Assembly: GCA_965216365.1 (NCBI GenBank)
Contig: CBDCFT010000015.1
Coordinates: 185,106-249,105 of the forward strand
Length of the DNA: 64,000 nucleotides
Direction of reading: 5' to 3'
Source: Arenicellales bacterium
GTDB taxonomy: Bacteria > Pseudomonadota > Gammaproteobacteria > Arenicellales > CBDCFT01
In this document: piece by piece, positions 1 to 64,000 of the stretch
Position numbering within the stretch: position 1 is the stretch's first letter
How the letters are laid out: every line of letters starts with the position of its first letter
The notes under the pieces: generated by a model
Database searches by the model: none
Told to the model about the DNA's origin: nothing
The model's input: only the letters and a program-made list of their open reading frames with translations
Program-made: the position numbers and the translations under genes

Positions 1-963
1 TGCTAGTGCCGCAGGCAATCCAAAACGGGTAATCAAACGACTAGTCACGAATAACTGCAATATGATGGTGAGTGCATTGACCGCGAGATCGATGGTGGCA
101 AACACGGCTGTGCGACGTTCTGAATTTTCGAAGGCATCACGTACCAACTCAGCCTGCATAAAATACAAAAACGTTGAAAGTGTCGTGAACAAAAAAATAT
201 ACACACAAATGCCCAACAGGTAGGGCGACTTCAAAACATTTTGCAAACCCTCCCAGGCTTTGCCACCGAGTGCAGCAACTTGTGACTCACCATTTGTCGC
301 TTCACGCCCAAGTGTCATCACACAAACTGTTGCTACTAACAAAAAACCGGCTGAGATAAACAAAAGATTTCCGATACCAAGACGTTGTGCGAGGAAAGCC
401 GTAAGCAACGGCCCGCAAATGGCACCGGCACTGCCACCGGCGGCGATGACAGCGAACAAACGCTTGGCCTGTTGACTGGAAAAAATATCCGCCATGAAAC
501 TCCAGAACACCGACACCACGAATAAATTGAACACACTAACCCATATAAAAAATGCATAGGGTACAGCAGAAACCGATGGTGCAATTTTTATTAGAGCAGC
601 AAATAGCAGAATATTGAAAACGAAAAACAAATAAACGCCCGGTAACAAAGTGCGTCGCGGAAATTTTGCAACTGCTGCGCCGAATATCGGGACTACCACC
701 AGCATCACAATAAATGTTCCGGTAAACAGCCACTGCAGATTTTCAATGCCACCGAGCACACCCATCTCGTCGCGCACGGGCCGCAGAATGTAGTAACCGC
801 ACAACAGGCAAAAGAAGTAAACGAAAGACAACACCACAGCAACGACTTCCTGCGGTCTTACGTTGACCGCTTTTTGAATTTTTTCGATGGTGGGATGTTT
901 CAACTTAATGTATTCGTTGTCCGCTCTTTGGATTCCGTCCTTAAGTCCGCCAAGCTCGTGCAT
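1..963 (-). CDS. NTT/TLC-family (ATP:ADP antiporter-like) membrane transporter, N-terminal part; C-terminus lies beyond the window edge
   Basis: The minus-strand frame is open from ATG at 963 to position 1. The translation (MHELGGLKDG...YYILRPVRDEMGV...FWSFMADIFSSQQAKRLFAVIAAGGSAGAICGPL) has the hydrophobic helices and the FWSF..QAKR motif typical of TLC/NTT carriers. A GAGGAG Shine-Dalgarno lies upstream. It is not in the ORF track because it runs off the edge. Confidence 0.55.
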   Translation of the reverse strand, partial: MHELGGLKDGIQRADNEYIKLKHPTIEKIQKAVNVRPQEVVAVVLSFVYFFCLLCGYYILRPVRDEMGVLGGIENLQWLFTGTFIVMLVVVPIFGAAVAKFPRRTLLPGVYLFFVFNILLFAALIKIAPSVSAVPYAFFIWVSVFNLFVVSVFWSFMADIFSSQQAKRLFAVIAAGGSAGAICGPLLTAFLAQRLGIGNLLFISAGFLLVATVCVMTLGREATNGESQVAALGGKAWEGLQNVLKSPYLLGICVYIFLFTTLSTFLYFMQAELVRDAFENSERRTAVFATIDLAVNALTIILQLFVTSRLITRFGLPAALA

Positions 964-1292
964 CCTTGCACAGACTCCTCTTCATTTGCTACCGCTCGTA
1001 CAGAATGACTGGACGAAAAATCGCCTCACTGAAATCATATCGTAAGAAACCCTGCGCCTAACATCGGGCAAGGTGAAACTGGGGTTTATTCGTGTCCGGC
1101 GGGGCGTCTGCATCATTTTCCAGTAGGATGACCTTCGTTTATTACCAGACTGTAATATGGTGGGGTGGTTTAGCCCGGAACTCCGCCCGCATGTTACCAG
1201 TCATACTACTAACCAGAGAGCCAGGATTGGCAATCTGCCCCGCTCCCCTCCCTGAGCGGGAGATTCCGCAACCTGCGGAGTCGAAACTTCTT

Positions 1293-1339
1293 GGCCCCGG
1301 TTATTTCTCTTCTCCTTCTTACCGGGGCCATTTTTATTT
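1293..1339. terminator. GC-rich hairpin (ggccccggt...accggggcc) followed by ATTTTTATTT on the plus strand; lies just past the engB stop on the minus strand
   Basis: A 9-bp GC stem with a T-run on the plus strand; the engB stop codon is at 1334 on the opposite strand. Confidence 0.5.
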
Positions 1340-1930
1340 GTTCAGGAAATGAATGACGCATTCGCGCGCCTCGTCAACCCCGGTTCGCTTGCTGGCGGAG
1401 AAGAGTTGCACCGACACCTCGGGCAGTTCGCTTAAGGCCAGTTCAACTTCACGCAATGCCTTGGTCGCGTGTTGCCGTGTCAATTTATCGGCCTTGGTCA
1501 GTAAAATATGCACTGGTATCTGAAAGTGCTGGCACCATTCGAGCATTTGTACATCCAGTGGCGTCAGTGGCCGGCGCGCGTCCATGGGCAGTATTAACGC
1601 TTTCAGGCTAATGCGTTCACTCAAATAGGTTTCCAGGCTTTTACGCCAGTGTTTTTTCAGCGCGTCTGAGACCTTGGCATACCCATAGCCGGGCAAGTCG
1701 ACCAACCGGGTGGTTTCGTCGATATCGAAAAACACGATCTGTTGCGTGCGCCCCGGCGTTTTGCTGGTGCGTGCCAGCCCGTTACGCCCGGTAATGGCGT
1801 TAATCGCGCTGGATTTGCCGACATTCGAGCGTCCGGCGAAAGCCACTTCCCGGCCACTGTCCCTTGGCCACTGGTCGGTGTTGTGGGCGCTGACGACAAA
1901 CTGCGCCGAATTCAGATTTATTGATGACAT
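1334..1930 (-). CDS. engB: Ribosome biogenesis GTP-binding protein YihA/EngB
   Basis: 198 aa with the G1 motif GRSNVGKSSAIN, DLPGYG and TKADK motifs; classic EngB length and motif order. Confidence 0.9.
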   Translation of the reverse strand: MSSINLNSAQFVVSAHNTDQWPRDSGREVAFAGRSNVGKSSAINAITGRNGLARTSKTPGRTQQIVFFDIDETTRLVDLPGYGYAKVSDALKKHWRKSLETYLSERISLKALILPMDARRPLTPLDVQMLEWCQHFQIPVHILLTKADKLTRQHATKALREVELALSELPEVSVQLFSASKRTGVDEARECVIHFLNK

Positions 1931-2121
1931 AAGCGCGAAATAATGTCCTGGATGATGATTTACGCCTTGTTTACATGGACTTGTACTAAGCCGGTTGCCT
2001 ACAATACGCTGTTCTGCGCGGATAACGTATAATGCGGGCGATTCGCCGGAACGCTGTAACGCGAACCCCGCAAAACAACACTAAGTGTACGACTTTAAGT
2101 TTACTAGGAGATCATTTGTAA

Positions 2122-2727
2122 ATGAGTATTACTCGCATTATTTGCGCGATTTTTGTGCTGGCGCTGACGAATACAACCGCGAATGCCGCTGGCGATGTAA
2201 AAGCGGGCGAGCAGAAAGCGGCAGCCTGTGCGGCTTGCCACGGCCCCATTGGGGCCAGCCCCAATGCCCAATTTCCCAATCTCGCCGGGCAGGTGCCGGG
2301 TTATATCGCTAAACAACTGGAGATGTTCAAATCGGGCGAACGCGATAATGCCATCATGAAAGGTCTGGCCGATCCGTTATCCGAACAGGATATGGCGGAT
2401 TTAGACGCGTATTATGCGGCACAAAAACCCGCCATGCGCAGCGTTTCGGAAGACCAGGCGGAAATCGCGTTGCTGGGACAGGACATTTATCGTGGCGGCT
2501 ACAAGGAACTCGGCATTGCGCCCTGTATCAGTTGTCACGGGCCGGCTGGACACGGCATTCCGCCGCAATTTCCGCGGGTGTCGGGTCAATACGCCGAATA
2601 TCTCGAGCAACAGTTGCTGGCCTTCAAAGCAGGCGAGCGTGAAAACGACATTATGAATCCCATCGCGTTTCGTTTGTCCATACCGCAAATCAAACAACTG
2701 GCTTTGTATATGTCAGGATTGCAATAA
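2122..2727 (+). CDS. Dihaem cytochrome c4
   Basis: 201 aa with a signal peptide and two CxxCH haem-binding motifs (CAACH, CISCH) in two ~90-aa halves. A taggaga SD sits 8 nt upstream. It is divergent from engB, as in Pseudomonas-type gene order. Confidence 0.9.
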   Translation: MSITRIICAIFVLALTNTTANAAGDVKAGEQKAAACAACHGPIGASPNAQFPNLAGQVPGYIAKQLEMFKSGERDNAIMKGLADPLSEQDMADLDAYYAAQKPAMRSVSEDQAEIALLGQDIYRGGYKELGIAPCISCHGPAGHGIPPQFPRVSGQYAEYLEQQLLAFKAGERENDIMNPIAFRLSIPQIKQLALYMSGLQ

Positions 2728-2754
2728 ATCAACCGGGATTTTTGAACTTATCTG

Positions 2755-2788
2755 AAAGGCGGCTTTTAAGCCGCCTTTTTTGTTTTTG
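2755..2788 (+). terminator. Rho-independent terminator after cytochrome c4
   Basis: aaaggcggcttttaagccgcctttttttgtttttg: a perfect hairpin followed by a T-run. Confidence 0.8.
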
Positions 2789-2885
2789 TCGATCAATCAG
2801 GCCTTGTCAGACGCACCGTAACACCCCATGATTTTAAGATATGAAAAATCGCTTTTTTAACGCAGGCAAAGTACGGAACGTGTAG

Positions 2886-3374
2886 ATGGGATTTCGTTTT
2901 CTGTTTGCGCTGTTCGCGGTGATCGGTTTGATGTGGTTTTTCGGCTGGTACGGCAAAGCGTCTCCGGAGCAACGCAGTCGTTCGCTGAAAATGATCATGT
3001 TGTACGGCATTGCCAGCGCGTTGTTGCTGCTGGTGCTGACCGGCCGTATTCATTGGTTGTTCTCGGCATTCGCGCTGGTGGTGCCCATTGTGCAACGTAT
3101 CATCATGGCAAAACGTGCGTGGAACACATTTCAATCCGCTAAAGACGCATTCGGGCAACAGCACTGGAATAATACAAACTCACCGCGACGCGACGGTGCG
3201 ATGACAACGGACGAAGCCTACGACATTCTGGGCCTGCAACCTGGTGCATCGAAAGAGGAAATCATCGAAGCGCATCGCCGTTTAATGCAAAAAAATCACC
3301 CCGATCGTGGTGGCAACGATTACCTTGCCTCACGAATCAATAAGGCAAAAGATATGTTGTTGGGTGACCACTAA
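2886..3374 (+). CDS. Membrane-anchored J-domain (DnaJ-like) protein
   Basis: The N-terminus has two hydrophobic helices. The C-terminal segment TDEAYDILGLQPGASKEEIIEAHRRLMQKNHPDRGG is a canonical J domain with an HPD motif. Confidence 0.75.
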   Translation: MGFRFLFALFAVIGLMWFFGWYGKASPEQRSRSLKMIMLYGIASALLLLVLTGRIHWLFSAFALVVPIVQRIIMAKRAWNTFQSAKDAFGQQHWNNTNSPRRDGAMTTDEAYDILGLQPGASKEEIIEAHRRLMQKNHPDRGGNDYLASRINKAKDMLLGDH

Positions 3375-3456
3375 CGTGATGATTGTCATGCTGAGCGCAG
3401 CGAAGCATCCAGTCAATTCGCGTCGTGGCCAGTGATCTCACCGCGGGTCGTTTACT

Positions 3457-4311
3457 GTGGCAACGACAATGTTTTATCGCGTCGTTTTCTTAAAGCATTT
3501 AATTGAATTGCAAGTCAAAATAGCGGGCGTATTGTTGCCCGGTTTTGGCTCGTTGAATATCCGGGAAAATCACATTCCTGTGGCCAACAAAACTGGTGAT
3601 TCGATCGTACAAATCCTTCTCGGCACGGAAATTCCCGTGCGCCACACCGAAAAAAGCCCATGGTCAAACGACATACAACAATTTCTCCACTCGTGTGAGC
3701 CGGATATCATATTTTCCGTTTGTTTTCCCCACTCTATCCCTGAAAATATAAGAACTATCGCTAAAAGCGACAGCCTGAATTTTCACAGCTCGCTGTTACC
3801 CAAATACCGCGGCCCCGCGCCGGTTTTTTGGCAGTTGTATTATGGTGAAACCAATACTGGATTCAGTATTCACCGGCTTAGCGATAACATCGATGCCGGT
3901 GATATTGTTTGCCAATATCCTTTGTCGTGGCCGACAGGTGTCACCATCGATGAAATCGACAAGTTTCTAGCGTTCGAGGGAGCAAAACAATTTTGTATAC
4001 TTTTGCAAGATTTTAACCCCGGCACCGCCGCCAGCAAGGTTCAGGATGAAACGTCAGCAACGTATTTCCCAAGCCCTAGCGACAGGGATTGTATCGTTCC
4101 GACAACGTGGTCTGCGCAGCGCGCATTTAATTTTTTGCGTGGCATGGCTTGCCGCCGGGCATTGAGCATCCGCACGACTCAGGGTGATATTCCTGTTGAA
4201 CAGATTGTTGCTGTTCAGCGAGGAGAGGATCGAGCGTTCCCACCCAAACGAAATGAGATAGATATCGAATTCGATCTCAGGTGTTTTGCGTGTTCGCAGA
4301 CGGTAATATAA
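3457..4311 (+). CDS. Formyltransferase-family protein (Fmt-like)
   Basis: The HSSLLPKYRGPAPVFWQLYYGETNTGFSIHRLSDNIDAGDI segment matches the formyl-transferase catalytic core (HxSLLPxxRG ... D). The N-terminus is atypical, so the start is uncertain. Confidence 0.65.
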   Translation: MATTMFYRVVFLKHLIELQVKIAGVLLPGFGSLNIRENHIPVANKTGDSIVQILLGTEIPVRHTEKSPWSNDIQQFLHSCEPDIIFSVCFPHSIPENIRTIAKSDSLNFHSSLLPKYRGPAPVFWQLYYGETNTGFSIHRLSDNIDAGDIVCQYPLSWPTGVTIDEIDKFLAFEGAKQFCILLQDFNPGTAASKVQDETSATYFPSPSDRDCIVPTTWSAQRAFNFLRGMACRRALSIRTTQGDIPVEQIVAVQRGEDRAFPPKRNEIDIEFDLRCFACSQTVI

Positions 4312-4529
4312 TCCGTTGGAGAAATACGCTAAAATCATCGTCCGGGATAAACAACGCTGTCAATCATGTTCAAACGTAACGCCGCGCCCATGGCGCGACG
4401 CCGTAAAGCGATATTTCGGGCTGACAAGTCATCGGGTAAGGTGCGGGTCAAACTCGAGCCATCCCTCACACCGGCTAAACCTGCGCCAAAACCAACACGC
4501 GCTCGCCGCCGCACGCGTCAAGACAACCC

Positions 4530-5802
4530 GTGCGCGTGACAGGCCGGTCTCCAGTATCGACACCGCGGAAAACAAACACGGTTCACAAAACCAGGCCGGT
4601 CAAACCCTGGCGCTGGTTACTTTCATTAGCGGCGCTGACAACCAGTGTTGCGTGGCCGGTCAGTCTGAGCGGTCTTGAATACTCGCGCGAGCAAATCTGG
4701 GGTGTCAATCAGGCTCTGATTGCGCAGGCGCTGGATCAGCACGTGCGCGCCGGGTCATTGCCGACCGGTATCGAATTATCCGCTGGAAATAAATTCTACG
4801 ACGCAAAAATTCAATACAGTCTCGACTCTGAGCTGCAAGGCAAGGTACAACGTCTGTTGCGCCAATACGGCCCGGATTACGGTGCGTTTGTCGCCCTGGA
4901 GCCTGAAACCGGTCGCGTGCTCGCGATGGCGAGTTACAACCGTGCCGGCCGTGACATCGGCAACCTTGCGTTGCAAAATACGTTCCCGGCGGCGTCAGTG
5001 TTCAAGGTCGTTACCGCGGCGGCAGTAATCGATCAGGGCAAGGCCGACTACGCAACGGTGCTACCGTTTAACGGCAAGAGCTACCAGCTTGTATAAAACC
5101 AATGTATTGAAACACAAAACCACCAAGTGGACGCGCAAGCCTACGCTGCGATCAGCATTCGCTAAATCGATAAACACCGTATTCGCACGCTTAGGGATTT
5201 ATCATGTGGGCGGCGAGACGCTGCAAGAGTATGCAAGCCGGTTCGGTTTCAATAACGAAATCAACGGCGATATCCCGGTGAATTCGGGTACCACGGCGAT
5301 TGATCATGGCGACGAATGGTCGGTGGCCGAAGCGGCGTCGGGTTATACGCGCAGCAATACCATGAGTCCGTTACAAGGCGCGATGATTGCCGCGACTATC
5401 GTAAACGACGGCAAGATGGTCAAGCCCTATCTGGTTGAGTCGGTCAACAATGAAAACGGTATTTTAATGTACGCGGCGGAGCCGGAAGAAATCGATCAAG
5501 TGATCACATCGCGCACGGCATCGCAGATGCGTATCCTGATGCGCGAAACCGTCAAGAGCGGTTCAGCGCGCAAATCTTTCAGGAAGTTTTTCAAGGGTGA
5601 TATGGCCCAGGTCGATGTCGGCGGAAAAACCGGTACCTTGAACGGTTTTGAACCCAAGGGTACCTACGACTGGTTCGTCGGTTACGGCGAATTGAACGGA
5701 CGCAAAATCGCTTACGCTACCCTGTGTATCAACGTCGAAAAATGGTACGTGAAGTCGTCTAATTTTGCGCGCATGGTTTTAGAGTCGTATTTCGAAGCGT
5801 AA
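4530..5802 (+). pseudogene. Penicillin-binding-protein transpeptidase-domain gene, split by a +1 frameshift near 5089–5096
   Basis: ORF 4530–5096 carries the TM anchor and the SVFK (SxxK) motif. ORF 5089–5802 carries the SIN (SxN) and KTGT (KTG) motifs, so together they form one PBP transpeptidase domain. The frames join across the ataaaacc run. This could be a sequencing error. Confidence 0.6.
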
Positions 5803-7171
5803 CCTATAAAACTAATTTTACAAACTCGGAGTTGATCTTACAAAAATTACAGACTTTAGTTTGGAAATCGTCGGACAGCGAACGGCCGTAGTTTGCCCTA
5901 ACCAGCCAGTTCAAAATTCTTAGGCTGAATAGCAATGGATAACGATTTGCGGAAGTATTGACTAAAGGGAAAGCAGACATAACGTCATCCGAAGGGGCTT
6001 ATAAAACTTGCTCTTAACCCGCTTGTTATCGTTCAATTTATCTAGATTGGTGTAGATTCCTACCCGAGATGACGCGGAGGTTTCACGCATACGATATCGC
6101 TAAGTACTGGCAGGGTACGAAAGCCCTTATCTCTTGGATCTCACTCGCGGCACTGGGATCAGGTCTAGATGCACTCGCTCATGTGTTTCGCTCATTTTAT
6201 ATGGCAATACGTCAAAATCGATACCTACATCTTCAACAAATGACCGGGGTCGATTTTTGCACTCGACCAAGGAAACGAGCCTGTTCCCACCCAAGTCACA
6301 ATCCGTTCCTCGGATTTCATCTTTCTCTGTCAGCCGTCCACGTAAATAAAAGCCCTGAAGTAAACACCGTCGGCTCGGAGGTCGTCTGTTATCGGTGGCG
6401 CACACAAACCAGAGCCAGATTTGAATCCGGGTGCTTCCGAAAACAAAGTAGCCTTCACTTTTTTCGATCTGACGCCATGCTCTAACAGCCAGTGGTTTCG
6501 AAGTCATTAGGGACGAGTCCTGTATTAGGATCTATGTTACTGTTATGACCCTCTTCCGAAACAAAGATCATGTTTCCCCCTTGGTCAATGTATCATCATG
6601 ACCCCTTCGACGCGTCCATAGCCCACGATACAGCAGACCTTCGTAGGATCCATGGACGCGGAACAGCTCGAAGCTGATATCGGTCATTTCCACTTTTCAC
6701 TAAATCATAGTCCGACTTCGCGAGAATATGGCTAAGGTTCGACAGTCTTGATTTTTGTGTTTTCACTTTTAGTTCCTCGTGGTCTGTTCTTTCATTCAGT
6801 GACACTACGATCAATGACCGCATCGAGTATCAATTTGCCATTCAACAATATTCGATGAATGATCCTTTCTGTACGTCTGTGGTCATCTCAGGGGTTACCG
6901 TTGCTATGATTCCACGCTAGACCAAGACACGAAAGGACAATACAACCCACTTCGAATTGCTGGCTTGACTAACTCATCGTGCAAAGCCTATCTCTGGTCA
7001 TTAACTACGCCCTGAACCCGTACGTTATGGTCTGCTGTGGCTAATCGAAGCCTTGAGTCCCAAGTTGATCTTAATTCGACTCGATGCGCCAAAGCAATTG
7101 TCCGATTGACAACGTCATTAGATGTGGCAACAATGATGTTGCTTTCAAAAACCGCAAAGGAGGAGAAGAGT

Positions 7172-8309
7172 ATGACCTTAAACTGTCTAAGGTACCTTGG
7201 TGTCTCGTTTGTTGTTTTGGGTTTGCTCATATCGGTAATCGCTGCGCCCAGGACTTATGCTCAACAAAACTCCGGAAATCAAATTACTTTTACATCATGG
7301 CCGGGACCCTATATGCGCAGCCAGATGCTAGGCTTTGTGCGTCCCTACGAAGAGAAACATGGCGTCCGGGTTCATGTGGCGAGTTACAACGGTGGTATTG
7401 ATGAAATCCGCGATCAGGTCGAATCGGCGAATGTTATCTGGGATGTTGTTGACTTGACCCAGGCGGATTCATTACGCGCCTGCAACGAAGGGTTGCTGGA
7501 GAATATTGAGGATATTAATTTACCCGACGGAGCGGATGGAAGCAGTTACCGAGATGATTTCGTTGGCGGGGCACTGAATCCTTGCGGCGTTGGCGTTATC
7601 GTCTGGGCGACCGCCTTTGCCTACAGTCACAACGCTTATGAGACCGCACAGCCGACATTCAATTTCAGATTTTTTCGACACCGATAAATTCCCTGGCCCG
7701 CGTGCTATCCGCGATGACCCTACGGTAATTATGGAATGGGCGCTGATGGCTGATGGCGTCCCCCGTGAAGATGTCTATCCCACTCTTGAGACCCCCGAGG
7801 GCATCCAACGCGCGTTGGCAAAGATGGATGCGATTAAACCCGGCCTCCAGCTTTGGAGCACCGGGCGAGAACCGGTTAGGCTATTGAACACCGGCGAGTC
7901 ACCCATGGTCATGGTCTGGGCAACTACTGGCGCCGTGGCATCAAGGGAAGAAGGGGCGAATTTCTCCGTTGTATGGGATGGCCGTGTGATTGAACTCGAC
8001 CTATTCGGTATCCCAAAAGGCAGCCGGTACAAGGACGAAGCGATTGAATTCATCCAGTTCGCGAGCAGTTCCAAATCCCTGGCCGATATGGTTACCCTTT
8101 TGCCCAACGGCCCGACCCGAAAGTCCTCGTTTGCTTTCCTAACCGATGAAGTACTGGCTCAGATTCCAAATGGACCAGCTTATGATGAACAACTTTCAAT
8201 TTTGTCCGATGCTGAATGGTGGTCGAAAAACCACACCGCTTTGGAAGAAGCGTTTGATGAGTGGGCCGCAGAAGCTGGACAGAAAGGCGCTTCCGGCACC
8301 GTTCGATAA
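7172..8309 (+). pseudogene. ABC-transporter periplasmic substrate-binding protein (PotD/PotF-like family 1 SBP), frameshifted near 7660–7690
   Basis: A strong SD (aaggaggagaag) precedes ATG at 7172, followed by a signal peptide. The N-terminal half ends at 7687 in a T-rich run. The C-terminal half (...DFFDTDKFPG...) continues in another frame to 8309. The reconstructed protein is a typical SBP_bac_1. Confidence 0.6.
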
Positions 8310-8342
8310 CAAACACATTAGTGTTCGAGGTAGGATATATCA

Positions 8343-9944
8343 ATGAGTAATAAGACTATTACGCGACCAGATGATCTGGTCTCCAAATCCGGGTTATTTT
8401 CCGGAATGAACGCCATTATGGCGATCGCATCCATGGTTATGATCTTAGGGTTTGTGGCCTTTACCATTGTGGATGTCGAATATTCAGGAAAGGTCTTTGC
8501 CGCAGGGAAAGACTTCATTATCGGCACCCTGGATTGGTTCTACGTTTTGGTGGTGAACTTGGTGCTTTTTTTCGTTTTTTGGCTACTGATGAGCCGCTTC
8601 GGTGATGTGAAGCTCGGCAAAGAAGACCAAGAACCGGATTTCTCGACATTCTCGTGGATCTGCATGTTGTTTAGCGCGGGGCTGGGTTCGGGTCTGATCT
8701 ATTGGGGCGTTGCGGAGCCGATGTACCATATTCAGGATAACCCCTTCATAGCGCGTGCCGGAATCGAGGCAGGTGGTGTGGAAGCAGCTACCACCGCCAT
8801 ACGAATCACCAATTTTCATTGGGGACTGCATGGTTGGGCGCTCTATGTGCTGGTGGGTTTAAGCCTTGCCTACTTCCACTACCGAAGGGATTTGCCACTG
8901 ACGTTTCGTACCACTCTGTACCCCATCCTTAAAGAAAAAATCTATGGTCCATGGGGTCACCTGATCGATCTGATCGCTGTGTTCGGAACAATCTTTGGCC
9001 TAGCAACCTCTCTGGGTTTGGGTGTCACACCTATCGCGGCCGGTATGGAAAAGCTGGGCTGGATATCAAATACTCAAACCAACCAATTGATCCTTGTTGC
9101 AATTATTACGGCATTGGGAACAGGCTCCGCCGTCTCTGGTGTGGGCAGGGGTGTACGGATACTGAGCGAGATAAACGTTTGGGCGAGCCTCGGGTTGCTT
9201 TTGCTTTTCCTGGTTTTGGGACCAACCGCCTTTATTCTTGGTATGACGATCACCGGCGCTGGCGACTATCTTTGGAATGTTATCCCCATGGGTTTCTGGA
9301 TTGACGGCGATCCTGAGCGCCAATGGCAGAGCTGGTGGACAATCTTCTATTGGGGTTGGTGGATAGCGTGGTGTCCGTTTGTTGGTTTGTTTATCGCCCG
9401 CGTTTCCAAGGGTCGTACGATCCGTCAGTTCTGCTTGTGTGTGCTTCTCGTCCCGGTTTCGGTAGTTATTCTGTGGATGGGAATATTCGGCAGTGCCGCC
9501 ACCGGCGTCGACCTCTTCTACAATGCAGGTGTGGTCGATGCGGTCAATGCGGATTATGCGTCGGGAGTATTCCAAACGATTGCGGGTTTTGGTTACGACT
9601 CCTTGGTCACGCCGATTACCATACTGGTCACCCTTTTACTGGTGTCATGGTTCGTCACATCGTCGGATTCGGGTACGCTGGTAATGTGTACGATGCTCTC
9701 CATGGGTGATGAGCATCCACCGATCAAGTTCCGTCTTTTCTGGGGTATCACCGCCGGCGTTGTTGCCGGTGTACTCATGCTGGCGGGCGGTTTGACAGCA
9801 CTTCAGACGGCATCAATTGTAGCGGGCCTGCCGATTGCGGTGATCTTGCTATTTATGGGCTATGGGATGGTGAAAACGTTGTATGAAGACTTCCCCGCAC
9901 CCGATGTCGAAGACAAGCGGGAGCTGGAGTACTTGAATCGTTAA
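8343..9944 (+). CDS. BCCT-family transporter (betaine/carnitine/choline)
   Basis: 533 aa with 12 TM helices and the BCCT signature WTIFYWGWWIAWCPFVGLFIARVSKGRTIRQF. Confidence 0.9.
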   Translation: MSNKTITRPDDLVSKSGLFSGMNAIMAIASMVMILGFVAFTIVDVEYSGKVFAAGKDFIIGTLDWFYVLVVNLVLFFVFWLLMSRFGDVKLGKEDQEPDFSTFSWICMLFSAGLGSGLIYWGVAEPMYHIQDNPFIARAGIEAGGVEAATTAIRITNFHWGLHGWALYVLVGLSLAYFHYRRDLPLTFRTTLYPILKEKIYGPWGHLIDLIAVFGTIFGLATSLGLGVTPIAAGMEKLGWISNTQTNQLILVAIITALGTGSAVSGVGRGVRILSEINVWASLGLLLLFLVLGPTAFILGMTITGAGDYLWNVIPMGFWIDGDPERQWQSWWTIFYWGWWIAWCPFVGLFIARVSKGRTIRQFCLCVLLVPVSVVILWMGIFGSAATGVDLFYNAGVVDAVNADYASGVFQTIAGFGYDSLVTPITILVTLLLVSWFVTSSDSGTLVMCTMLSMGDEHPPIKFRLFWGITAGVVAGVLMLAGGLTALQTASIVAGLPIAVILLFMGYGMVKTLYEDFPAPDVEDKRELEYLNR

Positions 9945-10299
9945 TATCGGTTATCTGTCACCTTTCAACTTCACATTGTGGGTGGAAAAATCCGCCCCAA
10001 AAGTCTATGGGGTAAATCCGTGGGACCGGACCGATTTTGGCGCGCCCTGCGGCACGCAGTTCATCCAGCCGCTTTACGGTAGTGCCCTCGAGCCTGGCTG
10101 TGCGTCGCCCGAAGGCGCGAATGATCTGCCTTCGTCAAGAAGTGACATCAGAAGTTGAAACGTGTGAGTTCTCTCCCTAAAAACACGCTCGAACTTACTA
10201 TAAAGAGTATACATGCGCCTAATGCACATCATATTCTTTGATATCGTTGGATAGGCTGCGTCTTCTTCTCGACTTGACGCTGCGGCTGATGCGTGACGG

Positions 10300-10893
10300 T
10301 GCACCGTGGGGACGCGCAACCGGCTTTCGAAGGGATCAAGAGCATCTTGGTGCCGACCGACAGTATCGAACCAAGCAGACAAGGCGGTGAACTCGCGAGC
10401 GACATGTTGCGCTAAATATGGTGCGAAGCTGGTACTCCTGTACGTAATGTGGCGCGGTCCGTCGCTCGAATTCTCCGTGTCTCGGTCGACCTGGATCAAC
10501 CATGCGAGAGTGCCCGTGATGAACTGGACCCGGTGCAACACCCGATCGCCGACATGTTAGTAGCACCTTCTACCGCCGATTGTGTCGAAGGACGCGTCCA
10601 AGGAAATCGGCGAACAAGTTCTCGCACGCGGGGGCGACAAACCGCATGAGGCAAAAGGCGTTTGGACTCCGAAACTAGTGCTGCTGGACGGAGACCCGGC
10701 GCGCGCAATTGTCGGGACCACCCGGCGTGAGCAAGCGGACTTGATTGCATGGGCAGTGGCGGTCTCGGGGGAGTTGAAGGACTACTCACAGGCAGCGTAT
10801 CGTACAATGTGTCGCACGGTTCCCTGCAGTTGCATGATCGTTTACTGACGCCACGGGTGCGCCCGAGCGGACCCTTCTTGGGAAACCTAGCCC
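10300..10893 (+). repeat. Copy A of a ~600-bp direct repeat unit; a degenerate universal-stress-protein (UspA-family) gene
   Basis: Aligns with 11428–12068 at high identity with indels. The frames encode ...ILVPTD..NQADKAV..AKYGAKLVLLYV... and ...LLDGDPARAIVGTTRREQADLIAWAV..., which are the USP N- and C-terminal motifs, interrupted by frameshifts. Confidence 0.6.
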
Positions 10894-11119
10894 GGATATT
10901 GCATGAGTAGTGCCGAGTGTCAGGAGGAAAAGGCCTTGTTATGCAGGTTGAGTCGTTGAAAGACCTATCAGTATTTTCAGAATAGAGGTGTGAATTGGCA
11001 TTTGTTCCACTGCAATGTGATCGATTTTCAGGGGTGAATCGAGCATTTTCTTTGTCCCAGGGCGAGCGATGTCCTGGCGTGATGCATCACGCCGTTGAAA
11101 TGGACCGATAACGGTCGAC

Positions 11120-11425
11120 TTATCCGGGTGCGAGTCGGTGGGCGACGAGGAAGAATAAATGCTGATAGGGATAACGACTCGATAACAGAAAACGGACACG
11201 GCGGGTATTGCGCAGGATCACTGCACTGATCTTGAGCAGTTTCAATCGTAATGTGCCGCATAGGCGCGGGCCAGTTCGGTGCCCTTGAGTGCCAACCGTC
11301 GAATGGCCTCCAACAAGGTGTAGGCCATCGAGGAGAGCGTAAGCGAAACTGGTTCGGCCACACGGTGAACCACTGGTGCGATCGGCAAACATATCCAGTT
11401 GTTGCTCCTTGATCCGGTTCTCCAT
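11120..11425 (-). other. Possible IS5/IS1182-like transposase N-terminal remnant between the two USP repeat copies
   Basis: The minus-strand frame MENRIKEQQLDMFADRT... resembles the QxxLFxD start of the InsH-type N-terminal domain, but the rest is not conserved. Weak evidence. Confidence 0.2.
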
Positions 11426-11427
11426 GT

Positions 11428-12068
11428 CACCACGGGACGCGCAACCGGCTTTCGAAGGGATCAAGAGCATCTTGGTGCCGACCGACGGTTCGAACCAAGC
11501 AGACAAGGCGGTCGAACTCGCGAGCAGCGACATTGCCGCTAAATATGGGGCGAAGCTGGTACTCCTGTACGTAATGTGGCGCGGCCCGTCGCTCGAAGCG
11601 CTCCGTGCATTCGGTCGACCTGGACCCCAACTCAGCGAGAGTGCCCGTGATGAACTGGACCCGGTGCAACACCCGATCGCCGAGCATGTTAGTAGCACCT
11701 TCATACCGCCGATTGTCTCGAAGGACGCGTCCAAGGAAATCGGCGAACAAGTTCTCGCACGCGGGCGACAAACCGCAGAGGCAAAAGCACTAAACGTTCG
11801 GCGCGCGGACTCCGAAACTGGTGCTGCTGGACGGAGACCCGGCGCGCGCAATTGTCGGGACCGCCCGGCGTGAGCAAGCGGACTTGATCGCAAATGGGCA
11901 GTACCCCAGCGGTCTATACCCGGGGGAGTTGAAGGACTACTCACAGGCAGCGTCACCGCTTCGTACAACCCGGTGAGTCACCACGGTTCCCTGCCTCAGC
12001 CTGCATGATCGTTCGCTGACGCCACGGGTGCGCCCGAGCGGACTTCGCCTTCTTGGGAAACCTAGCCC
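11428..12068 (+). repeat. Copy B of the ~600-bp repeat unit; a degenerate UspA-family gene
   Basis: ...FEGIKSILVPTDGSNQADKAVELASSDIAAKYGAKLVLLYV... then a frameshift, then ...GDPARAIVGTARREQADLI... Same unit as copy A. Confidence 0.6.
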
Positions 12069-12631
12069 ATCTCTGTGATCCAACGTGCCATAAAGAGTTG
12101 AATTACGCCACCATACGCGCGGAAGGCCGTGTCAAATTATCGATTATGCGGCAAGCGGCAGCTGGACCAACCCACCCGCCGCGCTAATAAAACTCCACAG
12201 GTTCTTCACATGCCCAGTGTTCGGACTCGCTCTGTTTAAATCGAACTCGAACGGCGGCTTGAAGTTCTAATCCGCCTCGTTTTGAAATCGGCCAATAGTC
12301 CGCTTGGAGTATTCTACAGTCTACGCTTACTTGTTGCCCGAAAAGGATAATTGGTGGAAGTAATGATTAAATGCTTTCTTGTCCGTAGTCACTTGATTCT
12401 TACGAAATAAAAGACGTAGCCCGAATCCAATAAGAATAGTACCAGTCAAACTTAAGACTTTTATCCCGCTCGCAGTGTTAGGAAATTGGGTTGTTGAATA
12501 GAGTTATCTGTCTATCGTTGTAAAAATAGCTCAAGATTTGTTACGTCACAGAAAATTGGTTTCTTTATGATGCTGTCAACACAAAACAGCTCAAAAAATT
12601 GTTACAACGATGATGAGGCTGCCCAATATCA

Positions 12632-14245
12632 CTAAGCGTAGCGCTTAAATTCCAGCGTCCCGTCGCGCTCCATTTGTTCCACTAACGCCACTTCCCAATC
12701 CAGGTAGTCCTGCATGCGTTTTCGCGCGGCGTCGGGATGATCGTAGGGCTTGTACCAGACATCGTCCGCATCGGGATTAACGTCGGTATCGCCGGCGTCC
12801 TTAAAACCGCTGTCCCAGGCAAATCCCGCGTCCAGCCACGCATTGTTACCGCCTGCCAGAACACGCACTAATTGATTCGGTCGCAGCTCGGCAATATCCT
12901 TGGCTGCGTAACGGGCCAAGGTTCCGTCAGGCGATGTGATGACCAACAACCCGGCAGGTGGCATCAAAGTAAGTGTTGCATCGAGATCCGGACGCGTGAC
13001 CCACTGTGCGTCTGGAATATGAGCTTTGCGAAACGTCAGACTGTCGGCGAAATCGAGTACACGCACCGACTCGCCCGAATCCAGCGCGGCTTTGAGTTCG
13101 GATGCACTTAAGGTTTCTGCTTGCGCATCGCTTAGCAAGGGTGGCTGGTAATGTTCGGTCGTAAGGTCTTGTCCTTCGAACGCATCCTGCAAAACATAAA
13201 CCTCGGGCCAACTCATTTGTATTAACCAGGACGCGGTCATGGTGGCACGCACCAGCGTGTCGTCAATTAACACGACCGTCGCGTTTCGTACCGCCATGTA
13301 TTCATCCGTCGCCTGCACAAGCTGCCCGCCGGGCGCGGAACGCGAACCGGGTAAGTGCGACGCAGCGAATTCCTCCAGTGAACGCACGTCAAGTAGATAG
13401 ACGGTTTTATCTGCGTAGCGATTTAACGCATCCAGTTCTTCGTGACCGATATAACGCACGCCAAAACGCGCGGCGACATTTCTCGCGCGTTGTTGTGCAT
13501 GATCTAAACCTTTGGACGATGGATTTGGTGCACATTCCTGTGCGCCACGATCCACATCGAACCCTGCGAGTTGCCAACCCATCGTGCCATCTTTCAAAGC
13601 CATCACTCGGTTAGGAATACCGGCGTTTATCAATGATTGGGAACCGATAATACTGCGCGTGCGGCCTGCGCAATTAACCACGACATCAGTTTTCGGATTG
13701 GGCGCAAGATCATGCACACGGTAAACCAGTTCTGCACCCGGCGTGCTGACGCCGCCCGGAATACTCATGCGATGATATTCACTGAACGGTCGGCTGTCTA
13801 AGATCACGAAGTCATCACCCGACGCCTGCCGCGCATGCAAGTCATCGGCAGTGATATGCGGTGTGTCATAGTTGATCTCGACGAACTCGCCAAAAGCCTT
13901 GCTCGGCACGTTGATGCCGCTAAACAATTCAAAGCCCGCATTTTTCCAGCCATCAATTCCGCCGTCGAGGATTGAAACATCGGTATAACCAAAACCTGCA
14001 AGCCGTTCCACTGCGCGCCGTGCAAGATTCTCTTTGCCTGATGGTCCGGCATCGCACAATACAACGGTGGTGTTTTTGCGCGGTACTGATTCCGCGAAAC
14101 GCAATTCAAGGCGGCTGAAGGGAATGCAGGTAGCAAGCAGTAAATGACTTTTAGCGAACACACCTTGCTCGCGCACATCGATTAACGCTATTTCGGCAGG
14201 TTCGCGTAGTTTTTGTTTTAGTTCTGCTGGGGAAACAAATTTCAT
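12632..14245 (-). CDS. Multi-domain rhodanese-family sulfurtransferase
   Basis: 537 aa with several rhodanese-like modules, including an active-site Cys loop CAGRTRS. It lies in an operon with the CDO-family gene at 14257–14850. Confidence 0.8.
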   Translation of the reverse strand: MKFVSPAELKQKLREPAEIALIDVREQGVFAKSHLLLATCIPFSRLELRFAESVPRKNTTVVLCDAGPSGKENLARRAVERLAGFGYTDVSILDGGIDGWKNAGFELFSGINVPSKAFGEFVEINYDTPHITADDLHARQASGDDFVILDSRPFSEYHRMSIPGGVSTPGAELVYRVHDLAPNPKTDVVVNCAGRTRSIIGSQSLINAGIPNRVMALKDGTMGWQLAGFDVDRGAQECAPNPSSKGLDHAQQRARNVAARFGVRYIGHEELDALNRYADKTVYLLDVRSLEEFAASHLPGSRSAPGGQLVQATDEYMAVRNATVVLIDDTLVRATMTASWLIQMSWPEVYVLQDAFEGQDLTTEHYQPPLLSDAQAETLSASELKAALDSGESVRVLDFADSLTFRKAHIPDAQWVTRPDLDATLTLMPPAGLLVITSPDGTLARYAAKDIAELRPNQLVRVLAGGNNAWLDAGFAWDSGFKDAGDTDVNPDADDVWYKPYDHPDAARKRMQDYLDWEVALVEQMERDGTLEFKRYA

Positions 14246-14256
14246 AATATTACTGC

Positions 14257-14850
14257 TTACTTTCCGCGTGCATCACGAATATCGTCGTGCGGTTTGAAAT
14301 AGCGCCACTCCCTGGTTTTCGAGTCCAGGTATTCGCGTTTAGTCAGTTGTTCAAGCCCCAGGCCGTACATGTGAAAGTTGACCACAGGTGCGCCCGCGTC
14401 AATATGGATGGAATGTAGATCATCCGGCAACATGGCAACGCCGGAGCCGGGTTCGACAGGTTGACGGTCCACTTCCTCGACATCACCATCGGACTGGCGA
14501 TTGTAAAAACGGTTTAACTCACGTCCCTGAATACCGGTAATCACCGCCCAGGTGGTGTGATTGTGCGGTGGGGTGCTGACAGCCCCGTCGCTCACCTGTA
14601 AATAAAGGGCAAAACGATGATCGTCATCTTCCGACAAACGATAAAGACAGGAGGTGTCGTCATCGTCGGCGCCTGGCGCGGGAAAATCGTCGAGGCCAAA
14701 CAATTCCGCATGCGTTGCCAGTGAAATTAACTCGGATTTTATCTCCACCAGCGACTCGCGATTGACGCCGGACGATTGTTCTATTCGACGGATCTTATCG
14801 ACCGTTTCTTTCACTGCATTGTTACGTGTTTGCGCTTGGGACATGTTCAT
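14257..14850 (-). CDS. Cysteine dioxygenase type I family thiol dioxygenase (3-mercaptopropionate/cysteine dioxygenase-like cupin)
   Basis: 197 aa cupin with a PPHNHTTWAVITGIQG HxH metal-binding motif. Its pairing with a rhodanese gene matches the known 3MDO–rhodanese arrangement. Confidence 0.7.
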   Translation of the reverse strand: MNMSQAQTRNNAVKETVDKIRRIEQSSGVNRESLVEIKSELISLATHAELFGLDDFPAPGADDDDTSCLYRLSEDDDHRFALYLQVSDGAVSTPPHNHTTWAVITGIQGRELNRFYNRQSDGDVEEVDRQPVEPGSGVAMLPDDLHSIHIDAGAPVVNFHMYGLGLEQLTKREYLDSKTREWRYFKPHDDIRDARGK

Positions 14851-14964
14851 CCTCCTAAAGATGTGTGGATAACAATGTATCCTGTCACAGACGTTTGCGC
14901 CAGAGGTGCTTGTTGATAAACTTACGAGCCGATTTTCTTAGCCCAAAAACCGAACCGAAAACGC

Positions 14965-15843
14965 GTGAAACAATATCTGGATACCGTCCGCGAGGCGCTG
15001 GACAAAGGCACTCGCAAGGAAAACCGCACCGGCGTTGATACCTTATCGACTTTTAACATCAACTACGAAATCGATTTATGCGAAGGTTTTCCGCTGCTTA
15101 CGACCAAGGAAATCTCCTGGAAAAATATCGTTATCGAAAACCTGTGGTTTTTATCCGGCGACACGCATATCGGCTTGCTCAAAAAACACAATTGTAAATT
15201 CTGGGATCCGTGGGCGGACGAGGACGGCAAGGTGCCCAGCGCCTATGGTAATTTCTGGCGTCATTTCCCGGTGCATCAGGACGGACAAGCCGCGTTTAAC
15301 GATCAGGTTGCGTGGGTAATCGATGAGTTAAAGCGTAATCCCATGAGCCGGCGTCTGTTAATCAGTGCCTGGGCGCCGGGTAATGCGCAAACCAGCGCGT
15401 TGCCGCCGTGTCACGCATTGTGGATATTGAATGTGCAGTTGGACGAAAACAGCGAACCTTATTTATGTTTGCATTTGACCCAACGTAGTTGCGATATCGC
15501 GCTGGGCATTCCCTACAACATCGCCGGTTATTCTTTTTTGCTCGAAATGATCGGACACTTTACCGGTATTCGTCCGGGCATTTTCGCGCACACCCTGGTG
15601 GATGCGCATATCTACACCGCCAAGGCGGACGGTTCCATGGCCGAGTATGATCACATCCCTGGTTTGCAGGAACAACTCACCCGCGAACCGCGGGCGTTGC
15701 CTCGTTTAACCATCGACCCTTCGATTAAATCGCTGGACGATATCAGAGGATTACTGGATGCGGATACTGATGAAATCATGTCAAAGTTTCCGCTCGAAGG
15801 TTACGACCCGCATCCGTTTATCAAATTTAAAGTGGCGGTTTAA
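14965..15843 (+). CDS. thyA: Thymidylate synthase
   Basis: MKQYLDTVREALDKGTRKENRTGVDTLS..., the catalytic Cys region PPCHALWILNV, and RSCDIALGIPYNIAGY. GTG start. Confidence 0.9.
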   Translation: MKQYLDTVREALDKGTRKENRTGVDTLSTFNINYEIDLCEGFPLLTTKEISWKNIVIENLWFLSGDTHIGLLKKHNCKFWDPWADEDGKVPSAYGNFWRHFPVHQDGQAAFNDQVAWVIDELKRNPMSRRLLISAWAPGNAQTSALPPCHALWILNVQLDENSEPYLCLHLTQRSCDIALGIPYNIAGYSFLLEMIGHFTGIRPGIFAHTLVDAHIYTAKADGSMAEYDHIPGLQEQLTREPRALPRLTIDPSIKSLDDIRGLLDADTDEIMSKFPLEGYDPHPFIKFKVAV

Positions 15844-15860
15844 CAATTGCGAGTTAAACA

Positions 15861-16337
15861 ATGATCGGCGCCATTGTCGCCATGACCGACGACGGGGTCA
15901 TCGGTAAGGACGGCACATTGCCGTGGCATTATTCCGCGGATCTAAAACGATTTAAAAAACTGACCATGGGTTCGACCATAGTCATGGGCCGCAAAACATG
16001 GGAGTCGTTGCCAAAAAAAAAACCGCTACCCGGTCGGCGCAACATCGTTATTACGCGCAGCAACATTCCAGATGTTGACTGTTTTAGAAACATCGAGGAT
16101 GCGCTAAACGATTGTACCGGTGACGTGTGGCTCATAGGCGGTGCACGATTATTTGAACAAGGTCTGGCTTACTGCGACATCATCGACATAACTTATGTGC
16201 CCGATAAAGTCGAAGGTGAAAACATTGTTCGACTGGACAACATCGCCTGGGAAGAATGGGATGCAGGCCCGGTCAACCTTCATGAAGATGATGAACGATT
16301 AAAACACCAAATATTCACACGAAGATCGAAAACGTAA
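15861..16337 (+). CDS. folA: Dihydrofolate reductase
   Basis: 158 aa with MIGAIVAMTDDGVIGKDGTLPWH...IVMGRKTWESLP. It sits immediately downstream of thyA. Confidence 0.9.
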   Translation: MIGAIVAMTDDGVIGKDGTLPWHYSADLKRFKKLTMGSTIVMGRKTWESLPKKKPLPGRRNIVITRSNIPDVDCFRNIEDALNDCTGDVWLIGGARLFEQGLAYCDIIDITYVPDKVEGENIVRLDNIAWEEWDAGPVNLHEDDERLKHQIFTRRSKT

Positions 16338-16424
16338 TAAAAAATCACCTGTCTAGGGGAAGAAACAAGGTTGAAAAATTGCCACACTAAGGCCTCGTAA
16401 ATCACCAAGGAAGAGGTATCAAGG

Positions 16425-16781
16425 ATGAAAAAATGTCACTTAATATGGACAATTCTGTTTTCAATTTTACTGAGCATTAACTGGGTAACAGCGAACGCGC
16501 AAGGCCTTGACGATGTAAAACTATCGTTACCCGATTCGGCTATTGCCGTTGATGTCGTCACTACATTTTCATGTCCTGGGCCAAAGCCGAAAAATATCGG
16601 CTGCACAACGGTATGTAAGCCATGTAAGACCTACGTTTGCGTCAACGGTGCTTGGGTGCCGACCGATCTCGATTGGCCGGATCGATTGTGTGAATCACGT
16701 CCCGGCACTGGCGGTGGCGGAAATGTTTGCGTCGGAACGGATACTGGGTTTTGTCCCGCCGAATGTTCGTCATGCATGTAA
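16425..16781 (+). CDS. Secreted small cysteine-rich protein of unknown function
   Basis: 118 aa with a good SD (aggaagagg) and a signal peptide ending ANAQG. It has 10 Cys in CxxC/CxC patterns and a GTGGGGN tract. No recognisable domain. Confidence 0.5.
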   Translation: MKKCHLIWTILFSILLSINWVTANAQGLDDVKLSLPDSAIAVDVVTTFSCPGPKPKNIGCTTVCKPCKTYVCVNGAWVPTDLDWPDRLCESRPGTGGGGNVCVGTDTGFCPAECSSCM

Positions 16782-17087
16782 CTTGTAATTGATCTGGCCC
16801 GGTGATTCGCCGGGTCAGTCACTTCACCAAAATGTTAAGGGTCAACTTGAAATCGGGTTGGGCGTGTTAGTGCAGTGTAATCCGCTGGACATTTCATCCA
16901 CTTTGCTGACTCAGAATAGCAAAGGTAACAAACCCCGTGGGGCATAGGGTATATAGTGGTAAGGCGACGGGATTGAACTTAACACCTAGATCTTTCATTA
17001 GCGCAACAGTTTGCGGTTTGTCGATCAAGTTGAAACCTCCACACATGGCAGCGATTGTAACCACACATTCTGTTCCCTCCAATTAAT

Positions 17088-20000
17088 CTAATGAAAATCA
17101 CGTGAACGTACACGCAAAGTGCTAAGCCATGCACTGTAATCATCCAGTTTTCTGGCGACGACATGAATAACATTACTTTCAATTTGAACAGCGCCATTCA
17201 CAACCAGCAAGCGGGCATTGATCAGGTTACGCCGTTGCGCCTCAACAATTTTAGGCCAGACGACAATGTTGGCGTGTCCGGTTTCGTCTTCCAGCGTAAC
17301 AAAAATGACACCGGATGCCGTCATGGGTCGTTGGCGGTTGATGACCAGCCCGGCAACACTGGCCACGCAACCATTAGATAAATGCTCTAATTCACACGCC
17401 GGATGAATGCCTATGTCGTTCAGGCGTTTGCGATACAATGCGACGGGATGACGGCCCAGGGTCAGACCGATGCTGGCATAGTCGGCGATGATATTTTCTT
17501 CTTCCTGCGGTTTGTACAACATGGCTTCGCCCTCGTTGAACTGCGGTGAGGGCAAAATTTTTGTAGCGGACTCTGCGCCGGATACTTCCCAATATGCCTT
17601 ATGGCGATGATCGGCGATGTTAACCAATGCGTTGGCCGCGGCCAGTGCCTCTAAATCCGTTTTATTGAGTCGCGCCCTTTGGGCCAGATCCTGCACGTTA
17701 CGATAACGGCCATCATGTCGTTGATACACGATGTTTTCACCACTGGTCTGCGATAGACCCTTAATCATACGCAAGCCTAAACGCAGGGCAGGTTGTCTGG
17801 TGCGTGATGGTTCAAGGGTGCAGTGCCAATGACTGATTTGCACATCTACAGGTCGTATCTCGACACCATGCTGGCGTGCATCGTTGACTAATTGTGGAGG
17901 ACGATAAAATCCCATGGGCTGACTATTCAATAACGCGCAGGTAAACGCCGCAGGTTCATAATATTTTAACCACGACGAGATATACGCCAGCAAGGCAAAA
18001 CTGGCGGAATGGGACTCAGGGAAACCGTACTCACCAAAACCTTTGATTTGCCGGTAGATACGCTCAGCAAATTCCAATGGATAACCATTAGCTGTCATTC
18101 CATTGATTAATTTTTCCTCATAGGGTCCCAGATCGCCTCGACTCTGCCACGCTGCCATGCTGCGCCGCAACTGGTCGGCTTCACCGGGTGAAAATCCTGC
18201 CGCAACGATGGCAATTTGCATTACCTGTTCTTGAAAAATAGGCACACCCAATGTGCGTTGTAAAATCTGCTCGACCGCATCGCTGGGATAATCGACAGGC
18301 TCTATTTTGTCCCGGCGTCGCAGATAAGGGTGCACCATGTCACCTTGTATAGGCCCGGGACGAACAATCGCAATTTGAATAACAAGATCATAGTAATTTT
18401 TCGGTCTAAACCGCGGCAACATGGACATTTGCGCCCGCGACTCGATTTGAAAAACGCCAACGGTGTCCGCTTTTTGCATCATGGCATAAACCTTCGTGTC
18501 TTTTTTAGGAATACTTTCCATGCTCCAGCGTTTACCACTGTAACCTTCGATCAGATCAAAACACTTGCGGATCGCAGTCAACATACCGAGGCTCAGCACA
18601 TCGACCTTAAGCAGTCCTAAGGATTCGAGATCGTTCTTTTCCCATTGTATGACTGTGCGATCCGGCATGGCCGCGTTTTCGATGGGGGCTAACTCGGACA
18701 GGTTGCCTTGCGTAATGACGAAGCCACCTACATGTTGCGAAAGATGACGAGGAAAATGAAAGATTTCACCAACCAGGGTAAACAGTTTTCCAATTTTGGG
18801 GTTTTTGTGGTCAAAACCGTTTTCTTCTAATTGCGATATGAGTTGTTGTGTACTGTCCCACCATTGTATGGACTTCGACAAACGGTCAACCTGCTCCAGG
18901 CTAAATCCCAATGCTTTACCCACGTCACGAATCGCGCTGCGCAATTTATAAGTAACTACGGTGGCAGCTAGCGCTGTGCGTTCACGTCCGTAACGTCGGT
19001 AAATATATTGAATGACTTCTTCACGTCGTTCATGTTCAAAATCGACGTCGATGTCAGGTGGCTCGTCGCGTTCTCTGGAGATAAATCTCTCGAACAACAA
19101 TTCCACCATTGATGGATTAACCTCGGTAATGCCAAGGCAATAACACACTGCTGAATTTGCAGCCGATCCACGCCCCTGACATAAGATATTCTGGCTACGA
19201 GCAAATCGAACTACATCGTAAATGGTTAAGAAATAGGGTTCATATTTCAGCTCAGTAATGAGCTTGAGTTCATGTTCGATTTGTTTTTTAATCTTGTCGC
19301 TTGCACCATCCGGCCAGCGTCGTTGCATGCCTTGTTCAGTTAATCGCCGGAGCCATGATGCGGGAGTGTATCCGGACGGAACGATCTCCCTGGGATATTC
19401 ATAACGCAGTTCATCCAAATTGAAATTGCACAGCGATGCAATATACACACTTTGTTCCAGCAACTCAGGTGAATAGAGTTTTGACAACCGTTGCCGGGAC
19501 TTTAGATAACGTTCGCCGTTGGGAAACAGATCAAAACCGAGTTCATTGAGTGGTTTGTTAAGACGGATAGCGGTGAGCGTATCCTGCAACGCACGCCGCC
19601 CCGGATGATGCAGATGTACACTGCCACAGGCAACGCGGGGCAGGTTGCATGCCGTGCTTAATTTTTCGGTGTGTTCTAAATAATTTTTTTCATTGCCGAG
19701 CAACAAACGGGTTACTGCAATCCAAACATGTTGTGGAAACAGTCTGGCAAGCCATACGCCATCCTCAATTTGTGAACTCTCATTAACCAGCCAGAGTACA
19801 ATGCACCCTTCAGGGCACAGAGCCTCGAATTCCATACGGTTTAATTTATAAGTCCCTTTATCGGCATTACGCCGTGCATGGGTAATCAAACGCGACAGAC
19901 GGCCATAACTTCCCCGATCGGTGGTTAACACAACACAACGCAATCCGTCTGCTAACGTGAACTCGCTACCGACGATTAACTTGATGCCGCATGCTTTAGC

Positions 20001-20171
20001 CGCTACATGCGCCCGCACCACACCGGACAACGAACATTCATCGGTGATAGCGATGGCGCAATAACCGAACTCGTGCGCCTGTTTGACTAACTCTTCGGGA
20101 TGGGAGGCGCCGCGTAAAAAAGTAAAGTTGCTGATGACATGCAACTCGGCATAGTCAGGCAAACAGTCCAT
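17088..20171 (-). CDS. dnaE2: Error-prone DNA polymerase III alpha-like (DnaE2/ImuC)
   Basis: 1027 aa with a PHP domain at the N-terminus (HVISNFTFLRGAS...) and a Pol III alpha core. It is the last gene of the imuA-imuB-dnaE2 cassette. Confidence 0.9.
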   Translation of the reverse strand: MDCLPDYAELHVISNFTFLRGASHPEELVKQAHEFGYCAIAITDECSLSGVVRAHVAAKACGIKLIVGSEFTLADGLRCVVLTTDRGSYGRLSRLITHARRNADKGTYKLNRMEFEALCPEGCIVLWLVNESSQIEDGVWLARLFPQHVWIAVTRLLLGNEKNYLEHTEKLSTACNLPRVACGSVHLHHPGRRALQDTLTAIRLNKPLNELGFDLFPNGERYLKSRQRLSKLYSPELLEQSVYIASLCNFNLDELRYEYPREIVPSGYTPASWLRRLTEQGMQRRWPDGASDKIKKQIEHELKLITELKYEPYFLTIYDVVRFARSQNILCQGRGSAANSAVCYCLGITEVNPSMVELLFERFISRERDEPPDIDVDFEHERREEVIQYIYRRYGRERTALAATVVTYKLRSAIRDVGKALGFSLEQVDRLSKSIQWWDSTQQLISQLEENGFDHKNPKIGKLFTLVGEIFHFPRHLSQHVGGFVITQGNLSELAPIENAAMPDRTVIQWEKNDLESLGLLKVDVLSLGMLTAIRKCFDLIEGYSGKRWSMESIPKKDTKVYAMMQKADTVGVFQIESRAQMSMLPRFRPKNYYDLVIQIAIVRPGPIQGDMVHPYLRRRDKIEPVDYPSDAVEQILQRTLGVPIFQEQVMQIAIVAAGFSPGEADQLRRSMAAWQSRGDLGPYEEKLINGMTANGYPLEFAERIYRQIKGFGEYGFPESHSASFALLAYISSWLKYYEPAAFTCALLNSQPMGFYRPPQLVNDARQHGVEIRPVDVQISHWHCTLEPSRTRQPALRLGLRMIKGLSQTSGENIVYQRHDGRYRNVQDLAQRARLNKTDLEALAAANALVNIADHRHKAYWEVSGAESATKILPSPQFNEGEAMLYKPQEEENIIADYASIGLTLGRHPVALYRKRLNDIGIHPACELEHLSNGCVASVAGLVINRQRPMTASGVIFVTLEDETGHANIVVWPKIVEAQRRNLINARLLVVNGAVQIESNVIHVVARKLDDYSAWLSTLRVRSRDFH

Positions 20172-21672
20172 GTAAATACCACTCCCGGCCCTGTTTCAGA
20201 TCTCGGTAAACCCACCAGCGTACCCCCTTTTTTGATATAGCAACGTAGTAATCGCGCCCGATATCATCATCGTCCCACCAGCCGTTTTCGATACGCTCGG
20301 ACTGGGTTATAAATTTCGTTCCATTCAACACAACAGGCAGTGCCTGCGGCAGTAGATAAACGGGTCTGCGCAGATTTTTTATCCATGCCAGCGTGTCGCT
20401 ATTATCATGGATTTTACCAATGCAACAACGCTGCCAGGCATGTTCAGGCCGGTGGTCGGCCGCCGTTTGCATGCAATACACTTTGTCATCGCCAACACGA
20501 GCTTTGATCAGATCCGTCAGTTGTTGCCAGTCCTGTTCGTCACTCGCGCGTTTGTCGAACAAGTCGGCATGGGATGCGGCATAAGGCAATACCTGATCGA
20601 TATGCAGCGATACACGTTCGACCTCATCCGGTAAGGTTAAATGTTCAAGTCGTTCGTTAATAAGCGTTAAAAACCGTTGTGATTGCCGCGAGGCTTTTTG
20701 TAACCGAATGGGTAAGGGCGTGTGAGTCTTGTGGTCATGCCAGAACTTGATGAGCAGGGCATCGGTCATGGCATCGTGCCGGCGCAAAAAGTTTTCTGCC
20801 TTACCCAGCAACTTCTCAAGCGCGATCATTAATAAGTCAACGCTGTCACTGTGCACCGGCAGTTCCAGTTCGGCGTTAAAACGCACACTGGGCATAAAGA
20901 CACGGCGTAAATCGGGTTGCATGGCGCTGGCATGATCCAAAAATGTCAACAGGGACACGCCAAAACGTCGCGTCAAACCCGCACGCGGTAAACGCCATAA
21001 ATCACGCAAAGTGTATAACCCGCATTTCGATAAACTCTCGACCAGCTTGGTCGAAAGCCCGGTATCGACCAGTGCTATTTCGCCTAATGCAGATTTCAAA
21101 CCGGCTTTATCGGTTATATTTTTTTCCATGCCGTTATGCGCCAACAGCCATGCTGACGTGGGTGTGGGAGTCACTGCTAGAAAAAAGGTTTGTTTATGTT
21201 TTGTAAACATGTCGCGTACATGACTCCGCAGTTTTTTCATGCCGCCGAATAATTTAAGACTGCCGGATACTTCCATTAACAACGCATCGGATTCCTGCAG
21301 AGCGATATGGGGTGTAAAACGAGCTGCTTGCCGGGCCAGTTGTTCCAGTTTTTTACGTTCAAACGCGACATCGCGCATACACACCTTGAGATGGCGGCAC
21401 AATGCATAAGCAGCATTCAATGGCATGCCCGGCGTGATGCCCCGGGACTGCGCAATGCCGCAGGCAGCATAAATCACATGGCGATTTTTTTGTTGCTCGA
21501 TAATCGCGCAAGGCATGTCTTGCTCACGCGCCGGGGTTTGCAAAGCCAGTTCAGGAAAACAGATGCACAACCAGAGGTGTTGGCTGGTGGATAAATTTTC
21601 AGCGACCGGTTCGGCGAAAGACTCAAACGCTGCCGGCGTAATTTTTGGTGCGATGTTTAAGCTGGCATTCAT
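20155..21672 (-). CDS. imuB: Y-family polymerase-like ImuB
   Basis: 505 aa sitting between imuA and dnaE2, overlapping the dnaE2 start. It has UmuC/DinB-like N-terminal similarity. Confidence 0.75.
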   Translation of the reverse strand: MNASLNIAPKITPAAFESFAEPVAENLSTSQHLWLCICFPELALQTPAREQDMPCAIIEQQKNRHVIYAACGIAQSRGITPGMPLNAAYALCRHLKVCMRDVAFERKKLEQLARQAARFTPHIALQESDALLMEVSGSLKLFGGMKKLRSHVRDMFTKHKQTFFLAVTPTPTSAWLLAHNGMEKNITDKAGLKSALGEIALVDTGLSTKLVESLSKCGLYTLRDLWRLPRAGLTRRFGVSLLTFLDHASAMQPDLRRVFMPSVRFNAELELPVHSDSVDLLMIALEKLLGKAENFLRRHDAMTDALLIKFWHDHKTHTPLPIRLQKASRQSQRFLTLINERLEHLTLPDEVERVSLHIDQVLPYAASHADLFDKRASDEQDWQQLTDLIKARVGDDKVYCMQTAADHRPEHAWQRCCIGKIHDNSDTLAWIKNLRRPVYLLPQALPVVLNGTKFITQSERIENGWWDDDDIGRDYYVAISKKGVRWWVYRDLKQGREWYLHGLFA

Positions 21673-21676
21673 TGCA

Positions 21677-22294
21677 TTAAATATCCAATATCACCGACTG
21701 TTGTTGCCAACTGCCACGTGCTTTAATTATTTTTATGTTTAAACCTCGCTGGTGGGCGCGAAGATGCAAACGCAAAGGTGCGGGCGAACCAGTACAATGT
21801 TGACGATGAAACAACACGCCGATGCTGTCACCGGCGCTGGCCGCGAGTTGCAAACGGCGTATGCCGCGCGGATCGGCTTGTGGCAGCCACACCAGCACCA
21901 TGGCGCTGGTCTGGGCGCGCAGGGTTTTGTCCGCGCTCCACCAGATGTCCCGTGCACTCGCCGCCGCATCGATAATGAGTAAACGATTCAGTCGAACACC
22001 GGCATTGATCAGGGCCGGTGCATAGGGCACATAAGGCGGTGCGATGATGCTCAACCATTTATCCTGTTGACTGAGGCGGGCCATGAGCGGCAACCACAGT
22101 TGTAACTCGCCGATGCCCCAGTCATGCAGCATGTTTTCGACGACAGTGCTATTCGGCCAGCCACCACCCGGCAGCAAGGCGTCCAGTGCCGCAAAACCAC
22201 TGCTGATATTCTCGCTGCACTGTTCAAGACGCGCCGCACCCTGCCATAGCAGCGGATTACTGCTGATCAAGTCATCCAGCGATGGATTCATCAT
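21677..22294 (-). CDS. imuA: SOS cell-division-inhibitor-like ImuA
   Basis: 205 aa RecA/SulA-like fold protein (ALDALLPGGGWP...). It is the first gene of the cassette and sits directly downstream of a LexA box. Confidence 0.7.
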   Translation of the reverse strand: MMNPSLDDLISSNPLLWQGAARLEQCSENISSGFAALDALLPGGGWPNSTVVENMLHDWGIGELQLWLPLMARLSQQDKWLSIIAPPYVPYAPALINAGVRLNRLLIIDAAASARDIWWSADKTLRAQTSAMVLVWLPQADPRGIRRLQLAASAGDSIGVLFHRQHCTGSPAPLRLHLRAHQRGLNIKIIKARGSWQQQSVILDI

Positions 22295-22333
22295 GGTGAA
22301 ATTACGGCACTACCCTGGTGTTTGTTCGTTATG

Positions 22334-22349
22334 CTGTAATTATATACAG
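22334..22349. promoter_or_regulatory. LexA (SOS) box CTGTAATTATATACAG upstream of imuA
   Basis: A perfect CTGT-N8-ACAG gammaproteobacterial LexA consensus located 40 bp upstream of the imuA start codon. Confidence 0.8.
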
Positions 22350-22720
22350 TATATCGTATAACACAGCAACTGTTCGTGCTGTGATACTGCGAAATGGCCG
22401 CATGGAGCAAAAAGACGAGGATTAAACGTGCTGTGGTCGCTCGTGGGTTTTACCGGTCTGCTTTGCGTTTACCGCGCAAGGCCACTGCTAATGAGCAATT
22501 CCACGTTCTGACCAACCGTGGCCGACATACAAATAAAGCCGAGAATATGCTGAATGAGCGAACTTGACCCAAAAATCCGCCAGGGAAAACTCGCACTTCC
22601 CGCATTATATTGTCATAATATTTGCAACCTGGAGGATCAGGCTCAATATTGCCTGTTCCGAAGTGGCAATTTACGTGCACTGCATTAACAAATAAAACGC
22701 TCTAAACAGGAGAAGACACT

Positions 22721-23908
22721 ATGAGAACAATTGTATTCGCAACTTTTGCATCCGCGCTTTTATCAACCGCAGCCTGGGCGCAGGATGTTGTCAAAATCGG
22801 CATGTTACAAGGCTTTACCGGCCCGACTGAATCGCTGGTAGCACCCATGGCCAAAGGCGGTGAAATGGCGATACAAGAAGTATCCGACAGCGGCATTTTT
22901 CTGGGCGGGAAAAAAGTCGAATCGGTGCGCGGCGACAGCACCTGTATCGATGCGGCGGCAGCCACTGCGGCGGCGGAAAGACTGGTTACCTCCGACGGTG
23001 TAGCAGCTATCAACGGTGCAACCTGTTCCGGTGCGACCACGGCGGTGTTAAACAATGTCGTTGTACCCAATGGTATCGTGATGATTTCACCATCCGCGAC
23101 TTCACCAGCACTTTCGACAATTGAAGATAACGGATTATTTTTTCGCACCGCGCCATCCGATGCACGCCAGGGTCAGATCATGGCCGATGTGCTGGGTACA
23201 CGCGGGGTGAAATCAGTCGCTCTAACCCACACTAACAACGACTACGGTAAAGGACTTGCTGATAGTTTCAAGGCTGCCTTCGAGGAAGCGGGTGGTTCTG
23301 TAACCATCACCGCGGCCCATGAAGACGGTAAAGCGGACTACTCGGCGGAAATTGGTGCGTTATCCTCAGCCGGTGGTGACATATTAGTCGTCGCGGGTTA
23401 TCTCGACCAGGGTGGTAAAGGCATCATCCAGGCTTCGCTTGACAGCGGCGCCTTCGATACCTTTATGTTGCCGGATGGCATGGTCGGCGATTCCCTGACG
23501 GGTAACTTTGGCGAGGGAATCAATGGTTCTTTTGGCACCGTTCCTGGAACGGACAGTCCCGGTGCGACCATGATGGGCGATATTACCGAGGGCGCGGATT
23601 TCAGTGGCACCGATCCCTATGTCCCTGAGTGCTACGACGCATCTGCTTTGATTTTGCTGGCCATGCAATCCGCCGGTTCCAGCAACAGTGCTGACTTCAA
23701 AGATCACATCATGAAAGTCGCCAACGCACCGGGCGAAAAAATCTTCCCGGGTGAACTGGCCAAAGGCCTGCAGATCCTGGCCGATGGCGGTGAGATCGAT
23801 TACGTTGGTGGTTCGGCAGTGGAGCTGATTGGCTCCGGCGAATCGGCGGGTTCGTTCCGCGAAGTGGAAGTGAAAGCGGGCAAGTTTGAAACCGTAACTT
23901 ATCACTAA
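22721..23908 (+). CDS. Branched-chain amino-acid ABC transporter substrate-binding protein (LivJ/K-like, Peripla_BP_6)
   Basis: 395 aa with a signal peptide and KIGMLQGFTGPTE...; the first gene of an ABC operon. Confidence 0.85.
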   Translation: MRTIVFATFASALLSTAAWAQDVVKIGMLQGFTGPTESLVAPMAKGGEMAIQEVSDSGIFLGGKKVESVRGDSTCIDAAAATAAAERLVTSDGVAAINGATCSGATTAVLNNVVVPNGIVMISPSATSPALSTIEDNGLFFRTAPSDARQGQIMADVLGTRGVKSVALTHTNNDYGKGLADSFKAAFEEAGGSVTITAAHEDGKADYSAEIGALSSAGGDILVVAGYLDQGGKGIIQASLDSGAFDTFMLPDGMVGDSLTGNFGEGINGSFGTVPGTDSPGATMMGDITEGADFSGTDPYVPECYDASALILLAMQSAGSSNSADFKDHIMKVANAPGEKIFPGELAKGLQILADGGEIDYVGGSAVELIGSGESAGSFREVEVKAGKFETVTYH

Positions 23909-23963
23909 GCATTTGCGGTAGAAGACAGGGAACGGTCAGGACGATAGTTCTGGCCGTTTCTTT

Positions 23964-24761
23964 TTGCGGGGTGGAATAATGCTAAGGGTCGAAGATATCC
24001 ACATGCACTTTGGTGGTATTCGTGCAGTGGATGGTACATCTCTCAGCATAGAGAAAGGTTCCATAACGGGGTTAATCGGACCGAATGGCGCCGGTAAAAC
24101 AACCCTGTTCAACGTTATCGCGGGCGCGTACAAGCCAACATCCGGGCGGGTTTTTCTGGATGACGAAGAAATCACAGGACTGCCGCCTCATGAGTTGTTT
24201 AAAAAAGGTGTGTTGCGCACCTTTCAAATCGCCCACGAGTTTTCAACCCTGACCGTATTGGAAAACCTGATGGTAGTGCCGGGCGAACAACCGGGCGAAC
24301 AGCTTTGGTCTGCATGGTTTCATAAAAAACGCGTGCAATTACACGAGGAAAATGTCAGGGAAAAAGCACGTGAAGTGATCGAATTCCTGGAAATCTCCCA
24401 TCTCGAACAGGAGTTAGCGGGCAACCTGTCCGGTGGTCAGAAAAAATTGCTGGAACTTGGGCGCACCATGATGGTGGATGCCAAGATCGTATTTCTCGAT
24501 GAAGTGGGGGCAGGGGTCAATCGTACCCTACTCAAAACCATTGGCACATCCATACAACGTCTGAACACCGAACGTGGCTACACGTTTTGCATGATTGAAC
24601 ACGATATGGATTTCATCAGCCGTCTTTGCAATCCGGTTATCGTAATGGCGGAAGGCCGGCTGCTGACTCAAGGTACGGCCGAAGAAGTGAAAGCGAACGA
24701 AGAGGTGATAGAAGCTTATCTCGGAACGGGCCGAAAACATAACAAAGAGTCCGCCACATGA
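23964..24761 (+). CDS. ABC ATP-binding protein (LivG-like)
   Basis: Walker A GPNGAGKTT, signature LSGGQKK and Walker B FLDEVG. The true start is probably ATG at 23979. Confidence 0.85.
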   Translation: MRGGIMLRVEDIHMHFGGIRAVDGTSLSIEKGSITGLIGPNGAGKTTLFNVIAGAYKPTSGRVFLDDEEITGLPPHELFKKGVLRTFQIAHEFSTLTVLENLMVVPGEQPGEQLWSAWFHKKRVQLHEENVREKAREVIEFLEISHLEQELAGNLSGGQKKLLELGRTMMVDAKIVFLDEVGAGVNRTLLKTIGTSIQRLNTERGYTFCMIEHDMDFISRLCNPVIVMAEGRLLTQGTAEEVKANEEVIEAYLGTGRKHNKESAT

Positions 24762-25465
24762 AATTTCTTAGCGCGTTAAACATGACCGGCGGCTATGGCA
24801 TGGGTGCCGATATCATCCACGGTTGCGACATCACGGTTGAAAAAGGCGAGATTGCAGTGGTCGTGGGGCCGAACGGCGCGGGTAAATCCACCGCCATGAA
24901 AGCGGTCTTTGGCATGTTGAATCTGCGTGAAGGCTCGGTTGTGTTGGACGGTCAGGACATTACTCATCTCGCGCCCCAAGAGCGTGTCGGCATCGGTATG
25001 GGCTTCGTTCCGCAAAACAACAATATTTTTGTCTCCATGACGGTGCAGGAAAATCTGGAAATGGGTGCGTTCATTCGCGATGACGACATCACGGACACCA
25101 TGAACCAGGTGTTCAGTCTGTTTCCCATTCTTAAAGATAAACGCAGTCAACCGGCGGGTGAATTGTCCGGTGGTCAGCGACAGCAGGTGGCAGTAGGCCG
25201 TGCACTGATGACAAAACCGAAGTTACTCATGCTGGACGAACCGACTGCCGGTGTGTCGCCTATCGTCATGGACGATCTGTTCGACAAGATCCTGGAGATC
25301 GCCAAAACCGGCATCGCCATCTTGATGGTGGAACAAAATGCACGTCAGGCATTGGAAATCGCGGATCACGGCTTTGTCTTGGTACAGGGGGAAAATCGTT
25401 TTACCGATACCGGCCAGGCGCTACTCGCTGACCCCGAAGTGCGGCGTTCGTTTCTGGGAGGCTGA
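24758..25465 (+). CDS. ABC ATP-binding protein (LivF-like)
   Basis: GPNGAGKST, LSGGQRQ and LMLDEPT motifs, with a 4-nt overlap with the upstream gene. Confidence 0.85.
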   Translation: MKFLSALNMTGGYGMGADIIHGCDITVEKGEIAVVVGPNGAGKSTAMKAVFGMLNLREGSVVLDGQDITHLAPQERVGIGMGFVPQNNNIFVSMTVQENLEMGAFIRDDDITDTMNQVFSLFPILKDKRSQPAGELSGGQRQQVAVGRALMTKPKLLMLDEPTAGVSPIVMDDLFDKILEIAKTGIAILMVEQNARQALEIADHGFVLVQGENRFTDTGQALLADPEVRRSFLGG

Positions 25466-26476
25466 GTGGACATTCTCAACGCACTGATATTGTTCGCTAA
25501 TTTTGTCGTCATTCCGGCGACAGTTTATGGCGCGCAACTGGCGCTCGGTGCGCTGGGTGTGACACTGATTTTTGGCATATTACGCTTCGCTAATTTCGCT
25601 CATGGCGAGTTGATGGCTTTCGGCGCCATGATCACAATTCTCGCTACGTGGTATTTGCAGGGCATTGGCGTCGGACTCGGGCCGCTGCCGACCGCGCTAC
25701 TGGCCTTACCCGTCGGTATCATTGGTGCACTTATCATGGTCTTGTTGACGGATCGCATAGTTTATCGATTTTACCGGCGCACGCGTGCCGACCCGATTAT
25801 CATGGCCATCCTGTCGGTGGGTGTCATGTTTGTGATGGCGGGGTTGGTGCGATTTATTATCGGGCCGAACGACCAGAACTTCGCCGATGGCCTGCGTTTT
25901 CTCATTCGCGCACGGGAATTTAAGGAAATGACCGGGTTGAACGAAGGACTCGCGATCAAACTGACCCAGGTGATAACAGTAGTGATTGCCGTCGTCGTCG
26001 TCGGTATTTTATTCTGGTTTTTGCAAAAGACCCGGGCGGGTAAAGCCATGCGCGCATATTCCGACAATGAAGATCTCGCGTTGTTGTCCGGCATCGATCC
26101 GGACCGTGTAGTGATGATTGCCTGGGTGATTACCGCTGTGCTTGCGACGATTGCTGGTGTTTTATACGGCCTGGACAAGACCTTTAAACCGTTTATCTAC
26201 ATGCAATTATTGCTGCCTGTTTTTGCCTCGGCCATCGTGGGTGGAATCGGTCAACCGGTTGGAGCAATCCTGGGCGGTTTTGTGGTGGCGTTTTCCGAAG
26301 TGATGATTACCTATGCTTATAAAAAGTTTTTAAACTATCTCGCACCGGAGAGCTGGGCGCCTGATGGACTGGTACAATTATTATCCACGGATTATAAATT
26401 CGCGGTGTCGTTTATCATCCTTGTCGCTGTGTTATTGATCAGACCGACAGGCATTATCCGGGGTAAAGTAATATGA
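25466..26476 (+). CDS. Branched-chain amino-acid ABC permease (LivH-like)
   Basis: 336 aa polytopic membrane protein of the BPD_transp_2 type. Confidence 0.8.
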   Translation: MDILNALILFANFVVIPATVYGAQLALGALGVTLIFGILRFANFAHGELMAFGAMITILATWYLQGIGVGLGPLPTALLALPVGIIGALIMVLLTDRIVYRFYRRTRADPIIMAILSVGVMFVMAGLVRFIIGPNDQNFADGLRFLIRAREFKEMTGLNEGLAIKLTQVITVVIAVVVVGILFWFLQKTRAGKAMRAYSDNEDLALLSGIDPDRVVMIAWVITAVLATIAGVLYGLDKTFKPFIYMQLLLPVFASAIVGGIGQPVGAILGGFVVAFSEVMITYAYKKFLNYLAPESWAPDGLVQLLSTDYKFAVSFIILVAVLLIRPTGIIRGKVI

Positions 26477-27768
26477 CGCGTCAGGGGTATCTTTACTTTG
26501 CAATCATGGCCGCGCTCTTGCTGGCCGTTGGTTTCGGTCAGAGCTGGAACGTGGCGCTGGGCATACTCAATCTGTGTCTGATCTCCGCCATAATGTCATT
26601 GGGTGTCAACATTCAATGGGGTTATGCCGGACTGTTTAATGTTGGTGTGATGGGTTTCGCGGCGCTGGGCGGGCTTGCCGCCGTACTCGTTTCCATGCCA
26701 CCGGTCAAAGAAGCCTGGGCGGCTGGCGGCGTGGGCATCGGTTTTTCACTGTTGGCGCTGATCGCAACAGTGATTGCCGTCATCCTGGTGCGGCGCATTA
26801 CGCCTGCGTTCGCGAGGCTTTGGGTAACCATAATCACTATTATCATTGGCTTGTTCATCATTCGCAGCGTGTATGGCCCCGCGGTGGATCGCATTGAAGC
26901 AATCAATCCGGCTCACACCGGTTATCTCGGCGGTTTGCATTTACCCATACTTTTATCGTGGGTCGTCGGCGGCTTCGTGGCCGCGGGTGCGGCCTGGATT
27001 ATCGGAAAGATTTCCCTTGGTCTGCGCGCGGACTATCTTGCGATTGCTACGCTCGGTATTTCCGAGATAATTATTGCCATATTGAAGTACGAAGAATGGC
27101 TAAGCCGTGGCGTAAAAAATGTCACCGGGCTGCCGCGACCCGTACCCTACGAAGTGAATCTTGTACAGTCGGACTGGTTTGTAAAATTCGCTGACTGGTT
27201 TGGCACGGACACTGTCGATACCGCCAGCGTATTCGTGAAACTGTGTTATGCCATTTTGTTTTTAATCGTTCTCGGGTTAATAATGTGGTTTTCCGAAAGC
27301 GCGTTGAAGTCACCCTGGGGGCGCATGATGCGCGCCATCCGTGATAACAGAGATGCCGCCAACGCGATGGGCAAAGATGTCACGCGCAGACATCTGCAAG
27401 TATTCATCTTAGGTTGTGCAGTGTGCGGCATCGCCGGCGCCATGATGACCACACTCGACGGACAACTCACACCTTCGAGTTATATTCCACTGCGTTACAC
27501 ATTTTTAATCTGGGTAATGGTCATCATTGGTGGTTCTGGTAATAACTGGGGCGCCGTGCTCGGTGGATTTGTCATCTGGTTTTTGTGGATTGAGGCCGAA
27601 CCGTTGGGTAACTGGCTGATGCAAATCGTTACCGCGCCCATGGACGACGGCAACTGGCTCAAAGATCACCTCATTGCCAGCGCCGCGTACACGCGCCTAA
27701 TCATGATGGGCGCCATCCTGCTACTAGTCATGCGCTTCGCTCCAAGAGGATTGATTCCGGAACGCTAA
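26473..27768 (+). CDS. Branched-chain amino-acid ABC permease (LivM-like)
   Basis: 431 aa polytopic membrane protein, overlapping livH by 4 nt. Confidence 0.8.
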   Translation: MTRQGYLYFAIMAALLLAVGFGQSWNVALGILNLCLISAIMSLGVNIQWGYAGLFNVGVMGFAALGGLAAVLVSMPPVKEAWAAGGVGIGFSLLALIATVIAVILVRRITPAFARLWVTIITIIIGLFIIRSVYGPAVDRIEAINPAHTGYLGGLHLPILLSWVVGGFVAAGAAWIIGKISLGLRADYLAIATLGISEIIIAILKYEEWLSRGVKNVTGLPRPVPYEVNLVQSDWFVKFADWFGTDTVDTASVFVKLCYAILFLIVLGLIMWFSESALKSPWGRMMRAIRDNRDAANAMGKDVTRRHLQVFILGCAVCGIAGAMMTTLDGQLTPSSYIPLRYTFLIWVMVIIGGSGNNWGAVLGGFVIWFLWIEAEPLGNWLMQIVTAPMDDGNWLKDHLIASAAYTRLIMMGAILLLVMRFAPRGLIPER

Positions 27769-28181
27769 TAAAACTTGGCTTATAGAATCTCTATTAGTAC
27801 AAGAACATTGTAACTACGTGTTGATTTTGGGTACGTCGTACATCGAATAACTTTTCTGATCGACCCATAGCAGTCCGTTTTCCAAAGCTTTGGTGGAGTC
27901 CGCTATCGATCGCATAGCTGCCCTCCCTTTTTCTTTCTTTTGCATTAGGCATTACAGAATTCCAAAGTAGCAACCAAACAATGCATCGTTGCTCAATAAC
28001 CATTGGATCAATCTATAGTGAACACCTGTTATTGTTCAAGCGTTTATGGATAATCACACCCTTTAAGGAATCGAAACCACTCTCATACAAACTCAGAACG
28101 CGTTGTTTGGACACAGCGATGCGGTATTTTTTGATGCTAGGCGCAGTTTAAACTCTTGATACTAGGTAAATTCAAATCTCG

Positions 28182-29957
28182 ATGGAAAAACTCACGGACT
28201 TTAAACCAATCCATAAACTTACACTTCCCGACTTAGGGGAACTAACTTGTTCCGGTCTTACCATCATAGTTGGCCCAAATTCGCCAGGTAAGAGCCAACT
28301 ACTTAAAGACATCAACGAAAAAATAGCTGGCGACCCGCGAGAGTTAGTTGTCGCTGAATCAATTGAGTTGACAAATATCGATTACACAACTTTCTTAAAG
28401 TGCTTAATAACCGAGGGATATTTATCTTCTTTCTGGGACGATAATGATCAAGAGCAGTATATGCCGATGACTACTGCTATAGGTACCGGTCAAGGCGCTC
28501 AACAGGTGGGAACTCAACAACTTGAACAATGGAAAAGTCAGTCTCCAACAGCACATAAACGCAAAAAGAAAGATCAATACTTTGGATGGTTCAGCCGTTT
28601 CCTTGTAACCGCACTATTCTTAGAAAATCGACTCACAAGTATGTCTACCGCAAACACAATAGACTTTGAAACACAGCCTCCTACACACGATTTACATGCC
28701 TTGCACTTACACGACGAGGCTAGAAACGCCCTCACGGAAGAAATACAGCGAGCATTTTCAAAAGCTATTTGGTCCGACATATCTAAAGGTAATCAAATCT
28801 GTCTACGGATCGCTGAAACAGGAAAAGTTCCAAGTGCCGAAGACCGCCTTTCCGTTAAAGAAATGGCGAAGTACAGAACGTTAGCTTCCGAAGGCGATGG
28901 AATGAAATCTTATGTGGCTACCGTCATTTCGCTTCTACTCGGAAGACGCCCGATAAGTGTAATGGACGAACCGGAAATGTGTTTGCATCCACCGCAGGCT
29001 TACAACCTCGGACAATTTATAGGAAAGTCTGCGACTAGCAAGCAAACAAGAACTTTCGTCGCCACGCACAGTAGCCAAATTTTACGCGGCGTCTTACAAA
29101 CGGCTGAAGAGCTTCAAATAGTTCGATTAACAAGAAATCCAACTGGTTTTTCCGCAAAACATGTAGATTCAAAACTGTTAAATGAAGCGTTAAGAAAACC
29201 GACAGTACGAGCTGAAACTGTGCTTGATGGTATATTTGCTCAAGCTGTAGCAGTAGTTGAGGCGGATGGTGATCGGATCGTATATCAGGCAACGTGGGAA
29301 GTCGTTGGACAATCGCGTAATTTCGATATTCATTTTGCGACTACGGGTGGGACAGGCGGGATTTCCGATACATGCAAATTGTACAAAATGTTGGGCATTC
29401 CCGTAGCAGTGATCGCGGATTTAGATCTGATAACTGACTTAGGAAAAATCAAGGTGATCTTGCAGAGCTTAATCGATGACGCTGAAATAGTTGATGAGCT
29501 TGTGAGTACAGGTCATGAATTAGCCGATAAATTACAAAAACTTCCCCCAACTATTTCGGAAGCAGACCTCCACGATAGACTCAAGGAACTAGTACAGGAG
29601 AACTTTATTTGGGTTCAAGGAGATGATCATAAACTCAGACGTGAACTTTCGGGTCTAAGTAACAAACTAAACGGAATGCGGGGATTAAAAGGTGGCGGAC
29701 TTTCCGTACTTCCACTAGATGTTTCAAAACCATTGCTAGAATTGCTAGAGAAATTTCAACGTATCGGGCTATTCTTAGTACCCGTTGGAGAACTTGAATA
29801 TTGGCTACAGGATCATAGTATATCCGCCTCAAAAAAGAAAAAATGGGCCTGGGCTAATGAAGCAGCAGAATTTATAAGAATGAATCAACGACAACAGAAT
29901 GATATCTGGAAATTCATGGAAGATGTGGGAGCCTATTTAACAGGGCAATTCGTTTGA
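28182..29957 (+). CDS. OLD-family ATP-dependent endonuclease-like protein (ABC-type ATPase + TOPRIM)
   Basis: 591 aa. Walker A GPNSPGKSQLL, signature-like GMKS, Walker B ISVMDEPE and H-loop ATHSS. The C-terminal TOPRIM-like region has VAVVEADGDRIVY (E, DxD) and VAVIADLDLITD. The gene is low-GC relative to its flanks. Confidence 0.7.
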   Translation: MEKLTDFKPIHKLTLPDLGELTCSGLTIIVGPNSPGKSQLLKDINEKIAGDPRELVVAESIELTNIDYTTFLKCLITEGYLSSFWDDNDQEQYMPMTTAIGTGQGAQQVGTQQLEQWKSQSPTAHKRKKKDQYFGWFSRFLVTALFLENRLTSMSTANTIDFETQPPTHDLHALHLHDEARNALTEEIQRAFSKAIWSDISKGNQICLRIAETGKVPSAEDRLSVKEMAKYRTLASEGDGMKSYVATVISLLLGRRPISVMDEPEMCLHPPQAYNLGQFIGKSATSKQTRTFVATHSSQILRGVLQTAEELQIVRLTRNPTGFSAKHVDSKLLNEALRKPTVRAETVLDGIFAQAVAVVEADGDRIVYQATWEVVGQSRNFDIHFATTGGTGGISDTCKLYKMLGIPVAVIADLDLITDLGKIKVILQSLIDDAEIVDELVSTGHELADKLQKLPPTISEADLHDRLKELVQENFIWVQGDDHKLRRELSGLSNKLNGMRGLKGGGLSVLPLDVSKPLLELLEKFQRIGLFLVPVGELEYWLQDHSISASKKKKWAWANEAAEFIRMNQRQQNDIWKFMEDVGAYLTGQFV

Positions 29958-30221
29958 TATTTAAATGAAGCGCAATCAGATTAATTCATTATCTTGGTTT
30001 GCCTCTCGTGAATTTTGCTTGCCGATAGATGCCTACTTTTGTATACACACCTGACTCTGTAAAAAGCTACACAAAACGTCAGCTTTTGGCCGCACTGAGC
30101 GCGTCGTAGTCAAAATATGTTTCATTGATAGGTGGATGAATAGGAGAAACACAAACAATCTATGGGCGTGGATGCACTTCCCGAATAGTGAAATCTGACG
30201 TCGGTCGGTATTGCCAATGCT

Positions 30222-30416
30222 TCAGTTATCTTTGGAATAATTATCGGTGACTGATTTCTGTTCGGGTTCGATTACGTTTCTTTCAGAGAAATAGTCGTCA
30301 ATCTCATCTTGTAGTGATTGATTGGCGTTGAATCGTTGTCCGGAACGCGAACGCACGTGAGCACCGCCCTTGCGCATGATGGGCGCCCAGGTGTAGGGGT
30401 TTCTTGGTGCAGGCAT
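30222..30416 (-). CDS. Possible small (64 aa) ORF co-oriented 10 nt downstream of the 313-aa gene
   Basis: MPAPRNPYTW...; a GGAA motif lies 10 nt upstream. No similarity to anything I recognise. Confidence 0.25.
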   Translation of the reverse strand: MPAPRNPYTWAPIMRKGGAHVRSRSGQRFNANQSLQDEIDDYFSERNVIEPEQKSVTDNYSKDN

Positions 30417-30426
30417 TTTCTATTTC

Positions 30427-31368
30427 CTAAAGTGCTAACCGATACCAGTTATGTTGCTTTAATTCACGTTTGCGTTTACGCCCGGCCAGCAAAAATTCTG
30501 GTGGTCGCGAAGTAAGCTGAAAACAGAACTTCTTTGGTAATTGGCTATAAATGGATTTCGGTGGTTTAGCATTGTCGATGCGTTTCAGCGCCGCACCGGA
30601 TTCGTTCGTGTGGTAGTAAATGTTACGAATTCCTATTTCGTCACGAATAAATCGAATCGCAGCGGTAAGCATAGCTTCTGGCCACATCGTTCGATAAGGT
30701 TGCAACACCTGTTCAATATAGGTTTTGATATCTTCTATGTTTCCGTCAATTTTCTTGCGTTGCCAGTACTTTTCCGGTTTGCGGGCGTTTAATAATGGCT
30801 TTAAGTACCAGTCGGCATAACGTAGCCAATCCGATTGAATTTCTTCAATTAGCGCTTCGTCCATGTCAAACTCCAGGTCAATTCGCGCCCAGGCCAGAGT
30901 GTCGCGGTAAAAACCACTACGTTTACGCGTGGCAACCGGATGATACCTATTGTTTAGAAATCCATCGCTCTTGGGTTTGACCAATTGATAGTACTGCTCC
31001 TGATGTTTATTGCTGAAATTGAGTTGCAACACCAGATTGACTCCTTTTCTGGATAACTGATCGTAACGCCAATACTTAGGTCCACCCCATATCGATAGTC
31101 CCAGAAAAAACGATTCACTAGGTTCCTGCCAGTGGTTCAGCAGATCTTCACGCTTTATCTTGCTGCCACCGTAACGCGCGAACGCTTGCTTGACTGTTGG
31201 TTTTTCCAGCAGTTGTGCGAAATCGGTTTTCTTCAGGTCGCTCACACGACTCCCATCGCCCACAGCTTGCGCTAACAACGAAAATGCATAACCATCTTTG
31301 AAATAAAGGAATGGTGTTTTGCCTTTCGGCAGGCAATATCTGATTGCTTTTGCCGTTCGTAGTTTCAT
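30427..31368 (-). CDS. Hypothetical lysine-rich 313-aa protein with no recognisable domain
   Basis: Long low-GC ORF with coding-like composition, convergent with the OLD-like gene. Confidence 0.5.
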   Translation of the reverse strand: MKLRTAKAIRYCLPKGKTPFLYFKDGYAFSLLAQAVGDGSRVSDLKKTDFAQLLEKPTVKQAFARYGGSKIKREDLLNHWQEPSESFFLGLSIWGGPKYWRYDQLSRKGVNLVLQLNFSNKHQEQYYQLVKPKSDGFLNNRYHPVATRKRSGFYRDTLAWARIDLEFDMDEALIEEIQSDWLRYADWYLKPLLNARKPEKYWQRKKIDGNIEDIKTYIEQVLQPYRTMWPEAMLTAAIRFIRDEIGIRNIYYHTNESGAALKRIDNAKPPKSIYSQLPKKFCFQLTSRPPEFLLAGRKRKRELKQHNWYRLAL

Positions 31369-31451
31369 GATTTGTTCGGATTCACTGTCGGCCCGGGCAC
31401 CATTGCCCCGGGCCTCGTCTTTTTCTTATTGTGTCGATCAGTGCTCTTCCC

Positions 31452-32549
31452 TTATTCAGGACGAACATTGATCTTCACAACGTCTTGCATCACACCGTCG
31501 AGACCACCGAAGACTGTTAGACGGTCAACTTTTTCAGTCACCTTTTCCAGCACTTCCAGCTCTTTCAGGCGTAACAATGTCGGGTTGTCATCCATCAGGC
31601 GCGCGGTGTTTAACGCTGACCGTGTGGCCGCGGTTTCCTCGCGTCGTTTGATGACATTCGCCTGGGCGATTTTTTCAGCCTCAACCACCTGGTTGAGAAT
31701 GGCTTTCATTTCACCCGGCAAAATTACGTCCTTGATACCGACACCGTTAACGTCGACGCCGATCTCCACTACTTTGGCACGAACGTTCTCGTATACATTA
31801 CGATCCAGTTCATCCTTGTTGCCCAGCAATGCATCGAGAGTGCGCGCGGCGATGGCCTGACGCACCGCGAATTGCAACTCGCGGTACATGTAGTCCATAA
31901 AACTCGCGACCTGGGTTCGTGCTTTGATGACATCGACCACTTTGTACGACGCTGCCATGTTGACACGCAGACTGACCTTGTCCTTGGTCAGCATTTCCTG
32001 ACCCGAAACTTCCAGGGTTTGTAAACGTGTGTCGATTTGTTCCACCACAATACGTCGGTTGAACTTCCAGAACACATACAAACCCGGTTGCAGTGTTTTG
32101 ATCAATTCGCCGTCCACTAACAGCAAGCCGGTGAACTGATCTGCCACTTCCGCGACATAGGTAAATTCTTTAACTCGTGCTGATAACGCACCGGGTCGTT
32201 GGCGTGCTAACAGTGCAGCAATTTCGCGTGGTACAACGAAATCCTCTGCGATATCGAGTACGTCAACGCGCACGTCAACCGGACCTTTCCAGTACAGTTG
32301 GCGAGTCGCGGGCGGTAATACATCGGTCAATTTGTTGTCCTTGAACACCAGACCCACTTCACGGTCACCGAGCTCAATCACATCAAAGTGTTGCTGCGCT
32401 AGTTGCGGTACTTCTTTGACCAAGAAATCCGCTAACCGGTGTTCAAATTCCGGTACCAGCAAGTCGTACACTTCAATTTGTGTGCGGTTTCCGAAAACCC
32501 AGTAAACACCCGGGCCAACGATATCCTGCACACTTCGATTTTTAATCAA
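31452..32549 (-). CDS. SPFH/band-7 (slipin/flotillin-like) domain protein
   Basis: 365 aa; the C-terminal half ...KDVILPGEMKAILNQVVEAEKIAQANVIKRREETAATR... is a typical SPFH domain. Confidence 0.8.
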   Translation of the reverse strand: MIKNRSVQDIVGPGVYWVFGNRTQIEVYDLLVPEFEHRLADFLVKEVPQLAQQHFDVIELGDREVGLVFKDNKLTDVLPPATRQLYWKGPVDVRVDVLDIAEDFVVPREIAALLARQRPGALSARVKEFTYVAEVADQFTGLLLVDGELIKTLQPGLYVFWKFNRRIVVEQIDTRLQTLEVSGQEMLTKDKVSLRVNMAASYKVVDVIKARTQVASFMDYMYRELQFAVRQAIAARTLDALLGNKDELDRNVYENVRAKVVEIGVDVNGVGIKDVILPGEMKAILNQVVEAEKIAQANVIKRREETAATRSALNTARLMDDNPTLLRLKELEVLEKVTEKVDRLTVFGGLDGVMQDVVKINVRPE

Positions 32550-32682
32550 CAGGCCACGCTCGTTTTACGCAACCACAATTCGTTTGATTCCAAACATTTT
32601 CTTTTCCTGTTTTGGTTGCTAGTTAATATTTTTACGCGGCGATTTCTGACTCGGTGCCCGCAGGCTGCCACTACCGATGTAC

Positions 32683-32955
32683 TTAACTCTTCATTTCTCT
32701 TTCCTCGCGATTACATTTACTAAATTTGCCAAAATTCATTTCAAAGCTCGTCCCACGGTTGCACAGCGGAACACCATGGTCATCAGGGTTGTCAGGCATG
32801 TTGTCTTTTCGTTGTCTTACTTCCCTGTAACGCTTGGCGAATCGAATTCGCTGACAACAATCGGCATTCATGTCTGGCATCGCCTGGCGAGTGCATAGCG
32901 CCCGGGCTACACAACCGTTGTGATTGTCACAATCCCTTGTACGCATCAAGTCCAT
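32683..32955 (-). CDS. Possible 90-aa cysteine-rich hypothetical protein
   Basis: The ORF has a GGTGA SD and 7 Cys. It lies just 3' of the tRNA-like fragments. Weak evidence. Confidence 0.2.
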   Translation of the reverse strand: MDLMRTRDCDNHNGCVARALCTRQAMPDMNADCCQRIRFAKRYREVRQRKDNMPDNPDDHGVPLCNRGTSFEMNFGKFSKCNREEREMKS

Positions 32956-32984
32956 TTGCCAATCACCGGGACTCGCTTACTTTT

Positions 32985-33040
32985 CTTCAATGTGGAGTCG
33001 AACCACAGGCTTGCGCCTTTACCATTGGCGTTTACGGCCA
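32985..33040 (-). other. tRNA 3'-fragment-like sequence (T-arm GTGG-TTCGACT-CCAC plus following bases)
   Basis: GGTTCGACTCC, the reverse complement of the T-loop consensus, is on the minus strand. No matching D-arm, anticodon arm or 5' acceptor strand was found. Confidence 0.3.
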
Positions 33041-33113
33041 AGTTGAGAGCAGGACTCGAACCTGCTACACACCGATTAAACGTCGGTTGCTCTACCCAAT
33101 GAGCTATCTCAGT
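33041..33113 (-). tRNA. tRNA-Lys(UUU)-like sequence, probably a pseudo-tRNA
   Basis: The minus strand reads ACTGAGA-TA-GCTC-ATTGGGTA-GAGC-A-ACCGA-CGTTTAA-TCGGT-GTGTA-GCAGG-TTCGAGT-CCTGC-TCTCAAC-T. The D, anticodon (UUU) and T arms are canonical. Position 33 is G instead of U, the outer two acceptor pairs are mismatched, and there is no CCA. Confidence 0.45.
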
Positions 33114-33255
33114 GGCGTTTGAAACACCGTCATCTGCTCGGTACACGCCGTGCAATTACCCGCTTTAGCGCGTCAGACCGGCATACAGAGCCGGAACCGC
33201 TGAACAGTCACGTTATTTGCAAACACTGTCGTTTGCCCGCTAAAACGCGGGCATA

Positions 33256-33292
33256 AAAAAACCCTGGTGACAGCCGTCTACCAGGGTTTTCA
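33256..33292 (-). terminator. Bidirectional intrinsic terminator (ccctggtgacagccgtctaccaggg flanked by A6/T4; a strong T7 run on the minus strand)
   Basis: A perfect 7-bp stem. Read on the minus strand, a TTTTTTT run follows the hairpin, which would terminate the Rieske oxygenase transcript. Confidence 0.6.
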
Positions 33293-33600
33293 CACTGGAA
33301 GGCGACTCAATACACCTTCCAGAAATATTTTTCGGAAGGTTATGTCATGCCGTCGAACAAGGATTCAATGCGATAAAGCGCATTGCCCATCACTTTGGCT
33401 ATGCTGGCGCTTATGACCGCATTGGGTACTTGTGCTGTTTTGAGGACGCACGCGTCCACCCGCGTCAGTCTGTGGCCGGCGCGATAAACGGACATCAAAT
33501 TTTGTTTTGTTAACCTCATGGGGCGCGGCATTGTAGTGATATAAAAAACGATGTCAACTGCTTTTTTAGCGTTTCTAATGATGGTCGAAAATAAAAAATA

Positions 33601-34800
33601 CTATTGTGCGAGTAATTTTTCAGCGTACCAACACGCAAAGTTAGCCACACTGGGTTCCAGATAACAAAACCGTCCTTGCTGTGCGAGCGGCGAATTCAAC
33701 CCGGTTTGTTGATTTATTAACGCGGGAATATCTTCCTGTAACGACTCGTCTAAGCGCGTGTAGTAATTTTGTACGCGTTGTTCGAAATCCTTTTGCTCGA
33801 TGGTTTCCGTGGGAAAACAGACAGACATGCCTGCTCGTGTTAGATCTGGGGCGAGCGGATACACATCATACGCCCAGATACAATCATTGCTGGCGGCGAA
33901 TGTGACATTGGGGAATAACCAGGTGTAACGAATACCGTTACGTTCACGTCCCCGCAGTCGTTGCATTGTGGGTAACGCCTGATCTTGCGCATTTTCCAGT
34001 ACGCCCGCTGATCCCTGGGTCGTACCAAACTGGGTTGTGTACTGACCGGTGACTTCGTCAGTGTCCTGTGGTGTGTCGTAATAGTGATCGAGTGTTTTCG
34101 GATGCACGTAGGGTAAATGATAATACTCGTTAAACACTTCGATAAATGTTTTCCAGTTACAGGCGATTTCGATCTCCAGCCGACGTGTCGTGTGCAGATC
34201 GTGTAACCCCCAGGGTGCGTGTAAATTTTCAAAATCCCCAAGCCATTGATCGAGTGCAGGTGCAGATTCGTCAAAACAAACGAACGCAAAGCCGCATTTC
34301 GTTGCAACTCGAACTGGAATCAATCCGTACTCCGAGTTGTCAAAATCCGGTGTCTTGTCCATGCTTGGGCCGAGTAACAACCGACCATCCAACGCATAAG
34401 TCCACCGATGAAACGGACAACGCACGGCATCGCAGTTACCCTCGCCTTGCAAAAGCTTCGCACCACGATGGCGACAAGTATTGGCAAATGCGCGCAACTC
34501 TCCTTCGCGGTCACGCACAACAATGATTGGGACACCCGCTATATCAATAGCACTGTAATTACCGTTTTCTTTCCAACGATCAATCCGGCCGACCCCCACC
34601 CATGCACGGCCAAACAATTCCTGTTGTTCCCACTTGAAAATATCATCTCTGGTATAGCATTGGGGCGGTAGTGTCGACGCGGTTTCGATAGGCTTTTTGA
34701 CTGCAGACAATTGTTGTCTAAAGTTAGCGTCAAGCAATATATTATTTAAAACTGGATTTGCCGTCATTGGATAGTGTAAAGATTTCAGATTCGTGTACAT
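33601..34800 (-). CDS. Rieske [2Fe-2S] non-haem iron oxygenase alpha subunit (GbcA/CntA-like)
   Basis: Rieske motif CRHRG...CPFHRW and a mononuclear-iron catalytic domain, about 400 aa. Confidence 0.85.
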   Translation of the reverse strand: MYTNLKSLHYPMTANPVLNNILLDANFRQQLSAVKKPIETASTLPPQCYTRDDIFKWEQQELFGRAWVGVGRIDRWKENGNYSAIDIAGVPIIVVRDREGELRAFANTCRHRGAKLLQGEGNCDAVRCPFHRWTYALDGRLLLGPSMDKTPDFDNSEYGLIPVRVATKCGFAFVCFDESAPALDQWLGDFENLHAPWGLHDLHTTRRLEIEIACNWKTFIEVFNEYYHLPYVHPKTLDHYYDTPQDTDEVTGQYTTQFGTTQGSAGVLENAQDQALPTMQRLRGRERNGIRYTWLFPNVTFAASNDCIWAYDVYPLAPDLTRAGMSVCFPTETIEQKDFEQRVQNYYTRLDESLQEDIPALINQQTGLNSPLAQQGRFCYLEPSVANFACWYAEKLLAQ

Positions 34801-34855
34801 TTTATACCTGAATTCTCACTGAGACCTATAAATTGTAGCGGGAAGTAAACGCAAA

Positions 34856-35272
34856 ATGACGACAACCCATGAAGGTGGCTGCCAATGTGGCGCCGCGCGT
34901 TTTCGTACAACCGATCAGCCACAACGCGTGATCGCGTGTCATTGTACGACGTGTAAGCAACGCACCGGCGCAGCTTACGGTATTGGACTGTATTTCAACG
35001 AATCGGACATCGAATTTTTACAAGGCAAGATGCGGACATTCGAGTTTTATTCCGACGAGAGCAACCGTTGGTTGCGCAACGAGTTTTGTGAACGATGCGG
35101 GACAGCCGTGACCTGGACGCTGGAGTTACGGCCCGGCTTGCGCGCAATCGCTGGTGGCGCCTATGACGATCCGGATTGGTTTGATATTACCGCGCATATC
35201 TGGACACGTTCCGCGCGCAGCGACATGTGTTACCCCGATCACGTTAAGCTATACGAAAAAGCGATGACGTAA
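34856..35272 (+). CDS. GFA-family protein (glutathione-dependent formaldehyde-activating enzyme-like, CENP-V fold)
   Basis: GGCQCGAARF...CHCTTCKQ zinc-cysteine motifs; 138 aa. Confidence 0.85.
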   Translation: MTTTHEGGCQCGAARFRTTDQPQRVIACHCTTCKQRTGAAYGIGLYFNESDIEFLQGKMRTFEFYSDESNRWLRNEFCERCGTAVTWTLELRPGLRAIAGGAYDDPDWFDITAHIWTRSARSDMCYPDHVKLYEKAMT

Positions 35273-35333
35273 ACTTGGATTTGTAATCAATTTACCGCAG
35301 GTCAACGCCTGAGGTTTTAAGTTCGGCCAGTAG
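35261..35333. repeat. Direct repeat DR1 (last 23 nt of the GFA CDS plus ~50 nt downstream), ~85% identical to 39908–39990
   Basis: tacgaaaaagcgatgacgtaaac...ggatttgtaatcaattt.ccg...cctgaggtt.taagttcggc is shared by both copies. Confidence 0.6.
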
Positions 35334-35399
35334 GGGACAGTTTGTCAACAACAAAAATCAGCCGGTTCACCGGCACATAGCGGACTGTGGTCTACCAGA

Positions 35400-36233
35400 T
35401 CAAGTCCGTTTCCTACAAATAACTTCGATTGGGGCAATATAATCTCTTGAGATATTATCAATCATATTCCCAATTTTTTTCGTAGTGGCTTCCTGCATCA
35501 AAGTGTGAAGGCCAAGAGGCGGTGGGCCTCCGCTCGCTTTTGTTTTTGCCTGCAGTCGCTTAAAGAAGTCGAGTGCGAAGTCACGACGATTGTTTACTTT
35601 GAGGACTTCAAAGCCTGCATCCTTTAGGGCTTCCATGTATTGTTCAGGTGTCGATAATTTACTGATACTACTGTCTGTTGCCCATGGAACCGGGTAAGTC
35701 AACTCACCTTCCTTGTTGCGCATGACGTCATAAACACCAAATGAAGCTTCTGGCCGTAGCGCTCGATGTATCTCAGAAAACAGTTCAGCTTTGTTTTCAA
35801 TATTCATCCCCACATGCATCATGTAAGCACCATCGAAAGTTTCATCCTGAAAAGGCAGCGACAGCGCACTGCCTTGTTGAAGCGTAACTCTCTCCTCCAA
35901 TCCCACCCAGGCACACAATGCATTTCCCGTTTCGATATACTCGTGCGTTAAATCAATGCCGGTAACCCGATTGTTGTACTTGTCAGCGACAAAGCGTGAA
36001 GCGCCTCCCAATCCACAACCCACATCAAGCACATGTTCTTTTGTAGAAAAGTCGAGTTGTGCGAGAAAACTTTCAGTCGCTTGTCGCCCGCCAATGTGGA
36101 ACTCATCGACGGCAGCAAGGTCTTCAATAGTTACGCTATCAACCGTCTTGCCCAACTGAGCAATTGCAGCTTGAATCGCTTGAAGTAAACTTCCATGGGC
36201 GTAATGTTCTGAAATATCGCTCTCATTTGGCAT
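35400..36233 (-). CDS. Class I SAM-dependent methyltransferase
   Basis: VLDVGCGLGG motif I. The likely start is ATG at 36233 with a GGGAG SD; the ORF track's TTG start at 36257 is an upstream extension. Confidence 0.8.
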   Translation of the reverse strand: MPNESDISEHYAHGSLLQAIQAAIAQLGKTVDSVTIEDLAAVDEFHIGGRQATESFLAQLDFSTKEHVLDVGCGLGGASRFVADKYNNRVTGIDLTHEYIETGNALCAWVGLEERVTLQQGSALSLPFQDETFDGAYMMHVGMNIENKAELFSEIHRALRPEASFGVYDVMRNKEGELTYPVPWATDSSISKLSTPEQYMEALKDAGFEVLKVNNRRDFALDFFKRLQAKTKASGGPPPLGLHTLMQEATTKKIGNMIDNISRDYIAPIEVICRKRT

Positions 36234-36385
36234 GACTTGAACTCCCAATAGGATCAATCAGGGATTGTTCTTGCTCAACTCGACAACGTTTGCTCGATGG
36301 AAAACCACGGAAGATTGTGCTGTCTATGCTCTACGCCATTACGATTACATTTTTTGAATACGATGGCTAGAAAAATCCTACAAAC

Positions 36386-36874
36386 TTAGACCTCTCGATT
36401 TGTCTCTATGTCCCAGCCGCGACTGACAGGAGGTGTTGGGGTACCCGCCTGGTCTATTGGTCTATACTCAACTGTTACCTTTCGATAACGAAATGTGACT
36501 GCTTCGGACGGTCGCTCCTGTGAAGAGTCCGTGCCGTCATCATTAACGGAGCTGACCATACAGTCATTGAGCACATACTTAACGAAGGTGTGTCTTTCCC
36601 CGCCGGTGCGGACGCCTTCGAGTTCAACAGTCGGAATTCGCTTACCGTTGGCACAGTGAATCATCAAATCAGGAGTTGCTCTATCGACGCTTTTTAATAT
36701 TCCCAGGTCAATAAAGTTTACTTTTCCAGAAGTTCGATCTCTCGGAGCGCTTGAGTCTAGGGCTGGAGTTTCAACACCCCAGCTGTAACTGTGTACATCG
36801 ATCCACTTGTTGTGATCAGCGTCCGTGCTTTCACCTTCAATGCCGTCTATACGAAGAAAATAGTCTACCGCCAC
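36386..36874 (-). CDS. hcp: Type VI secretion system tube protein Hcp (orphan)
   Basis: 162 aa with MAVDYFLRIDGIEGESTD...SYSWGV...VEYRP, hallmark Hcp1-family motifs, and an AAGGAGG SD. No other T6SS genes are in the window. Confidence 0.85.
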   Translation of the reverse strand: MAVDYFLRIDGIEGESTDADHNKWIDVHSYSWGVETPALDSSAPRDRTSGKVNFIDLGILKSVDRATPDLMIHCANGKRIPTVELEGVRTGGERHTFVKYVLNDCMVSSVNDDGTDSSQERPSEAVTFRYRKVTVEYRPIDQAGTPTPPVSRGWDIETNREV

Positions 36875-37304
36875 GTTTTGCCTCCTTGTTTATAAACGAT
36901 CCACAACGATACGGCATTGATAACACATTACAGTAACTTGTCGCCTCACCCGAATGGGTGATATTTAGACTACTAATGCGAACTATGGGTGTCGAAAATC
37001 ACAGCTTGATTCGTTGTTCATGTATCCACACGTTAAGATAATACTTATCTACGACCAACAAGAGACTATGGAGGTAGATTGAAATTACGTTCGTTTGTTT
37101 GGCTATAGCGGTCGAAGCTGTTTGAATATTCCATGAAGCAACAAATACAGCAATTGCTGGATAATCTCATATAGAGTGGGAAATTAATCAACAAATCAGT
37201 AGCGACCACGTAATTCGACGCGACAATACCCCCCTTTCCTCGACCGAATCGAATCCTGTCTAACGAATGCCCTGTTTGTTATTTTCTTTCAGTCGTGTCT
37301 ATTG

Positions 37305-37499
37305 TTAATAAACTGCGAAATAAATCGCCGCGAGAAGCAATACGACCACTACCGCGTGCAACCCAATACGCGTGAACATCATTTCATGACTATGCTGTTG
37401 ATCGAATTGCCCGCCTCGCGCCATGGATACTATACCCATGAGTAGAACTGCGACGGTAGCAACGAGCGCAATGACTAAAATCACGGTTAGCACGTTCAT
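37305..37499 (-). CDS. Small two-TM membrane protein (64 aa)
   Basis: A GAGGTGA SD and two hydrophobic helices flanking ARGGQFDQQH. Confidence 0.5.
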   Translation of the reverse strand: MNVLTVILVIALVATVAVLLMGIVSMARGGQFDQQHSHEMMFTRIGLHAVVVVLLLAAIYFAVY

Positions 37500-37755
37500 T
37501 CTTCATCACCTCACGTTTAGGAATTATGTGCAACTGACAAAGCTAACACATCAAATACGATTCACACTGATCTGAATCAATAATTCGGCAACCAATGTTT
37601 GTTAGATTACGAATGCGTGATAGAAACGATATTGTGCGAATGCACAATATCGTTTTCACAATACGTATTGTTTTGCCGCTAAGTAGATTTAGAGGAAGGC
37701 ATGCGTTGGTAGCGTAACCATATCAACGCCACGTCTCCCGAGGAGGTAGTTACTT

Positions 37756-38184
37756 ATGAAAACCGTCAAACAGCTTCTCGATGAAAAAGGACACGATGTC
37801 GCATCGATTCATCCCGATGACTCTGTTCTTGATGCCATTCAAAAGATGGCGGATATGGAAATAGGGGCATTGCTGGTGATGGATAATGACAAACCCGTCG
37901 GGATCGTTACCGAGCGACTTTATGCGCGTGGCGTCATTCTCAAAGGAAAGTCATCCCCCAAAACCAAGGTAAGGGAGATCATGACACGTTCGGTCATCTG
38001 TGCCCGACCCGAACAAACGGTCGAAGAATGCATGGCCGTGATGACAGAAAAGCGTGTGCGCCATCTTCCGGTGATTGACGAGAAGAAAATCGTGGGTATT
38101 GTCTCGATTGGCGATCTGGTCAAAAGCATTATCGAGGATCAGAAATTCGTCATCGAACAATTCGAACATTATGTTCATGGGTGA
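37756..38184 (+). CDS. CBS-domain pair protein
   Basis: 142 aa with two CBS motifs (GALLVMDNDKPVGIVTERL; HLPVIDEKKIVGIVSIGDLV) and a GGAGG SD. Confidence 0.85.
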   Translation: MKTVKQLLDEKGHDVASIHPDDSVLDAIQKMADMEIGALLVMDNDKPVGIVTERLYARGVILKGKSSPKTKVREIMTRSVICARPEQTVEECMAVMTEKRVRHLPVIDEKKIVGIVSIGDLVKSIIEDQKFVIEQFEHYVHG

Positions 38185-38311
38185 CGAGTTTCCAATATCT
38201 CGGAGATGACGACACAGGATAAAGAGGCGCATTCCAGACTATTCAACTGCGTCTATGGGTTTCGTAGTATCGTCCACTACTGTTCAATCGCAGTTGTTTG
38301 CGATGCACTAA

Positions 38312-38393
38312 CGGCCAACTACGGACTCTTTGCTATGTCACTAAAAAGGTCTGTTAGACACTTGAGACCAGGCTCTATTGACCGCGCTTTGCC
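38312..38393. repeat. Copy R1 of a small (~80–100 bp) intergenic repeat family
   Basis: cggccaactacggactctttgctatgtcac...ggtctgttagacacttgagacc...attgaccgcgctttgcc aligns with 45105–45187, 40009–40071 and 43789–43840. Confidence 0.6.
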
Positions 38394-38924
38394 TGATAGT
38401 GTCATACGGATATTAGTGCCCATGTATTCAATCCGTTGTTGTTAGTTAGAAGTGTTTCTGGATTATGTTTGACTATTGCCAATTGTTTTGCCTCCCGGTA
38501 TAGATGGAAATATTACAGCTTGCTTTGGAAGCTCTTTCTTCAAACGCTAATACTTACGCGAGCATCATTGTTGAACGAAATGTATATCCTTGTGATCGAT
38601 TGATAAAGTACCGATCAATGGGTCCTGATTTGCCCTGATCTAGTATTTATGCCATTTTGTTTGACTTGCGCGCTACGGCCAGACTCGGTTGTAGAGCCAC
38701 CAATTTGAAAAGGCGACTGTCAGGAGCAGTCTAGTTCACAAACTTTTAACTGAATATCGAGAGGTTTGCTATCGGTGGCATCGGTGTTTCGGTAAATAGG
38801 TTCTGCTCCAACAAAGGTACGTAAACACTCATAGGGCGCGATGCTGGATGCGAAATTATCGTGCGCTAAGCCTCGGTTAAGTCCGATTTGGCCCGTGAGA
38901 GCGAACTATGCTGCCAAAGAACAA

Positions 38925-39739
38925 TCAATCCGATCCTTCAGACGTGATCACGAGCCACTTCGGTCGCTCTAGAGTCAGCAGAAAGACTCCGGCCAAGACA
39001 AACGTGCCACCCGTTATGCGGTTAAATATCTGCAGGCTGCCAATAGATTTCGTATAGCTGGCGACCTTTGTTGCGAAACCTGCAAGAAGCATTTCCAGCA
39101 CAACCTCTACGGCCACGAATGTTCCCGCCAAAACTATAAACTGCGACCAAAATGTAGCTTCGATGACGTAGAACTGCGGCAAGAACGTGGTAAAGAAAAT
39201 CAGTACCTTTGGATTCATTGCGACGATCATGAATCCCTGAACAAAAAGATTTAGATTAGAGCGACCTTTGATCTCGTCGCGGTGACTCTTCTCGTCTATG
39301 CGGTCGAAGACAGAGCAGCACGGGTTTACCCGTGGGTGAATGAGCTACGTTGTTGCTCATCGTGGCCCGTAGTTGAAGTGATGAGCAGCAACGGCAGCCC
39401 GAAGGGCTGTGACAGTAAGCACCCCGGCTTTAGCCGGGGGAATCTATGGTCGATGCTTTCGACCGAAAGAGGGAAATGCCCAGGTAAATCAAGTACCCAG
39501 CCGTTAGCCACTTAATCATCATAAATGCGACTACGGAAGCGGATAAGACTAGCCCCAGTCCCGACAACGAGAGTCCGATAAGCACAGTCAGACCGCTGGC
39601 GCATCCCAATGTTAGGGAATAACGTTTTTCTTACACCGTACCGTAGACCGTTTGTCATCGACAAGAGGCTGTTCGGTCCTGGCGTTAGGCATCGCAAAAC
39701 CACCGCCGATGCATATATGCCCCAAAATTTCGCGCTCAT
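38925..39739 (-). pseudogene. LysE/RhtB-family amino-acid exporter gene, disrupted by frameshifts and a ~170-nt hairpin-rich insertion
   Basis: The N-terminus MSAKFWGIYASAVVLRCLTPGPNSLLSMTNGLRYG (39739 downward) and the C-terminus ...NPKVLIFFTTFLPQF... (down to 38925) match RhtB. The middle (39231–39520) shifts frame twice and is about 170 nt longer than expected. Confidence 0.6.
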
Positions 39740-39907
39740 CTGCTATCTCTTTAATACTGTTGAAAAACTCGTTGTCTTGAAAAGTTATTCTCAAAACCGA
39801 AAAGATTTGGCGTGTTCGGCGACCTGAAATCGTTTTTCTCGCGTCGAATTCCAAAGCACGACATTCTGCGCTCCGTCATATTCGTGAAAATGTGAGAGAT
39901 TAAACAA

Positions 39908-39990
39908 TACGAAAAAGCGATGACGTAAACATAAACTAGGATTTACAATCAATTTGCCGGCAGATCGAAGCCTGAGGTTATAAGTTCGGC
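39908..39990. repeat. Direct repeat DR2 (a copy of the GFA 3' end region)
   Basis: See DR1. It includes a duplicated ...tacgaaaaagcgatgacgtaaac, which is the GFA C-terminal codons plus stop. Confidence 0.6.
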
Positions 39991-40008
39991 TATTTTCGGG
40001 TCCTTTGC

Positions 40009-40071
40009 AACGTGATGAAATTTAGTCTGTTAGACACTTAAACGCAGGTTTTTTTGACCGCACTTTGCTCA
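40009..40071. repeat. Copy R2 (partial) of the small repeat family, abutting DR2
   Basis: gggtcctttgcaacgtgatgaaatttagtctgttagacacttaaacgcagg...gaccgcactttgc. Confidence 0.5.
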
Positions 40072-40297
40072 GAGCGAGCATTCACAGAGCTAATCCCTTG
40101 TCATGTCTGATGGTATAGCGAACTTGATATGATTACGTGAATTGAGATGACAAACTAAGGCTACAGAAACTAGTTGAGTAGTTAGCTAATTGCTCTCGAA
40201 CATCAAAAATATTGAGATCGCTCAGTTCAATACTCCTGTACAATAGTCTTCCATATATATTTTCTGTACTGATCTGCGGAGGATCATAGTAAATTAC

Positions 40298-41176
40298 ATG
40301 CTGAAACCGAAAATTTTATACATTTTGATTGTTTCCGGCATGGCAGCGGCAATAGTTTCCATTGAATCCTCATTCAGTGCACAGCCATTTTTTAAAGATG
40401 CAAAATCCGTCGAATTCTCGAGCTACTTCTACGTTTATCCCCCAACACCTTTCGCGGTCAAAAGAGCTCAAAAGTTGGGAACTGAAGTAGAAGAGAAAAC
40501 GGAACCTAGCGTTCCGTTAACTGGTTATCTGATAAGACCAGAGAGCGAGAAACCTCACCCCGCTGTGGTTCTTCTGCATACTTGTTCTGGAATCACAGAT
40601 CACGAAGAGTACTGGACTGCTCAACTTGTTAGCTGGGGCTACGTCGTTTTGGTCGTGGATTCACTAACTCCCCGCGGTCAGAAGTACATCTGCGACGGCA
40701 GAGTAGGCTCAGTATCACCCTGGAACCGAGCCCTTGACGCCTTTGGCGCTAAAAAATACTTATCGAATCTTCCATTTGTCGATCCAAACCGCATCGCCGT
40801 AGTCGGAGCATCGCATGGCGGAATGGCCGTACTGGAGATAATCAAGCAATCGACCTCGGAGAATATACCAATTAGTCCATTTCGAGCCGCAGTTGCTTTT
40901 TACCCGCTGTGTGGTGAACCAGAATTGTTAAATGCCCCCACATTGGTGATGATTGGAGGCGCGGACAAGTGGACCCCAGCGGAACAATGCATCCAATACC
41001 TACAGAAACTGGAACAACCTCACGAAATGACTTTGAGAGTGTTCCCGGATGCTCACCATTTGTTTGATCATCCCGGGATTGATACTGAGGAACTCGGCTT
41101 TATTATTCGTTCTAACGTTGATGCTGCTCAACAAGCTATCCAGATGACTCGCGAGTTCTTGAGAGAGCAGTTGTAG
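40298..41176 (+). CDS. Dienelactone-hydrolase-family alpha/beta hydrolase (secreted)
   Basis: A signal peptide, the nucleophile elbow VVGASHGG, and a conserved DAHHLF C-terminal His; 292 aa. Confidence 0.75.
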   Translation: MLKPKILYILIVSGMAAAIVSIESSFSAQPFFKDAKSVEFSSYFYVYPPTPFAVKRAQKLGTEVEEKTEPSVPLTGYLIRPESEKPHPAVVLLHTCSGITDHEEYWTAQLVSWGYVVLVVDSLTPRGQKYICDGRVGSVSPWNRALDAFGAKKYLSNLPFVDPNRIAVVGASHGGMAVLEIIKQSTSENIPISPFRAAVAFYPLCGEPELLNAPTLVMIGGADKWTPAEQCIQYLQKLEQPHEMTLRVFPDAHHLFDHPGIDTEELGFIIRSNVDAAQQAIQMTREFLREQL

Positions 41177-41876
41177 TCCACGCTACACGAAATAGTAGCT
41201 CGCGTTTGGTGCATTCCGTTTAAGGACTCTTGCCCCACCTAAAAAACGGAGCTAAAAGCAAGTCAGCCATTTTGATGGAAGTGACAGATCACGTTGCGAA
41301 CAACATAGTCATCAAGAGTACCGCTTGTATTCAATGGATTTTCTACTGTACCGACTCTCAGTTCATTCCCGTTTTCTCCATCGGTTAGGTTCCTCCAGTC
41401 ATAGACACAGTTTGGGGATGCCAGTGATTTCGGTTTCCGTCGTTGTTGTTGAATAAATAACCGTTAGCGCCACGTCAAGGACGCCGTTAATTGATCGGGG
41501 AATAATGGCTGGTAAGCTTACGCCTTGAGCCATGACACGGCTCTTGCATTTGCTTGATCTTTTAGAATCTTCGGGATTTGTAGATGCTCACTGAATCAAG
41601 CTAGAAGCCCCCGCAGTTGATGATGCTCTACGACAGATAAGTCGCCATAGCCTCGCAAGTTATGAGTCGCGACGAGCATGCCAGTTTTACGCTTGGAGTT
41701 TGGGTCTATATCCAGAAGCGTAAAGCGAACATATGAAATTTGTTTCAGATAGAGCACACCTAACACCGCGCTAATCGGAAGATGCTGAGCAGCCTTCCGC
41801 ATTTTTTCGCCGTCTTGTTATCAGCGACAATAGCCCCGCCACTTTGAGTAGCACAAGCGGAATCAGTTGAAAACTA

Positions 41877-41915
41877 AGGGGTCGGAGTGATTTTTTCATC
41901 ACTCCGACTCCTTTA
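41877..41915. terminator. Perfect 11-bp inverted repeat (gtcggagtgat / atcactccgac) between convergent hydrolase and esterase genes
   Basis: A hairpin with loop ttttttc lying 3' of both convergent genes. Confidence 0.45.
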
Positions 41916-41919
41916 GGTA

Positions 41920-43365
41920 CTAATTGGTGTTACCGACGGACCACTGGAAAAAACGCCACATGATGTCCATGGGTTCATTACCGCCCGTGCTGGGATCCGT
42001 TCCTCCGCTCCAGTCATAAAACGCATAAGGGAAATGGGTGTCGCCAACATCGTCGCCAGGCGCTTCAGTATCCCACAGGCAGATCGCAAGCTTTTCACAG
42101 GTGCCGCCCTCCGCGTCCTTTGTAAAACAGTTGAATTTCTCCTGTCCGGCACCTTCCAGTGCTTCAAGCCTGCGGTATCCTTCGGGAACCACGCCACCTG
42201 GCTCCAATGCTCCATTCCGATCACCGGTATCTTCCGGTGCAAATCCGCAATCAGCATAACCGGAGTTGTTTTCCGCGTATTCTGCAAAGATCTGCAACAC
42301 GGCCGGATAGATCCAAATCGGATTCCATCCGCCACCGGCTGCGCCAGCAAAATCAGTGTAGGGCACACCATCATAGGGTTCGAACCGGTCGAATATTTCA
42401 TTGGCGTGTAATACCCAGGGCGAATCGCCTTCTTTTGGTGCTTGTATCCAACGGAGGTGATCTTCCTTTCCGGCCTGGTCCACACCATCCACAGGCAACA
42501 GAGCCTTAAACAAACCCGAAGTATCGGGATGCCGGGCCAACAGATGTGACATCAATCCACCATTCGAATAACCCGTCGCGAAAATCTGCCCCGGATCTAC
42601 ACATTGATTATCCATGGACCATTTAATGATCGCTCGAGTAAAATCAATCTCACGTTGCGTCGAAACTGCATCGTCTTCGTTGATATCGCCGCACCAGTCG
42701 CACGGAATGCCGTCTTCAAGCAGGCAACCGTCATCTGGAACCTGACAGGAGGGCACCGCCCAGTTATTCGCCGGACCAAATGCATAGTTGGTAGGGGTGT
42801 TATCGCCGGTTGGATAGAGACTGATAAAACCGACTGCCTCGCCTTTGGGTTCGAGCTTCCATTGCCACGAATCCGGGCCATTTCCACCAAATCCGTGGTA
42901 GCCCACAACGATCGGGCACGGCGTGCAGTCTTCTCCATCACAAGCACACTGACTTGGAACACTAATGTCAAGTTTGCGTCCACCGTAATTATTGCCATCA
43001 CCAACATCGAAGGGCAATGGTGGCTGCAATCCGGAATCGCCCACCATACAACCCAGTGACATCTGCTCACAGGGTAATTCTTCATTACCGGTGAGGCGCT
43101 GATAGTTGGATTTGATCCGGGTGCAGGCATTTTCCGACGCCGTGGGATCCCAGTCACAATCCATGGCTTCACAATAGGCATTGCACAATCCGAACGCTCT
43201 GCCTTTTTCAGAGTCACACACACTTGGATTAGAATTTTTGCTCTTACTTAGAGCAGGCGTTGACCATGGTATTGAGACCATTAAACAACATACTGCAATC
43301 AGACACACTTCCCGATTGAGGTCAGACAACGCGCGAGAAAAACTCAATTTAACGAAAGTCTTCAT
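41920..43365 (-). CDS. Secreted esterase of the PHB-depolymerase/feruloyl-esterase family with an N-terminal Cys-rich region
   Basis: 481 aa with a signal peptide, a GYSNGG nucleophile motif and many Cys in the first 150 aa. Confidence 0.65.
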   Translation of the reverse strand: MKTFVKLSFSRALSDLNREVCLIAVCCLMVSIPWSTPALSKSKNSNPSVCDSEKGRAFGLCNAYCEAMDCDWDPTASENACTRIKSNYQRLTGNEELPCEQMSLGCMVGDSGLQPPLPFDVGDGNNYGGRKLDISVPSQCACDGEDCTPCPIVVGYHGFGGNGPDSWQWKLEPKGEAVGFISLYPTGDNTPTNYAFGPANNWAVPSCQVPDDGCLLEDGIPCDWCGDINEDDAVSTQREIDFTRAIIKWSMDNQCVDPGQIFATGYSNGGLMSHLLARHPDTSGLFKALLPVDGVDQAGKEDHLRWIQAPKEGDSPWVLHANEIFDRFEPYDGVPYTDFAGAAGGGWNPIWIYPAVLQIFAEYAENNSGYADCGFAPEDTGDRNGALEPGGVVPEGYRRLEALEGAGQEKFNCFTKDAEGGTCEKLAICLWDTEAPGDDVGDTHFPYAFYDWSGGTDPSTGGNEPMDIMWRFFQWSVGNTN

Positions 43366-43788
43366 CTTAGTAGTCCTGATCTATTTGTAAGTGGAGGCGC
43401 CCTTGCAGTTTACCAGAGAACATCAGCGATATCCGAACCCTCTAATCTCTGATTCAACTCTATCTCTCTAATATTCCAGCAGCGAAAGGTAATTTTCGAG
43501 GGCCGGCCGGTCCAGGATTAAAGTAAAGTACATCATCCCTTATTTCATTCACCGGTGTGTGAGATTGTCAAAAAAAGAAAATGTCAAACCCCTCCTCAGT
43601 TTCGACTTCGAACTCGTCTGTATTGTGAATAAGGAAGAAGTATTTTCAGCTCTCGGTTTGTGCTGAAGTTCAACGAACACAACATCGTTGTCAACGCTGT
43701 GCTGCTTTTCGTTATCGCGAACAAAACGGAACCGGTAACAATCGTGAACAAGAGATAGTGCCGACGGACTTTAGATCAGGGCAGCAAG

Positions 43789-43840
43789 CGGCCAACTACG
43801 GACGGTATTCAGGTTTAAATTAACGGTCTGTTCTTAGGGC
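43789..43840. repeat. Copy R4 (partial) of the small repeat family
   Basis: cggccaactacggacggtattcagg...ggtctgttcttagggc. Confidence 0.45.
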
Positions 43841-44095
43841 ATTAGCAGTCATAGTCGTGTGCCCATTGAATCGATGAAATCATAGTTGATTTCATGAGTG
43901 AAGCATTGTGAGGCATTTAATAAAATGATCGATACGATATCTTCTGGGTTATAGACAGTTATGGATTTCGGTGGAATTGTGACTGAGGAGTTCCGGAAAC
44001 CCATTACGGTGTTTTTGTCCTTTTAAAAACTAAGCGCAATCCTAAGAACCTCCGTGACAGCGAAAATCAATCCAAAGCTCGCGTTCATCCATCAA

Positions 44096-44563
44096 CTATC
44101 GAAAAATCTGCGGCCGTGTTTTGAATAATCCGATAGCCATAAGAATGCAAAAGCCCCAAGGCATGATCAACATGGGTGCACCGGTTTCTAAGAAAAATCT
44201 TGTCACGCCATATGCATCATTTAAACCAACCCAAACGAAACTGAATAGCAAATACCACCAAGCCCACTTATAGCCATACCGAAGCGCGAAAAAAGAGACA
44301 AGAATGACCGCAAGTGCCGCTGAAACTATATTGATGCTTGCAAGGTCCGCCAACAACACAACAAGTGGACCCGCCTGTGGATCTACAGCGGCTAGATCGC
44401 CAAAACTAAAATTCAGATTGTGAATTAAAAACGTCCAAACGGAATCATGATTTGCGAAAGAAATTTTTGATGTCAACAGCATGAATAGTCCCGCCGTGAG
44501 CGGGATAAATCCCGCCGCCATTGTCCATTTCCAGCCAGTGATTTCATTGGATGTCGTGTTCAT
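44096..44563 (-). CDS. Hypothetical integral membrane protein (155 aa)
   Basis: Four predicted TM helices; no recognisable family. Confidence 0.5.
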   Translation of the reverse strand: MNTTSNEITGWKWTMAAGFIPLTAGLFMLLTSKISFANHDSVWTFLIHNLNFSFGDLAAVDPQAGPLVVLLADLASINIVSAALAVILVSFFALRYGYKWAWWYLLFSFVWVGLNDAYGVTRFFLETGAPMLIMPWGFCILMAIGLFKTRPQIFR

Positions 44564-44778
44564 GGCGCATCTTCCTCCTTCTCATTGACAAATGGTCTAA
44601 ATTCTACGGGGTACAGCCTGGAAGTTATCGAAACCAGGTGGTTTTTGATCGCATAACGTCCGCCTCCTATTCAATCCATTTTTGTTCAACTTTCCCTGAC
44701 GGGGTACAATCAACTTCCGATAGTTGCGTGAGTAATAATTCGCAACGGACACGTCGGAGTCCTACAGGAGAATCTACA

Positions 44779-44937
44779 TGACTGTTTGTCCAATTGCTAT
44801 TATGGCCGGCTGCAAAAAATGCCCGGCAGTCTCAGTGTGCCCTTTGAAGAGTGTCCTCGGCGACTACATGAAAGACAGTAGTGGCGAGCAGAGACCTCAG
44901 TCGAAGCCAATGAACTCAGATCAGGATAAGGACTAAG
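44779..44937 (+). CDS. Possible 52-aa CxxC-containing small protein
   Basis: caggagaatctacATG SD. Translation MTVCPIAIMAGCKKCPAVSVCPLKS... has 5 Cys. It is below the 60-aa cutoff of the ORF track. Confidence 0.3.
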
Positions 44938-45104
44938 CGCAATCCTACGGATCGCTGGGCTCGGTAGCGTACTGTTGAGGGGAGCGGGATTTGTACAGGA
45001 ATCATTAAGGTTGCTGTGTGTTCCAATCCAGACCCCATTTCGGCATGATGCATTAGACCGCTACAGTGGCTCGACCACGATCGTTTACGGTGACTCGTCA
45101 CTAT

Positions 45105-45187
45105 CGGCCAATTACGGACCCTTTGCTATGTAACTGAATAGGTCCGTTAGACACTCAAGAACAGACTCCATTGATCGCACTTAGCCC
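45105..45187. repeat. Copy R3 of the small repeat family
   Basis: cggccaattacggaccctttgctatgtaac...ggtccgttagacactcaagaac...attgatcgcacttagcc. Confidence 0.6.
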
Positions 45188-45255
45188 TAAGCGGACAAGA
45201 TACGTAGCGCGCAGTAGCTGTTGGGCATTAGCGCCTTGTTAGGCGGTGAATTTCT

Positions 45256-45627
45256 TTAGAGCGAACCATCCGCATCATGGACTTCGTGCCCAGTAAGTGC
45301 CGGATAAAAAGTACAAATCAATCGCATCTGCGTCTTAGCTCTGATTCGGTGTCGATCATGATTATTCATCGCATAAAGTGTACCTGGCCTTATCTCGTGT
45401 ACTGTCCCTGAATCCACTTCCTCAACGGTTCCCTCACCTTCCAAGCAATAACAGGCTTCCAAATGATTCTTTTGCCATAACTGCATCTCAAATCCAGCCT
45501 CTAGAATCGAATCGGTTAAAGTGACCTGCATGCCATCTTCTTCATGGAGTAACCGAAAACTATGCCAGCGTTCTCCACTTGAATCACCTTTTGTACCAAC
45601 GATGTCGTCTTTTGTTCTAATAATCAT
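45256..45627 (-). CDS. Ectoine-synthase-like cupin (EctC family), orphan
   Basis: 123 aa with ...EACYCLEGEGTVEEVDSGTVHEIRPGTLYAMNNHDRHRIRAKTQMRLICTFYPALTGHEVHDADGS, collinear with EctC. No ectAB nearby. Confidence 0.75.
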   Translation of the reverse strand: MIIRTKDDIVGTKGDSSGERWHSFRLLHEEDGMQVTLTDSILEAGFEMQLWQKNHLEACYCLEGEGTVEEVDSGTVHEIRPGTLYAMNNHDRHRIRAKTQMRLICTFYPALTGHEVHDADGSL

Positions 45628-45805
45628 GATGGTGAACCTCGCTCTTTATTGGAAAATCTGAGAGGTATTTTGGCCGAATAGCAGTTGTATATGAGGGCTC
45701 CCCGGTTTGTTTTTATGGTCCTATTATACAATTTCCGATATGTCTATTCTCAAAGCTTCAATGCTTAGTCACCGCATCATATGACAAAATATCGTTATTT
45801 CTTTC

Positions 45806-47563
45806 GTGTGCCTTGAAATTTACAAAATGAAGCGAAAACTCGCCGCAATATTGTATGCCGACGTAGCCGGATATAGCAGGCTTACTGATGCAGACGAAGA
45901 AGCGACTCATATGCGACTAGATGCAGGGCTTGATCGCCTCACCGAACTGGTCGAAGCAAGCGGAGGGAAAAAAGTACATGAAGCGGGTGATGCCATACTC
46001 GCTGAATTCGAGAGCGTTATAGCCGCCGTGCAATCAGCCATCAATTTTCAGATTCAGATGTCTGAAGTAAATGCAGAGCTCGATGATGAAGATCGATTTG
46101 AATTCAGAATTGGCATTAATCTCGGAGAGGTCATGCATGACCGGGATGATATTTATGGGGATGGTGTAAACCTTGCCGCTCGTATTCAGGATATCGCAGA
46201 TCCCGGTGGCATTTGCATTTCCGGTAAGGTTTTCGACGAGGTAAATAACAAAGTCAAATGCGGATTCGACGACTTGGGCGAGAAACAGGTCAAAAATATT
46301 AAGAATCCCGTTAGGCTATACCGGGTCGTGTTCGATAACACGCCTGTTCGAACTATTAAAGAAGCGAAGCTTTTTAAGAAGCCCGCAGTGGCTGTGTTGC
46401 CGTTCGACAACCTTTCCGGAGACCCCGAACAGGAATATTTCAGCGACGGATTAAGTGAAGATATCATAACGTTGTTATCGGCCTGGCGTTCATTTCCCGT
46501 CGTTGCGCGCAACTCTAGTTTTGTCTTCAAGGGCCAGCATCGAGACGTAAGGCAAATCGGTCTTGAACTCTCGGCTCGCTATGTTATTGAAGGGAGCGTG
46601 CGCAAAAGCGGTGATCGCGTGCGTGTAACCGCACAATTAATTGATGCCGAGACGGGCCATCATTTATGGGCTGAGAAATTTGACGGATTACTCGATGATA
46701 TTTTTGAAATTCAAGACAATATAACTTTGCAAATTGTCTCATTAGTTGAACCACAATTAGAGGAAGCTGAGCGCAACAAGACGGCAACGTTACGATCTTC
46801 CAACTTAAGCGCATGGAACTACTATTTACAAGGCAGGGCTCTTCTGCACAAGCTGACCGCTGAGGGAACTGTTGAAGCGCGCCAACTCTTTGAGAAAGCT
46901 ATTCAACTAGACCCTCAATACAGTGACGCCTATGCTGGTCTTTCGTATACCTATCAGCGAGAGATCTTACTAGAAGTTACTGATGATCGGATCGGCTGGG
47001 AGAAAAAAGCACTTGAAGCAGCACAACGAGCCGTTGAGCTCGATAATGGGTCTTCTTTAGCGCATTTGGCATTGGGCGGAGCCTATATCTGGTCAAATCA
47101 ACATGAATTGTCCGTAGCGGAGACTCGGACTGCAGTAGAGCGCAATCCAAGTAATGTATTGGCTCGACTGGCGTTAGGCAACCGGTTAGACATCGTGGGT
47201 AAGTCTGATGAGGGAATACCGCTTTTGAAGAAATCCCTTGAACTCAACCCTCTCGATCCGCACGGCCATATCTATTTTACACAGCTGGCGCGCGCCTACA
47301 TTAATGCACGAGACTACCAGAACGCTTTATTCTACTTGCAAGAATCAATTCGACGAAAACCCGAATATCCGCACACCTATCATGTGTTGGCAATTTGCTT
47401 GGGCCATCTTGATCGTATTGAAGAGGCAAGAGATGCTGCTGCTAAGTGTGAGCAATTACACTTGGGTTTTATCAATAAGCGAGCACACTGGAATATTTAT
47501 TTGGATGCAAAAGCAAACGAGCACCTTACTGACGGCCTGCGAAAAGCTGGCTTGGTTGAATGA
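45806..47563 (+). CDS. Class III adenylate/guanylate cyclase (CHD) fused to TPR repeats
   Basis: N-terminal AILYADVAGYSRL...GDAILAEF...RIGINLGEV...GDGVNLAARIQ cyclase core with a C-terminal TPR array. The start may be ATG at 45827. Confidence 0.85.
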   Translation: MCLEIYKMKRKLAAILYADVAGYSRLTDADEEATHMRLDAGLDRLTELVEASGGKKVHEAGDAILAEFESVIAAVQSAINFQIQMSEVNAELDDEDRFEFRIGINLGEVMHDRDDIYGDGVNLAARIQDIADPGGICISGKVFDEVNNKVKCGFDDLGEKQVKNIKNPVRLYRVVFDNTPVRTIKEAKLFKKPAVAVLPFDNLSGDPEQEYFSDGLSEDIITLLSAWRSFPVVARNSSFVFKGQHRDVRQIGLELSARYVIEGSVRKSGDRVRVTAQLIDAETGHHLWAEKFDGLLDDIFEIQDNITLQIVSLVEPQLEEAERNKTATLRSSNLSAWNYYLQGRALLHKLTAEGTVEARQLFEKAIQLDPQYSDAYAGLSYTYQREILLEVTDDRIGWEKKALEAAQRAVELDNGSSLAHLALGGAYIWSNQHELSVAETRTAVERNPSNVLARLALGNRLDIVGKSDEGIPLLKKSLELNPLDPHGHIYFTQLARAYINARDYQNALFYLQESIRRKPEYPHTYHVLAICLGHLDRIEEARDAAAKCEQLHLGFINKRAHWNIYLDAKANEHLTDGLRKAGLVE

Positions 47564-47913
47564 CAGCGAGACCGATAATTAATAACGATGCTTTGTCTGA
47601 TCATTTGAAGATGGCTAAGAGTAGTGCTTTCAATATTGACTATTTTGATGCTTGATTCGCAGCCATTCGGCTGACAGTCTACCTTCGAGTAACAAAAAAA
47701 CAACGTCTCAAAGTTGCCCACTTCAGCCATTAACTAACCTGCCAAATGAAGTCATATTAGCCAAGGACAAATATTTGCAAATCACCGGAAAGGCGACCTC
47801 AATTGCGTCTATGGTGTATTGTTTTACTCCCTTTTGCCTTGGGAACTTGCTATCCTGCTTTCGGATAGATGACAGAAACATTATCCCATGTTTGGGAGAG
47901 GAGGATAACCAAA

Positions 47914-48474
47914 ATGGCCAATTCATACTCTTTTCTACAGTATGTCAGTGACTTGAAAAAGATTACTAAGGAAACCACCGATGAGGCGGAAATTATTAGT
48001 CGGGTTGCTCCACTGGCCGAGCGCTTGGTAACTGACAAATCATGGCTGCAACAAAAATATTATGAAACCGATGAAGAACAGGGATTTGGTGTACACCTAT
48101 TGCATGAGGAACCGGACCATACGCTCGCCATTTTGATGGTTAGCTGGTTACCAGGTCGAGGCACGCCTCCGCACGATCATGGAACTTGGGCCGTGGTTGC
48201 GGGTGTCGAAGGCACGGAGAGAAATATCCGATATAAGAGGTTGGATGATGGCAGTCGGCCAGGCTACGCCGAGCTAGAAGTAAAACATGACTTTAACGCC
48301 GATGAAGGGGATGTGGTTTCTATAAAAAATAGTGGAATCCATGCAGTTATCAATGAAACCGATAGCATAACCTTGTCATTACATACATATGGAAAGCACA
48401 TAAACTATACAAACCGATCACAGTTTAACGTCGAAACCAATGAACAAAAGGAATATATTGTTAGGGTAGAGTAA
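47914..48474 (+). CDS. Second cysteine-dioxygenase type I family cupin (thiol dioxygenase-like)
   Basis: PPHDHGTWAVVAGVEGTE HxH motif. A strong SD (ggagaggagg) precedes ATG at 47914; the ORF track starts earlier, at 47869. Confidence 0.7.
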   Translation: MANSYSFLQYVSDLKKITKETTDEAEIISRVAPLAERLVTDKSWLQQKYYETDEEQGFGVHLLHEEPDHTLAILMVSWLPGRGTPPHDHGTWAVVAGVEGTERNIRYKRLDDGSRPGYAELEVKHDFNADEGDVVSIKNSGIHAVINETDSITLSLHTYGKHINYTNRSQFNVETNEQKEYIVRVE

Positions 48475-48619
48475 GTAGAAGAACGACCGTATCGAGTATA
48501 CAACGGAAGCTTTGGGAAGTTACTAGAAAGGTTCGTTACGGGTCGTTTTTACCAGTTCGCTGACAACGGATTCTTGTTCGATGAATTCGTTTGGACGACA
48601 GAGTACTTACGGCCAATAT

Positions 48620-49964
48620 GAGACCCTGACCCTGTAAATAATTCTGTGTAACCGCCCATAGATGGGTTTACAGGTGTTGAGTGATTCGATCACCAAACTC
48701 AATACTAAATCGGTTTAACGCAAGCTTCCAGTTCTGAATCGGCATGGTCCATTTCTTGGATGCTTGGTTGATTGCCAGATAGACAACTTTCAAAGCAGAA
48801 TCATCTGTCGGGAACAGCTTTCGTTTCTTCGTCGCTTTACGAATCACACTGTTCAATGACTCGATTGCATTCGTCGTGTAGATCGCTTTGCGGATCTGTG
48901 GGGGATAATCGAAGATCGTGATCAGGTTCAGCCAGTGATCGCGCCAGGACTTGCTGATCTGCGGATATTTGTCATCCCAAGTATCTGCAAAGTTCTCCAG
49001 CGCCGCACTGGCTTCAGCTTCTGAAGCCGACTGATAAATCTTCTTGAGATCAGCCGTTACCCCTTTGTAATCTTTCCAAGGCACTAGCTTCAGGGAATTC
49101 CGAATCATGTGGACGATACACAGTTGCACCTTGGTGTTCGGATATTCCGCCGCTATCGCATCGGGAAAGCCTTTCAGGCCATCCACGCTGGCAATCAGGA
49201 TGTCCTCCAATCCTCGTGTCTTCAGCTCGGTCAGAACAGACAGCCAGAACTTGGCGCCCTCCGTTTCCGCTAGCCACATACCCAGTAATTCCTTATGCCC
49301 TTGCAAATTGATACCGAGAGCCAGATACAGAGACTTGTTGATCACCTGCTTGTCCTGGCGGATTTTCAGTACGATACAGTCCAGGTAAACCACAGGATAA
49401 ATGGCATCCAGAGGCCGGTGCTGCCACTCGACGACCTGATCCAGAACACGATCCGTGACCTTAGAGATCAGCGTTGGCGAGACATCGGCGTCATACAATT
49501 CCTTGAAGCTATCGACGATTTCACGGGGGGTCAAACCCTTAGCGTAAAGAAACAGAATCTGCTCATCCATCTGAGTGAGGCGGGTTTGACCTTTCTTGAT
49601 AAATTCGGGTTCAAACGTCCCGTTACGATCTCTGGGTGTGTCGATCTCGACTTCACCGTGATCGCCCTTGAGGAGCTTAGGGGTGACGCCATTGCGGCTA
49701 TTCCCGCTGCCACGGCCCTTGAGATCGTGTTTAGCGTAACCAAGGTGTTCTTCCATCTCAGCGCCTAGGGCCGTCTCTACAGTGAGTTTGAGAAGCTGTG
49801 AGCTCAGAGCGCTCAGGTCTTTCTCGGATTTGATGTCTTTGGCTAATTCAGCAGCCAGCTCCTTGAGTCTTTTCTCGTCCAAAACAATACTCATGATGTT
49901 TGTCTCCAGTGTAAGATAAGTTAATCATGAGCGGTTACACAATTTAATTTACAGGGTCGAGACC
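48620..49964 (-). mobile_element. IS256-family insertion sequence (~1345 bp) with imperfect terminal inverted repeats
   Basis: IRL gagaccctgaccctgtaaataattctgtgtaaccgc (48620–48655) pairs with the reverse complement of IRR gcggttacacaatttaatttacagggtcgagaccc (49930–49964). It encloses one transposase ORF. Confidence 0.8.
48668..49894 (-). CDS. IS256-family (mutator-type) transposase
   Basis: 408 aa with ...DAIYPVVYLDCIVLKIR... and ...ASVDGLKGFPDAI...CIVHMIRNS..., the IS256 DDE signature regions. Confidence 0.9.
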   Translation of the reverse strand: MSIVLDEKRLKELAAELAKDIKSEKDLSALSSQLLKLTVETALGAEMEEHLGYAKHDLKGRGSGNSRNGVTPKLLKGDHGEVEIDTPRDRNGTFEPEFIKKGQTRLTQMDEQILFLYAKGLTPREIVDSFKELYDADVSPTLISKVTDRVLDQVVEWQHRPLDAIYPVVYLDCIVLKIRQDKQVINKSLYLALGINLQGHKELLGMWLAETEGAKFWLSVLTELKTRGLEDILIASVDGLKGFPDAIAAEYPNTKVQLCIVHMIRNSLKLVPWKDYKGVTADLKKIYQSASEAEASAALENFADTWDDKYPQISKSWRDHWLNLITIFDYPPQIRKAIYTTNAIESLNSVIRKATKKRKLFPTDDSALKVVYLAINQASKKWTMPIQNWKLALNRFSIEFGDRITQHL

Positions 49965-50151
49965 CTTTTTATCAATCTAATCTACGTCTGCTTTCTGTTG
50001 TATAGCAGCCACACATTTCCGCAGCCATATTTTACTTCCTCCATGGCGTTCGATTTTACAATTGACATGGCGGTGAAAGTACTCAAGGCGGGCAATGTGC
50101 CATTCCCCATGTAGTGTCTTACGGGATACCGTGAGGTTTTGTAACCATTGT

Positions 50152-51765
50152 CTAACATGAATCAAAGTCCTCCCCGACAAGACACTTCGGATCGTTCCGC
50201 CCCTCTTCCTCGCAAATCTTTTCCAAATACTGATCGATACCACACAGACCATTATCGATCTCAGCATTCAATAGAAAACTCTTTAACATCTCTTCCATGT
50301 GATGAAAGACCTCATCGCTGAACAACTCATGTGCGTCGAGCATCTCGCCCTCGGGCGGCTGATGTTCGATGAACCGAATCTGGGAATTGGGCATCAGACC
50401 TAGCACCAGTTTCATATTGGGAAGCGGTTCGAATGGAGCCGTTTGCGTAATCGGGATGGGAAAATGCCAACCATGGTTACTGCCCTCACAACCGCCAATT
50501 GGTCCTGAGAATTCAATACCCGCTTGTAAAAAGTTTTGGTTGCCAAAGTCAGGATTGAGATGAATGTCTGCCACATCAGGTACGTGATTGAACGGGGGTG
50601 TATCGATGATTTGCTCGCCCACCTGCCAGCTAATGCTGCCGAGGTTTTTGATGTTCATCCCGCAAAAAGTGTCGGGAAATACAAGATCCTGGCCGTCGTT
50701 CTTCCTTGGCAGGAAGTCCGGTAATGCGCCGGTTGGTTTCGTAGGGATGGTCATAAGTGGTACCTCGTGACCATTCTCGGTTTCGATCATGATCCCGAAA
50801 TCGATGACGACATGAGGATTGCTACTGAGCTGAATCCAAGGTGGTAAGTCGGGAAGCCCGGCATCGGTGGCCCCGGGAGCGGAAGGACCTTGAGGATCGT
50901 CGTCACCATCGTCAGGTGCCGCGGCCACCACAAACATTTCCATATCGCGTGTACGAAACCCATTCTGCGCTTGTGCCGATCCAAAGGTCAAAAAGTTATT
51001 GAGGTTGCGCGGCCTCGACAGTCTGCTCTCACCATCGCCTGATGAGAACACACCGACAAAACGCTGATTTCCGGGTCGCCCAATGCGTTCCACGTCGACT
51101 AACTCCAGTCCATCGGCTACCATTTGGTCTCTGAGTTCGCGAAAGGCAACCGGTCTCCGCGGAGTCGTGAATAGATTACTGCCGGTACCGTCACGCCATA
51201 GCCCGGTATAAACCAACTGACCATTGATGCGTTCCACCTCCACATCGATCAAGCGCAATCCTTGTTGGGTTAGCGAGGTGCCGCGCGAGAGAAACGCATC
51301 CTCCTCTAGTGGGCGAGTAACTAGATCGCGTCCCGTGCCGGATCGCCAAAGCCCGACATATCGCCGACCACCATTAGCTCTGCGAAAGATTTCAATATCG
51401 ATTAGCCGTAATCCTTGTGCTGTGCGTGCTTCGCGCTCCTCGCGCAGTTCGATGGGACTCATTGGGCCTACGATAATGTTGCCACCGCTTCCAGCTACCC
51501 AAACTCCCGAATAGACACGACGATTATCGACAATAGCCGTTTCTACATCGATCAGACGTAGACCCTGGTCAACCAACTCAGTACCGCGATCAAGAAAATC
51601 GCTGAACGGTTCGGGCGCCGTGAAGATGTTAGTGCCAGATCCTGAATGCCAAACGGCCTGGAAGCGTAACTCGTCTGAGGACACAATCGTAGCGAATGAA
51701 AATGTAACTATGCATACGATTGCGGTGCTGGAAATCCGTAATATGCGAAATAGTTTGGTACTCAT
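50152..51765 (-). CDS. Secreted protein with five ~50-aa tandem repeats plus a ~280-aa C-terminal domain, function unknown
   Basis: A signal peptide, then repeats with the core LRLIDVE-x5-G-x2-RY-x-G-[VL]-W-R-x-G-[TS]-G. No recognised catalytic motif. Confidence 0.55.
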   Translation of the reverse strand: MSTKLFRILRISSTAIVCIVTFSFATIVSSDELRFQAVWHSGSGTNIFTAPEPFSDFLDRGTELVDQGLRLIDVETAIVDNRRVYSGVWVAGSGGNIIVGPMSPIELREEREARTAQGLRLIDIEIFRRANGGRRYVGLWRSGTGRDLVTRPLEEDAFLSRGTSLTQQGLRLIDVEVERINGQLVYTGLWRDGTGSNLFTTPRRPVAFRELRDQMVADGLELVDVERIGRPGNQRFVGVFSSGDGESRLSRPRNLNNFLTFGSAQAQNGFRTRDMEMFVVAAAPDDGDDDPQGPSAPGATDAGLPDLPPWIQLSSNPHVVIDFGIMIETENGHEVPLMTIPTKPTGALPDFLPRKNDGQDLVFPDTFCGMNIKNLGSISWQVGEQIIDTPPFNHVPDVADIHLNPDFGNQNFLQAGIEFSGPIGGCEGSNHGWHFPIPITQTAPFEPLPNMKLVLGLMPNSQIRFIEHQPPEGEMLDAHELFSDEVFHHMEEMLKSFLLNAEIDNGLCGIDQYLEKICEEEGRNDPKCLVGEDFDSC

Positions 51766-51945
51766 CTTATACCTCCTTGTCGTCGCAAGTCGCGACTAGA
51801 CGTCCTTATCTACCGATATTAAACAGTGTTCTCGATGGTATTTCGTCACTCAAATGGGTGAGATTTGAGTACAAATCTCGACAGTGAATGGATTACAAAA
51901 TGTAAAGTGTAGTCTGCTGCTTTGAATTTACCCAATGAAGCGTGA

Positions 51946-52866
51946 TCAGTTGGTAATACCCGACACGGCCGTGCTAAGTGCGCGTCGGGGCTTTATAACC
52001 GCAACATCAAAACGATGGCCTTGTCCAACACCATAACCCGTCAGATAGCGCACGTAGCGTCCTGAATCCGACATTTCATCACCCAAGTCAGCTACTTGCG
52101 GACCACCGATATTGGCCCAGGTTTTATTGGGTTTAGACACTTTGCGCCAGATGGCGGAAAAACGCGGTAACTGTCCCTGATCATGGGTGTAAGCATCCAT
52201 GAATACCAGTCGCCATCCATCGGATTTGCGCTGTGCATCCTGTTGGTCTAGCTGATCCCGCGTGAGAAATGATTTCAATGCGGTACCACCTGGTCGTTTC
52301 TCATAAAAAGCGGCATAGCGTCTTTGACCATTGATAGACACCACGGAGACATTAACAGGGTCCCATCCCTTTGCCGTCAAATCATCGAACTTCGCCTGGT
52401 GCTGCGCTGCATTCAGCCCATGATAAGCCGTCTGCGGTTTGCACCTCGCCTTCTTGAATACCGCGGCATACCGGGGTGAATTACCTTGCCGGTACACATC
52501 CAGCGATCGCAAGCATCTGCCCGCTTGAAACTGATTGTCGAAATACTTCTGATACGAACTTCCGGTCAGGCCGAACTTGGCTGTCCATGAACTGCTGGTG
52601 CGGGTTCGAAATACAAAGTTGAAATAGACTTTACCCCCTACGTCGTAGCCATCCAGTCGTGTCATTTCGTAACCATCGGCGGTGTGTAGATCAAACGCCT
52701 TTTGCATATCTGACGCCGGGATACCGAGACCGACAGCCTCGTAGGATTTGCCTTTTTGCGTCTCCCAGTACGTACCGAAGAAATTAAACGCGTGCGCGGC
52801 AGGTACTAAATACAGTCCAATGAGTAGTGTAATTGCCGTTGATTTCGCTCGTACTGATACAGTCAT
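51946..52866 (-). CDS. Secreted protein with five related ~50-aa repeats (paralogous repeat architecture to 50152–51765)
   Basis: A signal peptide, then repeats with the core [RW]-x-[LV]-x-[MV]-D-x-Y-x6-RY/F-[AS]-A-[VIF]-[WFY]-[RK]-K. Confidence 0.55.
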   Translation of the reverse strand: MTVSVRAKSTAITLLIGLYLVPAAHAFNFFGTYWETQKGKSYEAVGLGIPASDMQKAFDLHTADGYEMTRLDGYDVGGKVYFNFVFRTRTSSSWTAKFGLTGSSYQKYFDNQFQAGRCLRSLDVYRQGNSPRYAAVFKKARCKPQTAYHGLNAAQHQAKFDDLTAKGWDPVNVSVVSINGQRRYAAFYEKRPGGTALKSFLTRDQLDQQDAQRKSDGWRLVFMDAYTHDQGQLPRFSAIWRKVSKPNKTWANIGGPQVADLGDEMSDSGRYVRYLTGYGVGQGHRFDVAVIKPRRALSTAVSGITN

Positions 52867-53301
52867 GGTCCCTCTCCGTAGAAAAATCCTTTTCCAGAGT
52901 AAACCGTACCAAACTCATTCGATTTTTTCTGTGATGCAATTCACATTCCATGACAATCACCTATATCCGATTGCGTTGCTTTGATATTCAATGTAAATGC
53001 GTATCATCGGCCATGAAGAGACTAAATCAGAACTCGGAAATACGGTCCGCTCTAACACCAAGAACCGACCTTTGTATTGTAATCGTTTAGATGCGCCCAC
53101 GCTGAAAGTTACCTGTTATTCGAAGACTCCTTGTCAATGAGAGGTGAATGGCCACTTAATAGAAGTGACAACTATGCAATGCTAGCATCCGGTGATTCGT
53201 GTGCGTCGTCACTACAGCCAACATTATTCACAGTGCCATCGGTAGCGAGTGAAGGATTCGACCCAGGAATGTGTTTCAGATATTAGATCTCATCATGGAA
53301 C

Positions 53302-54045
53302 TTACGCTAATTGTCTTGCACAATTCCTAGCGATACCTGAAAAATGACGACTGAACTGATCGATACCACGCACCGATGATTTACTAATACGGTAAATTGT
53401 CGTTGGGTTTGAAAAACCCTTGAGTACCTTTACCCCGTACATCTCCATTGCGATATCAGTGTTCTCCGCAAGCATATCGCTGATATGTTGATCAACGAGT
53501 ACTTCACCGGATTCAGCCAACTGTTCCAGCCGCTGCGCCTTAATAATTGATTCTCCTGTAACGGTATCGTTCCCAACGATAATCTGACCCGCACTAATCC
53601 CGACACGAAGCTGGGGTTCAATTGGTCCCACTCGAGTCGCATTCAACAATGAGTTTGTATGTTGCAGGGTCAATGCAGCACACACTGCGTCGTAGGCAGT
53701 AGAAAATGCAATCACGGCGGCATCGCCCCGTAATTCGAGTGTGTTGCCGTTATGCAGTGCCGTTATATTTTTTATTCGGTAGTACAAATATTGTATTCGC
53801 TCGTGTGCGAGCACCATATCCTTTCTAACAAGATCGGTAGAGCCTGCAATATCAATGTGCAAGATAATTGCCGACATCGTTGTTGCAAGCGATTTGTCCA
53901 ATGGATTTTTATTGGACGGGTTCATCCGCTTTATGAACCGTATTGTATTGGAAAGAATGCTCATTTTTTCTTCCGTCAAAGTATTGTCTTCTGTATTAAC
54001 AGTGTCACTAAAAGACAAGACGAAAGAGTCATGAAATGGTTCCAA
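53302..54045 (-). CDS. Class III nucleotidyl cyclase catalytic-domain protein
   Basis: ILHIDIAGSTDL...LELRGDAAVIAFS...RVGISAGQIIVG cyclase homology-domain motifs. Confidence 0.65.
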   Translation of the reverse strand: MEPFHDSFVLSFSDTVNTEDNTLTEEKMSILSNTIRFIKRMNPSNKNPLDKSLATTMSAIILHIDIAGSTDLVRKDMVLAHERIQYLYYRIKNITALHNGNTLELRGDAAVIAFSTAYDAVCAALTLQHTNSLLNATRVGPIEPQLRVGISAGQIIVGNDTVTGESIIKAQRLEQLAESGEVLVDQHISDMLAENTDIAMEMYGVKVLKGFSNPTTIYRISKSSVRGIDQFSRHFSGIARNCARQLA

Positions 54046-54208
54046 CGAATATCTAAAACTTCAGATTTGACTATTCAAATAAGATTTTTTTGAAAATTTG
54101 GAACTAATTTAAATTCACGTGCGTCATTGGCGGTGCGGTTGTTGTGATAGCCAATCAATACGCGCTAATTAAATTTTAACTATTGTTGATTATCCAAGGA
54201 GATAAAAG

Positions 54209-54565
54209 ATGACTGATAAATATCTTGTTAATTGTGCCTACGGTCCCGAGGAACCCGAAAAAGCGACTATTGCATTCATCGTCGCTTTTACCAGTTCAAA
54301 GACGAATGAAACTGTCCTGTTTGCTACTTCCGGGGCAAGCGATCTTTTGTTGAATGACGACCATCCTATCGTTCAAGCCGATGGCTATGACCCAGTAGAC
54401 AATCTGATTGATGGGTTTATCGAAAACGGCGGGAAAATCTGGTTGTGTCCGGCGTGCGCGAAAGCGAAAGGTATCACCCAAGATGATTTGATTGACGGTG
54501 TTGAGATCGCTGGCGCACCAAAAACAATGGCGTTTCTCGCCGATGGTGCAAAAACACTAATTTAA
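54209..54565 (+). CDS. DsrE/DsrF-like (YchN-like) family protein
   Basis: 118 aa with ...ATIAFIVAFTS...LFATSGASDLL...KIWLCPACAKAKGI...; an ATG with an AGGAGA SD. Confidence 0.7.
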   Translation: MTDKYLVNCAYGPEEPEKATIAFIVAFTSSKTNETVLFATSGASDLLLNDDHPIVQADGYDPVDNLIDGFIENGGKIWLCPACAKAKGITQDDLIDGVEIAGAPKTMAFLADGAKTLI

Positions 54566-54590
54566 CCCATTATGAATAAGGAGTGAGATC

Positions 54591-55466
54591 ATGTCGCAAG
54601 CACAAGCAATTCAGTACGAGCAGAGTGAGTTCGTTCGATTTTGGAACGAAGTACTGAGCGAAAAATTCAATCGCTATCAAAACATACTTATGAATGGTCT
54701 TTCGTATCATGGCAAGGATGCAATCGATAGCTTGAATTATTCTAATATCAACAGGATCTTGGATGTGGGTTGTGGCTGGGGAGACACAGCTATTGAAATG
54801 GCCGTAAACACTGGATCTGACGGTAGTGTTTTAGGAATTGATTGTGTCGATGCGTTTCTGGCATTCGGTCGCAAACAAGCGCAAACGAGAAATATCGATA
54901 ACGTCGAATTTGTCGCCGCTGACGTTCAGACTTATCCCTTCCAACCCGAGTTCGACTTATGTTTTTCTCGGTTTGGAATGATGTTCTTCGAGAACCCAGT
55001 CTTCGCACTACGTAATGTTCGCAAAGCCTTAAAACCAGGTGGTCAGCTGGTATTCATTACTTGGCGGACAATAGAAGATAACCCTTGGTTTGGGCTACCC
55101 AAAAAAATCGTTCTGAATCATTTGCCTCCGCCAGCGGAAGGCGGGCAAACGTGCGGTCCCGGCCCATTTTCGATGTCAAACCAAGAAGTTGTGACGGCAC
55201 AACTAGCCGCGGCAGGATTTGAAGATATTTCAATCGAAAGAACGGATGGAACTGTCATGGTAGGGCGCGATGTTGAACAGGCCATTGCTTTTCAACTCGC
55301 TTTGGGTCCAGCGGGTGAGATTTTCCGTGAATCCGGCGAACTCGGGATAGAACGAGAGACAGAAATCAAACAAGAAATGTCGCTGGAGCTCACCCCTTAT
55401 TTGACGAATTCCGGGGTAATAATGGATTCCAGTTCCTGGACCATTTCCGCCTACAATCCGACATAA
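54591..55466 (+). CDS. Class I SAM-dependent methyltransferase
   Basis: ILDVGCGWGDT motif I and a ...LKPGGQLVF post-I motif; 26 nt downstream of the DsrE-like gene. Confidence 0.8.
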   Translation: MSQAQAIQYEQSEFVRFWNEVLSEKFNRYQNILMNGLSYHGKDAIDSLNYSNINRILDVGCGWGDTAIEMAVNTGSDGSVLGIDCVDAFLAFGRKQAQTRNIDNVEFVAADVQTYPFQPEFDLCFSRFGMMFFENPVFALRNVRKALKPGGQLVFITWRTIEDNPWFGLPKKIVLNHLPPPAEGGQTCGPGPFSMSNQEVVTAQLAAAGFEDISIERTDGTVMVGRDVEQAIAFQLALGPAGEIFRESGELGIERETEIKQEMSLELTPYLTNSGVIMDSSSWTISAYNPT

Positions 55467-55631
55467 TGGTTAACAGTCCTGAACAATACGCCCGTAGCAC
55501 CTGAGGGCGTATTGTTTGGAATTAATACGTAATATCAATGAAATACATCTCCCATTTTATAATTGGAACCATTTTGGCAACTGAAGCGTCATTGAGACTA
55601 AGGACAATGTTGGAGAGATGCCAAAAATCTG

Positions 55632-56327
55632 ATGGCGACAGCAGAAACAACAATATTGGGCAGTAAGATTAAGAGTGATTTACCGATTGGGCGATCAACA
55701 AATTTTTGGTTATTTAATCCTATGGCTAAGATGACTTCCGAAGCCGATCAGAGAACGCTTTTTGAATCCGCAGTGGCACGATTAATGGACCGTCTCTACG
55801 GCGTTGCTCTGCGCTTCACGAAGAACCCAGCAAATGCCGAAGATTTGCTCGCTGACACCCTTATTAAGGCTTGGAAAAACATTGACAGTTTGGATAACTT
55901 CGACAGTTTCGATGGCTGGATCATGCGCATTCTGTCAAATACTTATATTAGCCAGTGGCGACGAGAAAAAACTGCAGAAGGAATATTTGAAGCTGATGTT
56001 GACGTCGATGATCTTGATGATTCACAGTCATTGTACGCCCGGTTGCACCAACCGTTTTTATTGTGGTGGGGAACGCCGGAACAGACTTTTGTCAACAATC
56101 TGTTGGTTAAGGATATTGAAAAAGCGGTGGATGAATTACCCGACGCCTATCGCGTAGTCGTAATCATGGTAGAGGTACTCGGGTTTACTTATGAAGAAGT
56201 TTCCTCGTCAATCGAAGTGCCGGTAGGCACCGTGAGGTCAAGACTCAATCGTGGACGTCGAAAACTTCAAGATGCACTCTGGCAAAATGCTAAAGATGCG
56301 GGTTTGGTTGCGAATCAGGATGCTTGA
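55632..56327 (+). CDS. ECF-type RNA polymerase sigma-70 family factor
   Basis: Region 2 (...DLLADTLIKAWKNIDSLDN...ISQWRRE) and region 4 (...VVIMVEVLGFTYEEVSSSIEVPVGTVRSRLNRGRRKL). The true start is probably an internal Met near 55722. Confidence 0.8.
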   Translation: MATAETTILGSKIKSDLPIGRSTNFWLFNPMAKMTSEADQRTLFESAVARLMDRLYGVALRFTKNPANAEDLLADTLIKAWKNIDSLDNFDSFDGWIMRILSNTYISQWRREKTAEGIFEADVDVDDLDDSQSLYARLHQPFLLWWGTPEQTFVNNLLVKDIEKAVDELPDAYRVVVIMVEVLGFTYEEVSSSIEVPVGTVRSRLNRGRRKLQDALWQNAKDAGLVANQDA

Positions 56328-56339
56328 GAGAGAATAGCT

Positions 56340-56573
56340 ATGGTAAAGAAAATATCTTGTGAAGAAGTCATGTCCAAACTGTATGCCTATTTAGACCGTG
56401 AGATCGACGGTCCCACCGAAGAAGAGATTGATCATCATCTAGGGCATTGCCGTGAATGCTTCAGTCGAGCCGAGTTTGAAAAATTGCTTCGAAGTAAAGT
56501 TTCCACTGTCGGATCAAAGCAAACACCGGAAGATGTTCAGCAGCGCCTTACATCTTTGATCAAACGTTTTTGA
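56340..56573 (+). CDS. Zinc-binding anti-sigma factor (ZAS, zf-HC2 family)
   Basis: 77 aa with an HHLGHCRECF (H-x3-C-x2-C) motif, immediately downstream of the ECF sigma gene. Confidence 0.7.
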   Translation: MVKKISCEEVMSKLYAYLDREIDGPTEEEIDHHLGHCRECFSRAEFEKLLRSKVSTVGSKQTPEDVQQRLTSLIKRF

Positions 56574-56602
56574 TCTGTTTATTGTACATATAGGATCAAG
56601 AC

Positions 56603-57874
56603 ATGGTTGCCGTACTCGGTTTTTCTAAAGAACAGATTCGTGCCGCCGTTAAAGACATGTACACCATGGTGGCTAAAAACCCCAAGGCACCACTCCACTT
56701 CCCCGTAGGAAAAGAGGCCTGCAAATTAGCCGGATACAGCGAAGAGCAAACTGCACAACTTCCGAAAGAAACACTTGAATCGTTTGCCGGCGTAGGTTGT
56801 CCGTTTCGGGCCAACGTTATTAAACCTGGTCAAACGATTCTCGATGTGGGCTCCGGTTCCGGTACCGACGTATTGATTAGTTCGAAGTTAGTTGGGGAAT
56901 GCGGGAAAGTTTGGGCACTGGATTTGACACCCGCTATGCGTGAAAAACTTAAAACCACGATTTCTACGAACGGCATCGAAAACATCGGGATTTTGGCTGG
57001 CGACGCAGAAGACATACCGTTACCCGATGAAAGCGTCGATGTAGTGACGAGCAACGGTGTATTGAATCTGGTAGCCGATAAGCGAAAAGCAATCTCGGAA
57101 ATATTTCGGGTATTGAAACCCGGTGGGCAAGTTCAAATTGCAGACATTGTTATCGCGAACCCAGTAACTCCGGACTGTGAAGATGATCCTAAATTGTGGG
57201 CGGAATGTGTTGTTGGTGCGACAGTTGACGAAAGTTACTTGAACATGTTCCGTGACGCAGGGTTCGAAGACCTTGAGATCTTAAGGGATTATGACTACTT
57301 TGCTTATAGCCCAAGCAAAGACACACAGGAGGTGGCTAAGCAATTTGGCGCCCATGGCATCGAATTAAGTATGCGCCGGGGCGAACAGGCACCTCATACT
57401 CTTGTGCAATGGGCGAAACGTCTTGATCCAAGGCGTACGATAAGGAACATACAACGAAGAGGCCTATGGGGTACAGTGACATTTATCGTTGCACTGATTA
57501 CTTGTTACGGTACGCTGGGCGCAATAGCATTAATGTCCGCGCTAGGTGTATCCATGGCACTTAATAATGATGTTTGGGCGGGCACAATCATTTTGTTCGC
57601 CACGGTTACGACCATCATTATCGCAATGGGTATAAAAAAACATCGTTCACTTATCCCAATGCTCATAGCAGTTGTTGGAACCTGTGTACTGATTTACACG
57701 ATGTATATTCAATACAATTTTGCCATTGAGATTGTTGGGTTTTTTCTCCTGGCCATAGCAACGTACACCGACTTCGATCATCGGCGATGGTCCAATGTGC
57801 CTGGAGGAAAGCGTAATTTCTTAAAAAACGATCGCCCCAAAGAATTTCCTTACAAGACGAGTACTGAAAGTTAA
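56603..57874 (+). CDS. ArsM-like SAM methyltransferase fused to a C-terminal 4-TM membrane domain
   Basis: N-terminal ...DMYTMVAKNP...SFAGVGCPF...ILDVGSGSGTD...LKPGGQVQIADIV resembles arsenite/thiol methyltransferases. Residues ~290–400 form four hydrophobic helices. Confidence 0.7.
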   Translation: MVAVLGFSKEQIRAAVKDMYTMVAKNPKAPLHFPVGKEACKLAGYSEEQTAQLPKETLESFAGVGCPFRANVIKPGQTILDVGSGSGTDVLISSKLVGECGKVWALDLTPAMREKLKTTISTNGIENIGILAGDAEDIPLPDESVDVVTSNGVLNLVADKRKAISEIFRVLKPGGQVQIADIVIANPVTPDCEDDPKLWAECVVGATVDESYLNMFRDAGFEDLEILRDYDYFAYSPSKDTQEVAKQFGAHGIELSMRRGEQAPHTLVQWAKRLDPRRTIRNIQRRGLWGTVTFIVALITCYGTLGAIALMSALGVSMALNNDVWAGTIILFATVTTIIIAMGIKKHRSLIPMLIAVVGTCVLIYTMYIQYNFAIEIVGFFLLAIATYTDFDHRRWSNVPGGKRNFLKNDRPKEFPYKTSTES

Positions 57875-58073
57875 GAAAACTTCAAATAAGCAAATATTTT
57901 CGTTGACGCACTGGCAGTTTATTCCGCTTAGTGCTCGTTTAGGGACATTTTTAAGACGCAGAAAAAACATCCGCTTTGGGTCGATTTCGGAACTTGACGT
58001 TTCGACTTGATTTAATCTGATCTATAGACCAAGTATCGATTTTTTCGGGCAAGGCCTTGCTAATGGATTCTTC

Positions 58074-59279
58074 TTACACCACTTCGAGCGCAATGGCGAT
58101 ACCCTGGCCGACGCCGATACACATTGTCGCCAGTGCCAGTTTGACCTGACGTTGTTTAAGCTCAAGTGCTGCGCTTCCGGTAATGCGGGCGCCGGACATG
58201 CCTAACGGATGACCCAAAGCAATAGCGCCGCCATTTGGGTTAATGTGTTCAGCGTTGTCGGCGAAGCCCAGATCGCGCATGACCGCCAGAGACTGACTGG
58301 CAAAAGCCTCGTTTAGTTCGATCACATCGAAATCAGATGGCGTGATTTTTAGTCGCTCGCACAGCTTGCGGGTTGCGGGGGCAGGGCCGAAACCCATGAT
58401 TCGCGGTGCTAACCCAGCGACGGCGCCGCCTAACACCCTTGCTATCGGTGTTAGTGCAAATCTTTCGCAGGCGGATTCCGATGCCAGTATCAAAGCCGCT
58501 GCGCCGTCGTTAACGCCACTGGCATTGCCCGCGGTAACCGTTCCATTCTCGCGAAACGGTGTGGACAGCGCCGCCAGTTTTTCCAGCGTCGTATCAAAAC
58601 GCGGATGTTCATCCATATCGACTAGCACGTCCTCGCCTTTGTTCTGAGGTATAGAAATCGGCGTGATCTCGCTAGCAAAGCGTCCATTCCTTTGTGCACG
58701 ATGTGCACGTTGTTGCGATTCAAATGCAAACGCGTCCTGATCTTCACGCGAAATATTAAATTCTTCGGCTACGTTCTCCGCCGTTTCCGGCATGGAATCG
58801 ACACCGTATTGTTTTTTCATCAGTGGATTGATAAATCGCCAGCCTATCGTCGAGTCATGAATTTCATTATTGCGGGAAAATGCAGTTTGCGCTTTGGGCA
58901 TCACAAACGGCGCGCGTGACATGCTTTCAACACCACCGGCAATGATCAAATCCGCTTCGCCGGTTTTGATAGCCCTGGCGCCGGTCAACACGGCGTCCAT
59001 ACCTGAACCGCACAATCGATTAACGGTTGCACCGGGCACCGTTTCGGGCAAGCCGGCCAGCAACGCAGCCATGCGTGCGACATTACGGTTGTCTTCGCCC
59101 GCCTGGTTCGCGCAACCGTAAATGACATCGTCTACGGCGGCCCAATCGAGAGCTGGATACCGCTGCATCAACGCTTTTATGGGTACGGCGGCAAGATCGT
59201 CCGTGCGCACGGACGACAAACTACCGCCGAAACGACCGATTGGTGTACGCACAAAATCGCATATGAACGCTTCAGTCAT
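58074..59279 (-). CDS. Acetyl-CoA C-acyltransferase / 3-oxoadipyl-CoA thiolase family (PcaF/PaaJ-like)
   Basis: 401 aa with ...NRLCGSGMDAV... (active-site Cys) and C-terminal ...NPNGGAIALGHPLGMSGAR...; a typical thiolase II. Confidence 0.9.
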   Translation of the reverse strand: MTEAFICDFVRTPIGRFGGSLSSVRTDDLAAVPIKALMQRYPALDWAAVDDVIYGCANQAGEDNRNVARMAALLAGLPETVPGATVNRLCGSGMDAVLTGARAIKTGEADLIIAGGVESMSRAPFVMPKAQTAFSRNNEIHDSTIGWRFINPLMKKQYGVDSMPETAENVAEEFNISREDQDAFAFESQQRAHRAQRNGRFASEITPISIPQNKGEDVLVDMDEHPRFDTTLEKLAALSTPFRENGTVTAGNASGVNDGAAALILASESACERFALTPIARVLGGAVAGLAPRIMGFGPAPATRKLCERLKITPSDFDVIELNEAFASQSLAVMRDLGFADNAEHINPNGGAIALGHPLGMSGARITGSAALELKQRQVKLALATMCIGVGQGIAIALEVV

Positions 59280-59291
59280 ATTGTTACTGTA

Positions 59292-60002
59292 TCAAACCCC
59301 CAGCCAGGTGTGTTTTATCTCCGGTTGTTGTTCCAGTTCACTCGTTGTGCCGTGCCAACGTATACGGCCTTTGCCTAACACGTAGACTTCATCCGCCAGC
59401 GCGGTAGCGAATCGATAGTTTTGCTCCACCAGGAGTACGGATGTGCCGGCTTGCTTTAACGCCGCCAGCGTGGAGCCGATTTCCGTGACGATGGTTGGAG
59501 CAAGGCCTTCAGTAGGTTCATCCAGCACCAACAAGCGGGGCTCGGTCAACAACGCGCGTGCAATGGACAACATCTGTTGCTCGCCGCCACTGAGTTGCGT
59601 ACCCCCATGACTTTTGCGTTCGGCCAAACGCGGAAACATGGTAAAAACTTTTTCCAACGTCCAGTTTCTCTTGGCGCCGTTGTGAGGTTTGGCCAAAGTC
59701 AAATGTTCCAATACAGACAGCGATGGAAAAATACCACGTGTCTCCGGTACAAAACCAATCCCAAGCCGGGCGATTTCATAGGCGGGCAGCTTAGTGGTGT
59801 CGTGTTCGGCGAATATGATTTTCCCGCTGCGCGGTTTGATCAAACCCATGATGGAATGCAGCGTCGTCGTTTTTCCAGCGCCGTTACGACCAAGAATCGC
59901 AACGGCTCGACCCTGCGCGATATGCATGGAAACACCTTGCAGGATATGGCTGTGACCATAATAAGTGTTGATGTCCTGCACCGAAAGCAGCGCGTCACTC
60001 AT
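59292..60002 (-). CDS. ABC ATP-binding protein (LivF-like)
   Basis: GRNGAGKTT, LSGGEQQ and LVLDEPT motifs. Confidence 0.85.
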   Translation of the reverse strand: MSDALLSVQDINTYYGHSHILQGVSMHIAQGRAVAILGRNGAGKTTTLHSIMGLIKPRSGKIIFAEHDTTKLPAYEIARLGIGFVPETRGIFPSLSVLEHLTLAKPHNGAKRNWTLEKVFTMFPRLAERKSHGGTQLSGGEQQMLSIARALLTEPRLLVLDEPTEGLAPTIVTEIGSTLAALKQAGTSVLLVEQNYRFATALADEVYVLGKGRIRWHGTTSELEQQPEIKHTWLGV

Positions 60003-60739
60003 TGCATGGCCTCACCGAAATAACGATCACGCACGATTTGCGAATTACGAATTTCGTTCGGCGTACCTTCCAGCAACACGCGGCCGTAATCCAGCACAGT
60101 GATGCGGTCGGCCAAATCGAACACCACGTCCATGTCATGTTCAATAATTAAAATGGTCAATCCGGCGTCCAGTTGCGCGATCAATTCGCGCATGGCTGTG
60201 GTTTCTTCGGGACTCATACCGGATGTCGGTTCGTCCAGCATTAGCACTTTAGGTTGCAGGGCCAGCGCCAGTGCTATCTCTACTTGCCGACTATTGCCGT
60301 AAGACAGGGCATGTACATCTTCATCGAGCAACTCGCTTAAACCAATCTGTTGCGCCAATCGCTCAACGGACTGGTTGATGTCTTGATAGCTGGAAAAATT
60401 TTTCCAGAAAATCTTTCCGATACCGGCATGCAGCGCGCAGGCGATGGACAGGTTTTCGCGTACGCTCAGATGCTCGAATAAATTATTTTTTTGAAAACTG
60501 CGGCCAAGTCCTGCGCGTGCACGTGCATCCGGGCGCAGGTGTGAAATGTTCCGCTCTTCGAGAAAAACACTGCCGCTATCAGCGGGTAATTCACCGGTTA
60601 ACAGATTAAAAAATGTGGTTTTGCCCGCACCATTAGGGCCGATAACGGCATGACGGCTGCCGGGTTGCAGATCGAGCGAGACGTTGTCGGTTACGGTTAA
60701 ACCGGAAAAAGATTTATTCAAATTGGTAACGCGTAACAT
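59999..60739 (-). CDS. ABC ATP-binding protein (LivG-like)
   Basis: GPNGAGKTT, YGNSRQ signature-like and LMLDEPT motifs. Confidence 0.85.
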   Translation of the reverse strand: MLRVTNLNKSFSGLTVTDNVSLDLQPGSRHAVIGPNGAGKTTFFNLLTGELPADSGSVFLEERNISHLRPDARARAGLGRSFQKNNLFEHLSVRENLSIACALHAGIGKIFWKNFSSYQDINQSVERLAQQIGLSELLDEDVHALSYGNSRQVEIALALALQPKVLMLDEPTSGMSPEETTAMRELIAQLDAGLTILIIEHDMDVVFDLADRITVLDYGRVLLEGTPNEIRNSQIVRDRYFGEAMQ

Positions 60740-60745
60740 GGTCTG

Positions 60746-61732
60746 TCAGTTCTTCTCTCCGACAACGACAGTTCTTTTGTCCGGTGGAAACAACAAGTGG
60801 CGTATGCGAACCAGTAATCCGTACAACCCACCCTCAGCAAACAGCACGATGACGACAAAAAATAGCCCCATGACAAACAACCAGTACTCGGTCATGGACG
60901 ACAGTTCGTGTTTTAGCGAAATTACTACAGCGGTACCGACGATGGGCCCGATGAATGTGCCCATGCCACCGACTATCACAATAATAAGCAACTCGCCGGA
61001 CACGGTCCAAAATGAAAGTTCAGGCGAGATGAACCCCGAGAGTTGAGCGACTAGCGAACCGGCGAGACCCGCGACCGCGCCACTGGCGGTAAACGCTGCG
61101 AGTTTGTAACGCCGCACGGAACAACCTAGGGCGCGCATGCGGTTTTCGTTTTGATGAATGCCGATCAGTGCATGTCCATAAGGTGAACGCGACACTACGA
61201 TAAAAACCAAGTACACAACGACGGCAAATACGATGGTCATCATCGAAAAAACAACCGGGTCGTCTGTATTTAGATTGAACCAGGACAAATCGAGTCGCGG
61301 TGTACCCGACATGCCATCGTCGCCACCGAAAGTTCGGTTCTTGAACAAGTAGGAGTACACCATCTGACCGATGGCGAGCGTAACCATAATAAAGAACACA
61401 CCGGTTAAGCGCACGACAACAATGCCGGTGATAAATGCGAGCAGCGCCGCACCGAAGATGGCCATCGGCATCGCCGCGACGACCGGCCAGTCAAAAAACA
61501 CCGTTAATGCGGCGGTGACATAAGCTCCTATTGCGAAGAAAGCGGCATGGCCCAGTGAAATCATACCTGCGTAGCCCGCGACCAGATCCAGCGCCATAGC
61601 AAGGATGGCGTAAATAGCAATTTCCGCAAGAATTTCGTTACCGTAATAACCGGTCGTGTTGCCGTAAATTATTCCGCCCAGCAATAGCATGATAAATACA
61701 TATGGCCGCAATTTTGTATCGGTGTATTTCAT
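60746..61732 (-). CDS. Branched-chain amino-acid ABC permease (LivM-like)
   Basis: The start is taken as ATG at 61732 (MKYTDTKLRPYVFIML...), which overlaps the livH stop in ATGA. The ORF track's longer N-terminal extension overlaps livH and is rejected. Confidence 0.75.
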   Translation of the reverse strand: MKYTDTKLRPYVFIMLLLGGIIYGNTTGYYGNEILAEIAIYAILAMALDLVAGYAGMISLGHAAFFAIGAYVTAALTVFFDWPVVAAMPMAIFGAALLAFITGIVVVRLTGVFFIMVTLAIGQMVYSYLFKNRTFGGDDGMSGTPRLDLSWFNLNTDDPVVFSMMTIVFAVVVYLVFIVVSRSPYGHALIGIHQNENRMRALGCSVRRYKLAAFTASGAVAGLAGSLVAQLSGFISPELSFWTVSGELLIIVIVGGMGTFIGPIVGTAVVISLKHELSSMTEYWLFVMGLFFVVIVLFAEGGLYGLLVRIRHLLFPPDKRTVVVGEKN

Positions 61733-62604
61733 GCGCTGGAGCGAACCGGGATAAGACCATGTGGCCGGGTTAACAATATAAGAGCCATCAACGCGTAGAT
61801 AATGACGCTGGCAAAACCCGGGATGAGTACCTGGCCGAATGTGTCCACCATGCCGATGATAAGCGAACCCAGCGCGGCACCTTTCAAACTGCCCGGTCCA
61901 CCGACAACCACAACAATCAAGGCCAGGATCAGTGTCGCCATGTCCATGCCGGGAAAGACGGAAAATACCGGTGCCGCTACGACACCCGCCAGCCCGGCCA
62001 GATAACAACCCAGACAAAATACCCAAAAGAATACCCGGCGCACGTTGATACCCAGCGTCGCAACCGTGTCCGGGTCGTCTACACCGGCCCGAACGATCGC
62101 GCCTATGCGAGTGCGTTCGAGTCCGACATACAACAACAGCATCACGGTCAGACCGAGACCAATAATGAATAGTCGATAGACCGGATAAGTTTCGCCAAAT
62201 AGGGTTGTGCTGCCGCTGAATAAATCCGGAGTCGGAACGACTTCGGGGAAATTACCCCAGATCATTCGCACTGTATCAAAGCCGATAAAAATCATGGCGA
62301 ATGTGACCAGTACCTGCTTCATCGGCTTGTCCTGTTGCATGCGTACCAGGATAGTTTTGTAAAAAATCGCACCGATAATCGCGACACCGATAGGTGCGAG
62401 TAAAAACGCGCCCCAATAACTCCCGCTTATCTTAGCTGCACTCACGGCGAAGTACGCACCCAACATGTACAGCGTTCCATGAGCAAGATTGATGAAATTC
62501 ATCAAACCAAAAACTACGGACAAGCCGACCGCAAGCAAGAACAACAGCATGGACAGTTGCAGGCCGTTTAACAACTGCACGATCAGGAATTGCAAATCAA
62601 ACAT
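61729..62604 (-). CDS. Branched-chain amino-acid ABC permease (LivH-like)
   Basis: 291 aa polytopic membrane protein of the BPD_transp_2 type. Confidence 0.85.
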   Translation of the reverse strand: MFDLQFLIVQLLNGLQLSMLLFLLAVGLSVVFGLMNFINLAHGTLYMLGAYFAVSAAKISGSYWGAFLLAPIGVAIIGAIFYKTILVRMQQDKPMKQVLVTFAMIFIGFDTVRMIWGNFPEVVPTPDLFSGSTTLFGETYPVYRLFIIGLGLTVMLLLYVGLERTRIGAIVRAGVDDPDTVATLGINVRRVFFWVFCLGCYLAGLAGVVAAPVFSVFPGMDMATLILALIVVVVGGPGSLKGAALGSLIIGMVDTFGQVLIPGFASVIIYALMALILLTRPHGLIPVRSSA

Positions 62605-62681
62605 TCGGGGAATGTACCAGAAGGGAAAAGGCTAAACGAATAGCGAGAGGCCGGTACAACCTCCCGCTATCATTAGATATC

Positions 62682-63863
62682 TTACATTACGCAACCCTTC
62701 GGTTCGTCCTGCACATCTTTGATGACATCCATAATCACGGGTTTGACGCCGTCGCCATCTTTTTGAATTTCGTAAATATAAACATCCTGGATGACGTTGT
62801 TAGTCTTGGCATCGATTTTTAACGGGCCACGCGGGCCAACGAATGAAACACTGCGCAATGCATCGGCCAATGCTTTTTTGTCATCGGTTTTGCCACCGGT
62901 CGCTTTCAATCCTTCGATGATGAGATGAATACTGTCATAGGCCTGGACAGCAAACTCGGAAGCGCCACGTTCGTATTTAGCTTTGAACGCATCTTGAAAG
63001 GCCTTGTTCTCCGGTGTGTCGATCGACGGCACATAATTCAGCGATAGTTGCGTACCCAGCGCCGCATCACCTTGCTTGGCCAGATACAATGCCGAGGTTA
63101 ACCAACCGGGGCCTGCCAATGGAATGTTTCCGCGCAGTCCGAATGCATCATATTCGGTAACGAATTTAATCGCGGGGCCACCGGCAAAAAACACGTAGGC
63201 AACATCCGGTTCGGCTGCTTTGAGCTTGGCAAGATACGGCCCAAAATCTTTGGTTTCACCGAGCGGCGGATATTCTTCACCAACAATTTCGCCACCGGCG
63301 GCAACGAAGGTTTCGCGAAAAGCATCCATCATTTGATGACCAGCAGCATAGTCAAATGCCATCAAAAACGCTTTTTTCTTGCCCTGCTCGGCAAGGATCG
63401 GACCCATCACGCTGTTGATTTGCGAATTGGAAAAAGATGCGCGGATAACCCAGGGGGTACAGTTTTCACCGGTTAATAAATCGTTACCCGCATTGGCGAT
63501 AACCAATGGGACTTCCGATTTATGCATGAAATCACGCACGGCACCGGCAACGCCCGAAGAAACGATGCCGACGACGACATCAACTTTATCCTCGAAGACC
63601 AGTTTCTTTGCCTTGGCAAGCCCGATATTGGGTTTGGTTTCAGTGTCTTCCCGTACGATTTCGATCGCTCGCCCGCCAGCTTCCGTTCCGAAGGTTTCCA
63701 GCGCGAGATCGACTGCGTTATCCATTTCCTTACCGAGTCCGGCGAAGACGCCCGAGTAAGGTAACAACACACCGATTTTGATTGGCCCGTCTTGTGCCTG
63801 AACATTCACATTAAACGTCAACAGCGTCAGCGCCGCGAAAAAACTTACAACTCTCAATTTCAT
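62682..63863 (-). CDS. Liv-type ABC transporter substrate-binding protein (Peripla_BP_6)
   Basis: A GGAGCAATAAAATG SD and start at 63863 (MKLRVVSFFAALTLL... signal peptide). The ORF-track start at 63932 is an upstream extension. Confidence 0.85.
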   Translation of the reverse strand: MKLRVVSFFAALTLLTFNVNVQAQDGPIKIGVLLPYSGVFAGLGKEMDNAVDLALETFGTEAGGRAIEIVREDTETKPNIGLAKAKKLVFEDKVDVVVGIVSSGVAGAVRDFMHKSEVPLVIANAGNDLLTGENCTPWVIRASFSNSQINSVMGPILAEQGKKKAFLMAFDYAAGHQMMDAFRETFVAAGGEIVGEEYPPLGETKDFGPYLAKLKAAEPDVAYVFFAGGPAIKFVTEYDAFGLRGNIPLAGPGWLTSALYLAKQGDAALGTQLSLNYVPSIDTPENKAFQDAFKAKYERGASEFAVQAYDSIHLIIEGLKATGGKTDDKKALADALRSVSFVGPRGPLKIDAKTNNVIQDVYIYEIQKDGDGVKPVIMDVIKDVQDEPKGCVM

Positions 63864-64000
63864 TTTATTGCTCCAAATATATATTTTTGTTTTTAAAACC
63901 TTTGCCTTCTCACATTGTGTTTCACTGGGCATCCAGACATCATCATACTGCTACCGGCAGGTGTTTATCTTAGTATGGGTTGGATTGCTGCTACCCTTGT

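What the first reader, a model, noticed from the sequence alone, without database searches (positions are those of the whole stretch)
35261..39990. 4.6 kb low-GC segment bounded by ~85-bp direct repeats that duplicate the 3' end of the GFA gene; carries an orphan T6SS hcp
A block that includes the last 23 nt of the GFA coding sequence (…YEKAMT*) plus ~60 nt downstream recurs, about 85% identical, at 39908–39990. Target-end duplication of this kind is typical of site-specific insertion. The enclosed segment has lower GC than its neighbours. It carries a SAM methyltransferase, an Hcp tube protein, a small TM protein, a CBS-pair protein and a disrupted lysE. No integrase or transposase remains, and the 15% divergence between repeats indicates an old event.
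Basis: seen in the sequence. Interest (0 to 1): 0.6.

Follow-up and report, generated by a model that had tools for sequence, protein, structure and literature searches.

The report
Decayed insert in a cassette hotspot
A 4.6-kb patchwork of genes lies between two copies of the tail of a GFA-family gene: the scar of an old insertion into a 23-kb strain-variable hotspot. The insertion is ordinary, but the short repeat that heads each piece of the hotspot may be a new kind of recombination site.

Summary
The repeat is real. Copy A (35244-35329) and copy B (39900-39992) share 75 identical positions, 11 mismatches and two indels (blastn E 5e-17). Each holds the last 29 nt of the GFA gene plus about 57 nt downstream. 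All five gene calls hold, and no recombinase lies in the segment.

The segment is not a discrete island. It is the GFA-proximal part of a 22.8-kb variable region (35273-58083). That region is absent from a related Arenicellales chromosome, where GFA sits about 55 nt from the thiolase/ABC operon. A closer relative has 3.6 kb of different genes there. The lower GC (46%) applies to the whole region, not to the segment.

Both copies end at a CGGCCA motif. This motif is the left edge of a repeat family ("r": CGGCCA-N6-GAC-N22-GTC). It has 10 copies, all in variable DNA and 9 on one strand, and homology between strains and species repeatedly breaks at it.

Best reading: an old single-crossover insertion of a multi-module block that carried its own copy of the GFA-end/r junction. 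The block has since decayed and keeps no recombinase. It is closest to integrase-less att-flanked elements (CIMEs) in an additive genomic island. The hcp is a true but orphan Hcp with no linked effector.

The parts
34856..35272 (+). GFA-family gene (138 aa). This is the conserved left flank and its 3' end is the duplicated target.
   Evidence: Pfam PF04828, E 4.6e-26. Orthologues at 85-96% aa identity in L001, L002 and L003.
35244..35329 (+). Repeat copy A: the last 29 nt of GFA, then a hairpin plus T-run (candidate GFA terminator), ending in CGGCCA.
   Evidence: Hairpin ACC.CAGGT/GCCTG.GGT followed by TTTT in the fold of 35290-35400. L002 confirms this junction up to position 35331.
35330..39899 (.). 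The enclosed 4.57-kb segment: at least four modules carrying MTase+Hcp, HIG+CBS, a 469-nt piece, and a lysE pseudogene.
35400..36233 (-). Class I SAM methyltransferase (277 aa from the ATG start). Its intrinsic terminator is at 35374-35361.
   Evidence: Pfam. 7565 homologues at E<=1e-40, mostly 67-76% identical, from many taxa. Terminator scan.
36386..36874 (-). Orphan Hcp (TssD), 162 aa, with no C-terminal extension.
   Evidence: PF05638, E 2.6e-37. TIGR03344 scores 60.0 bits against a cutoff of 58.9. PDB Hcp1 1y12, E 7e-26. The nearest non-self homologue is 59% identical and sits beside AhpC.
37052..37111 (+). r37, a degenerate r copy (CGACCAAC...) at the left end of the HIG-CBS module.
   Evidence: In the four-way alignment, homology with L023 and L019 starts at CG(G/A)C and the left flanks are all unrelated. 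nhmmer alone is weak, E 2.4.
37305..38184 (.). HIG_1_N small membrane protein (37305-37499, -) and CBS-pair protein (37756-38184, +): a conserved divergent gene pair.
   Evidence: Pfam. The same pair at 77-86% nt identity occurs in L019, L020, L023, L024 and L025, in other neighbourhoods.
38312..38395 (+). r38, a long-type r copy. It opens a 469-nt stretch (about 38310-38778) that is missing in strain L021.
38925..39739 (-). lysE pseudogene, in at least three reading frames. It carries different deletions in strain L021.
   Evidence: Partial PF01810 match, profile positions 108-191 of 193. ORF list. L021 lacks 39321-39382 and 39465-39892.
39900..39992 (+). Repeat copy B: the displaced GFA end (...KQYEKAMT*) with a decayed terminator (its T-run is broken), ending in CGGCTA.
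   Evidence: Present at 98% identity in L021. It keeps the ancestral CAA codon.
39987..40070 (+). r39, a long-type r copy that continues straight on from copy B.
35273..58083 (.). The whole variable region between GFA and the thiolase/ABC operon (22,811 nt, 46.4% GC).
   Evidence: Synteny breaks with L001 and L003. GC content. Gene content.
43789..43835 (+). r43, a short-type r copy. The 98%-identical block shared with L021 ends here, after GGCCAA.
45105..45190 (+). r45, a long-type r copy.
48610..50010 (+). r48, an r copy split by an IS256-family element (48628-49958, transposase 48668-49894 on the - strand) with the 8-bp target duplication GAGACCCT.
   Evidence: Pfam Transposase_mut, E 6e-115. 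Inverted repeats and target duplication. The restored sequence aligns to the r profile.
53008..53055 (+). r53, a short-type r copy.
30035..30092 (-). r30, an r copy in the second variable region. Homology with L001 begins inside it.
27861..27918 (+). r27, a weak r-like copy about 90 nt inside the left border of the second variable region (27769-33600, absent in L003).
   Evidence: nhmmer E 1.8 only. Border position. This copy is tentative.

Best explanation
The segment is the scar of an old single-crossover (Campbell-type) insertion into the junction just downstream of the GFA gene. That junction is the entry point of an 'additive' hotspot where the lineage stacks unrelated gene modules between GFA and a thiolase/ABC operon.

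The incoming DNA was a block of several modules (MTase+Hcp, HIG+CBS, a 469-nt piece, lysE). It carried its own copy of the GFA-end/terminator sequence joined to an r element. Recombination with the resident copy left GFA intact (copy A) and pushed the other copy (B) 4.6 kb downstream, in front of the older modules (DLH and the 481-aa protein onward). The crossover was either site-specific at the CGGCCA edge of r or homologous across the ~86-nt shared stretch. No recombinase travelled with the block or survives near it. Since then lysE has decayed and the two copies have drifted apart.

Shown: the repeat; the empty site in a related species; the mosaic cargo; the age markers; and the coincidence of homology breaks with r.

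Inferred: that the block entered as one piece, that it was circular, and which enzyme did it.
For: 1. A and B are real, and their left edge is sharp inside the CDS. Both copies keep the frame and stop codon, as expected when an insert must restore the target gene.
2. L003 has GFA and the thiolase operon about 55 nt apart. L001 has 3.6 kb of other genes there. Neither has a second GFA end.
3. B carries the ancestral Gln codon found in L001 and L003, whereas A and L002 carry Leu. L002's single copy agrees with A at 8 of the A/B differences and with B at 6, including both indels. The three sequences are therefore about equally distant and the event is old. L002 ends ...CGGTCAGT, the A-type junction.
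4. B and its neighbours on both sides are conserved at 96-98% in an independent assembly, L021.
5. A/B similarity stops at CGGCyA, the first bases of r. The motif CGGCCA-N6-GAC-N22-GTC occurs 5 times against 0.02 expected. With degenerate copies there are 10 in the window, all in the 28.6 kb of variable DNA and 9 on the + strand.
6. Homology breaks fall in or at r in several independent comparisons: window vs L021 at r43 and r38; window vs L001 at r30; window vs L023 vs L019 at r37, where three unrelated left flanks abut the same module; and L014 next to a shared 400-nt block.
7. The 64 kb contains no integrase and no T6SS genes.
Against: No genome was found that has GFA joined directly to r39/DLH, that is, one lacking only this 4.6 kb. 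One-step entry is therefore inferred, not seen. The A-to-MTase junction (35331-35400) is supported only by the window's own assembly. L002's contig stops at the end of the repeat and L021 starts inside hcp.

The break in L021 near r38 does not sit at exactly the same base as the others, and the L022/L001 break is 230 nt away from an r copy. r has no significant fold (z about 0), and its hairpin is kept in only about half of the copies. No enzyme can be named. r could be a common intergenic repeat of this genome that lies near breakpoints simply because both are confined to intergenic DNA. Only 64 kb of the genome could be examined.
Confidence: 0.55

Rival explanations
1. This is a classic self-encoded integrative element (prophage, ICE or IME remnant). 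Its own tyrosine or serine integrase targeted the GFA 3' end with an ~86-bp att core. The integrase and transfer genes were later deleted, leaving a CIME in the strict sense. On this reading r is incidental.
For: [quoted passage not shown] The element is integrase-less and att-flanked, which matches the published definition of a CIME (PMC5704250). The site is a hotspot.
Against: The 4.6 kb, and the whole 64 kb, hold no integrase, excisionase, relaxase, phage or conjugation remnant, not even a pseudogene detectable by Pfam. The cargo is a patchwork of modules found singly in other contexts. The GFA-end sequence was not found in 2.9 million viral contigs, and the B/r39 and r45 sequences gave no match in plasmid and phage collections respectively. 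No relative carries an integrase at this site.
Confidence: 0.2
2. The region is an integron-type cassette array without integrase (a CALIN) read on the minus strand, with r acting as attC. Each r, reverse-complemented, sits after a minus-strand gene and ends in GTTGGCC, and cassettes join at G|TT.
For: On the reverse strand r reads GTCTAAC (fits RYYYAAC) ... GTTGGCC (close to GTTRRRY). r usually lies downstream of the stop codon of a minus-strand gene, 40-80 nt in the clearest cases (MTase, EctC-like, OLD-like nuclease). Copies share orientation. The homology break at r43 falls at GGCCAA|C, which is G|TT on the reverse strand. IS elements have inserted into two r copies.
Against: The core is only about 40-50 nt. 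The R and L boxes abut, with no unpaired central spacer. The hairpin is weak (fold z about 0), and pairing beyond GAC/GTC holds in only about 9 of 15 copies. GTT and AAC are not conserved across the family. Modules hold up to 3-4 genes in both orientations. No IntI-like gene lies in the 64 kb.
Confidence: 0.07
3. There was no insertion at this junction. Copy B is a local duplication or gene-conversion product of the GFA tail. r is a generic intergenic repeat (REP- or MITE-like) whose closeness to breakpoints is a by-product of both being intergenic.
For: L002 is equally distant from A and B, as expected for paralogous copies drifting in place. Long r copies show weak terminal inverted similarity, about 9 of 14 positions (seen by eye in sequences). 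The variable DNA has more intergenic space.
Against: A local duplication of 86-93 nt does not explain 4.6 kb of foreign-context genes between the copies. Nor does it explain why relatives have GFA next to the thiolase operon. No r copy was detected in about 35 kb of core DNA, which also contains intergenic gaps. At r37, three different left flanks meet the same module exactly at CGGCC.
Confidence: 0.12
4. The structure is an assembly artefact: the MAG contig is chimeric at the repeat.
For: The window comes from a metagenome-assembled 347-kb contig. The A-to-MTase junction has no independent support. L002's contig ends exactly at the end of the repeat.
Against: A and B share at most 24 exact bases and differ by two indels, so they are poor bait for a chimeric join. 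The B context is reproduced in an independent assembly from another sample. L002 reproduces the GFA-to-A junction with A-type final bases.
Confidence: 0.03

Closest known systems
CIMEs (cis-mobilizable elements) and tandem accretion at the 3' end of a target gene, e.g. the ICESt1/ICESt3 family at fda in Streptococcus thermophilus (definition read in PMC5704250)
   Same: The segment lacks integration and transfer genes. [quoted passage not shown] It lies in tandem with other inserted DNA at the same site, and the target gene stays intact.
   Different: No trace of an ICE or IME backbone is present and no cognate integrase is known. The inside is itself a mosaic of smaller modules, each headed by another repeat (r). 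The repeat is long (86-93 nt) and 13-19% diverged.
Additive flexible genomic islands of marine Gammaproteobacteria, i.e. Alteromonas hotspots where cassettes pile up, some still marked by a direct repeat of part of the target (PMC4898812)
   Same: The site is fixed between conserved genes. Its gene cassettes differ between close strains and are shared across species (HIG-CBS, and the 400-nt block shared with L014). A tell-tale repeat of the target lies downstream of an inserted piece.
   Different: The target is the 3' end of a protein-coding gene (GFA family), not the tRNA or tmRNA genes used at most Alteromonas hotspots. The cassettes here carry a common leader repeat with fixed geometry, which the Alteromonas passages read here do not mention.
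SCC composite islands at the 3' end of rlmH (orfX) in staphylococci (from my own knowledge, not checked here)
   Same: Repeated copies of the last bases of a housekeeping gene separate tandem cassettes, and some cassettes lack recombinase genes.
   Different: SCC repeats are about 15-20 bp and are recognised by Ccr serine recombinases encoded in at least one cassette. No such gene is present here.
Integron cassette arrays / CALINs (from my own knowledge: Cury et al. 2016, IntegronFinder)
   Same: The array consists of same-orientation short sites at module borders. Junctions lie at one edge of the site. IS elements have inserted into the sites. No integrase is nearby, as in a CALIN.
   Different: r lacks the attC architecture (spaced R/L boxes, a stable imperfect hairpin). 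Modules are multi-gene and mixed in orientation.

Membership tests
CIME / decayed site-specific integrative element | [quoted passage not shown] | tested here: met
   A 35244-35329 and B 39900-39992, E 5e-17; both include the last 29 nt of GFA.
CIME / decayed site-specific integrative element | Lacks its own integration and transfer genes | tested here: met
   Pfam finds no recombinase, relaxase or transfer gene between 35330 and 39899.
CIME / decayed site-specific integrative element | Derived from, or mobilisable by, a related ICE/IME whose integrase recognises the same att sites | tested here: not met
   No integrase lies in the 64 kb or at this site in L001 or L003-L005. The viral scan gave no hit for the GFA-end pattern, and the B/r39 query gave no plasmid match. 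Whether an integrase exists elsewhere in the genome is not testable here.
CIME / decayed site-specific integrative element | An empty site exists in related genomes | tested here: inconclusive
   L003 lacks the whole 22.8 kb. No genome was found that lacks only the 4.6 kb.
Additive flexible genomic island (integration hotspot) | Same chromosomal position between conserved flanks, with different gene content in related genomes | tested here: met
   Between GFA and the thiolase operon, the window has 22.8 kb, L001 has 3.6 kb of other genes and L003 has about 55 nt. L021 diverges from the window after r43.
Additive flexible genomic island (integration hotspot) | Cassettes shared with other genomes independently of the flanks | tested here: met
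   The HIG-CBS module lies in a DsrC/cytochrome c context in L019, L020 and L023. The 44655-45062 block is 80% identical in L014.
Integron cassette array / CALIN (attC sites) | R''(RYYYAAC)-L''...L'-R'(GTTRRRY) boxes with spacers, forming a stable imperfect hairpin of 57-141 nt | tested here: not met
   The core is about 40-50 nt and the boxes abut. Fold z-scores range from -0.1 to +0.9. Pairing outside GAC/GTC is kept in about 9 of 15 copies. GTT and AAC are not conserved.
Integron cassette array / CALIN (attC sites) | Integron integrase (IntI) adjacent, or elsewhere in the genome for a CALIN | tested here: inconclusive
   None lies in the 64 kb. The rest of the genome was not available.
T6SS tube protein Hcp (TssD) | Sequence membership of the Hcp family | tested here: met
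   PF05638, E 2.6e-37. TIGR03344 scores 60.0 bits against a cutoff of 58.9. PDB Hcp1 and EvpC, E about 1e-25 over the full length.
T6SS tube protein Hcp (TssD) | Linked T6SS core genes, VgrG/PAAR, or an effector (fused or adjacent) | tested here: not met
   No T6SS family appears among the ORFs of the 64 kb that were scanned, which includes most ORFs of 150 aa or more. Hcp is 162 aa with no extension. Its neighbours are a widespread methyltransferase and a HIG_1_N protein. Whether a T6SS exists elsewhere in the genome is not testable here.
REP / MITE-type intergenic repeat (as an identity for r) | Strong palindrome or terminal inverted repeats with a target duplication, dispersed genome-wide | tested here: inconclusive
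   There is no significant fold. Long copies show only weak terminal inverted similarity, about 9 of 14. No target duplication was seen. All 10 copies lie in variable DNA within the one 64-kb window available.

The most novel reading that the evidence does not exclude
The r element (CGGCCA-N6-GAC-N22-GTC, with an 85-90-nt long form) is the recombination site of a cassette system that has not been described. On this reading, multi-gene modules each headed by one r in a fixed orientation are moved between genomes and stacked at hotspots by a recombinase encoded elsewhere, with the join at the CGGCCA edge. It would resemble an integron in logic but differ in site structure and in cassette size. 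The GFA-end duplication would be a by-product: a block of modules excised together with a piece of the flank and then re-inserted.
Probability: 0.18. Interest if true: 0.7.

Novelty: new member of a known kind. Interest (0 to 1): 0.38.

Why it matters
On its own the repeat-bounded segment is one more decayed insert at a hotspot in an uncultured marine Arenicellales genome, and it changes little. It is useful mainly as a dated marker. The displaced GFA tail shows that the hotspot grows by additions next to the conserved gene, and that the pieces then decay quickly: lysE is broken in different ways in two strains that are 96-98% identical.

The more interesting lead is the r family. It is a short motif of fixed geometry found only in the variable DNA. 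It sits at the border of the same gene module in three different genomic contexts, and at strain and species homology breaks. If it proves to be a true recombination site, it would give a concrete, testable mechanism for how 'additive' islands in marine bacteria are assembled. Such islands are mostly described without any known enzyme or site.

Tried and rejected
- **Degraded second GFA gene at copy B.** I looked for any GFA remnant upstream of B. There is none; the score is below the shuffle mean.
- **Further copies of the GFA end.** None in the window, and none in L001 or L003-L007.
- **A known RNA or tRNA fragment.** ARAGORN and Rfam at gathering threshold find only tRNA-Lys at 33041-33113. 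Rfam at E<=1 over 35200-45300 gives only a chance miRNA hit.
- **r as attC or another structured element.** Single-sequence folds on both strands are not better than shuffles. The alifold and pair counts are unconvincing.
- **A phage or plasmid origin.** Megablast of 33000-42000 against plasmids found nothing. Distant blastn of B+r39 against plasmids and of r45 against phages found nothing. Two viral-contig pattern scans returned 0 hits.
- **The methyltransferase as an ancestral neighbour of GFA.** L005 has a methyltransferase 1.3 kb downstream of GFA, but it is only 26% identical, so it is not an orthologue.
- **Independent contigs across junction A.** An exact look-up of the window's GFA and Hcp proteins returned no readable contig. 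The closest methyltransferase relative is 83% identical on a 946-nt contig. The HIG look-up returned only L021 again.
- **The one metagenome scan.** The GFA-end pattern was therefore never scanned in metagenomes.

Full report
**1. The observation**

Positions 35244-35329 (copy A) and 39900-39992 (copy B) are direct repeats. They share 75 identical positions, with 11 mismatches and two indels of 6 and 1 nt. The longest exact run is 24 nt. blastn of the A region against the whole window finds B at E = 5e-17 and nothing else of note.

The repeat starts 29 nt before the end of the GFA reading frame (34856-35272). It runs about 57 nt past the stop codon. Upstream of B there is no trace of the rest of GFA: the local alignment score is 9, against 9.95 +/- 1.4 for shuffles, and in-register identity is 1-3 of 10. 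The left edge is therefore sharp.

In copy A the downstream part folds into a hairpin followed by TTTT, a plausible GFA terminator. In B the T-run is broken (TTAT).

- GFA
- a class I SAM methyltransferase (35400-36233, -)
- Hcp (36386-36874, -)
- a HIG_1_N small membrane protein (37305-37499, -)
- a CBS pair (37756-38184, +)
- a LysE C-terminal fragment (38925-39230, -), with the N-terminal part in other frames up to 39739

GC content is 46.0% in the segment against about 51% in the syntenic core. However, the DNA to the right has the same GC (47.0% and 46.3%).

**2. Organism and relatives**

The GFA protein has close relatives only in uncultured Gammaproteobacteria. The one genome scan places it in Arenicellales. 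The window's own contig (347,110 nt, NCBI/ENA) is on record but could not be fetched.

Four relatives matter:
- **L003** is a complete Arenicellales chromosome (OZ244198.1; GFA 85% aa identity).
- **L001** is a 70-kb JGI contig, about 80% nt identical.
- **L002** is a 521-nt ENA contig, 93% nt identical. It covers GFA and the 66 nt after it.
- **L021** is an 8.8-kb ENA contig, 96-98% nt identical to window 36838-43793.

**3. The segment is part of a larger variable region**

In L003, Rieske+GFA align to window 33602-35271 and the thiolase/ABC operon to 58084-63875, with about 55 nt between them. In L001 the same two flanks are 3.6 kb apart. They enclose different genes: a 152-aa protein, a glyoxalase, an AraC regulator and a HAD hydrolase. 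Both synteny breaks fall at the GFA stop codon.

Window 35273-58083 (22,811 nt) is therefore lineage-specific. Its right part carries:
- a dienelactone hydrolase and a 481-aa hydrolase-like protein
- an orphan EctC-like protein
- two cyclase-domain proteins
- an IS256 transposase
- BTRD1-repeat proteins
- an ECF sigma factor
- two methyltransferases

It carries no integrase. No recombinase other than IS transposases, and no T6SS gene, was found among the ORFs scanned across the 64 kb. None of L001 or L003-L007 has a second copy of its GFA end.

**4. Age and direction**

The last codons read ...K-L-Y-E-K-A-M-T* in the live gene (A) and in L002. They read ...K-Q-Y-E-K-A-M-T* in B, and Q (CAA) is also the state in L001 and L003. 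B therefore split off before the Gln-to-Leu change that the window and L002 share, or it came from a lineage that never had that change.

At the 16 points where A and B differ, L002 agrees with A at 8, with B at 6 (including both indels) and with neither at 2. L002 also has 4 changes of its own. The three sequences are about equally distant. L002's last bases (CGGTCAGT) are of the A type, not the B type (CGGCTATT).

Copy B, with lysE remnants on its left and DLH plus the 481-aa gene on its right, is present in L021 at 98% identity. The event is old and the arrangement is stable in the population.

lysE is decaying independently in the two strains. The window has frame breaks. L021 lacks 39321-39382 and 39465-39892, and the second of these deletions ends 7 nt from B's left edge.

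**5. The cargo is a patchwork**

The HIG-CBS pair occurs at 77-86% nt identity in five other contigs. In L019 and L020 it lies between DsrC/cytochrome c genes and another methyltransferase.

The methyltransferase belongs to a family with thousands of members at about 70-75% identity in many phyla.

The Hcp is a true family member: TIGR03344 scores 60.0 bits against a cutoff of 58.9, and PDB Hcp1 1y12 gives E 7e-26. Its nearest non-self homologue is only 59% identical and sits beside an AhpC gene. It has no extension domain and no effector-like neighbour.

**6. A repeat family at the module borders**

The sequence that continues copy B (39987-40070) recurs at 38312-38395 and 45105-45190. A profile of the core finds more copies.

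In the window the copies are:
- r27 (27861, weak)
- r30 (30092-30035, minus strand)
- rA (35324, the end of copy A; its 3' half overlaps the methyltransferase terminator, so only the first ~15 nt are secure)
- r37 (37052)
- r38
- r39
- r43 (43789)
- r45
- r48 (48610, split by an IS256 element at 48628-49958 with the 8-bp target duplication GAGACCCT; the restored sequence is a full r)
- r53 (53008)

The strict motif CGGCCA-N6-GAC-N(18-28)-GTC matches 5 times in the window against 0.02 expected. All five matches have exactly 22 nt between GAC and GTC. All ten copies lie in the two variable regions (27769-33600 and 35273-58083), and nine are on the + strand.

Copies also occur in other contigs:
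- L022: two copies, next to a gene that in L001 lies just after GFA
- L023
- L014
- L021
- L001: at the position orthologous to r30

**7. Homology breaks coincide with r**

- A/B similarity ends after CGGCyA.
- The 98% block shared with L021 ends after GGCCAA in r43. There L021 also carries an IS flanked by GGCC, and it then continues with a diverged r (GGCCAAAAAGAGAC...) and unrelated DNA.
- L021 lacks about 38310-38778, a stretch that begins within a few bases of the CGG of r38.
- Window/L001 homology on the left side starts inside r30, within about 17 nt of CGGCC.
- At r37, the window/L021, L023 and L019 have three unrelated left flanks. They become alignable from CG(G/A)C onward through the HIG-CBS module.
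- In L014 an r copy lies 31 nt from a 400-nt block that is 80% identical to window 44655-45062.
- One counter-example exists. The L022/L001 break lies 230 nt from the nearest r.

**8. What r is not**

It matches no Rfam family and no tRNA fragment. It has no significant fold on either strand. A GAC/GTC stem is extended by pairing, with some compensatory changes (ACGGACC/GGTCCGT, ACAGACC/GGTCTGT, CTGAC/GTCAG). This holds only in roughly half of the copies.

Read on the reverse strand it has an attC-like order of boxes and usually sits downstream of a minus-strand gene. However, the boxes abut, GTT and AAC are not conserved, and the modules are multi-gene and mixed in orientation. I therefore do not file it as an attC.

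**9. Mechanism**

The simplest history that fits all of this has three steps.
1. GFA, its terminator and an r junction formed the entry point of a growing stack of modules.
2. A block of modules (rA-MTase-Hcp, r37-HIG-CBS, r38-469 nt, lysE) was joined at its far end to a copy of the GFA tail, terminator and CGGCCA. It recombined once with the resident junction.
3. The result is GFA-term|rA ... lysE-(GFA tail-term)|r39-DLH, which is what is seen.

B's left edge would then be the illegitimate joint made when the block was cut out of a similar locus together with a piece of flank. This is comparable to aberrant excision in specialised transduction (inference).

Whether the crossover was site-specific at CGGCCA or RecA-driven across the shared ~86 nt cannot be told from sequence. 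No recombinase is encoded nearby.

**10. Comparison with known systems**

- **Additive flexible genomic islands.** These are hotspots where cassettes accumulate and where a repeat of part of the target sometimes remains downstream of an inserted cassette (PMC4898812).
- **Differences.** The target here is a protein-coding GFA gene. There is no ICE/IME backbone and no known integrase. The modules share a leader repeat of fixed geometry.
- **SCC composite islands and integron/CALIN arrays.** These are looser analogies, drawn from my own knowledge.

**11. Verdict**

The finding itself is a new example of a known kind of scar and is of modest interest. The r family is the part worth following up. 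Evidence that it marks recombination junctions is suggestive: several independent junctions, strong over-representation, and restriction to variable DNA. It rests, however, on 64 kb of one genome and a handful of short contigs.

Noticed in passing
window 27861, 30035-30092(-), 35324, 37052, 38312, 39987, 43789, 45105, 48610, 53008; also L022 360-446(-) and 1425-1475(-), L023 394-456, L014 4662-4711(-), L021 7641-7710: A repeat family ('r') with the core CGGCCA-N6-GAC-N22-GTC and an 85-90-nt long form. It occurs only in variable DNA, almost always on one strand, and at the borders of gene modules and at homology breaks between strains and species. The strict motif occurs 5 times against 0.02 expected.
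   Followed up: yes
window 48620-49966: An IS256-family element (1331 nt, 48628-49958) with imperfect terminal inverted repeats and the 8-bp target duplication GAGACCCT has inserted inside an r copy. In strain L021 a different IS (DDE_Tnp_1, L021 about 6011-7651, flanked by GGCC) sits inside the r43 equivalent. Two IS families have therefore landed in r elements.
   Followed up: partly
window 27769-33600: A second variable region, absent from L003 and partly shared with L001. It carries an OLD-family ATPase/TOPRIM nuclease (28182-29957; weak match to retron Eco8 effector), a 313-aa protein with no family, a Band_7 protein, and tRNA-Lys(UUU) at 33041-33113(-). It looks like a small defence islet next to a tRNA.
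   Followed up: partly
window 38925-39739 vs L021 1479-2100: lysE is broken differently in two strains that are 96-98% identical: frame breaks in the window, three deletions in L021. It is only 89.6% identical over the part that remains, the fastest-diverging stretch of the shared block.
   Followed up: yes
window 37105-38213; L019 5165-6234; L023 449-1507; L025 159-602: The HIG_1_N + CBS-pair divergent gene pair is a conserved two-gene module (CBS 92-98% aa identity) found in several Arenicellales-like populations. Its neighbours differ: DsrC and cytochrome c in L019/L020, Hcp and lysE in the window.
   Followed up: partly
L014 10001-10057 and 3994-4631; window 44655-45062: A Gammaproteobacteria MAG contig (JAOTWM010000043.1) carries an isolated fragment resembling the last ~19 codons of GFA with no gene in front of it. 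It also carries a 400-nt block 80% identical to window 44655-45062, which includes a 52-aa Cys-rich ORF (44778-44936), next to IS21-like fragments and an r copy.
   Followed up: partly
window 45256-45627(-): An orphan EctC-like (ectoine synthase fold) gene of 123 aa, with no ectA or ectB nearby, lies directly after r45.
   Followed up: no
window 17088-22294(-): An error-prone polymerase cassette: a DnaE2-like Pol III alpha (1027 aa), an ImuB-like Y-family protein (505 aa), and a 205-aa upstream ORF with no Pfam hit. It lies in the core DNA left of the variable regions.
   Followed up: no
window 56603-57874(+): A fusion of a SAM methyltransferase domain with a MerC-like membrane domain (423 aa), preceded by an ECF sigma factor (55632-56327) and another methyltransferase (54591-55466). 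These sit at the right end of the island.
   Followed up: no
window 4316-5802, 7037-8309, 11120-11968: Several genes appear split or truncated: a PBP transpeptidase fragment, a solute-binding protein in two overlapping ORFs, and the C-terminal part of a DDE_Tnp_1_4 transposase. These are either pseudogenes or frameshift errors in the MAG assembly.
   Followed up: no

What the first reader, a model, noticed from the sequence alone, without database searches (positions are those of the whole stretch)
35400..36874. Orphan hcp co-oriented with a SAM-methyltransferase gene 128 bp downstream; no other T6SS components in 64 kb
The Hcp sequence is unambiguous. Solitary hcp genes are frequently followed by their cognate cargo effector. 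Here the next gene on the same strand is a class I methyltransferase, which is not a described Hcp-linked effector class. Either hcp is a stray auxiliary copy, or the methyltransferase is an unusual Hcp-associated cargo.
Basis: partly seen in the sequence, partly recalled or inferred. Interest (0 to 1): 0.5.

Follow-up and report, generated by a model that had tools for sequence, protein, structure and literature searches.

The report
Solitary hcp beside unrelated methyltransferase gene
A genuine but isolated type VI secretion tube-protein gene (hcp) sits next to an ordinary, widely conserved small-molecule methyltransferase gene; the pairing is not conserved from either gene's side and is most likely incidental. 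Other solitary hcp genes in soil metagenomes, however, are tightly paired with different methyltransferases.

Summary
Window 36386-36874(-) encodes a real 162-aa Hcp: Pfam 128 bits, and a predicted fold with TM 0.91 to EvpC and Hcp1. A class I SAM methyltransferase (MT) follows on the same strand. Its true start is the ATG at 36233, so the gap is 152 bp, not 128. No other T6SS gene was found in the 64 kb.

The cargo idea is not supported for this locus.
- The MT belongs to a very large family of 276-aa enzymes that are about 70% identical. Its closest solved relatives are small-molecule methyltransferases.
- None of 80 genome loci, and none of six contigs carrying the closest orthologues, has hcp nearby.
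- The closest Hcp (59% identity) is also solitary but has no MT downstream. The next relatives (47-51%) all lie inside canonical T6SS clusters.

The best reading is a stray tube gene of T6SS-cluster ancestry lying next to an unrelated metabolic gene.

One result keeps the cargo idea alive in weak form. In high-GC soil-metagenome contigs, 20 of 41 hcp loci without T6SS genes have an MT gene abutting the 3' end of hcp. These MTs come from three unrelated families, and some pairs have overlapping stop and start signals. Those Hcps lie outside the window's well-supported clade. That pattern is the more interesting lead.

The parts
36386..36874 (-). hcp (tssD), 162 aa, solitary T6SS tube-protein gene; GTG start, stop TAA at 36386-36388
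   Evidence: Pfam PF05638 at 128 bits. TIGR03344 at 60.0 bits against a 58.9 cut-off. Full-length match to PDB 1y12. Model pLDDT 89.4, TM 0.91 to 3eaa and 1y12.
36881..36887 (-). Shine-Dalgarno AAGGAGG upstream of the hcp start codon
   Evidence: Read directly from the sequence. AAGGAG is also present upstream of the closest homologue in L001.
36234..36385 (-). 152-bp hcp-MT spacer with no predicted terminator, no sigma-70-like site on this strand and no unusual RNA structure
   Evidence: Promoter and terminator scan. RNA fold z = -0.69. No Rfam match.
35400..36233 (-). class I SAM-dependent methyltransferase, 277 aa, member of a very large conserved 276-aa family of small-molecule-type MTs
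   Evidence: Pfam Methyltransf_25/11/31. 7706 homologues, the best at 70-83% identity and of the same length. Closest PDB relatives are PEAMT, MitM and RebM-type MTs at E~1e-16.
35361..35374 (-). intrinsic-terminator-like hairpin (GCCGG-TGAA-CCGGC plus a T run) 26 nt after the MT stop; it ends the transcription unit before the convergent GFA gene
   Evidence: Terminator scan.

Best explanation
The locus holds two functionally unrelated genes that happen to be neighbours.

hcp encodes a bona fide T6SS inner-tube subunit. Its ancestors sat between tssC and tssE in canonical TssA-B-C-Hcp-(TagJ)-TssE-F-G-ClpV clusters. In this lineage, and in its one known close relative, the gene has left the cluster and diverged on a long branch. 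If the genome carries a T6SS elsewhere, the protein would act as a spare or alternative tube subunit. If it does not, the gene is a surviving relic.

The methyltransferase is an ordinary member of a widespread, highly conserved family of cytoplasmic small-molecule SAM methyltransferases. It has its own ribosome-binding site and a terminator after it. It may be read through from hcp or use its own promoter in the 152-bp spacer. It is neither cargo nor a partner of Hcp.

Shown: the identity of both genes, the absence of T6SS genes in the window, the non-conservation of the pair from both sides, and the phylogenetic origin of hcp. Inferred: that the MT acts on a small molecule, and that hcp serves a T6SS encoded elsewhere.
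For: - MT side: none of 80 genome loci with MT homologues (29-71% identity, up to 10-kb flanks) contains an Hcp.
- MT side: the closest orthologues with context (75-76% identity) have TPR, CMD or cytochrome-D1 genes upstream, not hcp.
- MT side: the window MT has the family's standard length, with no added targeting domain.
- MT side: the nearest solved relatives are phosphoethanolamine N-MT, MitM, RebM and sarcosine/dimethylglycine MT.
- MT side: a distant subgroup is embedded between PreT and PreA of pyrimidine catabolism.
- Hcp side: the closest homologue, P0002 (59% identity), is followed after about 530 bp by a signal-peptide protein. It has an AhpC gene upstream and no MT.
- Hcp side: the next relatives, P0134, P0138 and P0137 (Sedimenticola), at 47-51% identity, all lie in full T6SS clusters.
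- Hcp side: the window-P0002 pair is supported 199/200 and sits in a clade with those Hcps at 195-199/200.
- Layout: the 152-bp spacer contrasts with the 0-22 nt spacing seen in hcp-MT pairs that really are coupled.
- Layout: there is no immunity-like ORF, only a terminator and then a convergent GFA gene.
- Composition: hcp GC is 0.49, equal to the window mean, so recent import is not indicated.
Against: - Three other methyltransferase families are found abutting solitary hcp genes in 20 of 41 non-T6SS hcp loci. A methyltransferase next to a solitary hcp here is therefore a less innocent coincidence than the roughly 2% base rate suggests.
- No terminator separates hcp from the MT, so co-transcription is possible.
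- Only one close Hcp relative with context exists, giving n=1 for the Hcp-side test.
- The rest of the genome could not be examined.
Confidence: 0.77

Rival explanations
1. The methyltransferase is a functional partner of this Hcp: exported cargo, a client of the Hcp ring, or an enzyme that methylates Hcp. On this reading the window is an independent recruitment of the kind seen in other solitary hcp loci. The two genes would be co-transcribed as a bicistronic unit ending at the terminator after the MT.
For: - Solitary hcp genes are recurrently coupled to PKMT-like, DUF7059-MTS-DUF7782 and TPR-Methyltransf_11 genes.
- In the 20-kb views of those loci only 1 of 58 other annotated genes is an MT.
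- In the window the two genes share a strand, have no terminator between them, and are followed by a terminator after the MT.
Against: - The pair is not conserved from either side: 0 of 86 MT loci have hcp, and the nearest Hcp relative has no MT.
- The MT is a standard-length member of a small-molecule MT family. The coupled MTs elsewhere are large multidomain enzymes of protein- or RNA-MT type.
- The spacer is 152 bp, against 0-22 nt in the coupled pairs.
- The window Hcp lies outside the MT-linked Hcp groups with bootstrap 195-199/200.
- A 31-kDa Rossmann-fold enzyme is larger than typical lumen-carried Hcp cargo (inference from published Hcp1 work, PMC8262886).
- No immunity gene is present.
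Confidence: 0.13
2. hcp is a non-functional relic. The T6SS has been lost from this genome, and the gene persists only by chance or has taken on an unrelated, non-secretory role. The MT is irrelevant.
For: - No T6SS gene was found in 64 kb.
- The window and P0002 Hcps have changed 21-22 of 69 positions that are at least 93% invariant in the sister clade. They are only 46-50% identical to a clade whose members average 70%.
- The Gly-rich loop is replaced by SSAPRDRTSGK.
Against: - The ORF is intact, with a strong Shine-Dalgarno sequence, and is full length in both lineages despite 41% divergence between them. That argues for purifying selection.
- The predicted fold is confident and canonical.
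- Solitary hcp genes that serve distant clusters are common in the literature.
Confidence: 0.1

Closest known systems
Orphan or auxiliary hcp genes of T6SS-bearing proteobacteria (for example Salmonella, Pantoea, Proteus and Pseudomonas 'orphan hcp' loci)
   Same: A stand-alone hcp outside the core cluster, with standard length and the Hcp1/EvpC fold, descended from cluster-encoded Hcps.
   Different: Typical auxiliary modules carry vgrG, PAAR, an adaptor or an effector-immunity pair beside hcp. Here there is none within 64 kb. The protein is unusually divergent, at no more than 51% identity to any cluster-encoded relative.
Hcp-dependent cargo effectors (P. aeruginosa Tse1-4 type; Hcp-ET fusions)
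   Same: The gene lies immediately 3' of hcp on the same strand, which is the position where such effectors are often encoded.
   Different: There is no immunity gene, no toxin domain and no fusion to Hcp. The protein is 31 kDa. The family is ubiquitous in genomes without adjacent hcp. No methyltransferase effector class for Hcp was found in the literature searched.
Small-molecule class I SAM methyltransferases (phosphoethanolamine N-MT, MitM, RebM, sarcosine/dimethylglycine N-MT, CMAS-like)
   Same: Sequence matches at E 1e-16 to 1e-10 over the Rossmann core and the substrate cap, with the same size of about 270-300 aa. The motif I GxGxG is present.
   Different: The protein is below every NCBIfam equivalog cut-off; the best, DVU_1556 family, scores 86 against 155. 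The substrate is therefore unknown.
Solitary hcp + PKMT-like / MTS-type / TPR methyltransferase pairs (seen here only in metagenome contigs; no description found in the literature searched)
   Same: A solitary hcp with a SAM methyltransferase as its 3' neighbour and no T6SS genes nearby.
   Different: Those pairs are spaced 0-22 nt apart or overlap (CTGA). Their MTs are 450-540-aa multidomain enzymes (PF10119+PF21782, DUF7059+MTS+DUF7782, or TPR+MT). The pairs are conserved across lineages at 52-75% MT identity. They come from 66-73% GC contigs, and their Hcps fall outside the window's clade.

Membership tests
Hcp / TssD (T6SS inner tube protein) | Sequence membership: PF05638 and TIGR03344 above their curated cut-offs | tested here: met
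   PF05638 scores 128.4 bits against 23.5. TIGR03344 scores 60.0 against 58.9, which is marginal.
Hcp / TssD (T6SS inner tube protein) | Hcp beta-barrel fold of about 160 aa | tested here: met
   The model has pLDDT 89.4. Foldseek gives TM 0.91 and rmsd 1.9-2.0 A to EvpC (3eaa) and Hcp1 (1y12).
Hcp / TssD (T6SS inner tube protein) | Encoded within or beside T6SS core genes (tssB/C, tssE-G, vgrG ...) | tested here: not met
   tblastn with 14 T6SS protein families hits only hcp. 30 ORFs scanned by Pfam show no T6SS family. The rest of the genome was not available.
Hcp / TssD (T6SS inner tube protein) | Forms hexameric rings, stacks into a tube and is secreted in a T6SS-dependent way | not testable with these tools
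   Only monomer prediction is offered, and no experiment is possible.
Hcp-dependent T6SS cargo effector (claim for the methyltransferase) | Genetic linkage to hcp conserved across genomes | tested here: not met
   None of 80 genome loci and none of 6 contigs of the closest orthologues has hcp. The closest Hcp homologue lacks the MT.
Hcp-dependent T6SS cargo effector (claim for the methyltransferase) | Cognate immunity gene adjacent (for antibacterial effectors) | tested here: not met
   The MT stop is followed after 26 nt by a terminator and then the convergent GFA gene, with no small ORF between them.
Hcp-dependent T6SS cargo effector (claim for the methyltransferase) | Binds the Hcp lumen and is exported | not testable with these tools
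   This needs a multimer model or a pull-down and secretion assay. The size, 277 aa or about 31 kDa, is above that of most lumen cargo (inference).
Class I SAM-dependent methyltransferase | Rossmann-type MT domain with the GxGxG SAM-binding motif I | tested here: met
   Methyltransf_25, Methyltransf_11 and Methyltransf_31 match at E 1e-18 to 1e-14, and the motif VLDVGCGLGG is present.
Solitary hcp-methyltransferase coupled pair (pattern seen in metagenome loci) | Tight coupling (0-22 nt or overlapping stop/start) and conservation of the pair across diverged lineages | tested here: not met
   The window spacer is 152 bp. The pair is unique to the window, and the window Hcp lies outside the MT-linked groups.

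The most novel reading that the evidence does not exclude
The window pair is a further, independent instance of a so-far undescribed partnership between solitary Hcp proteins and SAM methyltransferases. In this partnership an Hcp ring, detached from any T6SS cluster, would work with a methyltransferase as its carrier or chaperone, its scaffold, or its methylation substrate. At least three unrelated MT families show this coupling in uncultured high-GC soil bacteria. The window would extend it to a small 277-aa MT in a roughly 49% GC genome whose closest Hcp and MT relatives are gammaproteobacterial.
Probability: 0.12. Interest if true: 0.7.

Novelty: new member of a known kind. Interest (0 to 1): 0.3.

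Why it matters
For the window itself the result is mostly housekeeping. A solitary, divergent hcp should not be read as evidence of a nearby T6SS, and its neighbour should not be annotated as an effector.

The wider value is the by-product. In the sampled metagenome loci, half of the hcp genes without T6SS neighbours are coupled, often translationally, to protein-type or RNA-type methyltransferases of three unrelated architectures. No paper in the searched library describes this. If the pattern is real, it points to a role for Hcp rings outside the classical tube function, or to a new class of Hcp clients. It also gives concrete gene pairs to test.

Tried and rejected
- Looking up the source contig by exact protein (P0001, P0013) returned nothing on record. 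The organism and the rest of its genome therefore stay unknown, and the genome-contig scan did not contain the source either.
- A relation between the window MT and the PKMT-like MTs was tested by BLASTP. Only the generic motif I matches, at E=0.03, so a common MT family was rejected.
- A sigma-54 promoter upstream of hcp was sought, as for some hcp genes. There is no match near 36875-37300, and matches across the window are not above chance.
- Conserved upstream DNA between the window and the closest hcp locus was sought. Only the Shine-Dalgarno region aligns.
- An RNA element or terminator in the spacer was sought, and none was found.
- A genomic island at tRNA-Lys was considered. The tRNA 3' end faces away from hcp, towards the low-GC OLD-nuclease block, and hcp GC equals the window mean, so this was rejected for hcp.
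- Taxonomic names for the MT-linked Hcps were sought through cluster look-ups. All are unnamed metagenome proteins.
- Hcp-MT fusion proteins were sought among the 150 best representatives. None was seen; the long hits are six-fold tandem Hcps instead.
- The first Biopython bootstrap timed out and was replaced by a numpy neighbour-joining bootstrap.

Full report
**1. What is in the window**

The minus strand carries two co-oriented ORFs.

The first is hcp at 36386-36874, 162 aa. It has a GTG start seven bases after an AAGGAGG Shine-Dalgarno sequence. The evidence that it is a real Hcp is as follows:
- It matches Pfam T6SS_HCP at 128.4 bits and passes TIGR03344 narrowly, 60.0 bits against a 58.9 cut-off.
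- It aligns end to end with P. aeruginosa Hcp1 (PDB 1y12) at E=7e-26.
- An AlphaFold model built on 32 homologues has pLDDT 89.4. It superposes on EvpC and Hcp1 at TM 0.91.

The second ORF is a class I SAM methyltransferase (MT). The database protein and the whole family (276-277 aa) begin at the ATG at 36233 (MPNESD), which follows GGGAG. The real spacer is therefore 152 bp.

The spacer has no terminator-like hairpin, no sigma-70-like site on that strand, no Rfam match and no unusual fold (z = -0.69). A terminator-like hairpin follows the MT at 35374-35361. After it comes a convergent GFA-family gene and then a GbcA-like Rieske oxygenase.

**2. No other T6SS genes**

I collected T6SS proteins from the clusters of the closest cluster-encoded relatives: TssA, B, C, E, F, G, J, K, L, M, FHA, TagJ/ImpE, ClpV and VgrG. 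tblastn against the window hits only hcp.

Pfam scans of 30 window ORFs, including all of the largest, found no T6SS family. They gave:
- DnaE2 and ImuB
- a BCCT transporter
- rhodanese
- an OLD-family nuclease
- a cyclase-TPR protein
- branched-chain amino-acid ABC transporter genes
- an ectoine-synthase-like protein
- an IS256-type transposase
- BTRD1-repeat proteins
- a second MT fused to MerC

hcp GC (0.49) equals the window mean. The only RNA gene is tRNA-Lys at 33041-33113(-). Its 3' end faces away from hcp.

**3. The methyltransferase side**

The MT has thousands of homologues. The best 120 are 67-83% identical and nearly all 275-278 aa, so the window protein is a standard member with no extra domain.

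Its nearest solved relatives are small-molecule enzymes, at E about 1e-16 to 1e-10:
- phosphoethanolamine N-methyltransferases
- MitM
- a RebM-type methyltransferase
- a sarcosine/dimethylglycine methyltransferase

It is below every NCBIfam equivalog cut-off.

A scan of one genome per species returned 80 loci with flanks of up to 10 kb, from Gammaproteobacteria, Alphaproteobacteria, Chloroflexota, Planctomycetota and others. None contains an Hcp. Close homologues share no conserved neighbours.

A distant subgroup (14 loci, 42-45% identity, Ruegeria and relatives) has the MT wedged between PreT-like and PreA-like genes. Hydantoinase-type and M20 genes lie nearby, so this is the reductive pyrimidine catabolism cluster.

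The closest orthologues with context (75-76% identity) have a TPR protein, a CMD protein or a cytochrome-D1-type propeller upstream. None has hcp.

**4. The Hcp side**

The closest relative, P0002 (59% identity), lies on two short contigs. It has an AhpC-type gene upstream on the other strand. About 530 bp downstream is a signal-peptide protein. There is no MT and no MT remnant.

A profile of the two sequences found about 45 further Hcps at 43-51% identity. The three looked up (P0134, P0138, and P0137 from Sedimenticola) all lie between tssC and tagJ/tssE in complete T6SS clusters.

In a neighbour-joining bootstrap the window-P0002 pair has 199/200 support. It sits in a clade with those Hcps at 195-199/200. 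The pair is on a long branch:
- It is 46-50% identical to a clade whose members average 70%.
- 21-22 of 69 clade-invariant positions have changed.

Both genes are nevertheless intact and full length.

The window hcp is therefore a solitary descendant of cluster-encoded tube genes. Solitary ('orphan') hcp genes are a well-documented category.

**5.

The first homologues looked up at 38-40% identity (P0007, P0006) turned out to be solitary hcp genes. Each is followed within 20-60 nt by a 459-485-aa methyltransferase with PF10119 and the PKMT winged-helix domain.

I then scanned metagenome contigs with an Hcp alignment, which gave 80 loci. I clustered the neighbours and annotated them.

Of 85 loci, 44 carry T6SS genes in the order TssA-B-C-Hcp-TagJ-TssE-F-G-ClpV. 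The other 41 show none, though many are short.

Twenty of those 41 have a methyltransferase abutting the 3' end of hcp:
- 11 are PKMT-like, from about seven lineages.
- 8 are DUF7059-MTS-DUF7782 enzymes of 480-540 aa. Three are co-directional with hcp and five convergent.
- 1 is a TPR-Methyltransf_11 protein. This pairing was seen again on an 81-kb contig.

Eight further loci have a GluQRS-like gene instead.

The 20-kb views L083/L084, L087 and L182 contain no T6SS gene. Only 1 of 58 other annotated genes in those views is a methyltransferase.

In all six junctions that end in TGA, the sequence is CTGA. There the MT is in the -1 frame and has no canonical start before its conserved N-terminal motif. 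TAG-stop loci have an ATG nine bases later. That layout suggests translational coupling.

MTS-domain methyltransferases also occur 3-5 kb upstream of hcp in four T6SS loci.

Treating each MT family as one event among up to 14 solitary contexts gives a rough chance probability of about 0.004-0.02. This is my estimate, not a formal test. I found no description of this pattern in the literature searched.

**6. Does that rescue the cargo idea for the window?**

Only weakly, for four reasons:
- The MT-linked Hcps fall outside the window's strongly supported clade.
- Their MTs are large multidomain enzymes, unrelated to the window MT beyond motif I.
- Their spacing is 0-22 nt, against 152 bp in the window.
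- Their pairs are conserved across diverged lineages, whereas the window pair is unique from both sides.

I put the incidental-neighbour reading at about 0.77, a functional Hcp-MT link at about 0.13, and a non-functional relic hcp at about 0.10.

**7. Limits**

The source genome could not be retrieved, so whether a T6SS exists elsewhere is unknown. Only one close Hcp relative has context. Taxonomy of the MT-linked loci is unknown, because all are unnamed metagenome proteins. Their 66-73% GC and gene content (WS/DGAT, VKOR+DsbA, HisKA_3) only suggest Actinomycetota-like or similar soil bacteria, which is an inference. No multimer modelling or experiment was possible.

**8. Verdict**

This is a real but ordinary solitary hcp next to an unrelated, widely conserved methyltransferase. 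It is a new, divergent member of a known kind. The more interesting lead is the recurrent coupling of other solitary hcp genes to methyltransferases.

Noticed in passing
L083-L087, L113, L125, L129, L131, L135, L154 (PKMT-like); L108, L112, L117, L119, L140, L145, L160, L167 (DUF7059-MTS-DUF7782); L165, L182 (TPR-MT): Solitary hcp genes in 66-73% GC metagenome contigs are recurrently abutted at their 3' end by SAM methyltransferases of three unrelated architectures. This holds for 20 of 41 hcp loci without T6SS genes. The 20-kb views show no T6SS genes, and only 1 of 58 other annotated genes there is an MT.
   Followed up: partly
L083:10480-10510, L113, L125, L131, L154, L167 junctions; L087:10478-10545; L129, L135: At hcp-MT junctions that end in TGA, the sequence is always CTGA. 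The MT is in the -1 frame and has no ATG/GTG/TTG before its conserved 'YDxVPYPG' N-terminus, which suggests coupling from a CTG start. In L087 the hcp stop codon is in frame with the MT ORF. TAG-stop loci have an ATG 9 nt after the stop.
   Followed up: partly
L096, L099, L115, L122, L124, L127, L146, L161: A separate, well-supported clade of solitary hcp genes (bootstrap 199/200) is followed directly by a roughly 345-aa GluQRS-like (tRNA-synt_1c) gene, often with a LysR regulator nearby.
   Followed up: partly
L098:900-1410, L105:700-1760, L107, L166:2400-3300: MTS/PrmA-like methyltransferase genes lie 3-5 kb upstream of hcp inside otherwise canonical T6SS clusters. A methyltransferase link may therefore not be restricted to solitary hcp genes.
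   Followed up: partly
Proteins P0247-P0262 and others (e.g. P0248 1157 aa, P0261 970 aa, P0247 2164 aa): The best-scoring representatives for the window Hcp are single polypeptides with exactly six tandem Hcp domains (six PF05638 stretches). They are in effect covalent Hcp hexamers, and some carry extra Ig-like domains.
   Followed up: partly
L164:2147-3001: An Hcp with a roughly 125-aa C-terminal extension that carries repeated DSDGDGITDD / DDDGCPD motifs (thrombospondin-type-3-like calcium-binding repeats). This is an Hcp with an extension domain of unusual type.
   Followed up: no
window 28182-31368 and tRNA-Lys 33041-33113(-): A low-GC block (0.41-0.45) holds an OLD-family nuclease (AAA_21 + TOPRIM) and a 313-aa ORF with no Pfam match. 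It lies on the 3' side of the only tRNA gene, so it is probably a small defence island.
   Followed up: no
window 38925-39739 (-): Three overlapping short ORFs look like pieces of one LysE/RhtB-type exporter gene (one piece has weak similarity to a locus ORF). This is probably a frameshifted pseudogene in a gene-poor stretch at 38.2-40.3 kb.
   Followed up: no
window 56603-57874 (+): A second class I methyltransferase (UbiE/ArsM-like) is fused to a C-terminal MerC-type membrane domain. The window thus has two MT genes among its genes, which is relevant to the base rate.
   Followed up: no
window 17088-22294 (-): A DnaE2 (1027 aa) - ImuB-like (505 aa) - 205-aa ORF cassette, the damage-inducible mutagenesis module.
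   Followed up: no
L047, L048, L051-L058, L060, L063, L067, L068: Distant paralogues of the window MT (42-45% identity) are inserted between PreT-like and PreA-like dihydropyrimidine dehydrogenase genes, with amidohydrolase and M20 genes downstream. This hints that the family acts on pyrimidine-catabolism intermediates in those bacteria.
   Followed up: partly
window 48668-49894 (-) and 50152-52866 (-): An IS256-family (Transposase_mut) gene lies next to two genes with BTRD1 (polyglycine-hydrolase-like) repeats.
   Followed up: no

What the first reader, a model, noticed from the sequence alone, without database searches (positions are those of the whole stretch)
54209..57874. Co-directional cluster DsrE-like – methyltransferase – ECF sigma – ZAS anti-sigma – ArsM-like membrane-anchored methyltransferase
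A zinc anti-sigma factor (HxxxCxxC) typically releases its ECF sigma upon thiol-oxidative or electrophile stress. Here the pair is sandwiched between two SAM methyltransferases, one fused to a 4-TM domain with an arsenite/thiol-methyltransferase-like N-terminus, and a DsrE-like persulfide-carrier-type protein. This gene combination suggests a redox-triggered methylation or detoxification module (for sulfide, selenide, arsenite or a reactive thiol). I do not recognise it as a described system.
Basis: inference. Interest (0 to 1): 0.55.

Follow-up and report, generated by a model that had tools for sequence, protein, structure and literature searches.

The report
Stress-switched membrane methyltransferase gene module
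A compact, self-regulating gene cluster found in many Proteobacteria couples a thiol-stress sigma/anti-sigma switch to an arsenic-methyltransferase-like enzyme that has lost its arsenic-binding site and is fused to a mercury-transporter-like membrane domain; no description was found in the literature searched, and it probably methylates a reactive sulfur-, selenium- or metalloid-type compound.

Summary
The five genes are real, at the stated coordinates, with the stated domains. The 4-TM tail is specifically a MerC-like domain. Comparative evidence shows a genuine module. Sigma, ZAS and the ArsM-like methyltransferase are adjacent in 77/80 genomes found through the methyltransferase. They are also adjacent in 17/17 metagenome loci found through close sigma homologues, against 1/41 for distant ones. 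A SigH/SigR-type promoter motif (GGAAC-N17-CGTC) occurs exactly twice in the 64-kb window, upstream of the DsrE-like gene and of the sigma gene. It recurs before these genes across phyla (118 sites against 3-15 in shuffles; 29/34 against 2/46 loci in an independent control). The sigma is closest to M. tuberculosis SigH. The anti-sigma keeps all four RsrA zinc ligands in 78/78 homologues. The enzyme is not a canonical ArsM: ArsM Cys72 and Cys174 are Val and Gly in 79/79 relatives, and only the Cys224 equivalent is kept. The MerC-like tail keeps one of MerC's two TM1 cysteines. The DsrE-like protein has an invariant CxxC. The 291-aa methyltransferase is a variable accessory. Most likely this is an autoregulated thiol-stress switch driving membrane-coupled methylation of a soft nucleophile. 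The regulation is well supported; the substrate is inferred. It is a new variant of known kinds, and no description was found in the searchable literature.

The parts
54100..54129 (+). P1: ECF (SigH/SigR-type) promoter-like site GGAAC-N16-GCGTCATTG. Its -10 element ends 84 nt before the DsrE-like start codon.
   Evidence: Exact match; one of only two in 64 kb. The same motif lies upstream of DsrE-like genes in 15 other loci. Spacing equals the M. tuberculosis SigH consensus (PMC3489674).
54209..54565 (+). DsrE-fold protein (118 aa) with a CxxC motif (C80-P-A-C83).
   Evidence: PF02635 E 2.5e-11. CxxC is invariant in all module-linked homologues. C80 aligns with the conserved Cys of DsrE-family structures 3mc3, 3pnx, 2qs7 and YchN.
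54591..55466 (+). Accessory class-I SAM methyltransferase (291 aa, UbiE-like), probably co-transcribed with the DsrE-like gene (25-nt gap).
   Evidence: Pfam Methyltransf_25/31/11. Counterparts occupy the same position only in L003 (34% identity), L024 and L025 (56%). No specific characterised relative.
55477..55520 (+). Strong hairpin between the two transcription units; likely terminator or attenuator.
   Evidence: MFE -25.9 kcal/mol, z = -5.08, 0/200 shuffles as stable. The U-tract is weak, and the simple terminator scan did not list it.
55565..55594 (+). P2: second ECF promoter-like site GGAAC-N16-GCGTCATTG. Its -10 element ends 42 nt before the sigma start codon, which implies autoregulation.
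   Evidence: Exact match. The motif lies upstream of the sigma gene in 31 genome loci and in 29/34 metagenome loci of the same sigma clade, against 2/46 for distant ECF sigmas.
55632..56327 (+). ECF sigma factor (231 aa), SigH/SigR-like, with about 38 residues before region 2.
   Evidence: Sigma70_r2 and r4_2. Best NCBIfam hit is TIGR02947 SigH_actino at 128.6 bits, below the cut-off. Closest solved structure is M. tuberculosis SigH, E 3.5e-31.
56340..56573 (+). Soluble zinc-binding anti-sigma factor (77 aa), RsrA-like.
   Evidence: zf-HC2 E 2e-10. TIGR03988 RsrA 54 bits against a 62.5 cut-off. Closest PDB entry is RsrA 5frf. C7, H33, C37 and C40 are invariant in 78/78 homologues.
56603..57388 (+). 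Cytoplasmic ArsM-derived SAM methyltransferase domain (aa 1-262) of the 423-aa fusion protein.
   Evidence: phmmer against CrArsM E 5.5e-27. Foldseek top hits are ArsM/AS3MT at E about 1e-16. ArsM Cys72 is Val, Cys174 is Gly and Cys224 is Cys in 79/79 relatives.
57464..57790 (+). MerC-like 4-TM domain (aa 288-396) of the fusion, with a single invariant TM1 Cys (C301, motif ACYGT); N-in/C-in topology.
   Evidence: PF03203 32.3 bits against GA 27.6. hhalign against verified Tn21 MerC gives E 2e-5, and C301 aligns with the second Cys of CAAC. The same motif occurs in standalone relatives.

Best explanation
The cluster is a self-contained, autoregulated stress module made of two ECF-dependent transcription units.

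Shown or strongly supported by comparative evidence: a SigH/SigR-like ECF sigma and an RsrA-type zinc anti-sigma (ligands C7, H33, C37, C40) are obligately linked to an ArsM-derived methyltransferase. Two identical promoter-like sites (GGAAC-N17-CGTC) sit in front of the DsrE-like/methyltransferase pair and in front of the sigma-ZAS-methyltransferase operon.

Inferred mechanism: a thiol-reactive agent attacks the zinc-thiolate site of the anti-sigma and frees sigma. Sigma then amplifies its own operon and switches on the effectors. The main effector is a cytoplasm-facing SAM methyltransferase tethered to a MerC-like four-helix membrane domain. It keeps one active-site cysteine (C202, equivalent to ArsM Cys224) and one mid-membrane cysteine (C301). 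I propose that it captures a soft, thiophilic nucleophile at the membrane and methylates it to a less reactive, membrane-permeant or volatile product, which would switch the signal off again. The DsrE-fold CxxC protein would act as carrier or reductant. The second methyltransferase would add a further methyl group.

Because the As(III)-binding triad is absent, the favoured substrates are chalcogen species (sulfide or persulfide, selenide, tellurite-derived species), or possibly a mono-thiol-bound methylated metalloid, rather than arsenite.
For: Genes and domains.

Synteny from the methyltransferase side: sigma and ZAS lie directly upstream in 77/80 loci across Alpha-, Beta- and Gammaproteobacteria and a few other phyla, with unrelated flanks.

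Synteny from the sigma side: 17/17 sigma homologues at >=42% identity have ZAS plus methyltransferase downstream, against 1/41 below 42%.

Promoters: two exact sites in the window. 118 strict sites occur in 80 loci against 3-15 in shuffles. Of these, 59 lie within 260 nt upstream of sigma (31), DsrE-like (15) or paralogue methyltransferase (13) genes. Independent control: 29/34 against 2/46 loci. Spacing and sequence match the SigH/SigR consensus (PMC3489674).

Sigma is closest to M. tuberculosis SigH and the ZAS to RsrA, with zinc ligands invariant in 78/78.

Effector: ArsM is the closest fold and sequence, but Cys72 and Cys174 are replaced in 79/79 relatives; their roles are described in PMC6138428. 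The tail is MerC-like with a single conserved Cys and N-in/C-in topology. A different methyltransferase is fused to the same membrane domain in P0166. The DsrE-like CxxC is invariant and sits at the family's conserved Cys position.

No ars, mer or sulfide-oxidation genes recur nearby.

Precedents only: H2S/methanethiol methyltransferases are often membrane-bound (PMC12904073), and Se/Te detoxification uses two sequential methyltransferases (PMC10844679, PMC11742336).
Against: No experimental data exist for any member. Redox sensitivity of a ZAS cannot be read from sequence, and some HxxxCxxC anti-sigmas are not redox sensors. Sigma and ZAS both score below the NCBIfam SigH and RsrA cut-offs. 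The promoter sites are sequence motifs, not mapped transcription starts. Nothing identifies the substrate: no sulfur or selenium metabolism genes recur in the neighbourhood. About 24 of 80 loci have a soluble methyltransferase with no membrane tail, so the membrane coupling is not essential to the family. C192, which could form a two-Cys site with C202 in the window protein, is conserved in only 33/79 relatives. The loop carrying these cysteines is modelled with low confidence.
Confidence: 0.55

Rival explanations
1. It is a genuine arsenite methylation and resistance system (ArsM) that uses an ECF/ZAS switch instead of ArsR. As(III) would displace zinc from the three-Cys/one-His anti-sigma site, and the enzyme would methylate arsenic.
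For: ArsM/AS3MT are the best sequence and structure matches. The Cys224 equivalent is invariant, and the Cys44 equivalent is present in 63/79 relatives. From general knowledge, As(III) can attack C3H-type zinc sites.
Against: ArsM Cys72 is Val and Cys174 is Gly in 79/79 main enzymes. The 50 paralogues follow the same pattern: Val and Gly at these sites in 49/50. [quoted passage not shown] The score is below the PRK11873 cut-off (198 against 263). No ars genes recur nearby.
Confidence: 0.12
2. The methyltransferase acts on an organic membrane-associated electrophile, such as a quinone or another lipophilic thiol-reactive compound, by C- or O-methylation. This would fit the way SigR-type systems respond to electrophiles.
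For: There are broad hits to UbiE/MenG-type quinone methyltransferase models. The enzyme is membrane-tethered. The sigma/ZAS pair is SigH/RsrA-like.
Against: The closest relatives by far are metalloid methyltransferases, and the one invariant Cys sits at ArsM's metalloid-binding position. The co-regulated DsrE-fold CxxC protein and the single membrane Cys point to thiol-mediated handling of a soft inorganic species.
Confidence: 0.15
3. The methyltransferase is part of the signalling device rather than an output. For example, it could modify the zinc-thiolate of the anti-sigma, or the sigma itself, to set or reset the switch.
For: Sigma, ZAS and methyltransferase are adjacent in both search directions (77/80; 17/17 against 1/41). 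All other partners are optional.
Against: I know of no precedent for this in ECF systems. The same promoter also drives DsrE-like, paralogous methyltransferase, cupin and globin genes, which looks like an output regulon. The only single-polypeptide ZAS-methyltransferase (P0035) is probably a frameshift on a 2x-coverage contig.
Confidence: 0.08
4. It is a mercury-handling system. The MerC-like domain would import Hg(II), and the enzyme would process it.
For: The Pfam MerC match is above the gathering threshold, and homology to Tn21 MerC is supported.
Against: Only one of MerC's two TM1 cysteines is kept, and the C-terminal Cys pair is absent. No merA, merR, merP or merT recurs nearby. From established chemistry, SAM donates an electrophilic methyl group and is not expected to methylate electrophilic Hg(II).
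Confidence: 0.05

Closest known systems
SigR-RsrA / SigH-RshA thiol-oxidative-stress switch of Actinobacteria (ECF12)
   Same: The sigma is closest to M. tuberculosis SigH (E 3.5e-31). The anti-sigma is small, soluble and closest to RsrA, with all four zinc ligands. The anti-sigma gene lies directly downstream of sigma. The promoter GGAAC-N17-CGTC has the same -35 element and spacing as (G/T)GGAA(C/T)A-16 nt-(C/G)GTT. A promoter upstream of the sigma gene implies autoregulation. The sigma also has an N-terminal extension, as sigma-R and SigH do.
   Different: It is found in Proteobacteria, not Actinobacteria. Both proteins score below the NCBIfam cut-offs. The -10 element ends in C, not T. The apparent regulon is a compact local methyltransferase module rather than thioredoxin or mycothiol genes.
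ArsM / AS3MT arsenite S-adenosylmethionine methyltransferase
   Same: It shares the fold and the N-terminal plus central domains, at about 29-30% identity. It has the SAM-binding motifs and a conserved Cys at the Cys224 position.
   Different: It lacks Cys72 and Cys174. The ArsM C-terminal domain is replaced by a membrane domain or is absent. It is not next to arsR or other ars genes.
MerC mercury transporter (Tn21)
   Same: It has four transmembrane helices with both ends in the cytoplasm. It scores above the Pfam threshold. The TM1 cysteine aligns with the second Cys of CAAC.
   Different: It has a single Cys instead of CxxC and no C-terminal Cys pair. It is not in a mer operon. It is fused to a methyltransferase. 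It defines its own subfamily with the motif (A/S)CYGT, which also exists as standalone proteins of 120-150 aa.
DsrE/TusD/YchN sulfur-relay fold proteins
   Same: It has the DsrE fold, with a Cys at the position conserved in DsrE-family structures.
   Different: It carries an extra second Cys that makes a CxxC, as E. coli YchN does (function unknown). No DsrF/H or TusB/C partners are present. It scores far below the DsrE2 equivalog cut-off (17 against 210 bits).
H2S/methanethiol S-methyltransferases (MddA, MddH, MddM2) and two-step Se/Te methylation (TPMT then INMT)
   Same: This is a functional analogy only. These SAM enzymes detoxify reactive chalcogen species into volatile products. Several are membrane-bound, and some pathways need two methyltransferases.
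   Different: They belong to different methyltransferase families (MddH is a close UbiE relative). No sigma/anti-sigma or MerC-like link has been reported for them. Homology was not tested here because no reference sequences were available.
Channel-enzyme fusions in arsenic resistance (AqpS-ArsC, Acr3-ArsC)
   Same: They share the concept of fusing a membrane permeation domain to the enzyme that processes the permeant (PMC6205960).
   Different: The domains and the chemistry are unrelated.

Membership tests
ArsM/AS3MT arsenite methyltransferase | Four conserved cysteines (CmArsM Cys44, Cys72, Cys174, Cys224), with Cys174-Cys224 forming the metalloid site (PMC6138428) | tested here: not met
   The window protein has C40, V64, G152 and C202 at these positions. 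Family-wide, Cys72 is Val in 79/79, Cys174 is Gly in 79/79, Cys224 is Cys in 79/79 and Cys44 is Cys in 63/79.
ArsM/AS3MT arsenite methyltransferase | Score above the curated NCBIfam cut-off (PRK11873) | tested here: not met
   198 bits against a cut-off of 263.
ArsM/AS3MT arsenite methyltransferase | Class-I SAM-binding fold closest to ArsM structures | tested here: met
   phmmer E 5.5e-27 to 5evj. Foldseek top 7 hits are ArsM/AS3MT, E about 1e-16.
ArsM/AS3MT arsenite methyltransferase | ars operon context or ArsR control | tested here: not met
   No ars genes appear among the recurrent neighbours in 80 loci. An ECF/ZAS pair is present instead.
MerC mercury transporter | Pfam PF03203 gathering threshold and a four-TM architecture | tested here: met
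   32.3 bits against 27.6. hhalign E 2e-5 against verified Tn21 MerC. Four helices and positive-inside topology.
MerC mercury transporter | TM1 CxxC metal-binding pair | tested here: not met
   Only the second Cys is kept (C301). The first position is Leu, Ala or Ile. The motif is ACYGT.
MerC mercury transporter | mer operon context (merR, merA, merP, merT) | tested here: not met
   None appear among recurrent neighbours or in the window.
ECF12 SigR/SigH sigma factors | Sigma-2 plus sigma-4 architecture with a soluble HxxxCxxC anti-sigma encoded directly downstream | tested here: met
   The gap between the sigma and ZAS genes is 12 nt.
ECF12 SigR/SigH sigma factors | Curated family score (TIGR02947 SigH_actino) | tested here: not met
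   128.6 bits against a cut-off of 251.55, although it is the best-scoring model. Assignment with ECF Hub group HMMs could not be run.
ECF12 SigR/SigH sigma factors | Promoter GGAA(C/T)A-16 nt-(C/G)GTT | tested here: inconclusive
   The -35 element and spacing are the same, but the -10 is CGTC instead of CGTT. No transcription starts have been mapped.
RsrA-type redox-sensing ZAS | Zinc ligands equivalent to RsrA C11, H37, C41, C44 | tested here: met
   C7, H33, C37 and C40 are invariant in 78/78 homologues. RsrA is the best PDB hit.
RsrA-type redox-sensing ZAS | Curated score (TIGR03988) and demonstrated disulfide-triggered sigma release | tested here: not met
   54 bits against a cut-off of 62.5. 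Redox responsiveness itself cannot be tested with these tools.
DsrE/TusD sulfur-relay proteins | DsrE fold with the conserved active-site Cys | tested here: met
   PF02635 44.2 bits against 22.7. C80 aligns with the conserved Cys of 3mc3, 3pnx, 2qs7 and YchN.
DsrE/TusD sulfur-relay proteins | Hetero-oligomer partners (DsrF/H, TusB/C) or the DsrE2 equivalog score | tested here: not met
   No such neighbours were found. NF047629 scores 17.4 bits against 210.
MddH/MddA H2S-methanethiol methyltransferases | Sequence membership in the MddH (UbiE-like) or MddA family | not tested
The 291-aa enzyme hits UbiE models only weakly (about 60 bits), whereas MddH is 37% identical to E. coli UbiE (PMC11445057).

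The most novel reading that the evidence does not exclude
This sigma/anti-sigma/methyltransferase module is an unrecognised, widely distributed pathway. Proteobacteria in soils, sediments, groundwater and sponge symbionts would use it to sense reactive sulfur or selenium/tellurium species through a zinc-thiolate switch. They would then convert those species at the membrane into volatile methylated products. That would be a new, regulated biological source of gases such as methanethiol/dimethylsulfide or dimethylselenide, catalysed by an ArsM-derived enzyme clade with a one-cysteine active site and a MerC-like cysteine relay.
Probability: 0.25. Interest if true: 0.75.

Novelty: new variant of a known kind. 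Interest (0 to 1): 0.6.

Why it matters
If the model holds, it defines a proteobacterial counterpart of the actinobacterial SigR/SigH thiol-stress switch with a compact regulon that travels with it. That regulon gives directly testable promoter targets.

It would also show that part of what databases label 'arsenite methyltransferase' or 'MerC family mercury resistance protein' (names seen) is a separate enzyme clade. That clade lacks the As(III)-binding cysteine triad and the complete MerC Hg-binding motif, so it probably does something else. This matters for metagenomic inventories of arsM and mer genes.

Finally, it offers a candidate regulated route for volatilising sulfur, selenium, tellurium or methylated metalloids. 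Several cultured carriers are available for experiments (Chelativorans, Nitratireductor, Chelatococcus, Fodinicurvata and Aromatoleum species).

Tried and rejected
1. Looking up the window's own fusion protein on public contigs returned nothing. The cluster look-up showed all five proteins are unnamed singletons from one 347-kb contig, so the source organism stays unidentified. The nearest relatives are sponge-associated Gammaproteobacteria.

2. P0035, a 507-aa ZAS-methyltransferase-MerC polypeptide, was considered as 'Rosetta stone' evidence for physical coupling. I rejected it. It is a single sequence on a 2x-coverage long-read contig, and its ZAS C-terminus departs from the consensus, so it is probably a frameshift.

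3. I considered selenocysteine at a key Cys to explain the split methyltransferase in L029. I rejected this because the break is a masked run of N.

4. A looser promoter pattern in the window (one mismatch) gave matches at chance level (4 against 4.18 expected). Only the two exact sites are credited.

5. The sigma-70 promoter and simple terminator scans were uninformative.

6. Literature searches for ECF plus DsrE/methyltransferase, anti-sigma plus arsenite methyltransferase, MerC-domain methyltransferase and MerC/ArsM fusion found nothing relevant. The supplements of the ECF reclassification paper are not held, so no formal ECF group number could be assigned.

7. MddH was considered as the identity of the 291-aa enzyme. 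This is unsupported, because its UbiE similarity is only weak.

8. C192 was first taken as a family-invariant partner of C202. The wider alignment shows it is Cys in only 33/79 relatives.

Full report
**Observation**

The five co-directional ORFs are present exactly as reported. Pfam and NCBIfam confirm the following:
- a DsrE-fold protein (54209-54565);
- a generic class-I SAM methyltransferase (54591-55466);
- an ECF sigma with regions 2 and 4 only (55632-56327);
- a 77-aa zf-HC2 anti-sigma with H33-x3-C37-x2-C40 plus C7 (56340-56573);
- a 423-aa protein with an ArsM-like N-terminal part (PRK11873 198 bits, E 2e-58, below the 263-bit cut-off).

It scores above the Pfam gathering threshold for MerC (32.3 against 27.6 bits).

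The cluster lies on the + strand between minus-strand genes. Upstream are a cyclase-domain gene and two BTRD1-repeat genes. Downstream are a convergent thiolase and ABC-transporter genes. Its G+C content is lower (0.42-0.47) than that of the flanks (0.48-0.54).

**Is it a module?**

I built an alignment of fusion-protein homologues and scanned one genome per species with it. This returned 80 loci, mostly Alpha-, Beta- and Gammaproteobacteria, plus a few Binatia, Gemmatimonadota and an actinomycete MAG. The closest (67-69% identity) are sponge-associated Gammaproteobacteria.

BLAST of the window's proteins against all ORFs of these loci shows the following:
- Sigma and ZAS lie immediately upstream of the methyltransferase in 77/80 loci. 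One exception is cut by a contig end.
- A DsrE-like gene is present in 31 loci.
- A second, paralogous ArsM-like methyltransferase (about 35% identical) is present in about 50 copies, usually just upstream of sigma.
- Counterparts of the window's 291-aa methyltransferase occur only in L003, L024 and L025.

An unbiased clustering of all ORFs found no other widely recurrent neighbour except a secreted cupin (18-23 loci). No ars, mer or sulfide-oxidation genes recur. Flanking genes are unrelated between genomes.

The reverse test used a sigma alignment against metagenome contigs. All 17 sigma homologues at >=42% identity with at least 700 nt downstream carry ZAS plus the methyltransferase. Only 1 of 41 at <42% identity does. 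The sigma clade and the methyltransferase clade are therefore coupled in both directions.

**Promoters**

Both long intergenic regions of the window contain GGAAC-N16-GCGTCATTG, at 54100-54129 and 55565-55594. These are the only two matches in 64 kb, and both are exact. A one-mismatch version of a shorter pattern adds only chance-level hits.

Across the 80 genome loci the strict pattern GGAAC-N15/16-GCGTC occurs 118 times, against 3-15 in local shuffles. Of these, 59 sites lie within 260 nt upstream of sigma (31), DsrE-like (15) or paralogue methyltransferase (13) genes. Such upstream windows make up only 5.9% of positions. The remaining sites are also far above chance. They precede a secreted Cupin_7 (ChrR-like) protein, a bacterial globin, DUF302, a 130-aa unknown protein and AraC regulators.

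In the independent metagenome set the motif is present in 29/34 loci of the >=42% sigma clade (3.64 per 10 kb). It is present in only 2/46 loci with more distant ECF sigmas (0.08 per 10 kb).

The consensus is GGAAC(C/T)..TT...tGCGTCnT. Read as GGAAC-N17-CGTC, it has the same -35 element and spacing as M. tuberculosis SigH promoters, (G/T)GGAA(C/T)A-16 nt-(C/G)GTT (PMC3489674).

A stable hairpin (-25.9 kcal/mol, z -5.1) lies between the 291-aa gene and P2. This suggests two transcription units: P1-dsrE-like-MT291, and P2-sigma-ZAS-methyltransferase/MerC-like. The short gaps inside the second unit carry Shine-Dalgarno-like sequences.

These are motif-level inferences. No transcription starts have been mapped.

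**The switch**

The sigma's closest solved relative is M. tuberculosis SigH (E 3.5e-31; the next, SigE, is at 1e-20). Its best NCBIfam model is the actinobacterial SigH family, though below the cut-off.

The anti-sigma's closest solved relative is RsrA. C7, H33, C37 and C40, the equivalents of RsrA's zinc ligands, are invariant in 78/78 homologues.

The pair is therefore a proteobacterial relative of the SigR-RsrA/SigH-RshA thiol-stress switch. Whether this ZAS is redox-sensitive cannot be decided from sequence.

**The effector**

ArsM and AS3MT are the closest proteins both by sequence (E 5.5e-27) and by predicted structure (model pLDDT 79.3; Foldseek E about 1e-16).

ArsM enzymes are defined by four cysteines. 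Cys174-Cys224 bind the metalloid, and all four are needed for As(III) methylation (PMC6138428). In the window protein these positions are C40, V64, G152 and C202. In 79/79 orthologues Cys72 is Val, Cys174 is Gly and Cys224 is Cys. The 50 paralogues show the same pattern: Val and Gly in 49/50, and Cys at the third site in 37/50 (12 are gapped there). C192, near C202, is conserved only in the window's subclade (33/79). This is an ArsM-derived clade that lacks the As(III)-binding cysteine triad of ArsM.

The membrane tail is homologous to MerC. I verified the Tn21 MerC reference as 100% identical to annotated merC genes; hhalign against it gives E 2e-5. The tail keeps only the second Cys of MerC's TM1 CAAC pair (C301, motif ACYGT) and lacks the C-terminal Cys pair.

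Charge distribution places the linker, loop 2-3 and the C-tail in the cytoplasm. The methyltransferase is therefore cytoplasmic and C301 sits mid-membrane.

Among the 80 loci:
- 37 have this tail;
- 15 have a 447-449-aa long form with a more divergent MerC-like tail (CAGxPAL and PGxCLEEM motifs; Pfam 25.5 bits in L049);
- 24 have a soluble enzyme;
- the rest are truncated or masked.

An exhaustive HMMER search with the tail found only 209 representatives. Most are standalone proteins of 120-150 aa with the same ACYGT motif. One (P0166) is an unrelated class-I methyltransferase fused to the same domain. That argues for a functional partnership between this membrane domain and methyl transfer.

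**The DsrE-like protein**

The CxxC (C80, C83) is invariant in all module-linked homologues, which fall into three visibly different subfamilies. C80 aligns with the conserved Cys of DsrE-family structures. The second Cys is shared with E. coli YchN, whose function is unknown.

**Interpretation**

The regulatory architecture is well supported by comparative evidence: an autoregulated SigH/RsrA-like switch with a local, portable regulon.

The chemistry is inferred. The evidence for it is this:
- the enzyme descends from a metalloid methyltransferase and keeps one active-site thiol;
- it is tethered to a Cys-bearing transporter-like domain;
- it is co-regulated with a Cys-based carrier-fold protein and, usually, a second methyltransferase.

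This fits thiol-mediated capture and SAM-dependent methylation of a soft nucleophile that is itself thiol-reactive. Methylation would then both detoxify the compound and shut the signal off.

Chalcogen species (sulfide or persulfide, selenide, tellurite-derived species) fit best. Arsenite is disfavoured by the missing cysteines. From established chemistry, Hg(II) is an implausible acceptor for a SAM methyl group. Precedents exist for membrane-bound H2S/methanethiol methyltransferases and for two-enzyme Se/Te methylation, but these are analogies, not evidence.

The rivals are a non-canonical arsenic system, methylation of an organic electrophile, a signalling role for the enzyme, and mercury handling. 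They are listed with their tests.

**Novelty**

Full-text searches found no description of this combination. Source databases label members variously as arsenite methyltransferase, UbiE, or MerC family mercury resistance protein. The tested defining features do not support any of these names.

I rate it a new variant of known kinds: an ECF/ZAS switch and an ArsM-like enzyme, joined in an undescribed and tightly conserved architecture. Interest is moderate to high. Its promoters, cultured carriers and clear biochemical assays make it directly testable.

Noticed in passing
window 53302-54045 (-): A 247-aa protein with an adenylate/guanylate-cyclase catalytic domain (PF00211, E 4.9e-7) is transcribed divergently from the DsrE-like gene. 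A related module on L162 also has a Guanylate_cyc/TPR gene a few kb away. It did not recur in the 80-locus census, so this may be coincidence.
   Followed up: partly
window 50152-51765 (-) and 51946-52866 (-): Two neighbouring proteins carry BTRD1 (polyglycine-hydrolase-like structural repeat) domains. The 306-aa one scores E 2e-44 with four repeats. Neither has an NCBIfam match.
   Followed up: no
window 48668-49894 (-); window 53500-58000: A Mutator-family transposase (PF00872, E 6e-115) lies about 4.3 kb upstream of the module. The module region has lower G+C (0.42-0.47) than its flanks (0.48-0.54). Together with the unrelated flanks in other genomes, this is compatible with horizontal acquisition.
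   Followed up: partly
L016:7380-7901, L017:8447-8917, L032:3784-4308, L049:4340-4831 and others: In other genomes the same promoter motif also precedes genes that are absent from the window. These are a secreted Cupin_7 (ChrR-like) protein (18-23 loci), a bacterial globin (3), a DUF302 protein, AraC-type regulators (4), and a 130-aa protein of no known family found only with the long-form methyltransferase (5).
   Followed up: partly
P0166 (383 aa, metagenomic protein): An unrelated class-I methyltransferase is fused to the same ACYGT MerC-like membrane domain. This suggests that methyltransferase/ACYGT-domain fusions arose more than once. Many standalone 120-150-aa ACYGT proteins also exist.
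   Followed up: partly
L162:5001-6524 (P0035): ZAS, methyltransferase and MerC-like domain are called as one 507-aa protein. The contig is a 2x-coverage long-read assembly, and the ZAS C-terminus departs from the family consensus. It is most likely a frameshift artefact.
   Followed up: yes
L049:6001-7350 and 14 similar loci: A long form of the methyltransferase (447-449 aa) carries a more divergent MerC-like tail. It has a single TM1 Cys (CAGxPAL, compare MerC CAACFPAL) and a conserved cytoplasmic PGxCLEEM motif that recalls MerC's C-terminal Cys region.
   Followed up: partly
window 55632-55745 (+): The sigma ORF has about 38 residues before region 2, with internal Met codons at residues 31 and 34. 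ECF12 sigma-R/SigH use an N-terminal extension to make an unstable isoform (PMC7826278). Whether the same happens here was not examined.
   Followed up: no
window ~35562-36089 (-): Another class-I methyltransferase-like ORF has weak similarity (26-27% identity) to both methyltransferases of the cluster. It has no promoter motif nearby.
   Followed up: no
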